From positions 63,374 to 95,373 of the forward strand of contig NZ_JAILWC010000004.1 of NCBI RefSeq assembly GCF_025699125.1: DNA of 32,000 nucleotides. The letters are read 5' to 3'. Source of the DNA: Nitrosopumilus sp. (GTDB lineage Archaea; Thermoproteota; Nitrososphaeria; Nitrososphaerales; Nitrosopumilaceae). Both the position numbers and the translations under genes were made by a program. Under the pieces are notes generated by a model that was not told where the DNA came from, ran no database searches, and saw only the letters and a list, made by a program, of their open reading frames with translations. This document shows positions 1 through 32,000 of the stretch, one piece after another (within the stretch, counting starts at the first letter, position 1; each line of letters begins with the position of its first letter).

Positions 1-71
1 AGTTAATAAAAGACGGGCAAATAAAAAAAGCTGAAAAGCGAGCAATTACAATATTGAGAAATTGGAAATGA
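1..71 (+). CDS. 3' end of an upstream gene (partial, product unknown)
   Basis: The frame starting at nt 3 is open from the window edge (..LIKDGQIKKAEKRAITILRNWK*). Its TGA at 69-71 overlaps the hemA ATG at 68-70 (ATGA), a typical coupled junction. Confidence 0.35.
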   Translation, partial: LIKDGQIKKAEKRAITILRNWK

Positions 72-1333
72 ATCAAAATATAATCAATGCACGTGTTACT
101 TTTCGTAATTCACCAATTCACATTCTTGAACGATTTACAATAAAAAACATGGAAAGTGCATATGATCAATTCAAAAAACATTCAGGATTAGATGAATGTG
201 TAATTATTCAAACATGTAACAGAATAGAGTTATTTGGTAAATCAAAAACATATGACATAGACAAAATCAAGAAAACGTGGGCAGCAATTACGGGGATTGA
301 GGAAGAAGCATTTGATGAAAATATGGAATGCGTTGAAAACAAGGAAGCTTTACATCATTTGTTAAAATTAACATCAGGATTAGATTCAATGGTATTAGGC
401 GAAGAGCAGATCTTAGGTCAAATAAAAAACTCCATTACTTCAGCTAGAGAAACAAAAGCATCAGGTCAGCATCTTAACACACTATTTGATAAGGCAATAA
501 GAATAGGTACAAGAATTAGAAATACAAGTGGAATTGGTGCAGGCGGAATATCGGTTGGATCCATGGCGGTAAAACTTGCAGAAGAGAATATTGATGAATT
601 AAAAACAAAAAAAGTTTTGTTAATTGGAACAGGGGAAGTATCTACGCTTGTTGCAAAATCATTACAGAGAAGAGGATATACATTTGATGTGACTAGTAGA
701 ACACTTGGAAGATCAGAGACATTTTGTGAAACAATGGGTGGAAATCCAATAAAGTTTGAAGAGGTTCTTTTAGGATTTTATAATTATGATGTGATTTTTG
801 TTGCAACAACAGCACCATATTTTCTTGTAACAAACGAAAGAATAACTGAAGCAATGAAAAACAAGAAAGGAGGAATAATGATTTTAGATTTATCAAATCC
901 AAGAACAGTTGATGAAAAAGTTGCAACAATTGGAGGGATTAAATTGATGAATCTAGATCAAATTGCAGAAATGGTTGAAAAAAATATGAATGCACGATTA
1001 AACAAAGTAAAAACAGTTGAAAATATAATTAATGAGGAAGTTTCCGTATTAGAAGCCTCAATGAAAAGATTAGATGCAGAACCACTAGTGAAAGACGTAT
1101 TCAAGAACATAGAGAATCTACGAGAAAAAGAGTTCCAAAAAGCTCTTCAAATGCTTGATGAAAAGGACGAGAAAAAAATCAAGATTATTGAAGAATTAAC
1201 AAAAGCAGTAGTAGAAAGTATTGTGTCAATACCTATGAATAACATTAGAAAAGCATCTGAGCAAGGAAAACCAGATGTTTTAGAATTGGCAAGCAAGTTA
1301 TTTGACTATAAAAAACAAAACCAGGCAGACTAG
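68..1333 (+). CDS. hemA: Glutamyl-tRNA reductase
   Basis: Contains the active-site motif QTCNRIELF, the GLDSMVLGEEQILGQIK block and the NADPH Rossmann motif LLIGTGEVS. The ORF track starts at TTG 62; ATG 68 is preferred because of the ATGA overlap with the upstream ORF. Confidence 0.9.
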   Translation: MNQNIINARVTFRNSPIHILERFTIKNMESAYDQFKKHSGLDECVIIQTCNRIELFGKSKTYDIDKIKKTWAAITGIEEEAFDENMECVENKEALHHLLKLTSGLDSMVLGEEQILGQIKNSITSARETKASGQHLNTLFDKAIRIGTRIRNTSGIGAGGISVGSMAVKLAEENIDELKTKKVLLIGTGEVSTLVAKSLQRRGYTFDVTSRTLGRSETFCETMGGNPIKFEEVLLGFYNYDVIFVATTAPYFLVTNERITEAMKNKKGGIMILDLSNPRTVDEKVATIGGIKLMNLDQIAEMVEKNMNARLNKVKTVENIINEEVSVLEASMKRLDAEPLVKDVFKNIENLREKEFQKALQMLDEKDEKKIKIIEELTKAVVESIVSIPMNNIRKASEQGKPDVLELASKLFDYKKQNQAD

Positions 1334-1363
1334 AATTATATTTTAGCCAAAGAGAATTTCATC

Positions 1364-2344
1364 ATGTCATTTCCTGCAAGACGCCTTCGCAGACTAAGAA
1401 CATCTGAAAAGATGAGAGAATTGATTCAACAGACCACATTATCTCCAAAAGATTTCATTTGCCCAGTATTTGTTCAAGAAGAACTAAAAACAAGAGTAAA
1501 TGTAGAATCAATGTCAGAAATCGAAAGGCTTCCATTAAAAGACATAAACGATGAGGTAGGAACAATTAGCGATTTAGGGATTCCTGCAATCATGCTTTTC
1601 GGCATCCCAACTCAAAAAGATGAAGCAGGCACTTCAGCATTTGACGATAATGGAATTGTTCAAAAGGCAATATCTCAGATTAGGAAAAATTTTGGCGATA
1701 AAATAGTGATAATGTCAGATGTTTGTCTATGCCAATTCACATCTACTGGACATTGTGGAATTATTCAAGGAGACAAAATTGATAACGACACCAGTTTAGA
1801 TACACTTGTAAAAATAGCTGTTAGCCAAGCAAAAGCAGGTGTAGATACAGTATCACCATCAGCAATGATGGACGGTCAAGTTGCTGCAATTAGAAAAGCG
1901 CTTGATGATGAAGGATTTACAGATGTTTCAATAATGTCTCATTCAGCTAAACATCGTTCAAACTTTTATTCACCATTTAGAGATGCAGCAGAATGTGCAC
2001 CAAAATTCGGAGACAGAAAAACATACCAAGTTCCATATACAAATGCAAGAGAAGCAATGATGGAAGTTGAGACAGACATCAATGAAGGAGTAGATATTGT
2101 GATGATAAAACCAGCATTATCCTATTTAGATTTAATAGCAGAAACTAGAAAAAAATTCAACATCCCAGTTGCTGCATACAGTGTTTCTGGAGAATATGCT
2201 TTGGTAAAAGCTGCATCACAACTAGGATATGTGAATGAAAAAGACATCACAGAGGAAATACTATACTCAATTAAAAGAGCAGGAGCAGACATGATAGTAA
2301 CATATTTTGCAAAATCTGCTGCAAGATTTCTTCAAGAGGCATGA
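1364..2344 (+). CDS. hemB: Porphobilinogen synthase (delta-aminolevulinate dehydratase)
   Basis: N-terminal FPARRLRRLR, and later blocks SPSAMMDGQV and VMIKPALSYLD with the Schiff-base lysine context. Length of 326 aa is typical. Lies directly downstream of hemA. Confidence 0.9.
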   Translation: MSFPARRLRRLRTSEKMRELIQQTTLSPKDFICPVFVQEELKTRVNVESMSEIERLPLKDINDEVGTISDLGIPAIMLFGIPTQKDEAGTSAFDDNGIVQKAISQIRKNFGDKIVIMSDVCLCQFTSTGHCGIIQGDKIDNDTSLDTLVKIAVSQAKAGVDTVSPSAMMDGQVAAIRKALDDEGFTDVSIMSHSAKHRSNFYSPFRDAAECAPKFGDRKTYQVPYTNAREAMMEVETDINEGVDIVMIKPALSYLDLIAETRKKFNIPVAAYSVSGEYALVKAASQLGYVNEKDITEEILYSIKRAGADMIVTYFAKSAARFLQEA

Positions 2345-2652
2345 GAAACGACGAGCGTTTTGAGATTCAAAGAGCATTTGATTTATTGCCACATGTTATA
2401 GGCTCGAGTTGGGCAGTAATATGGTTCAGAATGAAAGGAATCAAAAAGCCTACAAGAGACGAATACAGAGAAAAGACACTAGAATTTTTAAGAAAAATAG
2501 AACCAGTTTTTGAATCTTATCCAAAAGAAGAGGGATTTCTAGACATTATCAAATACATAGAATTTAGAAAAAATCAAGAATATGAGAAGATAAAATCAGG
2601 AGAAAACAAAGAAGTTGAAACTAGATATGATAGATATGTGGATTATGGCTAA
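2341..2652 (+). CDS. Hypothetical small protein (103 aa)
   Basis: Its ATG overlaps the hemB stop (ATGA at 2341-2344), suggesting co-translation. No recognisable motif. Confidence 0.45.
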   Translation: MRNDERFEIQRAFDLLPHVIGSSWAVIWFRMKGIKKPTRDEYREKTLEFLRKIEPVFESYPKEEGFLDIIKYIEFRKNQEYEKIKSGENKEVETRYDRYVDYG

Positions 2653-3269
2653 ATCTCATGTTTTAGTTGTTTTAAAAAATCCTTTAAGATAATAGTCCTC
2701 TTCTTTGCTTCTATTTTGCCTGATTTTGTATTCATTAAAGATTCCAGTTTGAATAATTTTTTAAAGAAATGATCTATGGTCCATATTGAATCATCAGGTA
2801 TTCTTTGTTTACAAAAAGGATCATTTGGATTATAAAATGGACGTTTTAAGGAACCGCCAGTTGCAAAAACTCGAGCAAGTCCAATTGCACCCAACGCATC
2901 TAATCTATCTGCATCTTGAAGAATTTTTCCTTCAATGCTAGATGGAATTTTATTTTGCGAGAAACTATGATCTCTGATTGCATTAGAAATTATTGCAATT
3001 TCTTCAGTTGAGAAACCATATTTTTTTAAAATAGTTTTAGATTTTTTTGCACTCGCAATCGAAGACATTTTAGAACGCTTGTCAGATTTTGGATAAGATA
3101 TCAAATCATGTAATAAAGCGGCACTTAAAACAAGTTTTTCATTTGCTTTTTCTTTTTTGCAGATTTTTTGAGCATTTTTGTAAACTCTCATAATGTGATC
3201 AAAATCATGTGCAGAATCATTTTCAATTCTTTGTTTTACTTCATCTTTTAATAAATCAAGTACGGACAT
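2649..3269 (-). CDS. HD-domain metal-dependent phosphohydrolase
   Basis: H..HD signature (HDFDHIMRV ... ALLHDL) and the downstream DADRLDALGA motif typical of the HD superfamily. Confidence 0.8.
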   Translation of the reverse strand: MSVLDLLKDEVKQRIENDSAHDFDHIMRVYKNAQKICKKEKANEKLVLSAALLHDLISYPKSDKRSKMSSIASAKKSKTILKKYGFSTEEIAIISNAIRDHSFSQNKIPSSIEGKILQDADRLDALGAIGLARVFATGGSLKRPFYNPNDPFCKQRIPDDSIWTIDHFFKKLFKLESLMNTKSGKIEAKKRTIILKDFLKQLKHEI

Positions 3270-3887
3270 TTAGATTCTCCAAATTTTTGGTTTTACAAAT
3301 TTTATTTTTTTCTGAGTTATTAAAACAGTCCAATTAATAGACGCAAATAAAATGATGGCCCCAATTCCTGCACCATCAATTAACAGAATTCCAGTTAGAC
3401 GATCTTCAAAGATTTCAAAAAAGGGTCTCAAAACAGCATCACCAAAATAAATCATTAGGACATAAGAAATTGTTCTACCAAACCAGAACCCTGCATAGAT
3501 ACTTATGCTCTTGGCACGCATTAACCCATAGGCGATGAACAGCATATTGCTTGGAAGAGGTGTGGCTCCAAATAGAAAAGATGCAATCACATAGCCGTAT
3601 TTTTTTCGATTCAAGTAATCACCAATTATGTCAAGATTGGTTTTCTGCTCTTCTCCAACAAATTTTCGGAATAACCCACTGATTTTTTTGAGAAAAAATC
3701 TACCAAGAGTGGCACCAGAAGCACCCACCATTGCAAGAAAAAAAACATTCAAGCTGGGGTCTAGAAGATAAAATGAGGTCAAAACAATCCAACTCGGAGG
3801 CATCAGAATAGGAGCAGTATTTACTCCAATCAACACAAGAAAAATTCCAAAATATGAATATTCACTAAAAATTTCAAAAATATCCAA
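3270..3887 (-). CDS. DedA/VTT-domain (SNARE-associated) family membrane protein
   Basis: Multi-pass hydrophobic protein with the GASGATLGRFFLKK-type glycine-rich block characteristic of DedA/TVP38 proteins. Abuts the HD gene with no gap. Confidence 0.55.
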   Translation of the reverse strand: MDIFEIFSEYSYFGIFLVLIGVNTAPILMPPSWIVLTSFYLLDPSLNVFFLAMVGASGATLGRFFLKKISGLFRKFVGEEQKTNLDIIGDYLNRKKYGYVIASFLFGATPLPSNMLFIAYGLMRAKSISIYAGFWFGRTISYVLMIYFGDAVLRPFFEIFEDRLTGILLIDGAGIGAIILFASINWTVLITQKKIKFVKPKIWRI

Positions 3888-4074
3888 GTTCTTTCAAAAA
3901 TTCTATCTCTTTTTTTGTTTCTAAACCCTTGGATCAGCACTTAGTCATAAAAAAATTTTATAATGATCTAAAAAATTAAAAGAATTACAAGTTTTTCAAA
4001 ACAATGATCATGTTTTCTAACAATTTGGATCAATCATGCAATATCTTTATAAGCAATTTGTGACTACACTGTAT

Positions 4075-4197
4075 ATGTCCGAGATGGTTTGGAAATGTTT
4101 TAGATGCAACCTATCTTTCAAGGACGAAGAATTAGCTGAAATGCATAAAAAAATATCAAGACATTCTACAACCAAAGTTAAAGCACTAGTTGCATAA
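4075..4197 (+). CDS. Small C2H2-type zinc-finger protein (40 aa), not in the ORF track
   Basis: My translation is MSEMVWKCFRCNLSFKDEELAEMHKKISRHSTTKVKALVA*. It fits the classical C-x2-C-x12-H-x5-H spacing. A TATA-like TTTATAAG at 4046-4053 lies 29 bp upstream of the ATG. Confidence 0.5.
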   Translation: MSEMVWKCFRCNLSFKDEELAEMHKKISRHSTTKVKALVA

Positions 4198-4228
4198 TTT
4201 TTCTGACAATATTCATGAATTAATGAAA

Positions 4229-4329
4229 TGCAGAGGGTGGGATTTGAACCCACGAACTCCTGAGAGAAGGGATTTCCTATTATGAAGATCTTGAGTCCCT
4301 CTCGGTTGACCGGGCTTCGATACCTCTGC
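4229..4329 (-). tRNA. tRNA-Leu(CAA) with a ~16-nt intron in the anticodon loop
   Basis: Hand-folded on the reverse strand: acceptor GCAGAGG/CCTCTGC, D stem TCG/CGA, anticodon stem AGGGA/TCCCT, loop CTCAAG[intron ~4273-4289]A. Long variable arm CTCTCAGGAGTTC (class II), T arm GTGGG-TTCAAAT-CCCAC, discriminator A, no encoded CCA. Confidence 0.85.
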
Positions 4330-4449
4330 ACTGAGATTGAGTAAACACCAATATTTCTCGATTACTATTATAGAAAAACAGAACAGTGATCTGAATTTTC
4401 ATTATTTTTTGAGAAAGCTTATAATCGTGCTAATTCGATTCAAAATTAC

Positions 4450-4764
4450 ATGACAGAATTCATACCAATTTCACAAGCAAAAAAAATGCGAAGTGGAGTT
4501 AATGTAAACGCCCAAGTAAAAAGCAAAGGAGATCCAAGAACTGTAAATCTCAAAAGTGGAGGAACAGTGGATGTCTGTGATGCAATAATTGCTAACGGTG
4601 AAACAGAAGATGACCAAATGAAGCTCACTTTGTGGGGAGACGATATCAAGGCAGTCAATGTTGGAGATACTGTTGTTATCACAAACGGATATACAAATGA
4701 GTTTAAAGGTGAAGTATCCCTAACCAAAGGCAAATTTGGTCAAATGGAAATAAATCCTCAATAA
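4450..4764 (+). CDS. Single OB-fold nucleic-acid-binding protein (SSB/RPA-like)
   Basis: Size and pattern match a single OB fold (..VNVNAQV..PRTV....GGTVDVCDAIIANGETEDDQMKLTLWGDD...VGDTVVITNGYTNEFKGEVSLT). A TATA-like TTATAAT at 4419-4425 lies 31 bp upstream of the ATG. Confidence 0.6.
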   Translation: MTEFIPISQAKKMRSGVNVNAQVKSKGDPRTVNLKSGGTVDVCDAIIANGETEDDQMKLTLWGDDIKAVNVGDTVVITNGYTNEFKGEVSLTKGKFGQMEINPQ

Positions 4765-4788
4765 TTTTACATTTTTTCATAATAAATT

Positions 4789-4809
4789 CCTAGAATTATA
4801 GATTCTAGG
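4789..4809. repeat. Perfect 8-bp inverted repeat with 5-nt loop (CCTAGAAT-tatag-ATTCTAGG)
   Basis: Read directly. Lies 25 bp after the OB-fold gene stop, following a T6 run at 4773-4778, and just upstream of the recombinase remnant. Confidence 0.6.
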
Positions 4810-4823
4810 TATGTCTATAGAAA

Positions 4824-5168
4824 ATGGTGATAACTTTTCACACATATCAGAAAAGAAAATACATGGATTCTACCCCTAGATGTTACATTCTTTTTGAAAA
4901 TTTTTGCAAATCAAAAAGAACTTTCCAAACATACAAGAAAACATTAGACTTGTTTTTGAGTTGGTCTAACAAGGATTATGAATCGTTTGTTCTTTTGTCA
5001 GAATTTGAGAAAAATGAACTAATACAAGATTGTATGATTCATCTTAGAAAGAGGATAAAATTCTATGGATGTTAGCCCTAATTCATGCCTAATTATCTAA
5101 CAGGAGTATTCAAGGTCCTAAAAGTAAATCAATGCAATTACAGAAATAACGGATCCGAGTTTTTTTAG
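4824..5168 (+). pseudogene. Remnant of a tyrosine recombinase/integrase N-terminal (SAM-like core-binding) domain
   Basis: ..KSKRTFQTYKKTLDLFLSW...LIQDCMIHLRKRIKFYGC*P*FMPNYLTGVFKVLKVN.. resembles the XerA/phage-integrase N-domain pattern (S.nT...Y...L..F..W ..... yl...G.SP.s.n..l..l..f.k). The same frame continues through two in-frame stops (TAG 5073, TAA 5079). No catalytic domain follows. Confidence 0.4.
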
Positions 5169-5179
5169 AAGCACATGAT

Positions 5180-5201
5180 AAAACAAACAAATTTTTGTTT
5201 T
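5180..5201. terminator. A/T-rich hairpin between convergent genes (AAAACAAA-caaatt-TTTGTTTT)
   Basis: An 8-bp inverted repeat flanked by T/A runs, about 20 bp downstream of the stop of the minus-strand coiled-coil gene. It is weak in energy terms. Confidence 0.25.
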
Positions 5202-5221
5202 AAAAAATTGTAATAAGGAAT

Positions 5222-6187
5222 TTATCGTTTAGATTTCTTTGCTGGTTTCTTTTTAGCTGCAATCTTTCTTGCTGGTTTCTTTTTAGCTGCAATCTTTCTT
5301 GCTGGTTTCTTTTTAGCTGCAATCTTTCTTGCTGGTTTCTTTTTAGCTGCAGTCTTTCTTGCTGGTTTCTTTTTAGCTGCAATCTTTCTTGCTGGTTTCT
5401 TTTTAGCTGCAGTCTTTCTTGCTGGTTTCTTTTTAGCTGCAGTCTTTCTTGCTGGTTTCTTTTTAGCTGCAGTCTTTCTTGCTGGTTTCTTTTTAGCTGC
5501 AATCTTTCTTGCTGGTTTCTTTTTAGAAGAGAGGCGTTTTTTTGCCAAAAGTTCACGTAATTTTGAAGATGTCTTTTCTAATGCATTTTTGGCAGATTCT
5601 TCTGTTTTGATTCGTCTTTCTAATTCTTTTTCGAGTTTTTGAGCAGCCTTACGACTTGCAGTCATGGTTTCACGTAATGTTGGTTTTGATTGGAATTGTT
5701 TTTTAATTTTAGAGTCAATTTTTGATTTTACATCAGAATAATTGGCAACTTCATCAGAGATTTTTTTAGCTGTTTTTTGTCTATTTTTAATCTCAGTTTC
5801 TAATTCTTGAATATGATCATTTAATGAGCGCAATCTGGTCTCAGCATTCTGTTTTTCTTCAGGATTTTCAGCAAATTCGATTTCCTGTTGAACCAATTCA
5901 AGTGCCTCTTTTTCGCTAGACAGTTTTTCCTGTGCTGCAGTCACTAGTCTGTCAATACTCTCCAACTGAGAGGTTTTTTGTGTAAGTACTGTAGATACAT
6001 CAGAAACATCTTCTCGTTCAGATTCAATTTTTTTATCAATTGTGTGTAGACCAGAAGAAGATCGTTTTTCAGTAGAACGATTTTCTTTTAATTGTTTTTC
6101 AGCTTGTTTTCTTAGCTTGGTTGCTTCTTGTTTCTTTTTTTGCAATTGAATTACTAATTTTTCTAATGATGCCAATGATAAAATCAA
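5222..6187 (-). CDS. Coiled-coil protein with a lysine-rich KKKPARK(I/T)AA tandem-repeat tail (histone-H1-like basic tail)
   Basis: About 220 aa of heptad-like, charged, E/K/Q/L-rich sequence is followed by 9 full decapeptide repeats plus one degenerate copy. No TM segment or signal peptide. The start is uncertain: TTG at 6187, with no early ATG. Confidence 0.7.
   Translation of the reverse strand: MILSLASLEKLVIQLQKKKQEATKLRKQAEKQLKENRSTEKRSSSGLHTIDKKIESEREDVSDVSTVLTQKTSQLESIDRLVTAAQEKLSSEKEALELVQQEIEFAENPEEKQNAETRLRSLNDHIQELETEIKNRQKTAKKISDEVANYSDVKSKIDSKIKKQFQSKPTLRETMTASRKAAQKLEKELERRIKTEESAKNALEKTSSKLRELLAKKRLSSKKKPARKIAAKKKPARKTAAKKKPARKTAAKKKPARKTAAKKKPARKIAAKKKPARKTAAKKKPARKIAAKKKPARKIAAKKKPARKIAAKKKPAKKSKR
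5231..5526. repeat. 30-bp tandem repeat, about 9.5 copies (unit GCTGGTTTCTTTTTAGCTGCA[A/G]TCTTTCTT)
   Basis: Units begin at 5241, 5271 ... 5481. They are identical except for one A/G position (pattern a,a,a,g,a,g,g,g,a) that gives Ile/Thr in the protein. Confidence 0.95.
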
Positions 6188-6311
6188 ACAAAAAGAGTCG
6201 GTTAAGTTGTTAATATAATCAGGATTTGACTTACCAGTTAAGAAAATTAACTAACTTTGATCGCAAAAGCCATTTTTTAAAAAATATTAGTTAAGAGAAT
6301 TAAGTAAAAGT

Positions 6312-6623
6312 ATGGATTTTCATCCAAAAGACTTACCGATATCAAAGACATATGATCTAAAAGATGAAAAAAATGCTATAGAGGCAGTTGAAGATATGAT
6401 AAAAATCGGATTTAAAAAAAGGAAAGAAGGGTTCAAAGTTCTCATGCCAAAAGAATCAAAAATTGCTAAAAGAATTGGATATACAGTAACAACGGGAGTA
6501 ACACATGGACTCAGACAAAAAAATGAAATTCGAGACATCAGATATTGGACATATCATCACGATGATGAACATTATGCAATAGTTTTGATCAGTAATGCTG
6601 CATTGACAGAGTTAGGTTTTTGA
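6312..6623 (+). CDS. Hypothetical protein (103 aa)
   Basis: Clean ORF with an ATG start, divergent from the coiled-coil gene. No motif recognised. Confidence 0.45.
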   Translation: MDFHPKDLPISKTYDLKDEKNAIEAVEDMIKIGFKKRKEGFKVLMPKESKIAKRIGYTVTTGVTHGLRQKNEIRDIRYWTYHHDDEHYAIVLISNAALTELGF

Positions 6624-7280
6624 TTTATCAAAAATTTTGTAAAGTTTTGTTCTTTTTGCCATAACTCCAGCAAGCATTACTCCGATAACAATACCGCCAA
6701 GTACATCCATTGGATAGTGTTGCAAAACATAGATTCTACTAATGGAGATCATAGCTGGATACAAGAACATCAGATATGCTCCACGTGGAAACCTCTCTGA
6801 AAGTGCATACCCCAATATTATCGCGAAAATCATAGATCTTGCAGCATGTCCAGAGGGATATGATGCATCAAATCCACCCTCACAGAATAATGCAAAAGTA
6901 TCTTTACTGATTGGTACTGGAAACGGGGCCCCCTCATACTCAAAATCAGGCCTATCTCTATCCACCCCACATTTGATATATCCTGTAAGAAGGGTGGAAA
7001 TAACAATCAGGATCATCAGAGTAATCCCAATCCTACGAGTTTTTGGAATTAATAACATTAGAATTCCAAATCCCAACATCCAAAAAACCTCTCCACTTTC
7101 TGTAATGTATTGCATAATGATGTCAAGGGTCGAATCTCCGACATGTTCGGAGAAAAATAAAACAACTTCTTGATCAAAGATTTCAGTAATTCCAGAATAA
7201 ACTAAACCAGTAAGAATAAGAAACAATAGTGTAAACAGCACAAAGGAACGTGACCTAATATCAAAAATCCAATTTTGCAA
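6612..7280 (-). CDS. PAP2-family membrane phosphatase (phosphatidic-acid / polyprenyl-diphosphate phosphatase type)
   Basis: All three PAP2 motifs are present: KCGVDRDRP (KxxxxxxRP), PSGH and SRIYVLQHYPMDV (SRxxxxxHxxxD). Multiple TM helices. Confidence 0.85.
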   Translation of the reverse strand: MQNWIFDIRSRSFVLFTLLFLILTGLVYSGITEIFDQEVVLFFSEHVGDSTLDIIMQYITESGEVFWMLGFGILMLLIPKTRRIGITLMILIVISTLLTGYIKCGVDRDRPDFEYEGAPFPVPISKDTFALFCEGGFDASYPSGHAARSMIFAIILGYALSERFPRGAYLMFLYPAMISISRIYVLQHYPMDVLGGIVIGVMLAGVMAKRTKLYKIFDKSKT

Positions 7281-7402
7281 TTAACTAGACCTCGAGTATG
7301 TTGCTTTTAATTTTTATCGACAGAAAATCTTTAGAAGTGTAAATCACAGATTGTAAATAAATTAGCCAAAATAATTATGATCGGCTCAAAGAATTTAACC
7401 AA

Positions 7403-8629
7403 GTGCATAATAGAAAAGTCGTGAAGGTACTCACACTAGATGATTTTGACTTAAAAGGCAAGACTGTTTTTTTGAGAGTCGACATGAATTGCCCAATAGA
7501 TCCAGATTCAATGGAAATTTCAGGTACCAAAAGAATTGAAGAAGCAATTGAAACTTTGCAATCACTCAAAGAAGCCAAAGTGGTTGTTGCATCACATCAA
7601 GGTAGAGTCGGAAACGATGATTATACAGGGATGGACAAACATGCAAAAGTTCTTGAGAAATTAATGGGTAAAAAAATAAAATATGTGGAAGACACGATTG
7701 GAGAAGCTGCACAAAATGCAATTAGAAATTTACACGATGGAGAAATCCTATTGTTAGATAATCTAAGATTATGTGCAGAGGAAAATTACGAATTTACACC
7801 AGAAAATGCTGCAAAGACAATCATGGTTACGCGTTTATCTAAATTGTTTGATCTTTGTGTTTTAGATTCATTTCCCAGTGCTCACAGATCACACCCATCA
7901 ATTGTGGGATTTCCACAAGTTTTACCTGCATGTGCAGGAAGAATAGTAGAAAGAGAAGTAAAAAATCTAGATGAAATTATGACCGTAGCCAAGGCACCGC
8001 ATGTTATAGTTCTTGGAGGCTCCAAAGTTCCAGACAGATTAGAGGCGATCAAATTATTGATTCAGAACGGAAGAGCAGATCATGTTTTGCTAACAGGAGT
8101 AATTGCTAATGTGTTTATGCGCGCTCAGGCCAGAATCAAATCTCCCCTAGGAATTAAAAGAGAAGACGAAGTCGTATCAAAAGCTCATGCGTTAATAGGT
8201 GAATATCCAGATGTGTTTGCCACTCCAGTAGATATTGCAATTGACAAGGATGGTGCAAGAGTGGAGATGGATGTAAGAGAGATTGCCAAAACAGATAAAA
8301 TTTATGATTTGGGTCCAAAAACAGTAGAGTATTATTCAAAATTGATTGCAGGCGCAGGAACTGTCTTTATCAGTGGACCTGCAGGATTTTTTGAAAAAGA
8401 AAATTTCAGTTATGGAACAAAAGCATTACTTGATTCAGTTGCAAACTCAATGGCAACTACAATTGTGAGTGGAGGACATTTAACTTCAGTTCTAAAAAAA
8501 TTAGGATTGGCGGAAAAAATTGATCATATAAGTACTGCAGGTGGTGCATTAGTGCTTTATCTCACAGGAGAAAAATTACCAATGATCAAAGCTCTTGAAG
8601 ATGCAGCAACAAAATACAGATCTAAATAG
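7403..8629 (+). CDS. pgk: Phosphoglycerate kinase (archaeal type)
   Basis: FLRVDMNCPI and ASHQGR substrate-binding blocks, a C-terminal GGG..-type nucleotide-binding region (ISTAGGALV), and 408 aa length. GTG start. Confidence 0.9.
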   Translation: MHNRKVVKVLTLDDFDLKGKTVFLRVDMNCPIDPDSMEISGTKRIEEAIETLQSLKEAKVVVASHQGRVGNDDYTGMDKHAKVLEKLMGKKIKYVEDTIGEAAQNAIRNLHDGEILLLDNLRLCAEENYEFTPENAAKTIMVTRLSKLFDLCVLDSFPSAHRSHPSIVGFPQVLPACAGRIVEREVKNLDEIMTVAKAPHVIVLGGSKVPDRLEAIKLLIQNGRADHVLLTGVIANVFMRAQARIKSPLGIKREDEVVSKAHALIGEYPDVFATPVDIAIDKDGARVEMDVREIAKTDKIYDLGPKTVEYYSKLIAGAGTVFISGPAGFFEKENFSYGTKALLDSVANSMATTIVSGGHLTSVLKKLGLAEKIDHISTAGGALVLYLTGEKLPMIKALEDAATKYRSK

Positions 8630-8969
8630 AAGATTTACAAGAAGTGTTTGGACAGATTCTTTCTTCAGATATTCCAAGATGAACATCATGGTTACACGAA
8701 TTACAATGAAACTTTTCTACAGGATCAAATAGCTTCATCCATATTGTGGTAAAATTCTGAGCAATATTTCTTACAAGACCTGAATCACAAAGTTCATTAA
8801 AAAAAGATTCAGTATCATCAACTATCCAAGAAGGATCAAGATCACCATTTTCTTTTATGATTTCAAAAATTTCATCGTTTGTAAATTTACCATCAGGATC
8901 ATTGAATTTTTCAAAAATTATTTTTCGAATTTGTAATGAGATTGGGATGGTGGGAGTAAAATCACTCAT
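8622..8969 (-). CDS. Hypothetical protein with a C-terminal zinc ribbon; last gene of the suf operon
   Basis: C-terminal CNSC-x17-CPNTSC. It starts 2 nt after the sufU stop, and its stop region overlaps the pgk stop convergently. Confidence 0.5.
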   Translation of the reverse strand: MSDFTPTIPISLQIRKIIFEKFNDPDGKFTNDEIFEIIKENGDLDPSWIVDDTESFFNELCDSGLVRNIAQNFTTIWMKLFDPVEKFHCNSCNHDVHLGISEERICPNTSCKSSI

Positions 8970-8970
8970 A

Positions 8971-9414
8971 CTAGTACAGATTTGCTGCCTCTTCTTTTAG
9001 TTTATCTACATCAGAAGTATCTTCCAGATGTTTTCCAATGTATGTGTAAAGGGCAGATTTTAGTACCTTAAGAGAAAGCAAGGCACATTTTATACGAACA
9101 GCCTGGAGATGTTCAAGACCAAGTTCACTCAAGACATCATTTTTCTCAATTGCTCTTGCTTCATCAAGAGTTTTACCTTTTGTAATTTCAGTTAATACCG
9201 AAGAGCAGGCCATGCAAATTGCACATCCTTTTCCATGAAATTTGATATCGCTGATTTTGTTCTCATCAATTTTCATGTCAATGTCTATGCTATCACCACA
9301 TAGTGGATTTGAATCATGAAAAGTGACATCAGGATTTTCAATTTCTCCATAGTTGATCGGATTTCTAGAGTAATCCACAATCATTTCATGATAAATGTCT
9401 GCATTGCCACTCAT
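8971..9414 (-). CDS. sufU: SufU/IscU-type Fe-S scaffold / sulfur acceptor (NifU N-terminal domain)
   Basis: Conserved cysteines in NPLCGD, GKGCAICMAC and RIKCALL. Four-nt overlap with sufS. Confidence 0.8.
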   Translation of the reverse strand: MSGNADIYHEMIVDYSRNPINYGEIENPDVTFHDSNPLCGDSIDIDMKIDENKISDIKFHGKGCAICMACSSVLTEITKGKTLDEARAIEKNDVLSELGLEHLQAVRIKCALLSLKVLKSALYTYIGKHLEDTSDVDKLKEEAANLY

Positions 9415-10655
9415 AATTTGAACACCTTCGCTACAATATTTAATGAATTTACAAGAATGTCAACATCCTCCTTAGTATTGTAAATGTAAAAACTTGCCCT
9501 CGATGTAGCTGCAACGTTTAGGCGCTCCATTAACACTTGGGCACAGTGATGTCCAGAACGAACTGCGATTCCCTCCTCATCAATAATTTGAGCTACATCA
9601 TGCGGGTGAACATCTGCAAAATTAAAGGAAATAACACCACCACGTTTTGACATGTCTTGTGTACCATAGATATGAAGTCCTTTAACTGCAGATAATTTTT
9701 CTAGAGCATATTTTGTTAACTCAATTTCATGTTCTCGTATGTTGTCCATTCCAATTTTTGTAAGATAATCAATTGCAGCTCCAAACCCAATTACATCTGC
9801 AATGTTTGGAGTTCCCGCTTCAAATTTGTATGGCAAATCATTCCAAGTAGTTTCATACTTGTGAACTTCTCTGATCATATCGCCACCTCCATGGAATGGA
9901 ATCATTGTTTCCAAGACAGATTTTCTAACCCATAAAACACCAATTCCTGTTGGACCTAGCATCTTATGCCCAGAAAACGCAAAAAAGTCACATCCTAATT
10001 TTTCAATATCAACTTTCATGTGAGGCACTGCCTGGGCACCATCAATTAAGGTAAGAACACCTGCAGCCTTGCATTTTTCAATTATCTTTTCAGAGTTAGT
10101 AATAGTTCCAAGAACATTTGACATCAAACTAAATGTTACAAGTTTGACTTTACCTGTTGCAAGATATTTATCAAGATCATCCAAGATCAATTCCCCATTA
10201 TCATCCATTCCAATGTATTCTAATTTGGCATGTTTTTCTTGTGTAAGAAGTTGCCATGGAACGATATTGCTATGATGCTCATATTCAGTAGTAACAATAA
10301 TGTCACCTTCTTTGATATGAGGCCGCCCCCATGAATAAGCAACAAGATTAATTGCTTCAGTAGTACCTCTAACAAAAATAATTTCTTGACGATCTTTAAT
10401 ATTGATAAAATTTGCAATTTTATCTCTAGTTGCCTCATAGGCCTCAGTGGCTTCTTCAGCTAGTGCATAAACTGCTCTGTGAATATTTGCGTTATGATGC
10501 TGGTAATAATCAGTAATTGCATCAATTACCTGATTTGGTTTTTGTGTAGTTGAAGCATTGTCAAGATAAACAAGTTGTTTGTTATCTCTAACAGTCCTTT
10601 CAAGTATTGGAAAATCTTTCCTTATATTTTCAAATAAAGATTCAGTACTTTGCAT
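9411..10655 (-). CDS. sufS: Cysteine desulfurase, SufS class
   Basis: PLP-lysine block FSGHKMLGPTGIG and catalytic-cysteine block RSGHHCAQ. 414 aa. Confidence 0.9.
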   Translation of the reverse strand: MQSTESLFENIRKDFPILERTVRDNKQLVYLDNASTTQKPNQVIDAITDYYQHHNANIHRAVYALAEEATEAYEATRDKIANFINIKDRQEIIFVRGTTEAINLVAYSWGRPHIKEGDIIVTTEYEHHSNIVPWQLLTQEKHAKLEYIGMDDNGELILDDLDKYLATGKVKLVTFSLMSNVLGTITNSEKIIEKCKAAGVLTLIDGAQAVPHMKVDIEKLGCDFFAFSGHKMLGPTGIGVLWVRKSVLETMIPFHGGGDMIREVHKYETTWNDLPYKFEAGTPNIADVIGFGAAIDYLTKIGMDNIREHEIELTKYALEKLSAVKGLHIYGTQDMSKRGGVISFNFADVHPHDVAQIIDEEGIAVRSGHHCAQVLMERLNVAATSRASFYIYNTKEDVDILVNSLNIVAKVFKL

Positions 10656-10658
10656 ATC

Positions 10659-10976
10659 TTAAAGCTCCACGTAAATTTCGCTGGCATCTATTTTAACATT
10701 GTATACTTTGAGAGGGATTTCGGCAGGAAGATTTTGTGGTTTTCCATTCTCCAAATTAAAAACAGAGAGATGTAATGGACATCGAACACCTTCGTCACTA
10801 AGAAAACCTGTTGAAAGATCTGCATCAGCATGAGTACAGATTAAATCAGTTGCATGAATTTTTCCTTTAAGATTAGCGAGTAGTAATTTTTTATCACCAT
10901 GGACAAACCTGAAAAGTTGTCCTTCTTTCACCTGTTCCAAATTACAAGCTTTTACCCATTCTGACAAAATTATCAC
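10659..10976 (-). CDS. Rieske-type [2Fe-2S] ferredoxin-like protein
   Basis: Rieske signature CTH-x16-CPLH in a 105-aa protein. Four-nt overlap with sufD. Confidence 0.8.
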   Translation of the reverse strand: MIILSEWVKACNLEQVKEGQLFRFVHGDKKLLLANLKGKIHATDLICTHADADLSTGFLSDEGVRCPLHLSVFNLENGKPQNLPAEIPLKVYNVKIDASEIYVEL

Positions 10977-12373
10977 CGATACTTGTAGTGTTGTTCAATC
11001 TCTGCGTCTTCATTATAACGTGTCTCCTCTATTTCAACAAACTTGGCTAATTCTGCATCAGTGTTAATTGTGAGTTCACGGTTTTCCCATTTAGATTCAA
11101 TTAGATATGCAATCCATGCTCTTACTTGGAATGACATTTTCCTGGAAAGGGGCTCTAAGAATCCTTCAACAATAGTTCTTTCTGCCTCTTCATGAGTAAG
11201 GCATCTAGTTTGAAGATAAAATATTTGTTCTTCGTCAATTTGTGCTACAGAAGCAGAGTGTGTGGCTTTTACATCATTTGTAAAGATCTCCAATCCCGGA
11301 ATTGCGTCAGATTTTGCATCTTTATCTAAAAGGATAGAACGTCCAGACAAAAATGAATTTGATTTTGCTGCATGTTCTTTAATTCTAATCATTCCTTTGA
11401 AAAGAGATTTTGATTTGTTTCTAAGAATTGATTTTTCAACGACTCTAGCTTCAGTAGATGGGCTTTCATGATTAACATTAGTTTGTATATCAAATGATTG
11501 TTCATCATTTCCAAATATTACTTCAGAATCATTAGCAGATGCACCACTACCATTAAGAAAATACTCAATCTTGTACCTTGATAAAATGGAACCAAACAAT
11601 CCAGAGTACCAATTTACTTTAGCATCTTGTGCCAAATCAGTACGTCTTGTAGAAAAGTTAACGGTATGCTGATCCATTAGTTGCAAAGTGGTAACATCTA
11701 ATTGTGCATTTGCAGCAACACTGGCATTTAGTAATTCAAGATATGCAGGTTGTTTGTCGGTTTTAGGAGAATAGATTTCTTGGACAATGGCAGCTTTGCT
11801 ATTTTCATCTGCAAAGATAATATTTCGAGCAATGGTTGAATTGCCATCTTCAGACAAACATGCCAAAAAATGAATTGGTTTCTCCAGGATGAGATTCGAG
11901 GGGATGTGGATAAAGACTCCAGAATTAAACGCGGCATTGTTTAGTGCAGTAAATTTATCATCATTTGAGTTTGAAGCCTCTAGTGCTTTTTTTACCAGCT
12001 CAAAATGGTTTTGAATTGCATCAGATATTGAAGAGATAACAAGTCCTTTTGATTTTAAATCATCAGAGATATTGATTTTGTGAACGTTTGTACCAATTTG
12101 AATAATACAAGTTTCACTTCCCAACTCGGTTAGTCTTTTGTTTAAGAAACTTGGAACTGTTTCAGTAGTGGATGTTGAAAGTAATACTTTCTCAGGATCC
12201 ATTTTTTTAGCATCAGTGTATTTGTTGTAAAGTGGAGACATTTCAATTGGGAGACTGTCATAGATAGACAATGAATTTTTTCTGTAATCTTTGAGCCATT
12301 CAGGTTCATTCCTGGATAATGAAATTTCATCAATATGACTAGTGTTGAGTTTTGAGAGTGATTCTTGAGACAT
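10973..12373 (-). CDS. sufD: Fe-S cluster assembly protein SufD
   Basis: SufB/SufD-family C-terminal beta-helix region (..ATHSASVAQIDEEQIFYLQTRCLTHEEAERTIVEGFL). Lies downstream of sufB and lacks the SufB-type conserved Cys context. Confidence 0.85.
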   Translation of the reverse strand: MSQESLSKLNTSHIDEISLSRNEPEWLKDYRKNSLSIYDSLPIEMSPLYNKYTDAKKMDPEKVLLSTSTTETVPSFLNKRLTELGSETCIIQIGTNVHKINISDDLKSKGLVISSISDAIQNHFELVKKALEASNSNDDKFTALNNAAFNSGVFIHIPSNLILEKPIHFLACLSEDGNSTIARNIIFADENSKAAIVQEIYSPKTDKQPAYLELLNASVAANAQLDVTTLQLMDQHTVNFSTRRTDLAQDAKVNWYSGLFGSILSRYKIEYFLNGSGASANDSEVIFGNDEQSFDIQTNVNHESPSTEARVVEKSILRNKSKSLFKGMIRIKEHAAKSNSFLSGRSILLDKDAKSDAIPGLEIFTNDVKATHSASVAQIDEEQIFYLQTRCLTHEEAERTIVEGFLEPLSRKMSFQVRAWIAYLIESKWENRELTINTDAELAKFVEIEETRYNEDAEIEQHYKYR

Positions 12374-12398
12374 TTTTAATCAAAGTAAAATTGGGAAT

Positions 12399-13808
12399 TT
12401 ATCCCACAGAGTCATCCATCTCTAGCTTGATTAGTCTATTTAGCTCCACTGCATATTCCATTGGAAGTTCTTTTGTAAAGGGTTCCATGAAACCATTAAC
12501 AATTAATGAAAGTGCTTCTTCCTCTGTAAAGCCTCTAGTCATTAAATAGAAGATTTGCTCATCACCGATTTTTCCAACTGTTGCTTCGTGTGTAATTGTG
12601 GCATCTTCTTGATTGATTTCCATGTATGGATAAGTATCAGTCTTGGATGTATCATCTAAGAGTAATGCATCACATCTTACAGTGGCTTTTACATTTGTAG
12701 CACCTTTTGCTACATTTAGTAATCCTCTGTAAGTTGAACGTCCATCAAGTCTGCTTACTGACTTTGATGTAATTTTAGAAGTGGTATTTGGTGCAAGATG
12801 AACCATTTTAGCACCTGTATCTTGATGCTGTCCCTTTCCTGCAAATGCGATAGAGAGGGTTTCACCATATGCTCGCTCACCCATGAGATAGATTCCAGGG
12901 TATTTCATTGTCAATTTACTTCCAATGTTTCCATCAATCCATTCAACTGTTGCACCCTCATATGCATAAGCACGTTTTGTAACTAAATTGTATACATCAC
13001 TGCTCCAGTTTTGGATTGTGGTGTATCTTAGTTTAGCATCTTTGTGTGCTACTAGTTCTACAACTGCAGAGTGTAGAGATTCTGAAGAATAAACAGGAGC
13101 AGTACATCCTTCAATATAATGAACTTCTGAACCTTCATCAGCAATGATCAATGTTCTTTCGAATTGACCAATGTTCTCAGCATTAATTCTAAAATATGCT
13201 TGTAGTGGCATATCAACTTTGACGCCAGGTGGAATGTAGATAAACGAACCACCACTCCAAACTGCACTGTTGAGTGCTGCAAATTTGTTATCCTCAGGAG
13301 GAATAATTTTACCAAAGTATTTCTTGAAAATTTCTGGATATTCTTTAAGAGCCGCGTCAGTATCTAAGAATAATACACCTTGTTTTGCCAAATCTTCTCT
13401 TAGACTGTGATAAACAACTTCAGATTCATATTGTGCGCCAACACCTGCTAAGAATTTCTTTTCAGCTTCTGGAATTCCAAGTTTATCAAATGTTTTTTTG
13501 ACACTATCTGGAACGTCATCCCAGTTCTTCTCTACTTTGTCAGACGCTTTTGCATAATAGTAGATATTTTGGAAATCAATAACACTGAGATCTCCACCCC
13601 AAGTAGGCATTGGTTTTTTCATAAAAATTTCATAAGATCGTAATCTAAAATCAAGCATCCATTGTGGTTCATCTTTCATCTTACTGATGCTAATCACAGT
13701 TTCCTTAGACAGTCCTTTCTTGCTAAGATGAACATAAAGTTCTGTAGAGTCTTTAAAATCATATTTTGAATAATCCATATCGAGGTTTTCAGTTGCCATG
13801 CTCATCAT
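12399..13808 (-). CDS. sufB: Fe-S cluster assembly protein SufB
   Basis: Highly conserved SufB blocks ([58 protein letters not shown]). A TATA-like TTTATAATATA at 13817-13828 suggests the real start may be the ATG at 13799 (MATENL..). Confidence 0.9.
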
Positions 13809-14161
13809 AACCCCGTTATATTATAAATACATGAGGAAAAATAGGCATAGCTAAATAGCTTGAGCTAAAATTAGGTCTTAGCAATAAATTGAGATCAATT
13901 ATTCTCAGTACATGAAATACGCATTGAAAGGCATCACAACAATCAGAATCATAGGCCCATATGAGATTCCAAAGAAGGACAAGTTCAAGATAGAACTGGG
14001 AAAATTCCAAATTAGATGATACATTCCAATTCAAATTATTAAAAATTCAAAAAAGATTCATCATAGTAATTTACTAACACATACAAAAATTATTTTTGTA
14101 TTTTTAACTATTAGAAAAAAAGGGTTCTTTAAAAAAAATACATCATAGAAATTAATAAACT

Positions 14162-14962
14162 CTAACAGTTTGAAAGAATTTGTTTCATAGTGTTAAAAGA
14201 GCCCAAAACAGTATGAACTTGAGATATAGTATTTTTCACATTAAATTTTTTAAGTTCATCAGCTGTAAAAGGACCGATAGCAACCACGGATAATTTTTGT
14301 AAATTTTCAAGTAGTTTTGATTCATCAAAGTCTTTTTGCATTATCTCAAAAAAGCCACGAACAGAAGACGCACTAGTAAAAACAATACCATCAACTCTAT
14401 CTTGAAAAAATAATTCTCGAAACTCATTCCACTGAGTAGTGTCTCTAAATGCACATACATCATAAAGATGAATTTCTAACACATCAATTCCGATTTTGTT
14501 TAATAGTTCTTTTAAAAATGGAGTTGAGGCACCACTGCGAGGAACAATGACCTTTTTTCCAACTGCATTGATTTGTGTAAATTCCTCACCAACACCAACA
14601 GATGAAAAAGTTGTAGGTTGAAGGTTTACTTTAATTCCTTCAGATTCAAGGGCGGTTGTAGTTTTTGGACCAACAGACATCACTATGGTATTTGCTACAG
14701 CCAGTTGCAATTTGTCTAATTTACCAACATGTTTTGCAGTATCAAATAGCAGTTTTACTGCTTTTGAGCTCATAAAAACAGAATAATCAGGACAGTATTT
14801 CTCAACAGATTCCAAAAATTCATCAACAATTTTCTCTCCCTTACTTACAAGCTCAATTGTAGGTAATGGAAGTGCCTTTGCATGGTTTTCTTCGGCAAGG
14901 GCAATGAATTCAAATGCATCATCTTTTGAACGAGTGATTGCGATAGTTTTCCCATCAAGCAT
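14162..14962 (-). CDS. hemD: Uroporphyrinogen-III synthase
   Basis: HemD-like two-lobe pattern (IAITR......PLPTIEL ... VFTSASSV). It is the last gene of the hemL-hemC-cobA-hemD string. The ATG at 14962 forms a TAATG overlap with the cobA stop; the ORF track starts at GTG 14971. Confidence 0.75.
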   Translation of the reverse strand: MLDGKTIAITRSKDDAFEFIALAEENHAKALPLPTIELVSKGEKIVDEFLESVEKYCPDYSVFMSSKAVKLLFDTAKHVGKLDKLQLAVANTIVMSVGPKTTTALESEGIKVNLQPTTFSSVGVGEEFTQINAVGKKVIVPRSGASTPFLKELLNKIGIDVLEIHLYDVCAFRDTTQWNEFRELFFQDRVDGIVFTSASSVRGFFEIMQKDFDESKLLENLQKLSVVAIGPFTADELKKFNVKNTISQVHTVLGSFNTMKQILSNC

Positions 14963-15702
14963 TATTTCCACCCAATACTTTCTGACAAATCAACTACATT
15001 TCCAATAATAATATTTGTGGGAGGGGTGATTTTATTTTCTTTAACTTTTTTTGCAATATTTGTAACTGTTCCTTTAATCATTTTTTGATTAGGAGTAGTA
15101 CCATTTTGAATTACAGCTACGGGGGTTTTCTTATTCATTCCTCCAGCAATAAGTTGCTTGCAAATAACATCAATTCTTGAAAGCCCCATCATAATTACTA
15201 TAGTATCAACAGACTTTGCCAATCTTTTCCATTTGACAATCTCTTTTTTCTTTTCAGGATCTTCATGACCAGTTACAAAAACTACCGATGACGCATATTT
15301 TCTGTGAGTAAGAGGAATTCCAGCATATGTTGCAGAACCAATTCCAGAAGTAATTCCCGGGACAATTTCATATTTTACTTTATTTTCTTTTAGAAATTCT
15401 GCCTCTTCACCACCGCGACCAAAGATAATAGGATCACCACCTTTTAGTCTAACAACATGTTTTTTAGATTTCGTGTATTTTACCATCAAGTCATTAGTAG
15501 TATTTTGATGAGCAGTATCATCCCCTACTGCTCTGCCAACGTAAACTTTTTTGGTAGATTTTGGAATCATTGAAATAATTTTTTTGCTTACCAATCTATC
15601 ATACAAAACAACATCTGCTTTTTTGAGTAACTCAACAGCACGTAATGTAATTAATTTATGATCTCCAGGTCCTGCGCCAACAAGATACACTTTTCCAGTC
15701 AT
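14962..15702 (-). CDS. cobA: Uroporphyrinogen-III C-methyltransferase (SUMT)
   Basis: VYLVGAGPGD and GGDPIIFGRGGEE signatures of tetrapyrrole methylases. The ATG at 15702 gives an ATGA overlap with the hemC stop; the ORF is open up to 15735. Confidence 0.85.
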   Translation of the reverse strand: MTGKVYLVGAGPGDHKLITLRAVELLKKADVVLYDRLVSKKIISMIPKSTKKVYVGRAVGDDTAHQNTTNDLMVKYTKSKKHVVRLKGGDPIIFGRGGEEAEFLKENKVKYEIVPGITSGIGSATYAGIPLTHRKYASSVVFVTGHEDPEKKKEIVKWKRLAKSVDTIVIMMGLSRIDVICKQLIAGGMNKKTPVAVIQNGTTPNQKMIKGTVTNIAKKVKENKITPPTNIIIGNVVDLSESIGWK

Positions 15703-16634
15703 GTAGTATTCCATTCCTCCACTTTTTCTCTCCAATTTAATGCAAGATCATTTACTCCTTTTTTACGTAATTCTTCGCCCACATTTTTGCCAAGAGACGC
15801 AGGATCATTTTTGCTACCAGTTTTGGTTACATGTAATGATTGTTTTCCATCAACAGAAAATGCAGTAACTGTAAGAGTCATTTCAGTTCCACTGGATTTT
15901 GCATACGCACCAAGAGGAAATCTACATCCAGAATCTACATAGTTGGATAATGCTCGCTCTGCTTCAATTTCTAATCTAGAGTCTGAATCTTCAATTTTTT
16001 TTAACATAGAGATTGTGTCTATATCATCAGATCTGGCAACAATTGCTATTGCACCTTGCCCAGGAGATGGAGAAAAATCATGTATCGATAATGGTGAGAA
16101 CTTTATATCAACACCTAATCTTGAAATTCCAGCTTGTGCAAGAACGATAGCGTCAAAATTTTCTCCAGATGTTTTTTTTATTCTTGTTTCAATATTTCCG
16201 CGTATTGGTTTTACTGTAACATCAGGTCTTTTTCTTGAAACTTGAACTGCGCGTCTAAGTGAGCTGGTTCCAATAACTGCACCTTTTTTGATATTTTCCA
16301 AAGATGAGCCATCGGATGAAATAAAGACATCATTTACTGCTTCACGTTTTGGAATACACGCGATCATGAGACTTTCATCTAGCTCCGATGGAACGTCTTT
16401 TAGACTATGAACTGCAAAGTCTACTTCTTTTTGCGATACTGCTCTATCTACTTCTTTTTCAAATATCCCTTTTTGGTTTATTGTAAATAATGGCCTTGAA
16501 TCAGTATCGCCTTTTGTAGTGATGGATTTAATTTCATATTCACATCCAGGATTCACTTTTTTTAGTTCGGATATCACCCAATTTGTCTGAGCTACTGATA
16601 ATTGACTTCCTCTAGCACCAACTTTGTACTTCAA
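15699..16634 (-). CDS. hemC: Hydroxymethylbilane synthase (porphobilinogen deaminase)
   Basis: GARGSQLSVAQTN, HSLKDVP and GTSSLRR blocks. The TTG start overlaps the hemL stop (TTGA). Confidence 0.9.
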   Translation of the reverse strand: MKYKVGARGSQLSVAQTNWVISELKKVNPGCEYEIKSITTKGDTDSRPLFTINQKGIFEKEVDRAVSQKEVDFAVHSLKDVPSELDESLMIACIPKREAVNDVFISSDGSSLENIKKGAVIGTSSLRRAVQVSRKRPDVTVKPIRGNIETRIKKTSGENFDAIVLAQAGISRLGVDIKFSPLSIHDFSPSPGQGAIAIVARSDDIDTISMLKKIEDSDSRLEIEAERALSNYVDSGCRFPLGAYAKSSGTEMTLTVTAFSVDGKQSLHVTKTGSKNDPASLGKNVGEELRKKGVNDLALNWREKVEEWNTT

Positions 16635-17908
16635 TGTTTCACCGATTTTAATGCTGCATCATATGCATCAAGTGTCTTGTTTAGATCATTTTCAGTGTGA
16701 GCGTCAGATAGAAAAACTACTTCAAACTGCGATGGCGCAATGAATATTCCCTTTTTCAATAATGCTCTGAACATTTTTTGAAATTTCTTAGAATCTGCTT
16801 TTTTTGAAGTTTCGTAATTAATCACGGGTTTGTTTGTAAAGAAAATCTGAAACATCGATGCGGTAAAGTTAATTTGATGCGCAATATGCATGTCAGTGGC
16901 CATATCATCCAATGCAGTGGTAAATAAAAGATTGAATCTCTCAAGTTTAGAGTAGAGTTTGTTTTTCAATTTGTTTATTGTCTTAATTGAGCTAATTGCA
17001 GCACTAACAGATATAGGATTTCCAGCAAAAGTACTTGCCTGATAGACTTTACCCCCAGGTGACAACAAATCAATTATTTCTTTTCTTCCACCAACTGCAG
17101 CAATTGTAAAGCCATTGCTGAGAGCTTTGGCCATAGTAGTAATATCAGGTTTAATTCCAAAATGCTCTTGAGCTCCACCAGGAGCTACCCTAAATCCTGT
17201 AACTACTTCATCAAAAATTAGCGGGATGTTGTTTTCTTTAGTAATTTTTCGCAAATCATAGAGAAAATTTTTTTCAGGCAGAATCAAACCCATGTTAGCT
17301 AAAATTGGTTCCACGATGACTCCTGCAATGTCTTTATTTTGTTTAATTGTCTTTTGAAAATCTTCAATGTTGTTGTACTGTACAACCAAAGTATTTTTTG
17401 AAACTTCATCTAAGCCACCATCTGAAACAGAAATGCCATTATGTGCCGAGCCAGATCCTGCTTTTACTAATACAGAATCATGTGCGCCATGATAACATCC
17501 TTCAAATTTGATTATCTTTTTCTTTTTTGTAAAACCACGTGCCAATCTAATTGCAGTCATTGTTGCTTCTCCTCCAGTGTTCACTAATCGAACTTTGTCA
17601 ATCGATGGAAAGTTTCCAATGATTAATTTTGATAATTCAATTTCAGCTTCTGTTGGAGTACAATAAAGAGTTCCTTTAGAAAGTTGATTTGAAACCGCAT
17701 TGATAATCTCTTTTCTTTTATGCCCCAACAGTAAAGCACCATATCCATTACAAAAATCAATATACTTTTTGTTCTCGACATCCCAAAGATATGCACCGCT
17801 TGATTTTTTTGTAAAGAATGGATATGGTTCAAAATACCTAACAGGGCTATTCACTCCTGACGGGATGACTTTCTTTGAATCTGAGAATAGTTTTGAATTA
17901 GTCATCAA
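16631..17908 (-). CDS. hemL: Glutamate-1-semialdehyde 2,1-aminomutase
   Basis: GVNSPVR N-terminal block, class-III aminotransferase body with FDEVVTGFR and a PLP-lysine region (TTMAKALSNG). Confidence 0.9.
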   Translation of the reverse strand: MMTNSKLFSDSKKVIPSGVNSPVRYFEPYPFFTKKSSGAYLWDVENKKYIDFCNGYGALLLGHKRKEIINAVSNQLSKGTLYCTPTEAEIELSKLIIGNFPSIDKVRLVNTGGEATMTAIRLARGFTKKKKIIKFEGCYHGAHDSVLVKAGSGSAHNGISVSDGGLDEVSKNTLVVQYNNIEDFQKTIKQNKDIAGVIVEPILANMGLILPEKNFLYDLRKITKENNIPLIFDEVVTGFRVAPGGAQEHFGIKPDITTMAKALSNGFTIAAVGGRKEIIDLLSPGGKVYQASTFAGNPISVSAAISSIKTINKLKNKLYSKLERFNLLFTTALDDMATDMHIAHQINFTASMFQIFFTNKPVINYETSKKADSKKFQKMFRALLKKGIFIAPSQFEVVFLSDAHTENDLNKTLDAYDAALKSVKH

Positions 17909-18280
17909 AATAGACTAAACAAGGTCATTATTATTCGTAAAAGATATGATTTTTAGAGTTTTTTAGGTATGGAATATCCAATTAAAGGATCATCAGATTT
18001 TTCTTGTTTGCACCAACAATTCGGACTACAATTTCTCGACTTTTCAGTCATCAAACTCTCCTTTAATGTTCTTCCCATCATTGCAACCAAGATGATTCAC
18101 TTGCGTGGATTCACGTACAGCCTGTTTGATGATGTCCGCTACTTCTTTTGACAATAGGAGTTTTGAAAATGAGGAATTGTCATGCTCAAGGAAGGGAGTA
18201 GCGCACATTAATCATACATATACAAAATTTGTTAAAACATGATTGTAATTATTTTCCATAACAAACTAAAAGTTTGTAAT

Positions 18281-18288
18281 CTATATAG
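18281..18288. promoter_or_regulatory. CTATATAG palindrome (fourth copy in the window)
   Basis: Read directly (CTATATAGA). Lies in the ORF-poor 17.9-18.5 kb spacer, 73 bp upstream of a 54-aa minus-strand micro-ORF. Confidence 0.3.
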
Positions 18289-18296
18289 AAAAAAGT

Positions 18297-18419
18297 TCAT
18301 CCAAGCTTGTTACAAATATCGTCACAGTTTGGACAAAATAATATATCGTCTGCAAACTTTCCACGTCTTAAAATCTCGGTTTCATTATTTCCACATTTTT
18401 CACATTGTATTTTTTGCAT
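18297..18419 (-). CDS. Small zinc-ribbon protein (40 aa), not in the ORF track
   Basis: My translation is MQKIQCEKCGNNETEILRRGKFADDILFCPNCDDICNKLG*. It has two CxxC knuckles (C6/C9 and C29/C32) plus C36. Confidence 0.45.
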   Translation of the reverse strand: MQKIQCEKCGNNETEILRRGKFADDILFCPNCDDICNKLG

Positions 18420-18493
18420 TAGACTAGGTATTTTATTTTAGATCTAAAAAAATAACCTAAAGGATTTATGGTAAATATGTAAATAGAAACAAT

Positions 18494-18661
18494 TTACATA
18501 GTTGACGAATTAAAACCATATTCTTGTTTACAATCATGAAATTTCGGCAATGATTTTCCATTACAATTATGACAGACATCTTGAAACAAAAAATTACAGT
18601 GCTGGCACTTTAGATGATTTTTTATAAACCAACCACATGTTCTACAACATTCATCAGGCAT
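18494..18661 (-). CDS. Small cysteine-rich (multi-CxxC) protein
   Basis: MPDECCRTCGWFIKNHLKCQHCNFLFQDVCHNCNGKSLPKFHDC.. has 9 Cys in about 45 aa, arranged as CxxC pairs. The ATG at 18661 overlaps the end of the upstream gene by 8 nt; the ORF is open up to 18694. Confidence 0.55.
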   Translation of the reverse strand: MPDECCRTCGWFIKNHLKCQHCNFLFQDVCHNCNGKSLPKFHDCKQEYGFNSSTM

Positions 18662-19073
18662 TATATATTTGAGAATTCTTTGATACCCAATCAAAATCTC
18701 TTAGTACAAATAAAATTCTCTTTGCAAGATAATTAGGAATTACATCTAAATCACATACAACTAAAATTAATCCTTCAGTATATGGGAAAATTAATTCTAA
18801 GAAAGTTTCTCTTTGTACAATTATGAAATTGAGTGGTCCAACTATATCATCAAATTCTTTACTAAGTGATGTTTGAAGGGTTCTTTGCATGAAAAACATC
18901 TCAGTTTCAGATTTAGACAGTTTTGTAAGAATACTATCATTACGAAATCTGGATTCAAAGACTCGCCCATTGTAGTTAATTGAAGATACAAAAAATATCC
19001 GCTCATTGGACTCCAAGATATCTTCACATAGGCGTGAAATGGCTAAACTTTGTTTAAAATCAGATGATATCAT
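18654..19073 (-). CDS. Hypothetical protein (139 aa), possibly a Roadblock/LC7-like alpha/beta fold
   Basis: Clean ORF, co-oriented and overlapping with the Cys-rich ORF. The alternating pattern (..IFFVSSINYNGRVFES.. ..LNFIIVQRETFLELIFPYTEGLILVVCDLD..) is reminiscent of Roadblock/LC7, but this is only a visual impression. Confidence 0.4.
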   Translation of the reverse strand: MISSDFKQSLAISRLCEDILESNERIFFVSSINYNGRVFESRFRNDSILTKLSKSETEMFFMQRTLQTSLSKEFDDIVGPLNFIIVQRETFLELIFPYTEGLILVVCDLDVIPNYLAKRILFVLRDFDWVSKNSQIYNA

Positions 19074-19156
19074 AACTAGTATTAGCAGAACAAAGACTAA
19101 AGCAGTAAGTAATTAGATTCGATAAAACTCCGTAGTCTATGTAGTTGACAGTATGG

Positions 19157-19840
19157 CTATAATTCTCGTTTTCTTTGCATTTGAAATTTTTTCCTAAACA
19201 AAAATGCAACGATAATTGTTCCAACATAAGGCGCACTCCAATATAGCCAAAGATTTTCCAGCACTCCAGATAACAATGCAGGAGCCAATGCCCTTGCAGG
19301 ATTCATTGACGCACCAGAAATAGATGCCAAGAAAAAGATATCCAAACCAACAATACCACCTATTGCAACTCCACTAAACCCCTTCAATCCTTTCGTGTAC
19401 ACTACAGTAAAAATAACTGCCATCAATAATGCAGAAGCCAACACTTCAACGGGAAATATTAAAAATAGTGAATAGTCATAGTTGGGAGCATTTGCACCAA
19501 GGTTTGCTTCTTTTCCAATAAACGTCATTACAAATAAAGAACCAAGAATTGCGCCGATTATTTCTGCTGCAAAGTACCACATAATTTGAATTTTTGATAT
19601 GTGTCCTGTAATGTAATATCCTATTGTGACTGCAGGATTAAAATGGGCAAGAGATATTTTCCCAAAAGAATAGACCCCTATAATTAACGCAATAAATGGA
19701 GTAACTGCAGCAAACCAAATTCCATAGTAACCTCCAATTTGAACGTCATAGACTATGGAGCCAGTTGCAAATATTACAAGAATAAATGTTCCAATCAACT
19801 CAACTGCAAATATTTGAAGATTAGAATAAGCCATGATCAT
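19157..19840 (-). CDS. MIP-family channel (aquaporin/aquaglyceroporin), probable arsenite channel by context
   Basis: Two NPA boxes (HFNPAVT and SMNPARA) and six predicted TM helices. Four-nt overlap with arsC. Confidence 0.85.
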   Translation of the reverse strand: MIMAYSNLQIFAVELIGTFILVIFATGSIVYDVQIGGYYGIWFAAVTPFIALIIGVYSFGKISLAHFNPAVTIGYYITGHISKIQIMWYFAAEIIGAILGSLFVMTFIGKEANLGANAPNYDYSLFLIFPVEVLASALLMAVIFTVVYTKGLKGFSGVAIGGIVGLDIFFLASISGASMNPARALAPALLSGVLENLWLYWSAPYVGTIIVAFLFRKKFQMQRKREL

Positions 19841-20238
19841 ACATCTAATTTTTTTATGAGATTCAAAACTTCATTTTTAATCTGATCACGAATTTCTCTT
19901 ACCTGTTCAATGTCTTTGTTTTTTGGATCAGTTATATCCCAATTAATTATATCTTTGACAAAAAGTGCAGGGCATGATTCTTGATCCATACAACCCATAT
20001 TCACGGTAATTGATTGATCAATCATTTCATTTGTCAACACTTTTGGTTTTTGTTTTGCAATGTCTATTCCAATCTCTTTCATTGTTTGAACTACTAGTGG
20101 ATTAAGTTCAGATTTGGGTTGAGTTCCAGCACTTATCACATCAAAATGGGGAGCAAACTCTCGAAGAAATCCTTCTGCCATCTGGCTTCGGCCAGCGTTT
20201 TCTACGCACACAAAAAGAACTTTTTTCGGCTTAGCCAT
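19837..20238 (-). CDS. arsC: Arsenate reductase, LMW-PTPase (thioredoxin-coupled ArsC) family
   Basis: P-loop VLFVCVENAGRSQMAEG (CX5R-S), and a downstream Cys pair in NMGCMDQESCP equivalent to the Cys82/Cys89 relay of Bacillus/Staphylococcus ArsC. The preferred start is MAKPKKVLFVC at 20238; the ORF is open up to 20262. Confidence 0.8.
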   Translation of the reverse strand: MAKPKKVLFVCVENAGRSQMAEGFLREFAPHFDVISAGTQPKSELNPLVVQTMKEIGIDIAKQKPKVLTNEMIDQSITVNMGCMDQESCPALFVKDIINWDITDPKNKDIEQVREIRDQIKNEVLNLIKKLDV

Positions 20239-20257
20239 AAAATCAAATAAATATTGG

Positions 20258-20283
20258 TTCATATAAATTTAAATTGATATGAA
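20258..20283. promoter_or_regulatory. 26-bp near-perfect palindrome (TTCATATaAATTTAAATTgATATGAA) in the arsR/arsC divergent region; candidate ArsR operator
   Basis: 12 of 13 positions are self-complementary by hand check. It covers the arsR ATG (20279) and the upstream in-frame ATG of the arsC ORF (20262). Confidence 0.45.
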
Positions 20284-20578
20284 TGGAATTAGTCTTTTAA
20301 AATGTATTTGTGATGAAACAAGGTTTGGAATTCTAGAGTTATTGCAGAAAAACAAAGAATTGTGTGTAAATGATTTTGTCGAGAAATTAAAAAAAGATCA
20401 ACCGCTAGTATCCCACCATCTAAAGACATTGAAAAAATGCGGTATTGTCAAATCAAGAGATGAAGGAAAAAAGGCAATGTATTCAATTTCAAATAATCAA
20501 TTATCAGTGTTAATATCAAGTGTTACAAATGCAAGTAAAAAAATTCCGGTTTTGTGTTCTGAGGATTCTTGTTGTTAA
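20279..20578 (+). CDS. arsR: ArsR/SmtB-family transcriptional repressor
   Basis: Winged-HTH pattern (ETRFGILELL....ELCVNDF......QPLVSHHLKTLKKCGIV..R.EGK...YS) and a C-terminal Cys cluster, LCSEDSCC. Confidence 0.85.
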   Translation: MNGISLLKCICDETRFGILELLQKNKELCVNDFVEKLKKDQPLVSHHLKTLKKCGIVKSRDEGKKAMYSISNNQLSVLISSVTNASKKIPVLCSEDSCC

Positions 20579-20877
20579 AACTTTTCAGTCCTAACAACAC
20601 CAACATCACTAACATAAAGTACAATAGCAAAATTCGCAAACAGCGTTCGGGATATTTCCTCAACAACATCAGATAATTTCTCTTCACGCATAATTACTTC
20701 AACTTTAACATTTTTTTCATTTTTAAAACCCTGACCACGTAATCCACGTGCACCATTTCCATCAACCTCATAAGTCGTATATCCTGTTATTTCATGATTT
20801 TTTAAAATTTCAAGAATATTTTTTTGAGCAAGAATTTCACATACAATCGTAAGTAATTTTACATTGTAGAGTTTCAT
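20575..20877 (-). CDS. sbtB: PII-like signal-transduction protein (SbtB-like)
   Basis: 100 aa with a beta-alpha-beta PII-like pattern and a T-loop-like stretch, GNGARGLRGQGFKNEKN. ATGA overlap with the upstream transporter gene. Confidence 0.6.
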   Translation of the reverse strand: MKLYNVKLLTIVCEILAQKNILEILKNHEITGYTTYEVDGNGARGLRGQGFKNEKNVKVEVIMREEKLSDVVEEISRTLFANFAIVLYVSDVGVVRTEKF

Positions 20878-21959
20878 ATCCAGTCCTTTATGATATAATT
20901 GAATAAGTCTATCGATCCTTCTCCGGTGTGAACAATGGATGAGATTGCAAACATTATTGGCAATAATACAATGATGTTGTAAGGAAATGTAATTCCCAAT
21001 GCAGATGTAATGTAAAGACTAGGTTTTGCTTGAGGGATTGTATGACGCAATACTGCAGGCGCTGCAATAAACGAAGCACTAGCCAATAACAAACCAAACA
21101 TTACTGCACCACCAAGACTCAATCCCAGTGCGGTTGCAACTAAAACTCCAACAATTCCATTAAAAGTAGGCATGATTACTGCAAACGCAGTCAAAAAAAC
21201 GCCCACTTTTTTCATATCATCTAATCTTTGACCTGCAATTATTCCCATTTCAATCATGAAGATCACTATAGCACCAGTAAACATTTCATCAAAAACAATT
21301 TTGATTGAACTAAATCCATTTTCCCCAATAATGTATCCTATAATGATGCTTCCAAGCAGAATGACGATAGCTTTGCCAGTGATTGATTCATGTAAAACTT
21401 GAGACAGTTTTGTTTTGCTGCTTTGTATTCCAATTTCAATGTCAGAGGCATCATCTGTTGTAAAAGGTTTTTTCTTTACTTTGATTTGTTTTGAAACTGC
21501 CATGTTAGTCAAAAATATTGCCAGGATAAATGCAAGGGGTTCCAGTACAGCTAAAATAGCTGCAAGATACCCTTCTGATGAAACACCTTGGTTTTTAAGA
21601 AAAGATAATCCAACTGAAAAAGTTACAGCACCTACTGCGCCATATGTAGATGCTAAAGCATACGAATCAAAGATATTGAATTTTCCCAATCTTCTCAAAA
21701 TTTGGTAATGGTTTAACGTAAACAAAAGCGAAAGTCCAATTGCGGCCAACATTGGAATCAGCATATTCTCAAATCCAGTATTCCTCATTTCAATTCCACC
21801 ATGAAGACCAATTGCGGCTAAAAGATAGATTGGCAAGAATTCAGAAATTGCTTCAGGTATTTTCAAATCAGATTTTATTCTAGCTGCAATGATTCCAAAC
21901 AAAAAGAATAGGATAATTGGAGTAAGGAGGTTAGATTGAATTAATTGTAAAATATCCAT
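20874..21959 (-). CDS. sbtA: SbtA-like (Sbt_1 family) sodium-dependent bicarbonate/anion transporter
   Basis: ~10-TM protein with a central hydrophilic loop. N-terminal blocks SDLKIPEAIS and AIGLHGGIEMRN resemble cyanobacterial SbtA (IPEAIS ... GLTGG..IRN). Paired with the PII-like gene. Confidence 0.6.
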   Translation of the reverse strand: MDILQLIQSNLLTPIILFFLFGIIAARIKSDLKIPEAISEFLPIYLLAAIGLHGGIEMRNTGFENMLIPMLAAIGLSLLFTLNHYQILRRLGKFNIFDSYALASTYGAVGAVTFSVGLSFLKNQGVSSEGYLAAILAVLEPLAFILAIFLTNMAVSKQIKVKKKPFTTDDASDIEIGIQSSKTKLSQVLHESITGKAIVILLGSIIIGYIIGENGFSSIKIVFDEMFTGAIVIFMIEMGIIAGQRLDDMKKVGVFLTAFAVIMPTFNGIVGVLVATALGLSLGGAVMFGLLLASASFIAAPAVLRHTIPQAKPSLYITSALGITFPYNIIVLLPIMFAISSIVHTGEGSIDLFNYIIKDWI

Positions 21960-22006
21960 TGTAATATTTCAAAAAATTTTGGCCAGAATAAAAATTAATG
22001 TATGAT

Positions 22007-22666
22007 TCAGTCTTGTTTTGTATGTGATGCTATTCGTTCTTCACTAGGGCGGTGTTTTCCAGTAACTATGTAATTTATTGCATCACTCATGAATACGGCA
22101 TGATCACCAATTCGTTCCAAATATCTAAGCAATAGTGCCTCTGCCAAAGCACATTTTGTATTATTTGATTCAATTAGTTTTGGCAATCGTTCTTTGTATA
22201 TCCTATCAATTACTTTTTCATCTTCTCTGATTTTGATTGCTTTGCGAACATCAAGTTCTGCAAAAGACAACACAGCTTCTTTTATCATGTGTTTTACTTT
22301 TTTTGTGGATTCAATAAGTGAAGCATTGGTACATTTTGAGACATCACCAAACAAATCTCTAACTTGGGTTATATCATAAGCATATCTTCCAAATCTAGAA
22401 AAAGCATAAGATATTTCAGTGGAAGATCTTATGAATCTAAAATCATCTGCAACTGGCTGGTATTTTAAAAGCATGTCAAAGGTTAAATCTTCAACTTCAT
22501 AGTATTTTGAACGAATGGAATTAGACAATGAATGAACTTTATCTATTGTGTTTGTTCCATCAAGATAAGAGTCAATTGCAAGAGATATTGATTCGACTAC
22601 CATATCACCCATCTCCCCCATGATAAAAGAGAGTTTTTGAAGAGAAGGATCAATTAATCGAGTCAT
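22007..22666 (-). CDS. phoU: Phosphate transport system regulatory protein PhoU
   Basis: Two PhoU repeats with RFGRYAYDI and ERIGDHAVFM helices. Lies immediately after pstB. Confidence 0.85.
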   Translation of the reverse strand: MTRLIDPSLQKLSFIMGEMGDMVVESISLAIDSYLDGTNTIDKVHSLSNSIRSKYYEVEDLTFDMLLKYQPVADDFRFIRSSTEISYAFSRFGRYAYDITQVRDLFGDVSKCTNASLIESTKKVKHMIKEAVLSFAELDVRKAIKIREDEKVIDRIYKERLPKLIESNNTKCALAEALLLRYLERIGDHAVFMSDAINYIVTGKHRPSEERIASHTKQD

Positions 22667-23500
22667 TTATCCGAAATGCCCCTGTACATATTTTGCAGTC
22701 AAATCATTTTTTGGATCTGTAAAGAGTTTTTTTGTTTCTCTAAATTCAATTAGGTCACCCAAATACATGAAACCAGTGTAATCAGACACTCTGACTGCCT
22801 GTTGCATGTTATGTGTTACAATGATTATGGTATACTCTTTTTTTAATTCGGTAATTGTTTCTTCAATTTTTTGAGTTGCAATAGGATCGAGTGCGGATGC
22901 TGGTTCGTCCATCAATAAAACTTCAGGTTGTATTGCCAACGCCCGCGCAATACATAGACGTTGTTGTTGGCCTCCAGACAACTCAATAGCAGATTTGTTC
23001 AAGTCATTTTTTACTTCATCCCACAAATAAGCCATTTTTAGCGAATCTTCTACTATTTCATTTAGAATTTTTTTATCACGCACGCCGTTTAGTTTCAAAC
23101 CTGCTGTAACATTATCATAAATGGACATTGTTGGGAATGGGTTTGGTTTTTGAAAGACCATCCCAACTTTTCTTCGGTGATAAATAGGATCTATGGATTT
23201 ATCATAAAGATCAATGTTATCAATCATAACTTTCCCTTCAACTTTGGCATTTTTTGTCATATCATGCATTCTGTTAAGACATCGCAGGAAGGTAGTTTTG
23301 CCACATCCGGATGGACCAATAAGGGCCGTAACAGATTTTTCTTTAAACTTCATTGTAACGTTTTTGACTGCAGGAATCCCATCATATCTAATTGTGACAT
23401 TTTCTGCAACCATTTTGTATTTTTCAGAATCAACAACAGATGATGGAGTTGATGGGATTTGTTCTTCGGTGTTTGCAGGTTTAATACTCAATGCAGTCAA
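22667..23500 (-). CDS. pstB: Phosphate ABC transporter ATP-binding protein
   Basis: Walker [10 protein letters not shown], signature LSGGQQQR and Walker [13 protein letters not shown], plus the PstB-typical tail KYVQGHFG. Confidence 0.92.
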
Positions 23501-24429
23501 TTTTTAGCATGCATTCCTTTCTTAATTAATTGTCCGAAAATTCCTTGCTTTCCCTTCCTATTTGCAAAAAAGTATCTAACTGCCAGATTAATTCCCAGAA
23601 TTATTATAATTAAAACTAGAGCAGAACCCCAACCCTGTAATTGCGCACTGTCATAAGGCAGTAAAGACAATCTCCAAATTCTCAAAGGCAGTGCATCCAT
23701 TGGAACATCCATGCTGCTAAAGAATTGGCTGCTTCCAAGAATAGTCATAATTAACGGAGCGGTTTCACCACCAATTCTCGATACAGACAATAAAATTCCA
23801 GTAATCATTCCGCTTTTTGCAGCAGAAATTACAATTCTAAAAGTAATTACCCATTTTTTCAAACCCAGAGCAGTTCCAGCTTCACGATAAGTCACAGGAA
23901 CCATTTTCAGAGATTCTTCAGTAGTTCTTGCAACAATGGGGAACATGATTAAAGATAATGCAAATGCACCTGCCCATACTGAAAAATGACCAAGAAGTAA
24001 CACAATTACTAAAAATGCAAAGATACCAAGAACAATAGATGGGAATTCCATGAACACATCATTGAAGAATCTTATATTTCGTGCAAGCCTATTGTCGCCA
24101 TATTCAGATAGATAAATTCCAGACATGACACCTATCGGAACTCCAATTAAGCTTGAGAGCCCAATTATTATCAAAGTGCCCTGAATTGCAGGTCCAATGC
24201 CACCTTCACCAGAACCAATAGAGCCAGGTACTTCGGTTAAAAATTCATAGCTTATTGCAGCAAATCCATTTTTGAATACTTCGACTAGAATGCTTCCAAG
24301 AGGAATAATTGCAATTATTACACATGCAAAAACTATGATTCGAACTATTTTATCAACAACAAGTCTTTTCTCAACATTATTTTTGAATAGAGCCCTATAC
24401 TCTTGCCTTTTTTCATTAGTAGTACTCAA
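23497..24429 (-). CDS. pstA: Phosphate ABC transporter permease PstA
   Basis: Six-TM BPD-transporter permease with an EAA-like loop ([13 protein letters not shown]). Overlaps pstC and pstB by 4 nt each. Confidence 0.85.
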
Positions 24430-25403
24430 TTGTTAATTGCACCCTCCTTTACTTTCATCATTCTAGTAACCAGCAAGTGTGCAACTACATTGATTGCAAT
24501 TGCAATGAGTAAAAGAACTAACGCAACTCCAATCAAAGCAGGAAGATGCAATGATGCAGGGGATGCTTCAACAAATTCATTTGCGATGATACTAGACATT
24601 GTTTGACTTGGTTTGAATAGAGACGAAGGGATTGCAGCTATACCAGTTGCATTGCCAATCAACATTGTCACTGCCATTGTTTCACCAACAGCTCTTCCGA
24701 GTCCAAGAATCGACGCACCAATCAAGCCAGTTTTAGAGTACGGAAATACAGCTAGCTTGAACATTTCCCATTTTGTTGCACCTAACATGTATGCAGCTTC
24801 TCTTTGTTGTTGAGGTACTGCTTTCATTACTTCACGAGATACTGCTGAAACGGTTGGAATAATCATTATAGCTAAAATTACACTTGCAGTAATTATGTCA
24901 AGGCCAAAAGGAGTTCCCGAGAATAAAAATATGGAATCACCAAATAAATCGTGCAGTGGTTCTTCAACCCAGTCCTTAAAGTAAATTCTAAAAACAAAAA
25001 GTCCCCATAGTCCATAAATCACACTTGGAACAGCAGCTAAAAGTTCAACAATAAAACCCAAAGGACCACCTATTTTTGCGGGAGCATCAGAGATGAACAT
25101 TGCAATTCCAATACTTAACGGAACGCCAATCAACATTGCAAGTGAGGCAGTAACTAGTGTACCAAAAATGTAGGGTAATGCACCAAAAGATTCCCTACCT
25201 TCAACTGCATTCCAATCAGTACCAGTGATAAATGACAATCCATCTTCCTCCCAAATTGGATATGATTCAGAGACCAATTGAAAAACCAACAATGCAATCA
25301 TGACTAAAACATAAACGCCTGCTACAGTTGCGCCAATCTTGAAAATTTTATCTGAAATTTGGCGTTTACCATGCTTTTCAGGATTTAGATTAATCCGTTC
25401 CAC
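24426..25403 (-). CDS. pstC: Phosphate ABC transporter permease PstC
   Basis: Permease with an EAA loop (QREAAYMLGATKWE). First gene of the pstCAB-phoU string. GTG start. Confidence 0.85.
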   Translation of the reverse strand: MERINLNPEKHGKRQISDKIFKIGATVAGVYVLVMIALLVFQLVSESYPIWEEDGLSFITGTDWNAVEGRESFGALPYIFGTLVTASLAMLIGVPLSIGIAMFISDAPAKIGGPLGFIVELLAAVPSVIYGLWGLFVFRIYFKDWVEEPLHDLFGDSIFLFSGTPFGLDIITASVILAIMIIPTVSAVSREVMKAVPQQQREAAYMLGATKWEMFKLAVFPYSKTGLIGASILGLGRAVGETMAVTMLIGNATGIAAIPSSLFKPSQTMSSIIANEFVEASPASLHLPALIGVALVLLLIAIAINVVAHLLVTRMMKVKEGAINN

Positions 25404-25467
25404 ATAATTCAGGCATGAAAATGGAGTTATCTAAGATTTGATCATATTTTATGAGAATGTCATAGTT

Positions 25468-25483
25468 CTATATAGATCCTCAT
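25468..25483. promoter_or_regulatory. CTATATAG palindrome fused to GATCCTCAT, in the pstC <> AbrB-PhoU divergent region
   Basis: Read directly: CTATATAG at 25468-25475 and GATCCTCAT at 25475-25483. It lies 65 bp from the pstC start and 48 bp from the TTG start of the regulator gene. Confidence 0.4.
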
Positions 25484-25522
25484 CTAAATTGTAAATAAGT
25501 AAAATTTCTCAATAGATTTTAG

Positions 25523-26566
25523 TTGGAAACGTTAGAAAGCTCCAAACAAACAAGACGAATGCAGCTTAGTGGAGGCTCCACATACATTATTTCTCTTCCA
25601 AAGAATTGGATTGAAGAGTTAAAGATCAAAGTAGGGGAAAATGTCACGATTATTAAAAATTCTAACAAATCATTAACACTTATCCCTAAAGAGGGGGAAA
25701 ATCAAACAAAAAAAAGTACAGCAGTTGTACTATCCAATCAAAAAGATTCGGGGGAATCAATAAAGAGGAAAATTATTGCAGCATATCTTTCAGGTTACAA
25801 AACCATCAAAATTACAACAAAAGGGATGAGAATTCCAGCAGAACATTCTAGGAGCATCAGAGAATTGGTCAGGTCTACTATGATTGGAACGGAAATTGTA
25901 GAGTCAAGTTCTGAAAACATCATTATCCAAATCCTCACCAGACTTCCAGAATTGTCATTTGATACTGCATTGAAGAGAATGTATTTGATGGCAAATAACA
26001 TGGTGCTTGAAGCAATAGAATCACTAGAAGAGGTAGATATGAGTCATGCAGATGAAGTTGTAAATATGGATGATGAAGTAGATAGATTTGGCCTGTATAT
26101 GAGACGTAATTTAGTTTTAGCAGTAGGAAATGAAAATTTTCTACAAGACATGGGACTGAGAAAACCATCTGACTGTCTAGGACATAGGGCCATAGTTAGC
26201 AGAATTGAAAGAATTGCAGATCATGCGTCACTAATTGCAAAAAGAACAAAATTCATTGAAGGTAAAATAGATTCAAAAATTTTTGTAAAAATAAAAAAAC
26301 TCTCAGAGAAATCACTTGAGGTATTTGAGAAATCAATTACAGCGGTTCAAGAGCATGATTTTGAAAAAGGAGAAAGGGTGGCAGAAAAAGTCAACCAAGT
26401 GATTGAGGAGGAAAAACAAATTATGAGTAAAATCAAAGAAACAGAAAAAAATTCCACAATAATCAGATTTGTGTTAGAAGACTTGAGAAGAATTGCAGAG
26501 TATTCAAGCGATATTGCCGAAGTCGCAATAGATGAGAATATTCAAAATATCATTACTGAAGAATGA
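25523..26566 (+). CDS. AbrB/SpoVT-domain plus PhoU-domain fusion protein (putative phosphate-responsive transcription regulator)
   Basis: N-terminal looped-hinge-helix pattern (GGSTYIISLPKNWIEELKIKVGENVTI). C-terminal half carries two PhoU-type helices (RIERIADHASLIA and LRRIAEYSSDIAE). TTG start at 25523; alternative ATG at 25559. Confidence 0.75.
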   Translation: METLESSKQTRRMQLSGGSTYIISLPKNWIEELKIKVGENVTIIKNSNKSLTLIPKEGENQTKKSTAVVLSNQKDSGESIKRKIIAAYLSGYKTIKITTKGMRIPAEHSRSIRELVRSTMIGTEIVESSSENIIIQILTRLPELSFDTALKRMYLMANNMVLEAIESLEEVDMSHADEVVNMDDEVDRFGLYMRRNLVLAVGNENFLQDMGLRKPSDCLGHRAIVSRIERIADHASLIAKRTKFIEGKIDSKIFVKIKKLSEKSLEVFEKSITAVQEHDFEKGERVAEKVNQVIEEEKQIMSKIKETEKNSTIIRFVLEDLRRIAEYSSDIAEVAIDENIQNIITEE

Positions 26567-26604
26567 TAATTAAAAAAATAAAAGAAAAATAAAAAGAAAA
26601 AAGT

Positions 26605-28206
26605 CTACTCTACGTAGAATCCTTGAGCCCAGTCATCAGTCTTTCTTAAATCACTGGTGCTGGAAGTTTTTGCTTTTTCAATATTGAACATTGCATCATA
26701 TGCGGGATTGTTTGGACGGTATCCTTGACATTCAAAGTCAAAAATATTTTCTAGTGCGAATTTATTTTTAACATAACTCTCTTCAGAGTTTGGATTTGTA
26801 GAAACATCGTAATCTGTTGCCCTACAGCTTGAATAGTTGAAACCGCGAATTTCTTTTTCTCCAGATACTATCTTGACATCAATGTCAACGAGATCACGGT
26901 TTTGAGTTCCAATTATTCCTTGAACTTTTAATCCGTCATCAACATGCTTGTATAGCAATGGATAATCACCTACAATTCCTCTCAACTCAACAGTTGGATA
27001 TGCTGTCTTTCTTGTAAATTCGGTTCCAACATCCTCTGTTGCTGTAAGCACATTACTTTGTTTGAACATGGAAAACTCTGCAGTTTCCACGCCATAGTCA
27101 AAAGTAAATGTGACAAAAGCACTCAAATCCTTATCGGTGTTTTGAAGTGGTTCCTCATACTCATTTACAACCTTAGTTGTTTTCCAAGTAGTATCTCCTT
27201 GAAGAGCACCATAATTCACATTCAATGGTTTTAGACCTGAACATTCAAATCCTAATTGATATGCGGTTACAAATCCACTCTTTTTTGTAAATCCTTCTTC
27301 TTTATCTGTAAGAGTCGTAATTTTTGCACTCTCCACATGACAACTTCTGAAATCGAAGCCTCTCAATGTTTTATCACCATTAGTAAATTCCACTAGTGCA
27401 TCAAAATCATCATTAGATTGTGCAGTTAGTCCAGATACTTTTCTAGCATTATCAATTTTGCTTTGCAACATTGGATAATTATCCAAAACTCCTTCTACTG
27501 TGAATTCAGCCTTAGCATTTCGTCCAGTTTCACCATATCCTGAATCTAGATTAAATGATGGGAATTCAATTCTTTCCTTTCCTTCATTAAAGGAGAAGGT
27601 TACTGAAGTTTTCACATCGTTTGCATATTTGAATGCAGATTCACCATGATCTATAATGGTCCCAGGAGTAATTCTTGCGGAATCATTATTGGAATTTAGT
27701 CCACTACATACAAAGTCAATTTTATCAACTATTGCAAATCCGACACCAGCAAAATAACTTTCATAGTCATTTGAGTCAAGTGTTTCGACTTGATAGTTGT
27801 CAACTCGACAATTGGTATAAGCAAGGGAGATTACATTTTCACCGTTTTTTACAAAATTAGCATCAACATCAAAGTATTTGAACTGATGATCAAATGCTGC
27901 GTTTGAAGAACGGTAGATATACGCCTCATCCATTGCCTTGTGCAATAATGGAGAATCTGTTACTGTGCCTTCCACTGAAAATGAAACGCCAGCATCATCA
28001 ATCATGTTTTCGCCCATTTTAAAAACAGGGAATTCATATGTTTCAGTTCCATCTCTGAATTGAAATGTCAATACCGGCATTACATCGCCAATCATTTTGT
28101 ATCCTTCACTTTCTTCTGCATATGCGTTTGAAAGGTCAAAAGAGGTTACGGCAAATAATGCAACAATGCTAAAAATTGCAATGTTCTTTACGTTTTTGTA
28201 AGTCAT
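26605..28206 (-). CDS. Secreted protein of unknown function: signal peptide plus three tandem ~155-aa two-cysteine domains
   Basis: Signal peptide ..FDLSNAYA|EE. The repeats start at about residues 45, 202 and 365 (VLTFQF / VTFSF / VTFTF). Cys pairs fall at 133/167, 289/322 and 461/493. No family recognised. Confidence 0.75.
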   Translation of the reverse strand: MTYKNVKNIAIFSIVALFAVTSFDLSNAYAEESEGYKMIGDVMPVLTFQFRDGTETYEFPVFKMGENMIDDAGVSFSVEGTVTDSPLLHKAMDEAYIYRSSNAAFDHQFKYFDVDANFVKNGENVISLAYTNCRVDNYQVETLDSNDYESYFAGVGFAIVDKIDFVCSGLNSNNDSARITPGTIIDHGESAFKYANDVKTSVTFSFNEGKERIEFPSFNLDSGYGETGRNAKAEFTVEGVLDNYPMLQSKIDNARKVSGLTAQSNDDFDALVEFTNGDKTLRGFDFRSCHVESAKITTLTDKEEGFTKKSGFVTAYQLGFECSGLKPLNVNYGALQGDTTWKTTKVVNEYEEPLQNTDKDLSAFVTFTFDYGVETAEFSMFKQSNVLTATEDVGTEFTRKTAYPTVELRGIVGDYPLLYKHVDDGLKVQGIIGTQNRDLVDIDVKIVSGEKEIRGFNYSSCRATDYDVSTNPNSEESYVKNKFALENIFDFECQGYRPNNPAYDAMFNIEKAKTSSTSDLRKTDDWAQGFYVE

Positions 28207-28240
28207 TGAGAAACAAAAAAGAAATACAACCTATAAGCTG

Positions 28241-28298
28241 GATCCTCATTTTATCCGAGTGGAACATATGTGTAGATAGTACTCGTAATACTATATAG
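28241..28298. promoter_or_regulatory. GATCCTCAT (28241-28249) and CTATATAG (28291-28298) upstream of the triple-repeat gene
   Basis: Read directly. These are the same two words as in the pstC/regulator spacer. CTATATAG lies 85 bp upstream of the ATG at 28206. Confidence 0.35.
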
Positions 28299-28330
28299 AG
28301 AATTTTTAATTCTAAAAATTTGTTTCAAGA

Positions 28331-28390
28331 AATTAAAATAAAATTTAAGAACAAACTAAATTAAAAAAATAAAATTAAAAAGAAAAGAGT
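28331..28390 (-). terminator. Oligo-T-rich tract downstream of pstS (candidate archaeal terminator)
   Basis: On the minus strand, T5-T7 runs follow directly after the pstS stop (for example T7 at 28363-28369). Archaeal termination typically uses oligo-T. Confidence 0.35.
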
Positions 28391-29641
28391 TTAGACTTTG
28401 AGAATTCCTTGTTTAATTAGGAATTGTAGTCCGTTGATGTAGTCTTGATCAGATATCAGTCCTTCTGACCACCATTTTGCATTGTCTCTGATCCATTTTG
28501 GAATCTCTAGCGATCCAGTGCTTGTTGCTTTGTAATCCCAAAGCTTTTCGCCATCATACGTTACTTTGGATAATCCCTGTTTTCCTAGTTCTACAACCTT
28601 ATCGGCAAGTGGAACATATAGTAAACTTGAGGAGAATTCTTGACCATCAGTTATCATCCAATGAATCATGTGGATTACAGCTTTTGCTTGATCTTTGTTT
28701 TTAGTTACTTGTTTCAGATCATCATATACAAGAAGATATGTGAAGCTTGCAATCGGATATGAATCTGGACCGGGGGCATTAACAATTGTTACATGAGCCC
28801 AATTATCTTCAGATGCTGGCAAAGTATCTGCCACCCCACTAGATGCAGCAGAAATGCTGTCTAATGTAGGTTCGATGAATGCAGTTTTGTCAGCATTTTG
28901 AATTGATGCATAGCTCATTCCTGTTTGGAATGCATATGCAAGTTCAATGTAACCAATTGCGTATTCAGTGGATTTTACAATTCCAGCAACACCTTCATTT
29001 CCTGCGGATGCAAGACCTGAAGGCCATGGAACCGATTTTCCTGCACCTATCTTCTCATCCCAAGTTGGACTTACAGTAGATAGGTAATCTGTAAAGACGA
29101 AAGTTGTCCCAGAACCATCAGATCTATGTGCTGTAACAATATCTTTAGCAGGAAGATTCAATCCAGGATTTTCTGCAGTGATTGCAGGGTCATTCCATTT
29201 TGTAATTTCTCCCAAGAATATTTTAGAGACAACATCTGCTGTTAGTTTTAGTCCTTTGTTTGGAACTTCAGGGATGTTGTAAGCAACTACTACGCCGCCG
29301 ATTGATTCGGGGATGTGTAGGGTTCCCGGAGCTAATTCTCTTTCAGATTCCTTCATAGGTGCATCGGATGCTGCAAAGTTTACGGTTTTTTCAATGTGTT
29401 GTTTAATTCCACCGCCACTTCCAATCGATTGGTAGTTAAGATTTACATTGTCGTATGCATTTTTGTACTCAACTCTCCACAAATCAATCAGAGGGAATGG
29501 AAACGTTGCACCTGCCCCTGTCAAATTGAATTCAACGTTTGGGTTGGGTACATCGGGCATTGAAGAAGCGTTTGCGCTTAATGGTGGCAAGATAGCAACA
29601 AGTGTTGCGATCAAAAGTATTGATGTTATTTTTGCTCTCAT
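28391..29641 (-). CDS. pstS: Phosphate-binding protein PstS with a C-terminal ~40-aa extension
   Basis: Signal peptide, then PstS blocks (GAGATFPFPL, YQSIGSGGGI, FAASDAP, HRSDGSGTTF). It ends with the extra tail IPKWIRDNAKWWSEGLISDQDYINGLQFLIKQGILKV. Confidence 0.88.
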   Translation of the reverse strand: MRAKITSILLIATLVAILPPLSANASSMPDVPNPNVEFNLTGAGATFPFPLIDLWRVEYKNAYDNVNLNYQSIGSGGGIKQHIEKTVNFAASDAPMKESERELAPGTLHIPESIGGVVVAYNIPEVPNKGLKLTADVVSKIFLGEITKWNDPAITAENPGLNLPAKDIVTAHRSDGSGTTFVFTDYLSTVSPTWDEKIGAGKSVPWPSGLASAGNEGVAGIVKSTEYAIGYIELAYAFQTGMSYASIQNADKTAFIEPTLDSISAASSGVADTLPASEDNWAHVTIVNAPGPDSYPIASFTYLLVYDDLKQVTKNKDQAKAVIHMIHWMITDGQEFSSSLLYVPLADKVVELGKQGLSKVTYDGEKLWDYKATSTGSLEIPKWIRDNAKWWSEGLISDQDYINGLQFLIKQGILKV

Positions 29642-29714
29642 TGAACTAACGTGTTTAGAAATTTATTTACAAATATCAATAATAGATTACGAAAAAACAA
29701 GATCATCCTATTGA

Positions 29715-29722
29715 CTATATAG
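29715..29722. promoter_or_regulatory. CTATATAG palindrome upstream of pstS
   Basis: Read directly (CTATATAGA), 74 bp upstream of the pstS ATG at 29641. Confidence 0.35.
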
Positions 29723-29727
29723 ATTAT

Positions 29728-31317
29728 TTATGATTCGCAATTTATCAGCAGATCAGTTTGAGAATCTATTGGAGAGTAACACCCATCAGAGTCATCTCCG
29801 CCATCCATCACATCAGATCCAGAATTTGAATAAAGAATATCATATCCTGAATCACCTTTTAACACATCATTTCCCGAATTGCCCATTATGGTATCATTTC
29901 CATTATTTCCATAAATTACATCATCACCGTCACCACCAAAAATACAATCATTCCCATCATTGCCGTTAATGATATCAACACCGGCCAACCCAAAGATCAG
30001 ATCATCTGCAGATGTGCCTTGAATAAAGTCATCACCATCAGTTCCTACTATCATGTTATAATCAGAGTAAACATGTCCGCAGGCATTAATGGTGATGGTC
30101 TGGTATGTTTCTGCAGTATTGCCAGCATTGTCAAATGCAATCCAAGTAACCTTACTTACACCTAGAGAGAATTCTTCAGGAGCATTATTCAAAATTACTT
30201 TGACTCCACTTTCAGTATCAGCAGCTAATGCCTGACCAATATCTACGAAAGTCAATAATCCAGTTGCATCCAGAATCATGTTGCTTGGGGCCATGATTGT
30301 GGGTTCAATTTTATCAGAAGAATAATCCTCGCGGATTTCAGGTTCGATTATTTCAACTATTTCAGAAACTTCTGGTTCAACATAAAACGGAGTTTCAAGA
30401 GAGTAAATTTTGTGTCCTGCAGAATCTACAACAAGTAACTCACCATTAATGCCCAATGTAATATCAGTTGGAGAACTAAACATTCGAGGATATGGCCCAT
30501 TTTTTTCAAAAATATTAAGAGTCAAACCAATGTCTTGTTCAAGATGTAAAATTCTACCATTATCTGAATTTATAACATAAATTGCTCCGTTAGGATCAAC
30601 TTCAATTCCCGAGGGTGAAAAAACATAATTCAATCCACGAAATTGAAATGACTTTATGAATGAGCCATCCGAATCAAATTTTTCGATTTTGCGATTTCCT
30701 TTATCAGTCACATACACATATCCTTGTTCATCAACATCAATTCCAATTGCAGTAAGAAATTGACCTGAACCCATTCCACTTGTACCAAATGATAAAACAA
30801 ATTCGCCGTCAGAAGTAAATTTTTGAATTCTTTGATTACCAGTATCTACAACATAAACAAAGTTATCAGAATCAACTGCAATGCCATTTGGATATTTGAA
30901 TTCCCCGTCATGTATTCCTTTACTGCCCCATTGATCAGCAAACGTTCCATTAAGATAGAATTTTTGAATTTTATGCAAGTCATGATCTGCAACAAAAATA
31001 AAATTACTACTCACTGCAATTCCAGAAGGATAGTGAAATTCTCCAGGCAATGTTCCACTTTGCCCCCAATGAGTAAGATATTGACCATCACTAGAGAATT
31101 TTTGAATTCGCTTATTGCCCAAATCACTTATGTATGAATTTCCATCTTCATCAACTGCAATAAATTCAGGATACGAAAAATGCCCAGGTTTTGATATTCC
31201 AAACTGACCCCACTCAGATACCAAATCATAATCTCCTAGGGCAAATGAAGATGGGACAAATGCACTAAACGCTAAGAATATTGAAAAAACCATGACAAGC
31301 AGGACAAACTTTGACAA
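29728..31317 (-). CDS. Secreted NHL-repeat beta-propeller / HYR-like domain / RTX (hemolysin-type Ca-binding) repeat protein
   Basis: Signal peptide. Six NHL blades (G.F..P.GIAVD..GN.YV.D..N.RIQKF, residues ~44-306). HYR-like segment (~338-411: P.I.AP....DA......A.D..SGV......F.LG...VTW.A.DNAGNTA). Nonapeptide GxDGDDxIxG-type repeats (~425-510). Confidence 0.8.
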   Translation of the reverse strand: MSKFVLLVMVFSIFLAFSAFVPSSFALGDYDLVSEWGQFGISKPGHFSYPEFIAVDEDGNSYISDLGNKRIQKFSSDGQYLTHWGQSGTLPGEFHYPSGIAVSSNFIFVADHDLHKIQKFYLNGTFADQWGSKGIHDGEFKYPNGIAVDSDNFVYVVDTGNQRIQKFTSDGEFVLSFGTSGMGSGQFLTAIGIDVDEQGYVYVTDKGNRKIEKFDSDGSFIKSFQFRGLNYVFSPSGIEVDPNGAIYVINSDNGRILHLEQDIGLTLNIFEKNGPYPRMFSSPTDITLGINGELLVVDSAGHKIYSLETPFYVEPEVSEIVEIIEPEIREDYSSDKIEPTIMAPSNMILDATGLLTFVDIGQALAADTESGVKVILNNAPEEFSLGVSKVTWIAFDNAGNTAETYQTITINACGHVYSDYNMIVGTDGDDFIQGTSADDLIFGLAGVDIINGNDGNDCIFGGDGDDVIYGNNGNDTIMGNSGNDVLKGDSGYDILYSNSGSDVMDGGDDSDGCYSPIDSQTDLLINCES

Positions 31318-31388
31318 CAGTTACTTTTGCTAAAATTTGGCAAAGATCATCAAAGTTAACAATTATTCCATTTTTTGTCAACTTTATG

Positions 31389-32000
31389 TCAGAACGGCTT
31401 GTTTACCTCACGCGTGAACACATAGCTTGCAAGACCCACCATTACAAGAACAAACACAGAGATAACTCCAAGGCTCAAAGCTATTGAGATCCCACCTTCA
31501 GAGACGCCTGTCATCAGCTCCCTAACCAGCAATACAGTATAGGTAACAGGATTGAGTTTTGCTATCATTGCAAGCCAATTGGGCAGTAATTCTAATGGAA
31601 ATAATGCAGGGCTTAGCATGAATAAAGGCATGCCAAGAAAATTGATCACACCCCAAAAAGTTTCCTGAGATTTTGCTGTCGCTGCAACAATTACTGAGAT
31701 TCCTGAAAAACCCAATGAAAACAAAATCACTATTGCCATGATAGGTGCAATCATTATTGGATTTGGAAAAGTAACACCGATTGCCAAAGCAATTCCCAAA
31801 ATTAAACTAGCTTGCATTGCTGCAATCAATGAAATTGCAGACATTTTTCCAAGGGCAATTGCAGAACGAGAGATTGGAGAAGTAAGAGCCTTATTCATAA
31901 AACCATAACGTCTATCCCAAAGAGTATTAACGCCACCAAAAATACTTGTAAAAATTGCAGTAAGAATAATGACGCCAGGCGCCATAAACTCAATGTATTC
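31389..32000 (-). CDS. ABC-2-type transporter permease (N-terminus beyond the window edge)
   Basis: Multi-TM protein with a typical ABC-2 pattern (..WDRRYGFMNKALTSPISRSAIALGKM..). The reading frame stays open to nt 32000. Confidence 0.65.
   Translation of the reverse strand, partial: EYIEFMAPGVIILTAIFTSIFGGVNTLWDRRYGFMNKALTSPISRSAIALGKMSAISLIAAMQASLILGIALAIGVTFPNPIMIAPIMAIVILFSLGFSGISVIVAATAKSQETFWGVINFLGMPLFMLSPALFPLELLPNWLAMIAKLNPVTYTVLLVRELMTGVSEGGISIALSLGVISVFVLVMVGLASYVFTREVNKPF

Follow-up and report, generated by a model that had tools for sequence, protein, structure and literature searches.

A helical domain followed by a tail resembling that of histone H1 is a design known from AlgP and PhaF of Pseudomonas and from HbhA of Mycobacterium tuberculosis. 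AlgP and PhaF are DNA-binding proteins that position granules (PMC9239181). Their repeat tract is a hot spot of length change, and the two proteins are believed to tie cargo to the nucleoid (PMC9239181, PMC7590123). AlgP, for instance, comprises 352 aa with a helical N-terminal domain of 124 aa and a disordered KPAA tail. HbhA starts with a hydrophobic segment, continues with a coiled coil of 81 aa and ends in a tail of 39 aa; it also acts on sulfated glycans at the cell surface. DNA binding irrespective of sequence requires the Lys-Pro-Ala tail of this nucleoid-associated protein, and the tail alone suffices for it (PMC10665949).

The gene described here encodes an archaeal protein of comparable layout. 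It lies in a 32,000-nucleotide stretch of a Nitrosopumilus sp. genome (the window; coordinates in Table 1) and begins with a TTG codon. Its product of 321 aa, followed by a stop codon, has a mass of 36.4 kDa, a pI of 10.5 and a net charge of +61, compared with +55 for AlgP and +35 for PhaF. Like both of these, it combines an N-terminal alpha-helical domain with a long disordered tandem-repeat tail rich in Lys, Ala and Pro. However, its N-domain is about twice as long as that of AlgP (221 versus 124 aa) and shows no sequence or profile similarity to the AlgP/PhaF domain, its repeat unit is the 10-mer KKKPARKTAA instead of KPAA, and it is of archaeal origin. The likeness to HbhA, which was compared by description, is one of layout, a coiled coil preceding a C-terminal Lys-Pro-Ala-rich domain; in contrast to HbhA, the hydrophobic N-terminus is missing, and hairpin and tail measure 216 and 100 aa, respectively. 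As the highest Kyte-Doolittle mean over 19 residues is only 0.43, the protein is devoid of a transmembrane segment or signal peptide, in agreement with the first-pass annotation of this DNA.

Table 1. Features of the 321-aa gene and its surroundings (positions within the window; AF2, AlphaFold2).
Feature	Position	Strand	Basis
Complete CDS, ortholog of N. maritimus Nmar_0503	5222..6187	-	ORF list, homologs, synteny with Nmar_0499-0505
Helix 1 of hairpin, aa 5-105	5873..6175	-	AF2 block-mean pLDDT 94-98 (aa 11-100), heptad period, charge profile
Station EKRSSSG-L, helix 1, aa 41-47	6047..6067	-	Conserved, register change
Hairpin apex, aa 106-108	5864..5872	-	AF2 helix break, invariant columns, mirrored conservation
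Helix 2 of hairpin, aa 109-221	5525..5863	-	AF2, heptad periodicity, charge profile
Station QSKPTL, helix 2, aa 166-171	5675..5692	-	Invariant P169 and L171
Disordered polybasic tail, aa 222-321	5225..5524	-	Sequence, AF2, charge, Pfam HC2
30-bp tandem DNA repeat coding for the tail	5234..5526	.	Tandem Repeats Finder
Bidirectional intergenic region between the 321-aa gene and the divergent 103-aa gene	6188..6311	.	Conservation
TATA-like TTATATTA, centre ~27 nt upstream of TTG start	6211..6218	-	Sequence, position conserved in relatives
Divergently transcribed 103-aa gene, ortholog Nmar_0502, arCOG08761	6312..6623	+	Synteny, homologs

The charged, heptad-like character attributed earlier to the first ~220 residues was borne out. 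Charged residues make up 39% of the first 221 aa, and the best hydrophobicity period is exactly 3.50 residues in both halves of the N-domain (z = 11.8, a value reached by 0 of 2000 shuffles). The AlphaFold2 model contains one helix at aa 5-105 and a second at aa 109-221, with block-mean pLDDT values of 86-98 that are at least 93 up to residue 210. All hallmarks of a two-stranded antiparallel coiled coil, i.e. heptads, an a/d seam, two equal helices and a tight turn, were found, and the N-domain is predicted to form an antiparallel hairpin of two ~100-residue heptad helices, ~15 nm in length. Because its hydrophobic seam is narrow and restricted to a/d positions, there is no sign of higher-order bundling or oligomers.

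The apex of the hairpin belongs to the conserved motif F105-AENPEEK, in which P109, E111 and K112 are invariant or nearly so, and conservation peaks on the two helices mirror each other about position 106.5 (r = 0.63). The EKRSSSG-L station, located 61 residues from the apex and retained even in members of ~30% identity, coincides with a shift of the heptad register and faces KSKP-L on helix 2. Its mirror image, the QSKPTL station, might form a joint or provide a binding site. Along helix 1 the charge changes from basic close to the N-terminus to acidic in the direction of the apex, and the final 50 residues of helix 2 are net basic. The charge dipole amounts to -7 in the apex half, +15 in the base half and +52 in the tail.

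The C-terminus reads SS, nine KKKPARK(I/T)AA units and a terminal KKKPAKKSKR, with KKKPA starting at aa 222, 232 and so on to 312, so that the nine full units and one degenerate unit noted earlier were recovered. Per 100 residues, the tail contains K42, A28, P10, R10, I5, T4 and S1; its net charge is +52, its pI is 12 and acidic residues are absent (0). Its composition resembles that of the H1 C-terminal domain, as had been proposed from the letters alone. The tail is disordered in the AlphaFold2 model (pLDDT mostly <50), and among all ORFs of the window only the 321-aa protein carries a polybasic segment. At the DNA level, Tandem Repeats Finder reported a period of 30 bp in 9.7 copies with 98% matches (score 549). 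The units vary solely at one C/T position that specifies Thr or Ile, and a unit-by-unit comparison with four related loci (L028, L029, L074 and L001) indicates that they are homogenised within each genome, i.e. subject to concerted evolution. An overlapping ORF at 5200-5556 on the same strand but in another frame, with LKRNQQERLQ repeats, is a by-product of this repeat and was dismissed as a gene.

The comparison of homologues and repeat numbers suggested earlier drew on 177 plus 129 collected homologs. The hairpin is conserved across the family; the tail is free in unit and copy number yet always polybasic. Copy number ranges from ~2 to 13 between genomes, the median tail on contigs >1 Mb measures ~98 aa, repeat units differ between lineages and some tails are non-repetitive. 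Nevertheless, 223 of the 238 family members end in a tail of 20 aa or longer, with a median K+R of 0.55 and a median acidic count of 0, and net charges of family tails lie between +8 and +71. Proline declines to 4% across these tails, and K/R alone are retained. Short-read assemblies frequently break within the tail repeat.

Identical units within genomes, the variable copy number and frameshifted tails in a few assemblies (L011, L054, L064) would be expected if the tail were a neutral, slippage-prone expansion without function and only the coiled coil mattered. Drift, however, would not keep charge and reading frame, and the acid-free polybasic tail extends to lineages with unrelated or non-repetitive sequences. 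We therefore disfavour this explanation, which we hold to be barely credible. Because the tail persists in 223 of 238 members despite unrelated units, selection evidently acts on its charge and not on its sequence, a pattern consistent with a functional polyanion-binding tail.

The gene is single-copy, and dN/dS values of 0.11-0.23 in the N-domain point to purifying selection. Gene order is constant (pgk, PAP2, 103-aa gene, 321-aa gene, SSB-like OB gene) in Nitrosopumilus, Nitrosarchaeum, Nitrosotalea and unclassified relatives, and synteny is fixed in 80 of 80 genome loci compared, also in members of ~30% identity. This fixed synteny and the lack of relatives in IMG/VR led us to reject a mobile or viral origin. 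No family member was found in Nitrososphaera or Nitrosocosmicus, and hence the protein is not a general chromatin component of ammonia-oxidising archaea.

Judged by sequence, the protein belongs to none of the H1, AlgP/PhaF, H-NS or SMC families, and probably not to Hc2 either. Scans of Pfam, NCBIfam and PHROGs with the window protein, as with 22 divergent members, assigned no family to the N-domain and gave only scattered coiled-coil noise. A profile search of PDB sequences with the 321-aa protein returned nothing below E = 0.01, and a Foldseek search of the PDB had no match at E <= 1e-3; what it returned were generic antiparallel coiled coils. No recognised DNA- or RNA-binding domain or fold was found, and the earlier statement that the protein cannot be mapped onto histones, Alba or Cren7 holds, since none of these matched. 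At E <= 0.1, the Pfam scan of the window protein yielded HC2, Extensin_1 and FliJ and nothing else. The HC2 match (PF07382), whose 40.0 bits just reach the cut-off of 40, is confined to the low-complexity tail at aa 214-319 and is compositional; the NCBIfam models for Hc2 (NF038052; 22.4 bits versus a cut-off of 135) and for the Burkholderia-type H1-like protein (NF038053; 21.6 bits versus 80) score far lower than their thresholds. Chlamydial Hc2 also has no counterpart of the 221-aa N-domain. With linker histone H1 the protein shares a disordered Lys/Ala/Pro-rich tail (K 42%, A 28%, P 10%), but the winged-helix globular domain of H1/H5 (Pfam Linker_histone) is absent in the scan at E <= 0.1.

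Two further systems are instructive for the rod. H-NS-type bridgers likewise use a coiled coil to set the geometry and a separate end to bind DNA, a logic by which two duplexes could be linked at a set distance; the H-NS DNA-binding domain has no Pfam match here, and the putative DNA-binding end is a disordered tail instead of a folded domain. Sso10a and SYCP3 are rod-like bridgers of comparable logic. SMC arms share the long antiparallel two-helix coiled coil, and the top Foldseek matches include arm fragments of Smc5/6 and Pyrococcus Smc, but the 321-aa protein has no ATPase heads, hinge or any globular domain, and TIGR02168 (SMC) aligns to the arm only (19.5 bits versus a cut-off of 567). 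V/A-ATPase subunit families in Pfam and NCBIfam gave no match. 'Chromosome segregation ATPase' and 'ATPase V', two names given in databases, the latter to Nmar_0503 and to MAG proteins, are coiled-coil artefacts; the label 'hypothetical' is also in use. Our literature search found no mention of Nmar_0503 in the main text of any paper and nothing relevant for Nitrosopumilus in combination with chromatin, coiled-coil or histone H1; in the accessible portions of the supplement text of PMC7613761 and PMC6776035, ABX12399.1 (Nmar_0503) is not named.

We favour, with slightly less than even confidence, a two-module rod anchored to DNA that acts as a nucleoid bridge or tether. The first module would be a rigid rod of ~15 nm, in which two ~100-residue helices are paired antiparallel by the narrow a/d seam, either as a one-chain hairpin or as a two-chain domain-swapped antiparallel dimer ~30 nm long. 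It would be acidic at the tip and basic at the base, where the second module, the 100-residue disordered tail with its charge of +52, is attached. We infer duplex DNA as the most likely ligand of the tail, bound by charge alone and without sequence preference, and bridging or tethering as the outcome. With this charge, ~25 bp could be neutralised; the Lys/Ala/Pro tails of H1, AlgP, PhaF, HbhA and HupB act likewise. The rod bears three surface patches that are conserved and mirrored, and it would keep something at a set distance from the tail-bound DNA. This might be a second DNA segment if the rod dimerises or if the acidic tip touches another tail; alternatively, a protein or granule partner might be tethered at this distance. 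If this is correct, the layout of AlgP, PhaF and HbhA would apparently be seen here for the first time in an archaeon, and the unrelated N-domain would suggest that DNA tethers evolved convergently.

The N. maritimus ortholog is transcribed: Nmar_0503 reached a TPM of 94 in planktonic cells, compared with 33 in biofilm. In planktonic cells its mRNA was about twice as abundant as that of the histone gene. In N. maritimus it was ~10-fold less abundant than that of Alba, which counts against a bulk chromatin protein and makes coating of the genome unlikely. In the N. maritimus proteome, the histone accounts for 0.007% and all known and candidate nucleoid-associated proteins together for 0.74% (PMC7613761). 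Marine ammonia-oxidising archaea rank among the ocean's most abundant cells, and this low share raises the question of how their chromosome is organised and partitioned. The 321-aa gene, which is conserved, lineage-specific, transcribed and clonable, is a concrete candidate for a missing nucleoid organiser.

The moderate mRNA level would also suit an adaptor. In a more specific version that overlaps the DNA-anchored rod but names the cargo, the rod would attach to a granule protein or to the polyphosphate or PHA granules themselves, with DNA bound by the tail, so that granules are spaced and partitioned along the nucleoid. Layout and charge match AlgP and PhaF, both granule positioners, and N. 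maritimus contains polyP-like and PHA-like granules and encodes PhaC/PhaE, with no phasin mentioned in the text of that report (PMC11082331). On the other hand, the phasin family is missing from the Pfam results of the window protein (E <= 0.1) and from the 25 most-matched of 101 families obtained with 22 divergent members (E <= 1), and among the families examined no family member matches a phasin. The core of the rod is an ordinary a/d seam without an extra amphipathic face, and no pha or ppk gene lies close by. Moreover, Nitrososphaera also makes PHA yet lacks the family. Taken together, we rate such a granule tether as rather unlikely.

Besides DNA, polybasic tails can have RNA, polyphosphate, sulfated glycans or acidic lipids as ligands, and in bacteria tails of this type also serve heparin-like ligands and granules of polyphosphate or PHA. 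An acid-free tail of +52 would bind any dense polyanion, AlgP itself was discovered via its enrichment on polyP granules, and polyP-like granules occur in N. maritimus. Polyphosphate instead of DNA might thus be the ligand, the protein scaffolding or capping polyP granules or buffering polyP. The neighbourhood, however, contains no CHAD, PPK or PPX gene, the conserved long rod would be left unexplained, and the evidence for polyP in N. maritimus is recent and comes from elemental analysis only, so that we consider this ligand improbable. An association with RNA or the ribosome, e.g. as RNA chaperone, hibernation or assembly factor with a tail like the extensions of ribosomal proteins, appears very improbable to us: such proteins often carry Lys-rich extensions and RplV with its AKKA motifs acts like HbhA in vitro, but neither translation-related neighbours nor an RNA-binding domain were found. 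Binding of polybasic tails to acidic membranes is known from many systems, and a PAP2 lipid phosphatase is encoded by a conserved near neighbour, as would suit a cytoskeletal rod docked on anionic lipid head groups. Against this highly improbable role stand the failure to find an amphipathic helix, transmembrane segment or lipidation motif in the protein and the arrangement of the PAP2 gene, which is neither co-oriented with nor adjacent to the 321-aa gene, the 103-aa gene lying in between.

The 321-aa gene shares a conserved upstream region with the divergent 103-aa gene. Over 77 genomes, most columns of this intergenic region are at least 90% conserved, and it contains five TTAAC/GTTAA pentamers. 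It is non-coding, as several genomes carry in-frame stops. An N-terminally extended ORF in some database entries (MLIFLTGKSN...) was rejected, because its upstream frame is interrupted by stops, both in the window and in a number of relatives; conservation 5′ of the TTG start at the nucleotide and not at the codon level counts against it, too. With the TATA-like element ~27 nt before TTG, the mRNA is probably leaderless or nearly so. A scan for sigma-70 promoters and terminators carries no information for an archaeon.

The 103-aa gene adjoins the 321-aa gene in 77 of 80 loci, the other 3 giving no match within the compared DNA, and is also adjacent in the divergent loci L081 and L082. It has 1047 homologs (identity 84-98%) and, in one three-species comparison, the same lineage restriction as the 321-aa family. 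Its product is a possible partner of the 321-aa protein; an AlphaFold2 model from 35 sequences has a pLDDT of 45, too low for use of the fold. An unlikely, more far-reaching proposal combines these observations into a chromosome organiser specific to Nitrosopumilales, in which histone expression is close to nil: a domain-swapped antiparallel dimer with a dedicated regulatory module. The dimer would be a ~30-nm ruler with a DNA clamp of +50 on each end, bridging duplexes at a set spacing or, alternatively, partitioning nucleoid or granules at division. The fast-evolving repeat number would tune valency, and the co-inherited 103-aa neighbour and the shared TTAAC-rich promoter would represent the regulatory module. 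If true, this would establish a principle of archaeal chromatin or segregation unrelated to histones, Alba, Cren7 and SMC.

The location, described in the first-pass annotation as accessory-looking, has to be revised. The gene is core and strictly syntenic, and the strain-specific stretch is confined to 458 bp downstream of it (4765-5221). The supposed recombinase remnant in this part (ORF 4824-5075) matched no family in Pfam, NCBIfam or PHROGs and resembles nothing in any compared locus. The nearby tRNA is genuine, detected on the minus strand at 4229-4329 with 41 bits by Rfam and missed by ARAGORN.

The coiled-coil gene is a conserved, lineage-restricted core gene. A search with the N-domain alone (residues 1-221) retrieved 177 proteins, every one a Nitrosopumilus or Nitrosarchaeum sequence with an identity of 60-74%, and a profile search of 1.84 billion representative proteins gave only 121 matches. 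With a profile built from divergent members, 129 proteins were matched, the named ones belonging to Nitrosopumilaceae, Nitrosotalea or 'Thaumarchaeota'; IMG/VR viral contigs contained no relatives. In 80 genome loci the gene order is iscU-like, 115-aa gene, pgk, PAP2, divergent 103-aa gene and coiled-coil gene, followed after a variable spacer by an SSB-like OB gene, a zinc-finger gene and a tRNA. The identical order surrounds members only about 30% identical, so that the accessory setting proposed in the first-pass annotation has to be given up. N-domain dN/dS lies between 0.11 and 0.23. Synteny assigns Nmar_0503 as the ortholog in N. maritimus SCM1. This gene is labelled 'ATPase V', lacks an arCOG, carries the score 'AOA exclusive' and, in a comparison of three species, was found in N. 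maritimus but not in N. viennensis or N. franklandianus (Dataset S4, PMC12448741).

Features of the coiled-coil locus and protein (window coordinates unless another locus is named; residues refer to the protein)
Feature	Position	Strand	Remarks
tRNA	4229-4329	minus	101 nt; Rfam 41 bits; missed by ARAGORN
Single-OB protein	4450-4764	plus	104 aa; resembles short archaeal SSB/RPA
Spacer, coiled-coil gene to OB-fold gene	4765-5221		458 bp
Coiled-coil gene	5222-6187	minus	321 aa; TTG start
Bidirectional intergenic region, coiled-coil gene/103-aa gene	6188-6311		124 bp
103-aa gene	6312-6623	plus	ortholog Nmar_0502, arCOG08761
Station	S43/S45/L47 (+ nearly invariant G46) facing K168/P169/L171		conservation
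Station	S77/I78/R80/L81 facing E132/I133/R136		conservation
Station	apex motif F105-AENPEEK		conservation
Solo Cas1	L001 10666-11637	minus	Pfam Cas_Cas1 156 bits

The TTG start is reasonable, as close relatives begin with MI-x-SLASLEKLV at the same position or with MASLEKLV four codons later, and a TATA-like element, TTATATTA, precedes it by about 27 nt; a leaderless mRNA is probable. The encoded protein (36.4 kDa, net charge +61) has the long coiled coil and H1-like tail first ascribed to it. Residues 1-221 make up a true coiled coil: when hydrophobicity is averaged over the family, the dominant period in each half is exactly 3.50 residues (z = 11.8; equalled in 0 of 2000 shuffles), and only two heptad positions are hydrophobic, which identifies the seam as a two-stranded a/d seam. 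The domain is predicted to fold as an antiparallel hairpin. AlphaFold2, run on a 34-sequence alignment, gave helices at 5-105 and 109-221 (block-mean pLDDT 86-98, at least 93 up to residue 210) and mostly below 50 for the tail. Independently of this model, the conservation profiles of the two helices mirror each other best when the chain is folded back at residue 106.5 (r = 0.63); given the secondary peaks close to 93 and 122.5, this test is supportive rather than decisive. Conserved residues fall into three mirrored stations (see table). The rod is a charge dipole, with net -7 in the apex half and +15 in the base half, and is followed by +52 in the tail. The monomer prediction would fit a hairpin of about 15 nm within one chain as well as a domain-swapped antiparallel dimer of about 30 nm. 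As originally described, the protein has neither a TM segment nor a signal peptide (maximum KD19 0.43); membrane binding through the basic tail is very improbable.

The last 100 residues comprise SS, the expected nine KKKPARK(I/T)AA units and a degenerate KKKPAKKSKR, together 52 K+R and zero D/E (pI 12). The underlying DNA is a 30-bp tandem repeat (TRF: 9.7 copies, 98% matches, score 549) whose units are alike except for one C/T position. Among the ORFs of the 32-kb window, none besides this one encodes a polybasic stretch of this kind; a 118-aa ORF with LKRNQQERLQ repeats (5200-5556, minus) is the tail repeat read in a different frame on that strand and not a gene. Across the family the charge of the tail is conserved and its sequence is not. 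Among the 238 members whose N-domain is complete, 223 have tails of 20 aa or more, with a median K+R of 55%, a median of 0 acidic residues and net charges from +8 to +71. Repeat units vary by lineage (KKRPA, KKKTAAKKRPA, KKATKKKSKAPS, KKKPARKTAA), and some tails are wholly non-repetitive. Units are identical in DNA inside one genome and carry fixed substitutions between genomes, which indicates concerted evolution. That such a repeat is a functionless expansion is the least credible reading beside the retained charge. When all 238 members are counted, the tail has a median length of 55 aa. Many short-read contigs stop inside the repeat (L002, L006, L009, L016-L019 and about 20 other MAG loci), and the database proteins are therefore often truncated or 'partial'; copy numbers from such assemblies are unreliable. 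In contigs above 1 Mb the median is about 98 aa (range 30-151), which makes the 100-aa tail of the window typical. The same decapeptide occurs in 10 to 12 copies in two related loci, L028 and L029. In three long-read Nitrosopumilus assemblies (L011, L054, L064) the tail switches part-way into alternative repeat frames, e.g. QQKRPHLERDL and KRKQQLRKKQP, reflecting either long-read homopolymer errors or real frameshift alleles.

The family is uncharacterised and the N-domain unrelated to any known family. Pfam and NCBIfam gave no match to an H1 globular domain, H-NS domain, phasin domain, SMC head or V-ATPase subunit. The Pfam HC2 match covers only the tail and scores exactly the cut-off (40.0 bits), and the NCBIfam models for Hc2 and for Burkholderia H1-like proteins stay far under their own cut-offs; these matches are compositional. 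Foldseek returned for the N-domain only generic antiparallel coiled coils, all with E > 1e-3 (SH3BP5, Smc5/6 and Smc arms, RipA, EnvC, Vipp1). The names 'ATPase V', 'chromosome segregation ATPase' and 'histone H1/5' are coiled-coil or low-complexity artefacts.

The design of a helical domain with an H1-like tail is already known from bacteria, where three experimentally studied proteins share it, HbhA, AlgP and PhaF. The earlier interpretation is partly supported: its architecture and its analogy are sound, its function is a proposal, and its accessory context is wrong. HbhA joins a coiled coil to a Lys-Pro-Ala tail, which is both required for binding DNA independently of sequence and enough for it on its own; the protein is nucleoid-associated and loops DNA (PMC10665949). 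For the window protein, polyanion binding by the tail is likely, and DNA is somewhat favoured as the main ligand. The tail would bind DNA electrostatically and the rod would act as spacer or adaptor; DNA-to-DNA bridging could follow should the rod dimerise or the acidic tip meet another tail, and the conserved stations would tether DNA to a partner. This combined nucleoid bridge or tether is a tentative model, its chances slightly short of even. AlgP, a 124-aa helical NTD with a disordered KPAA tail (net charge +55), resides on polyphosphate granules, whose even spacing requires the tail (PMC9239181). Granules of two kinds, polyP-like and PHA-like, occur in N. maritimus, which also encodes PhaC/PhaE (PMC11082331). 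A specific granule tether is unlikely, polyphosphate as the ligand more so, and binding to RNA or ribosomes slightly less probable still.

Nmar_0503 is transcribed at a moderate level (TPM 94 planktonic, 33 biofilm; log2FC -0.92, padj 9e-4), the corresponding values being 48/74 for the histone gene, 937/468 for Alba and 424/311 for the adjacent SSB-like gene. Such a level is more in keeping with an adaptor or architectural factor than with a protein that coats the genome. In N. maritimus proteomics the histone made up 0.007% and all known and candidate NAPs 0.74% of the proteome (PMC7613761). Tryptic digestion of the N-domain would give at least 11 peptides of at least 7 residues, so detection of the protein should be possible.

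The 103-aa gene always adjoins the coiled-coil gene divergently. Most columns of the shared intergenic region are at least 90% conserved over 77 genomes, a level equal to that of the flanking coding DNA, and stops in several genomes mark it as non-coding. It contains five TTAAC/GTTAA pentamers (6201, 6209, 6237, 6247, 6290), including an inverted pair GTTAA-N5-TTAAC, versus about 0.2 expected from the 58 in the whole window. The region is probably an operator array for a regulator. In the three-species comparison that included Nmar_0503, Nmar_0502 shows the same lineage restriction, its scores being 'AOA exclusive' and 'N. maritimus only'. The 103-aa protein is conserved far above the coiled-coil protein (84-98% identity over 1047 homologs, 51-73% in divergent lineages) and carries a conserved H-rich motif, YWTYHHDDEHYAIVLIS. 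It had no Pfam, NCBIfam or PHROGs match, and AF2 gave no usable fold (pLDDT 45). It may be a partner of the coiled-coil protein, and its gene and the intergenic region possibly form a regulatory module.

The downstream spacer is the sole variable part of the locus, and its range of about 0.1 to 5 kb among relatives marks it as an insertion hot spot. In the window it has no similarity to any of 84 related loci, and the supposed recombinase remnant within it (83-aa ORF, 4824-5075, plus) matches no family. A Nitrosopumilus MAG (L001, JAOTTS010000004.1) carries in this slot an island of about 5 kb (6776-12200) with an EamA transporter, an SRPBCC-like protein and a solo Cas1, around which no CRISPR context was seen; we take the island to resemble a thaumarchaeal casposon remnant. 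Two divergent lineages, L081 and L082, have same-strand genes within about 40 nt after the coiled-coil gene that are absent from the window and may be co-transcribed with it there: a 209-aa unknown protein (L081 7013-7642), and a PAC2 proteasome-assembly-chaperone-like protein plus a 201-aa unknown (L082 6871-8254). The tRNA, positional counterpart of tRNA-Leu Nmar_R0020 in N. maritimus, presumably escaped ARAGORN because of an intron. The OB protein scores 55 bits, under the cut-off, against the NCBIfam PRK06461-type model; its N. maritimus ortholog, Nmar_0505, is labelled 'DNA-binding protein' and highly transcribed (TPM 311-424). Almost all fetched loci long enough to include the OB gene have it converging with the coiled-coil gene.

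What the first reader, a model, noticed from the sequence alone, without database searches (positions are those of the whole stretch)
25468..29722. Palindromic word CTATATAG(A) in all three intergenic regions of the pho locus, plus a shared 9-mer
CTATATAGA occurs at 25468 (pstC <> regulator spacer), at 28291 (upstream of the triple-repeat gene) and at 29715 (upstream of pstS). The sites lie 65, 85 and 74 bp upstream of a minus-strand start codon. The only other copy I found by eye is at 18281, again 73 bp upstream of a minus-strand micro-ORF. As a rough estimate, assuming about one-third G+C, this 8-mer should occur about once in 32 kb, so three copies within about 390 bp of pho-locus spacer is striking. 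A second word, GATCCTCAT, is shared by two of these spacers: 25475-25483, abutting the palindrome, and 28241-28249. The palindrome is too far from the ATGs to be the TATA box of leaderless transcripts. It is a candidate operator for the adjacent AbrB-PhoU protein (a Pho box), or the TATA element of leadered mRNAs.
Basis: seen in the sequence. Interest (0 to 1): 0.62.

Follow-up and report, generated by a model that had tools for sequence, protein, structure and literature searches.

The report
Conserved phosphate-regulon operator box in Nitrosopumilus
The 8-base palindrome CTATATAG in front of the phosphate-uptake genes of this ammonia-oxidising archaeon is a rare, deeply conserved control element, most likely the landing site of the AbrB-PhoU phosphate regulators, which gives a testable handle on how these archaea control phosphate uptake without the bacterial PhoR/PhoB system.

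Summary
CTATATAG lies at 18281, 25468, 28291 and 29715, against 0.27 copies expected. The whole 1.85-Mb Nitrosopumilus genome holds only 11 copies. Three are in the pst spacers. One is upstream of the DUF47-PiT phosphate permease operon and one upstream of a second AbrB-PhoU gene.

The word is exactly conserved at the orthologous promoters (pstS, pstC/regulator, the unknown 533-aa gene, pit, the second AbrB-PhoU gene) in same-genus relatives with diverged flanks. It is also found in several other families of the order.

At pstS, pit, the regulator gene and the 533-aa gene a separate TATA-like hexamer sits at -28 to -31 from the start codon, the generic TATA position in this genome. The palindrome lies 15-54 bp further upstream, at gaps stepping by about 10 bp. 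At the universal AbrB-PhoU paralog it occupies the TATA position itself.

My reading is a Pho-box-like operator of AbrB-PhoU: an upstream site at transport genes and an autoregulatory site at its own TATA.

The shared 9-mer GATCCTCAT is not beyond chance. This scan has noted the same box in other archaeal phyla on other DNA.

The parts
25468..25475 (.). CTATATAG box 1, in the divergent pstC / AbrB-PhoU spacer. The 12-mer TTCTATATAGAT differs by 1 base from the palindrome ATCTATATAGAT.
   Evidence: An exact copy sits at the orthologous spacer in G021, G011, G004, G003, G019, G009 and G017, and a 1-mismatch copy in G016. It lies 15 bp from a TATA-like ATAAAA on the pstC side and 16 bp from TAAATA on the regulator side (and sequence).
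28291..28298 (.). CTATATAG box 2, 84 nt upstream of the ATG of the unknown 533-aa gene.
   Evidence: The gap to the ATG is the same (83-84 nt) in G021, G011, G009 and G003. In the last two genomes the gene is not linked to pst.
29715..29722 (.). CTATATAG box 3, 73 nt upstream of the pstS ATG.
   Evidence: It is exact in all 12 same-genus pstS promoters. It is also present upstream of pstS in G038, G035 (two tandem copies) and G030 of other families.
18281..18288 (.). Fourth CTATATAG copy, in the ORF-poor spacer upstream of hemL, just after a 40-aa zinc-ribbon micro-ORF. It is not in a phosphate context.
   Evidence: An orthologous copy was seen only in the closest relative G021, so regulon membership is unproven.
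29662..29673 (-). Probable core promoter of pstS: TTTGTAAATAAA, with TAAATA starting at -28 from the ATG.
   Evidence: It is nearly invariant in 12 genomes. It sits at the generic TATA position of this genome.
29682..29691 (-). Conserved box CGTAATCTAT (ATAGATTACG on the + strand) between the palindrome and the pstS TATA. It is a possible half-site.
   Evidence: It is nearly invariant in 12 genomes and keeps a fixed distance to the TATA. A clean 10-bp indel lies between it and the palindrome. The half-site idea is not statistically supported within this genome.
25489..25499 (+). Probable core promoter of the AbrB-PhoU gene: TTGTAAATAAG, with TAAATA at -31 from the TTG start.
   Evidence: It is conserved in G021 and G011.
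25447..25452 (-). Candidate TATA (ATAAAA) of the pstCAB-phoU operon, 15 bp from the palindrome.
   Evidence: Read from the sequence. It lies about 49 nt from the GTG start, so a short leader is inferred, not shown.
28231..28236 (-). Candidate TATA (TTATAG) of the 533-aa gene, at -30 from the ATG.
   Evidence: It is TTATAG at -30 in G000 and G009 and TTATAC at -30 in G003; TTATAG also stands at the aligned place in the G021 and G011 promoters.
25475..25483 (+). GATCCTCAT copy 1. Its first base is the last base of box 1.
   Evidence: The pair of copies is not significant. GATC occurs at least once in each of the six box-bearing regions I examined (7 observed against 1.7 expected, post hoc P 0.002).
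28241..28249 (+). GATCCTCAT copy 2 (ATGAGGATC on the coding strand of the 533-aa gene promoter).
   Evidence: It is conserved in G021, partly in G011, and not in G009 or G003.
25523..26566 (+). AbrB-PhoU one-component regulator, the pst-linked paralog.
   Evidence: Pfam MazE_antitoxin (AbrB fold) plus PhoU. It is 36% identical to the universal paralog, with a conserved N-terminal DNA-binding stretch.
22007..25403 (-). pstC-pstA-pstB-phoU operon.
26605..28206 (-). Unknown 533-aa secreted protein, inferred to be a regulon member.
   Evidence: It has no Pfam family. Every named homologue among the 120 listed is from Nitrosopumilus. The model shows three tandem domains with an Hcp/tail-tube-like fold at moderate confidence. 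Its own box is conserved.
28391..29641 (-). pstS phosphate-binding protein.

Best explanation
CTATATAG is the core of a cis-regulatory operator of the phosphate regulon of Nitrosopumilus and related ammonia-oxidising archaea. At its best sites it extends to (G)ATCTATATAGATC. The protein that most likely reads it is a dimer or oligomer of the AbrB-PhoU one-component regulators: an AbrB swapped-hairpin DNA-binding domain fused to two PhoU domains.

Two regulators are candidates. One is encoded next to pstC in this window. The other is a paralog present in every relative searched.

At pstS, pstCAB-phoU, the pst-linked regulator gene, the 533-aa secreted-protein gene and the DUF47-PiT operon, the box lies upstream of a separate core promoter. 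It sits 15 to 54 bp from the TATA, on one helical face. From there the bound regulator would contact or recruit the basal machinery. I infer activation when phosphate is scarce.

At the universal AbrB-PhoU paralog the box is the TATA box itself, which suggests autorepression by competition with TBP.

Shown here: the rarity of the word, its enrichment at phosphate genes, its conservation against diverged flanks, and its position relative to TATA-like elements. Inferred: the identity of the binder, the sign of regulation, and the response to phosphate.
For: 1. Rarity and enrichment.
- The genome holds 11 copies, 9 of them intergenic.
- Three are in the pst spacers.
- One lies 44 nt upstream of the PhoU_div+PHO4 (PiT) operon.
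- One lies 22 nt upstream of the second AbrB-PhoU gene.
- Leaving out the three discovery sites, 2 of the 6 remaining intergenic copies hit 3 phosphate-related spacers out of about 1220. That is roughly P=1e-4 (my arithmetic).
- Five relatives hold 7-15 copies each, against 26-48 for the reversed control word.

2. Phylogenetic footprint. The box is exact in the following places.
- All 12 same-genus pstS promoters, including G002, whose PstS is about 50% identical and whose flanks are GC-rich. There is no conservation upstream of the box.
- The pstC/regulator spacer of 8 genomes whose regulators are only 52-56% identical in five cases.
- 83-84 nt before the 533-aa gene, even where that gene is unlinked to pst.
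- Before pit in all 4 genomes that have it among the 6 checked.
- At -30 to -23 of the universal paralog in 15 of 15 genus genomes plus G027 and G038.
- At the broken pstS of G006 the box is decayed to CTATATGG.

3. It is not the proximal TATA.
- TATA-like hexamers in this genome peak at -30 to -26 from ATG.
- pstS, pit, the regulator gene and the 533-aa gene each have a TATA-like hexamer at -28 to -31; conservation across relatives was shown for pstS and seen for pit and the 533-aa gene.

4. Helical phasing.
- The gaps from the end of the box to the TATA hexamer are 15, 16, 16, 17, 24, 26, 35, 45 and 54.
- They fit a period of 9.5-9.75 bp, with R=0.89 and permutation p about 6e-4.
- Clean 10-bp indels separate orthologous promoters: pstS 35 against 45, pit 16 against 26.

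5. The candidate binder.
- Boxes stand before both AbrB-PhoU genes, the pattern of an autoregulated factor.
- The two paralogs share the N-terminal DNA-binding stretch.
- No OmpR/PhoB-type domain exists in the 99.98%-complete genome.
- An archaeal AbrB-fold dimer, Sso7c4, binds 8-10-bp duplexes (PMC5222340).
- Pho boxes essential for pst up-regulation, attributed to PhoU-type regulators, are reported for Halobacterium salinarum (Furtwangler 2010, as cited in PMC6560208).
Against:
- The box contains TATATA and clearly occupies the TATA position at the paralog. It does the same at a few unrelated genes in relatives, 22-24 nt before a GNAT gene in G012 and a SnoaL gene in G021. So it can be an ordinary TATA box.
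- About half the copies in each genome are not at phosphate genes and are not conserved.
- My choice of TATA-like hexamers for the phasing test was made after looking at the sequences, and orthologous promoters are not independent.
- Extra half-sites (ATCTA/TAGAT) are only weakly enriched (P 0.04).
- An 8-bp core is short for a specific operator.
- The third AbrB-PhoU paralog (C3:142014) has no box.
- The sign of regulation is a guess from position.
Confidence: 0.6

Rival explanations
1. CTATATAG is itself a TATA box, possibly an especially strong or specialised one. It would drive distal, phosphate-regulated promoters that give leadered mRNAs of about 20-60 nt. The AT-rich hexamers at -28 would then be secondary promoters or chance.
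For: - The word contains a perfect TATATA.
- At the universal AbrB-PhoU paralog it sits at -30 to -23 of the ATG in 15 of 15 genus genomes, which is the generic TATA position.
- In relatives it also sits 22-24 nt before unrelated genes.
- The pit promoter of this genome has a GGGGGG run 8 nt before the ATG that could serve as a Shine-Dalgarno site on a leadered mRNA.
Against: - pstS, pit, the regulator gene and the 533-aa gene all keep a separate TATA-like element at -28 to -31.
- No Shine-Dalgarno-like sequence precedes the pstS ATG.
- The 10-bp indels between the box and the proximal TATA keep helical phase rather than any fixed distance to a transcript start.
- The invariant flanking C and G, and the extension to a 12-14-bp palindrome, are not needed for TBP binding.
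- One palindrome serves two divergent genes at 15 and 16 bp from their own TATA-like elements.
Confidence: 0.2
2. The box is a genuine phosphate-regulon operator, but it is read by another transcription factor. The AbrB-PhoU genes would then be targets, not the reader.
For: The link to AbrB-PhoU rests only on adjacency, on the autoregulation-like placement, and on the lack of a PhoB-type regulator. The third AbrB-PhoU paralog has no box.
Against: - Boxes stand before both AbrB-PhoU genes in every genome examined.
- G012 lacks pst and the pst-linked regulator, yet keeps the box at pit, at the paralog and at the non-coding locus.
- No other regulator gene is consistently nearby.
- Earlier notes of this scan report the same pairing in other phyla. 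These are unchecked leads.
Confidence: 0.15
3. The clustering is a chance or compositional effect of AT-rich spacers.
For: The spacers are AT-rich and the word is short.
Against: - 0 of 100 shuffles reach 4 copies.
- There are only 11 copies genome-wide.
- The word is exactly conserved in relatives while its flanks diverge.
Confidence: 0.02

Closest known systems
Pho boxes of the Halobacterium salinarum pst1 and pst2 promoters (Furtwangler et al. 2010, Mol Microbiol 76:378, known to me only through its summary in PMC6560208)
   Same: Both are short cis elements in archaeal pst promoters. The Halobacterium boxes are reported as essential for up-regulation under phosphate limitation and are attributed to PhoU-type regulators. 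Both organisms carry several phoU-family genes.
   Different: The lineage differs: Nitrosopumilus (ammonia-oxidising Nitrososphaeria) against Halobacteria. I could not read the original paper, so sequence similarity of the boxes is untested. Here nothing is experimentally shown. Here the box is a strict palindrome with a defined six-locus regulon and helical phasing.
[quoted passage not shown]
   Same: It has the same predicted architecture, a DNA-binding domain plus PhoU. It is syntenic with a pst operon.
   Different: It is a prediction only in that paper, and no operator is defined there. Identity to the Nitrosopumilus proteins was not measured here.
Bacterial Pho box of PhoB/PhoP
   Same: It plays the same logical role: a shared element upstream of pstS, pstCAB-phoU and other phosphate-scavenging genes, including the regulator's own gene.
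   Different: The bacterial box is a direct repeat read by a winged-helix response regulator at the -35 region of sigma-70 promoters. Here the element is an 8-14-bp palindrome. There is no Trans_reg_C domain in the genome, and the promoter type is archaeal TATA/BRE.
Archaeal TATA box
   Same: The core is TATATA. At the universal AbrB-PhoU paralog the box is at the TATA position.
   Different: At the pst, pit and 533-aa genes it lies 15-54 bp upstream of another TATA-like element. The flanking C and G are invariant and the element is palindromic.
AbrB / Sso7c4 swapped-hairpin DNA binders
   Same: The DNA-binding fold is the same by Pfam. The Sso7c4 dimer binds duplexes of 8-10 bp (PMC5222340), which matches the size of the core.
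   Different: AbrB and Sso7c4 are described as low-specificity or architectural binders. Here a strictly conserved word is implied. No PhoU fusion has been solved: PDB sequence hits cover the PhoU part only.

Membership tests
Archaeal Pho box (Halobacterium type) | Lies in promoter regions of phosphate-transporter operons | tested here: met
   It is upstream of pstS, pstCAB-phoU and DUF47-PiT in this genome and its relatives.
Archaeal Pho box (Halobacterium type) | Required for phosphate-dependent up-regulation of transcription | not testable with these tools
Archaeal Pho box (Halobacterium type) | Bound by a PhoU-type regulator with a DNA-binding domain | not testable with these tools
   There is only indirect support: boxes before both AbrB-PhoU genes.
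Archaeal Pho box (Halobacterium type) | Sequence resembles the published Halobacterium box | not tested
   The original paper is not held.
Transcription-factor operator (generic) | Over-represented at a functionally coherent gene set and rare elsewhere | tested here: met
   There are 11 copies genome-wide, 5 of them at phosphate genes. The control word is 2-5 times more frequent in relatives.
Transcription-factor operator (generic) | Conserved as a footprint while flanks diverge | tested here: met
Transcription-factor operator (generic) | Dyad symmetry fitting a dimeric binder | tested here: met
   The 8-bp core is a perfect palindrome. It extends to 12-14 bp at the best sites: G000 C2:208881, and the pstC/regulator spacers of G004, G019 and G017.
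Archaeal TATA box | Centred about 26-27 bp upstream of the transcription start (here: hexamer start at -30 to -26 from the ATG of leaderless genes) | tested here: not met
   At pstS the box is at -81 to -74, at pit -52 to -45, at the regulator gene -55 to -48 and at the 533-aa gene -92 to -85. Another TATA-like hexamer stands at -28 to -31 in each. The feature is met only at the universal paralog, at -30 to -23. True transcription starts are unknown.
Bacterial PhoB-type Pho box | Direct 7-bp repeats read by an OmpR/PhoB winged-helix regulator | tested here: not met
   The element is a palindrome, not a direct repeat. There is no Trans_reg_C domain in the 99.98%-complete genome, while the same search found the domain in 10 of 14 control genomes.

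The most novel reading that the evidence does not exclude
AbrB-PhoU plus the CTATATAG box is the master phosphate switch of ammonia-oxidising archaea, and perhaps of archaea in general.
- It would work as a helical-phase-dependent activator from sites 15-54 bp upstream of the TATA box.
- It would work as an autorepressor where the box is the TATA box.
- Its regulon would include previously unsuspected members. One is a secreted protein of three Hcp/tail-tube-like domains whose named homologues are all from Nitrosopumilus. The other is a highly conserved, roughly 110-nt non-coding RNA candidate preceded by the most perfect copy of the box.
Probability: 0.4. Interest if true: 0.78.

Novelty: new member of a known kind. 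Interest (0 to 1): 0.64.

Why it matters
Ammonia-oxidising archaea are among the most abundant microbes in the ocean, where phosphate is often scarce. How archaea sense and regulate phosphate without PhoR/PhoB is largely unknown.

This finding gives three concrete things.
- An exact DNA word.
- A small conserved target set: pstS, pstCAB-phoU, two AbrB-PhoU genes, DUF47-PiT, one unknown secreted protein and one non-coding locus.
- A spacing rule.

Each can be tested directly by EMSA or footprinting, DAP-seq, 5'-end mapping and phosphate-shift transcriptomics in cultured Nitrosopumilus. The box could also serve as a marker to predict phosphate-responsive genes in metagenomic genomes of these archaea.

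I found no paper in the searchable library that describes this word in archaeal phosphate control. The library misses most subscription journals.

Tried and rejected
- Degenerate scan with the 12-mer ATCTATATAGAT at up to 2 mismatches: 136 hits, no better than control words (77-143 hits). Only the exact 8-mer core discriminates.
- Half-site hypothesis (ATCTA/TAGAT): 6 observed against about 2.5 expected (P 0.04). The hexamer version gives P 0.17. Neither is convincing.
- GATC and GATC(A/C)T recurrence: post hoc P of 0.002 and 0.0006. No unbiased 5- or 6-mer survives multiple testing.
- EM search for a generic promoter motif and a BRE consensus: no sharp motif came out, because my start codons are crude and the background is AT-rich. 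BRE orientation could not be used to separate the rivals.
- Rfam on the box-bearing loci outside the window: no family at E up to 0.1. In the window there is only a tRNA at 4229-4329.
- Pfam on genes next to the non-conserved copies in relatives: GNAT, SnoaL, radical SAM, HisI, CBS and Usp. None is phosphate-related.
- The original Halobacterium Pho-box paper: not held.
- Mobile element or repeat-family origin: rejected, because the flanks of the copies are unrelated.

Full report
**1. The observation**

CTATATAG occurs at 18281, 25468, 28291 and 29715 and nowhere else in the window. Dinucleotide-preserving shuffles expect 0.27 copies, and none of 100 reaches four.

Pfam confirms the gene order:
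- phoU, 22007-22666, minus strand
- pstB, pstA and pstC, up to 25403, minus strand
- an AbrB-fold (MazE_antitoxin) + PhoU regulator, 25523-26566, plus strand
- a 533-aa protein with no family, 26605-28206, minus strand
- pstS, 28391-29641, minus strand
- an NHL/RTX protein, 29728-31317, minus strand

The second word, GATCCTCAT, is at both stated places. Two copies are within chance: 0.32 are expected, and 3 of 100 shuffles give two or more.

**2.

The window is C4:63374-95373 of a 1.85-Mb, 34% G+C, 99.98%-complete assembly. The genus is Nitrosopumilus. The closest complete relative, G021, has a 2,171,418-bp contig. That is the contig length listed for the N. ureiphilus homologue of the 533-aa protein.

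The whole genome holds only 11 copies of CTATATAG. Base composition would give roughly 70 (my arithmetic). Nine of the 11 are intergenic, although intergenic DNA is about 12% of the genome under my crude ORF map.

Besides the three pst copies:
- One copy lies 44 nt before the start of a PhoU_div (DUF47) gene followed by a PHO4/PiT phosphate permease (C1:173761).
- One copy lies 22 nt before a second AbrB-PhoU gene (C3:217173).

So five of nine intergenic copies stand at phosphate genes. Leaving out the three sites that prompted the idea, two of the six remaining intergenic copies hit three phosphate-related spacers out of about 1220. That is on the order of 1e-4 (my arithmetic).

Five relatives hold 7-15 copies each, against 26-48 for the reversed control word. 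The word is therefore not a generic promoter variant.

**3. Conservation**

The pst-linked regulator has orthologues in G021 and G011 (about 90% identical). It also has orthologues at only 52-56% identity in G004, G003, G019, G009, G017 and G016.

| Promoter | Where the box is conserved |
|---|---|
| pstC/regulator spacer | Exact copy in all of these except G016, which has one mismatch (ATCTATATtGAT) |
| pstS | Exact copy in all 12 same-genus genomes, including G002 (PstS about 50% identical, GC-rich flanks); also in G038, G035 (two tandem copies) and G030 of other families |
| Broken pstS of G006 | Decayed to CTATATGG |
| 533-aa gene | 83-84 nt before the ATG in G021, G011, G009 and G003; in the last two the gene is not next to pst |
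| DUF47-PiT operon | Present in all three relatives that have the operon (G003, G021, G012), 53-54 nt before the ATG |
| Universal AbrB-PhoU paralog | At -30 to -23 of the ATG in 15 of 15 genus genomes and in G027 and G038; elsewhere upstream in G037 and G039 |

G012 lacks pst and the pst-linked regulator. It still keeps the box at pit, at the paralog and at a non-coding locus.

The remaining copies in relatives are not conserved between genomes. They neighbour unrelated genes: GNAT, SnoaL, radical SAM, HisI, CBS/Usp.

At its best sites the core extends to the 12-14-bp palindrome (G)ATCTATATAGATC.

**4. Position relative to the core promoter**

In 627 upstream regions of this genome, TATA-like hexamers peak sharply with starts at -30 to -26 from the ATG. 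This implies mostly leaderless or very short-leadered mRNAs.

The 12-genome pstS alignment shows three footprints and nothing else:
- CTATATAG
- (G/A)TAATCTAT
- ATTTGTAAATA(A/G)A, whose TAAATA starts at -28/-29

The same kind of element stands at -31 before the regulator gene (TTGTAAATAAG), at -28 before pit (TTTAAT) and at -30 before the 533-aa gene (TTATAG).

The palindrome is therefore upstream of a canonical-looking core promoter at these genes. At the universal paralog it is at the TATA position itself.

The gaps from the end of the box to the TATA-like hexamer are as follows (the pstC gaps and the second regulator gap read):
- 15 and 24 for pstC, in the two clades
- 16 and 17 for the regulator gene
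- 16 and 26 for pit
- 35 and 45 for pstS
- 53-54 for the 533-aa gene

The orthologous pairs differ by clean indels of about 10 bp. The nine values fit a period of 9.5-9.75 bp, with resultant length 0.89. Only 0.06% of random distance sets do as well.

Two caveats apply. I picked the TATA-like elements after seeing the sequences, and orthologous promoters are not independent. Still, face-of-helix conservation is what one expects of a bound protein that touches the basal machinery. It is not expected of a TATA box.

**5. Who reads it**

No OmpR/PhoB-type output domain exists in the genome. Both AbrB-PhoU genes carry the box in front of them, the usual signature of an autoregulated factor.

The two proteins are 36% identical overall. 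They share the N-terminal stretch TR(R/K)(M/I)Q..G.S.YI(I/V)SLPK.WI.EL of the AbrB fold. PDB sequence hits cover only the PhoU part.

In the literature I could reach:
- Pho boxes essential for pst up-regulation are reported for Halobacterium salinarum (Furtwangler 2010, as cited in PMC6560208). The original paper is not held.
- An archaeal AbrB-fold dimer, Sso7c4, binds 8-10-bp duplexes (PMC5222340). This fits the size of the core.

Earlier notes of this scan report the same word next to AbrB-PhoU and pst genes in Thermoplasmatota, Bathyarchaeia and other genomes. So the scan has found this before on other DNA. I treat those notes as leads. One of them, ATAGATTACG 33 bp start-to-start from CTATATAG upstream of pstS, I checked here and it holds (29682 and 29715).

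**6. Mechanism, with what is shown and what is inferred**

Shown:
- a rare palindromic word
- enrichment at phosphate genes
- conservation against diverged flanks
- placement upstream of TATA-like elements at helically phased distances, or on the TATA at the paralog

Inferred:
- AbrB-PhoU dimers bind it.
- The PhoU domains couple binding to phosphate status.
- Upstream sites activate under limitation, by analogy with the Halobacterium boxes and with archaeal activators that bind upstream of BRE/TATA.
- The site on the paralog's TATA represses by excluding TBP.

Confidence in this package is about 0.6. Confidence that the word is a phosphate-regulon cis element of some kind is higher, about 0.85.

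Rivals:
- A distal TATA box for leadered, regulated transcripts (0.2).
- The same operator read by another factor (0.15).
- Chance (0.02).

**7. What failed or could not be done**

- Degenerate matches, half-sites, GATC words and a BRE consensus gave nothing robust.
- The copy at 18281 lies after a zinc-ribbon micro-ORF upstream of hemL. It is shared only with the closest relative, so its membership in the regulon is open.

**8. Novelty and score**

Phosphate boxes in archaeal pst promoters and DNA-binding PhoU fusions are known in haloarchaea, so this is a new member of a known kind.

What is new here:
- the exact palindrome
- its depth of conservation in ammonia-oxidising archaea
- the defined target set
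- the dual placement, upstream of the TATA or on it
- the phasing rule

Interest is 0.64.

Noticed in passing
G000 C2:208881-209020 (outside the window; locus L088 about 1480-1645): The most perfect copy of the box (ATCTATATAGATC) sits just after a 68-aa membrane micro-ORF. It is followed by about 110 nt that are more conserved than the neighbouring coding DNA in G000, G021, G012, G009 and G003. The predicted stems include two pairs with compensatory changes. There is no Rfam match. This is a candidate phosphate-regulated non-coding RNA.
   Followed up: partly
window 26605-28206 (-): The 533-aa signal-peptide protein has about 600 homologues; every one of the 120 listed that carries a name is from Nitrosopumilus. 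It has no Pfam domain. The AlphaFold model (mean pLDDT 63) shows three tandem beta-rich domains. Their best PDB matches are Hcp and phage tail-tube proteins, with TM about 0.5-0.65 on the target. Its own CTATATAG box is kept even where the gene is unlinked to pst.
   Followed up: partly
L058 (G006:C4:337775-341188): pstS in G006 is broken into fragments, and the box upstream has decayed to CTATATGG. The TAATCTAT and TTTGTAAATA boxes are still present.
   Followed up: no
L073 (G003:C1) and L078 (G012:C1), about 60 nt downstream of a CTATATAG copy: A conserved 22-aa, very acidic micro-ORF (MK.Y.FDF.ECYDDDDYDFD..) follows the box. The box itself abuts the stop codon of a 67-72-aa acidic protein. 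The G000 homologue of that protein (C1:539092-539285) has no box.
   Followed up: no
window 25520-25525 and orthologous sites in L031 and L032: The pst-linked AbrB-PhoU gene starts with TTG directly after an in-frame stop in G000, G021 and G011. The 52-56% orthologues start with ATG. A TTG start 31 nt after a TATA-like box would mean a leaderless mRNA with a non-AUG start, or a very short leader.
   Followed up: no
L031 11626-12300 (G021:C1:642025-642712): In N. ureiphilus (G021) the DUF47-PiT operon lies directly downstream of phoU, so pst and pit form one island. In this genome the pit operon is on another contig (C1:172091-173716).
   Followed up: partly
window 18281-18420: The fourth CTATATAG copy abuts the stop of a 40-aa double-CxxC zinc-ribbon micro-ORF (about 18297-18419, minus strand). 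It lies 373 nt upstream of hemL. The site is conserved in G021 only.
   Followed up: partly
G000 C3:142014-142892: A third, shorter AbrB-PhoU paralog (328-aa family, present across the genus) has no CTATATAG in its upstream region.
   Followed up: partly

Follow-up and report, generated by a model that had tools for sequence, protein, structure and literature searches.

[quoted passage not shown] Their pst and pit content follows the phosphate concentration, and their use of phosphorus is poorly characterised (PMC7490402). In a stretch of 32,000 nt from Nitrosopumilus sp., here called the window, the genes of a pst system are separated by an ORF with an ATG start (26605..28206, minus strand), which codes for a predicted exported protein of 533 aa with three modules. 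The name X533 is used for this protein and its gene. The locus raises the question of why such a gene lies within a phosphate transporter locus, and what its product might contribute there.

X533 lies downstream of pstS (28391..29641, minus strand; PBP_like_2 in Pfam), the product of which ends in a WW-rich C-terminal tail of ~40 aa. It is convergent with a gene for a putative regulator, identified with Pfam, that fuses an AbrB domain (SpoVT/MazE-type) to two PhoU domains (25523..26566, plus strand). The genes pstC, pstA, pstB, and phoU follow (22007..25403, minus strand); phoU was scanned directly, and the other three were named by translation and by synteny with Pfam-annotated genes of related loci. 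The placement of X533 between pstS and abrB-phoU/pstCAB-phoU, first made in an initial annotation of this DNA, was thus confirmed by Pfam. The conserved downstream limit of the variable phosphate-transporter slot is a gene for an SbtA-like permease (20874..21959, minus strand), next to which is a P-II gene (20575-20877). The conserved upstream neighbour of the X533 locus codes for an exported protein with an NHL beta-propeller and an RTX Ca-binding part (29728..31317, minus strand), which has weak SGL and phytase-like matches.

X533 consists of a signal sequence and three tandem modules

Residues 1-30 (28117..28206, minus strand; MTYKNVKNIAIFSIVALFAVTSFDLSNAYA, followed by EE) read as a signal sequence, in which the n-region is basic, the hydrophobic core comprises 15 residues, and the end is A-Y-A/EE. 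Among the homologues, A30 is invariant and E31/E32 are conserved in at least 90%. Residues 1-34 have pLDDT values <50 in the AF2 model. From this conserved N-terminal signal we infer export via Sec, in line with the signal peptide proposed initially.

Self-BLAST of X533 yielded no off-diagonal match, and the repeats are visible only by Smith-Waterman alignment with shuffle controls. The three segments (~145 aa) align with scores of 142-191, versus 31-33 +/- 5-6 for 300 shuffles, i.e. z = 20.0-29.4, and none of the 300 shuffles reached the observed score. The modules, with limits set from the alignment and the structural model, comprise approximately residues 36-178 (27673..28101), 191-335 (27202..27636), and 356-507 (26686..27141), all on the minus strand. 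The initial annotation had described three tandem modules with similar limits, and its cysteine positions, one pair per module (Cys133/Cys167, Cys289/Cys322, and Cys461/Cys493), were exact. All six cysteines are kept in 61/61 homologues (41-93% identity), and both module cysteines are also invariant among single-module relatives (sets of 39 and 61); each module probably contains one disulfide. The C-terminal tail (residues 508-533; 26608..26685, minus strand) has the motif S-S-T-S-D-L...D-W, which recurs in single-module relatives.

The most conserved motif of the family is DKEEGF in module 2 (residues 301-306; 27289-27306), which occupies the tip of the long beta-hairpin; as a hairpin loop, DKEEG(F/W/Y) is conserved. 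The residues conserved across the modules are for the most part hydrophobic, plus two Glu. Mature X533 is acidic (pI 4.5), and an obvious cluster of anion-binding or catalytic residues was not seen.

X533 represents a small family, the named members of which are from ammonia-oxidising archaea

With X533, the matches in Pfam and NCBIfam were all unrelated and below threshold, and searches of PDB sequences with X533 (phmmer) and with a pooled-module profile retrieved nothing related. A sequence-profile link to tube families (T6SS_HCP, phage tube/gp19 models, and solved tube proteins) was not found, and X533 has no match to a profile of type II periplasmic-binding proteins (PBP). The Pfam, NCBIfam, and PDB results agree with the earlier view that the module lies outside named sequence families, and a literature search found nothing on the X533 family.

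At E<=1e-3, 600 homologues were retrieved, and all named ones are "hypothetical proteins" of Nitrosopumilus. The family is small: a search of 1.84 billion representatives, seeded with the alignment of the three window modules, yielded 144 clusters (50% identity). In every case, members bearing an organism name belong to AOA (Nitrosopumilaceae, including Nitrosotenuis). Complete members have 1, 3, or 6 modules. In one of them, P0121, all six modules are complete and an internal signal peptide is lacking. A distantly related subfamily from Nitrosopumilus comprises proteins of 3 or 6 units. The single-module proteins have no consistent nearest relative among the three window modules, so that they do not reveal the order of duplication. 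Some variants (P0126 and P0176) have TM anchors, which we take as pointing to an envelope location of the family.

The modules are predicted to have a tail-tube/Hcp fold

The AF2 model of X533 (pLDDT 73, pTM 0.75) was compared with the PDB using Foldseek. Six matches with E<=1e-3 were obtained, each to a single module. All six are tube-type chains of AFP, PVC/PlPVC1, or AlgoCIS, or Hcp1, with a probability of 1.0 and target TM values of 0.54-0.67. P0288, a homologue with a single module, was modelled independently (pLDDT 79), and its model had 47 PDB matches at E<=1e-3, all of them CIS, T6SS, or tailed-phage tail structures; the top match was 6rao_F (2.6e-7), and the rmsd to Hcp1 (8z7k) was 4.6 A. 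With viral models (BFVD), P0288 had 86 matches at the same threshold, and almost all named entries in the first 50 are tail-tube, gp19, or tail-completion proteins. The similarity of X533 to tube proteins is moderate (TM 0.5-0.67), and a multi-domain structural match is absent, the matches to PdpA-VgrG having TM values of 0.14-0.20 and rmsd values of 17-18 A.

According to these models, the X533 modules carry the tail-tube/Hcp beta-barrel fold. The initial annotation had held that its hypothesis of a phosphorus role would be refuted by a confident profile or structure match to a characterised family that has nothing to do with phosphate, and formally the modelled tail-tube/Hcp fold is such a match. 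However, it names the fold of X533 and not its function, and it does not cancel the genomic evidence described below.

The fold matches bear on two alternative explanations. As they include nothing but tube, Hcp, and tail-completion proteins, X533 might be the remnant of a tube gene from a virus or a contractile injection system, domesticated to act as a phage decoy, as a receptor, or in defence, and its linkage to phosphate would be coincidental. We regard this as extremely improbable. The signal sequence and the conserved Cys pairs argue against cytoplasmic assembly, and X533 has a stable chromosomal position across genera. Furthermore, neither sheath, baseplate, and spike genes nor other viral genes were seen in the window and the related loci, the gene content of which comprises heme, SUF, pst/pit, ABC-2, NHL, SbtA, and P-II genes.

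Alternatively, X533 could be a monomeric extracellular phosphoesterase, or could bind phosphate or phosphonate directly, on a tube-like scaffold. The two invariant Glu per module together with the DKEEG(F/W/Y) loop could hold a metal, and the neighbourhood of phosphorus genes, the common promoter word (see below), and the NHL/RTX neighbour with its phytase-like similarity would also be compatible with such a role. However, a His/Asp/Cys metal-site pattern is not conserved across the modules, and likeness to a phosphatase or binding-protein fold was not found. The tube-fold matches of X533 and P0288 in the PDB and BFVD carry no enzyme annotation, and a PBP-type protein is not among the significant fold matches. 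An enzyme or direct binder is thus very unlikely.

X533 is the constant element of a variable phosphate-transporter slot

A gene-neighbourhood survey, an approach that had been suggested initially, included 53 assessable X533 loci. X533 is found beside DUF47-pit in 24 of them, at a split pst locus in 13, and at a contiguous pst locus in two, while three loci are transporter-free (L004, L024, and L034) and 11 copies lie elsewhere. X533 directly adjoins a phosphate transporter in 39/53 loci. A reading of some loci as lacking pst without replacement was dropped, because the 1.8-kb gap there contains DUF47 and PiT. X533 is thus the constant element of a syntenic slot, in which the neighbour is swapped (pit, pst, or none). 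This reverses the polarity of the initial description, according to which X533 had been inserted in the middle of a phosphate-uptake locus.

The initial annotation had also suggested that X533 is a surface partner of PstS. In the window and 12 other loci, X533 lies directly downstream of pstS, and at locus L080 pstS and a single-module gene are divergent; both would be compatible with a role as surface partner or chaperone that is specific for PstS. However, pstS is absent within 10 kb at the 24 pit loci, three loci have no transporter, and other copies lie by phnD. As most genomes pair X533 with pit and have no pstS nearby, a partnership with PstS is not the general role of X533, and we give this explanation hardly any credence.

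Outside the syntenic slot, X533 copies were found beside phnD/C/E (L029), beside phnD (L067), beside an AEP-type ABC importer (L054 and L063), and beside a Metallophos/5'-nucleotidase gene (nucleotidase-like; L043). At L051 the slot is occupied by an arsR-arsC-MIP cassette (arsC and MIP were identified with Pfam/NCBIfam, arsR was read by eye). In the same slot, single-module relatives were found next to pst (L074, L075, and L080) or pit (L076). The other four of the eight single-module contexts (L073, L077, L078, and L079) have no recognisable phosphorus genes adjacent, and the same is true for five triple-module copies (L032, L042, L045, L046, and L060). Taken together, X533 is a standing member of the phosphorus-acquisition neighbourhood, and the link to phosphorus has become stronger than it was initially, due to the 39 loci beside a phosphate transporter, the phnDCE and phnD copies, the single-module relatives, and the shared palindrome described next.

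A palindrome is shared by the upstream regions of X533 and the phosphate transporters

X533 has an upstream region of its own (28207..28390, minus strand), which has T-rich runs immediately past the pstS stop codon and contains the conserved blocks TCTATATAG (-92), TATCTA (about -70), and GCTTATA (about -33). Judged from its sequence, X533 has its own promoter. Bacterial promoter and terminator models were also scanned and are uninformative for archaeal DNA.

The window contains four copies of the 8-bp palindrome CTATATAG, compared to 0.27 expected, and three of the four lie in spacers of the pst locus. These are upstream of X533 (28291..28298, about -91), upstream of pstS (29715..29722, -81), and in the spacer between the divergent pstC and abrB-phoU genes (25468..25475, -72 and -54, respectively). 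Around the orphan CTATATAG site at 18281, an Rfam scan retrieved nothing beyond a C/D-box match below threshold. The initial annotation had noted two words shared between the upstream region of X533 and the pstC/regulator spacer. The first, CTATATAG, is well above expectation, as described; the second, ATGAGGATC, is present exactly in two window spacers, but is not a general feature, as other genomes have only a loose AATGA.G block. An inverted repeat TTCTA-N4-10-TAGAA, spotted by eye upstream of non-syntenic copies and of phnD/SBP genes, was dropped; it was observed 10 times versus about 4.8 expected, with a density equal to that of the canonical loci.

In 42 of the 44 related loci bearing CTATATAG upstream of X533, it is located at -90 to -92 (the others have -73 and -100), and this distance is the same whatever gene adjoins. 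It is kept upstream of X533 at L004, L024, L034, and L032, which have no adjacent phosphorus transporter. The related loci comprise 1.03 Mb and contain CTATATAG 117 times; 106 of these copies lie at fixed distances upstream of X533, pstS, pstC/abrB-phoU, or DUF47-pit. Most of the remaining 11 represent one further conserved site, in the upstream region of hemL. Among the roughly 20-40 other gene families in the sample, the palindrome was not found, against a background that is mostly ~70 copies of one neighbourhood plus ~200 kb of other contexts, rather than whole genomes. On this evidence, CTATATAG is a first candidate cis-element of an archaeal phosphate regulon. It could also be a shared strong TATA box of highly expressed genes.

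The latter would be part of another explanation, namely that X533 serves as a structural or adhesion protein of the envelope in general, or in association with the S-layer, that it has no specific phosphorus role, and that it lies beside a recombination hotspot for transporter cassettes. X533 persists without a phosphorus transporter at the three transporter-free loci as well as in unrelated contexts. In the same loci, it has an identity of 44%, compared to 76-84% for the pst proteins, and such faster evolution is common for surface proteins. Its acidity and the lack of an obvious ligand site, the similarity of CTATATAG to the archaeal TATA box, and the fourth conserved site, upstream of hemL, are also compatible with this explanation. 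In contrast, the concentration of CTATATAG at promoters of X533 and phosphorus transporters, and not at other sampled families, speaks against a general envelope protein. The same is true for the independent recurrence with four kinds of phosphorus systems (pst, pit, phn, and the nucleotidase-like gene), and for the recurrence of the association in the single-module subfamily. We therefore consider a general envelope role possible, but rather unlikely.

A possible role of X533 upstream of phosphorus transporters

Starting from the observed repeats, conservation, fold, synteny, and common promoter word, we favour, with about even confidence, the explanation that X533 is an envelope protein of a phosphorus-acquisition regulon, and that its three tube-fold modules form a ring that acts upstream of the transporter. 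X533 would then be co-regulated with the transporters by phosphate. By analogy to other tube-fold proteins, a dimer of three modules each would form a six-module ring. The module counts of 1, 3, and 6 in the family fit such a ring, the evidence for which is the predicted fold together with these counts. Located above the membrane and below the S-layer, the ring would act upstream of the transporter that the respective genome has, and its biochemical role might be to capture, concentrate, or pass on phosphorus oxyanions.

A more far-reaching version is doubtful. It assumes that AOA have converted the tail-tube fold into an exported, disulfide-locked six-module ring (6x1, 2x3, or 1x6), located in or under the S-layer and dedicated to the capture or conduction of phosphorus oxyanions, i.e. 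phosphate, phosphonate, and, incidentally, arsenate. The ring would be governed by CTATATAG as a previously unrecognised phosphate-regulon element. The S-layer of AOA favours cations such as ammonium, and therefore a conduit for oxyanions may be needed.

Taken together, X533 and the shared promoter word point to an undescribed helper of phosphorus uptake. X533 represents a conserved, unannotated envelope family that is tied to every type of phosphorus transporter these AOA carry, and, according to the models, a tail-tube/Hcp fold that occurs outside any injection machine, in a predicted exported protein. A literature search for a phosphate-limitation transcriptome or proteome of marine AOA retrieved none. 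The X533 gene and its promoter could possibly serve as a marker for the phosphorus status of AOA in metatranscriptomes.

Comparison with known systems

The predicted fold of each X533 module, which combines a beta-sandwich, a single flanking helix, and a long beta-hairpin, is the same as that of Hcp (T6SS), Afp, Pvc1, the AlgoCIS tube, and T4 gp19. Hcp and tube proteins form six-fold rings, with which the module counts of the X533 family are compatible. In contrast to the fold, no sequence-profile similarity exists. X533 has an N-terminal signal and an invariant Cys pair, whereas Hcp and tube proteins assemble in the cytoplasm. In addition, X533 is tandemly triplicated and has no nearby sheath, baseplate, or spike genes, its named relatives are all from AOA, and it shares the neighbourhood and a promoter word with phosphate transporters.

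Chains with several tube-fold domains, of which fewer are required to close a pseudo-six-fold ring, are known from pb6 of phage T5, which has two tube domains and forms a trimer, and from the gp27/VgrG hub, a trimer with two tube-like domains. X533 differs from both in having three domains (six in P0121) instead of two, and in being located outside a tail or spike.

X533 adjoins pst or pit and is in this respect similar to the accessory genes of bacterial Pho regulons with their Pho boxes, and to the pst-phoU and pit-DUF47 arrangements of AOA (PMC7490402). In contrast to bacteria, PhoB/PhoR are absent here, and the candidate regulator is the AbrB-PhoU fusion. CTATATAG differs from Pho boxes in being an 8-bp palindrome that is similar to an archaeal TATA box. 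X533 resembles no known product of a Pho regulon, and yet it carries the same conserved upstream element as the pst and pit operons.

Modular structure and distribution of X533

The gene for X533, the predicted exported protein of 533 aa, is encoded on the minus strand (26605-28206) and has an ATG start. Self-BLAST did not detect an internal repeat, while Smith-Waterman alignments of the three segments gave scores of 142-191, compared with 31-33 ± 5-6 for shuffled partners (z = 20-29), and none of 300 shuffles equalled the observed score. Together with an identity of ~28-31% between modules, these values confirm the three tandem modules described in the initial annotation and indicate that the triplication is real but old.

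The signal-type N-terminus proposed earlier was also recovered, i.e. a basic n-region, a 15-residue hydrophobic core, and A-Y-A↓EE, with A30 invariant and E31/E32 nearly invariant among homologues. The Cys pairs are located exactly where they had been assigned (133/167, 289/322, and 461/493). None of the six Cys varies among 61 homologues (41-93% identity), in line with one pair per module, and both Cys of the module are likewise conserved without exception in single-module relatives. The mature protein is acidic (pI 4.5). Judged from its sequence, X533 is predicted to be exported and to contain disulfides.

A direct search with X533 yielded 600 homologues at E ≤ 1e-3, and all named ones were Nitrosopumilus “hypothetical protein”. 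A profile built from the three modules in the window matched only 144 clusters among 1.84 billion representatives, and every organism name recovered for the family was that of an ammonia-oxidising archaeon (AOA), i.e. Nitrosopumilus or Ca. Nitrosotenuis. Among complete proteins, the most common cluster type is a one-module form of ~200-245 aa (signal sequence, module, and tail); three-module forms have ~510-545 aa, and P0121 (1016 aa) contains six full modules. Its origin from two genes read through was ruled out because an internal signal peptide is absent. Most entries with seemingly two modules look truncated (no signal peptide, or a partial third module). In a more distant Nitrosopumilus subfamily, the similarity is to the C-terminal half of the module, and the members comprise either 3 units (595-687 aa) or 6 units (1111-1148 aa). 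Single- and triple-module forms both retain the loop DKEEG(F/W/Y) at the hairpin tip and the C-terminal tail S-S-x-D-L...W-x-D.

Two family variants, P0126 and P0176, have TM anchors, which fits an envelope location. P0126 (875 aa) has ~400 aa of K/P/T-rich low-complexity repeats and a TM segment ahead of three modules; in P0176 (464 aa), a single module is accompanied by a 280-aa extension and a TM helix at the C-terminus.

X533 is constant and the phosphate transporter exchangeable

In 72 genome loci the conserved gene order is ABC-2 permease, NHL/RTX protein, an optional pstS, X533, a variable cassette (also optional), SbtA, and P-II. A reading of most loci as devoid of P genes was rejected, since the 1.8-kb gap encodes a DUF47/PhoU_div protein and a PHO4/PiT transporter. 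Among the 53 assessable loci, X533 is followed by DUF47-pit in 24, by contiguous pstSCAB-phoU in 2, and directly by sbtA in 3, while 13 have the split pst arrangement of the window and 11 have other contexts. This tally shows that X533 is the constant element and the transporter the exchangeable one, which reverses the earlier view of X533 as an insertion in the pst locus. The exchange matches the published observation that the pst and pit content of marine AOA tracks phosphate concentration (PMC7490402).

Further phosphorus genes were found in several of these other contexts. In L029, phnD (139.5 bits, cut-off 112), phnC, and phnE (241 versus 216.7) lie just upstream of the X gene, and in L067 a phnD-type gene is divergent from it. 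An ABC importer follows the X gene in L054 and L063, the best matches being aminoethylphosphonate systems, far below cut-off. L043 has a Metallophos/5′-nucleotidase-like gene 1 kb away. Single-module relatives occupy the slot of X533 in L074 and L075 (X, abrB-phoU, pstCAB-phoU), in L076 (ABC-2, NHL, X, DUF47, PHO4), and in L080 (divergent from pstS); P genes are absent from four other single-module contexts. Because the family is found with all three of Pst, Pit, and Phn, the proposed role as a PstS partner is not supported, and X533 would act upstream of any particular transporter.

An SbtA-like Na+/bicarbonate-type permease gene and a P-II-like gene (window 20575-21959) form an SbtA/SbtB-style pair, which in almost every locus marks a fixed downstream limit of the variable slot. 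Just beyond it are genes for an ArsC-type LMW phosphatase (LMWPc, 19837-20262) and a MIP channel (19157-19840). In L051, the slot used elsewhere by a phosphate transporter holds an arsR-arsC-MIP-like cassette (11715-13146; LMWPc is arsC-type, arsR was assigned by eye only), and in L076 a MIP gene lies after pit. Genes for arsenate handling seem to move together with the phosphate locus. Genes for ~110-aa TrmB/Lrs14/Sta1-like winged-helix proteins, candidate local regulators, recur directly beside non-syntenic family copies (L029 4959-5643 and 8932-9294; L054 8379-8717; L067 9476-9814; L078 6568-6903).

A palindrome shared by X533 and transporter promoters

The initial annotation had noted two words shared by upstream regions of the pst locus. 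The first, the palindrome CTATATAG, is indeed present in these spacers, with four copies in the 32-kb window versus 0.27 expected (0 of 100 shuffles reached four), located at 29715 (upstream of pstS), 28291 (upstream of X533), 25468 (pstC/abrB-phoU spacer), and 18281. The second, ATGAGGATC, is exact in two window spacers but only loosely conserved in other loci.

In total, 117 copies of CTATATAG were found across 1.03 Mb of related loci, a background that consists mostly of one neighbourhood in many copies, with ~200 kb from other contexts added, rather than a whole genome. They lie upstream of X533 (44, of which 42 at -90 to -92 from the start codon), DUF47-pit (33, at -62), and pstS (13, at -81), in the abrB-phoU/pstC spacer (16, at -54/-72), and elsewhere (11, mostly the conserved counterpart of the 18281 site). 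The palindrome precedes X533 in loci with pst, with pit, and with neither of them alongside, and is also found upstream of one non-syntenic copy (L032); L043 has a one-mismatch version at the equivalent position. In the more distant single-module loci it still marks the pst and pit promoters. Its occurrence at the X gene is more variable there, with an exact copy in L079 and a one-mismatch copy in L076.

Further conserved blocks upstream of X533 are TATCTA at about -70 and GCTTATA at about -33, and the region comes after T-rich runs behind the pstS stop. On these grounds, X533 very probably has its own promoter. CTATATAG may be a specialised TATA box or an operator.

The fourth site (18281-18288, intergenic region 17909-18653) is flanked by TTTGTAA/TTACAAA inverted repeats, lies ~370 nt upstream of hemL (16631-17908), and is conserved in seven loci (L026, L028, L051, L053, L057, L059, and L061). 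No ORF of at least 25 aa begins just downstream, and Rfam gave only a sub-threshold C/D-box match around it (18008-18086, minus strand; 29.5 bits versus 40). It may mark a further member of the same regulon or the promoter of a non-coding RNA.

Neighbouring proteins

The locus encodes a canonical PhoU downstream of pstB (22007-22666) and a second PhoU-type protein, a divergently transcribed AbrB(SpoVT)-PhoU-PhoU fusion (25523-26566), which is found only in the split-pst arrangement. The palindrome between the fusion gene and pstC could serve both directions.

PstS ends with a ~40-aa tail, IPxWIxxNAKWWSEGxISDxDYIxGLQFLIxQGILKV (window 28391-28520), which has no Pfam match and is missing from X533. 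It also ends the L080 PstS (~2037) and another L067 protein (~18988), and in L029 (~5848) it is placed after the PhnD signal peptide. It may represent a module specific to AOA that anchors binding proteins or attaches them to the S-layer.

The conserved upstream neighbour (29728-31317), the gene of which has no CTATATAG element, is an exported protein that combines an NHL beta-propeller with RTX-type Ca-binding repeats; its L076 counterpart has 1452 aa and HYR domains. Its matches to SGL (SMP-30/gluconolactonase) and phytase-like models (27.1 bits, cut-off 27.6) are weak. The protein could be a Ca-dependent extracellular esterase.

Predicted fold and possible role

Searches of X533 against Pfam, NCBIfam, and PDB sequences gave sub-threshold, unrelated matches only, and the pooled-module profile had no match to PDB sequences. 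The module, initially regarded as unplaceable, therefore still belongs to no named sequence family, but can now be placed at the level of fold. An AlphaFold2 model of X533 (59 homologues in the alignment, mean pLDDT 73, pTM 0.75) predicts for each module four strands, a single helix, and one very long hairpin. With Foldseek, individual modules matched the AFP, PVC, and AlgoCIS tubes, T6SS Hcp1, and myophage tubes in the PDB (probability 1.0, best E-value 4.7e-5, target TM 0.54-0.67). For an independent test, the 207-aa single-module homologue P0288 was modelled from its own 61-sequence alignment (pLDDT 79, core >90). All 47 PDB matches at E ≤ 1e-3 were from contractile injection system, T6SS, or tailed-phage tail structures; the best was 6rao_F (2.6e-7), and Hcp1 8z7k aligned at an rmsd of 4.6 Å. 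There were 86 viral matches at E ≤ 1e-3, and the named entries in the top 50 were nearly all tail-tube, gp19, or tail-completion proteins. Both models thus strongly favour a tail-tube fold for the X533 modules.

The module counts of one, three, and six are those permitted by a six-module ring (6x1, 2x3, 1x6), which is indirect support for such an arrangement. From fold and counts, assembly of X533 as a six-module ring is conceivable, at somewhat less than even chances.

The repeated association with pst, pit, and phn and the rare promoter word that they share strengthen the link to phosphorus, the part of the initial interpretation that stands, whereas the insertion and PstS-partner ideas are not supported. 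Motif and linkage point to co-regulation by phosphate, and X533 probably belongs to a phosphorus regulon. Its acidic surface, together with the lack of an evident conserved cluster of catalytic or anion-binding residues, speaks against X533 being an enzyme or a plain Pi binder, so that a role as a scaffold, as a conduit, or in cation-bridged capture is the most plausible; any one specific mechanism is unlikely. X533 is thus a candidate new component of archaeal phosphorus acquisition, with CTATATAG as a candidate cis-element.

The window encodes heme biosynthesis, PGK, SUF, the MIP channel, LMW phosphatase, P-II, SbtA, pst genes, the NHL/RTX protein, and the ABC-2 permease; neither it nor the related loci contain sheath, baseplate, or spike genes. 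X533 shares the tube fold with the Hcp/tube families, but departs from them in sequence, in context, and in its predicted export, as opposed to their cytoplasmic assembly. Therefore, it is not classed as a member of these families and represents a use of the tail-tube fold not described before.
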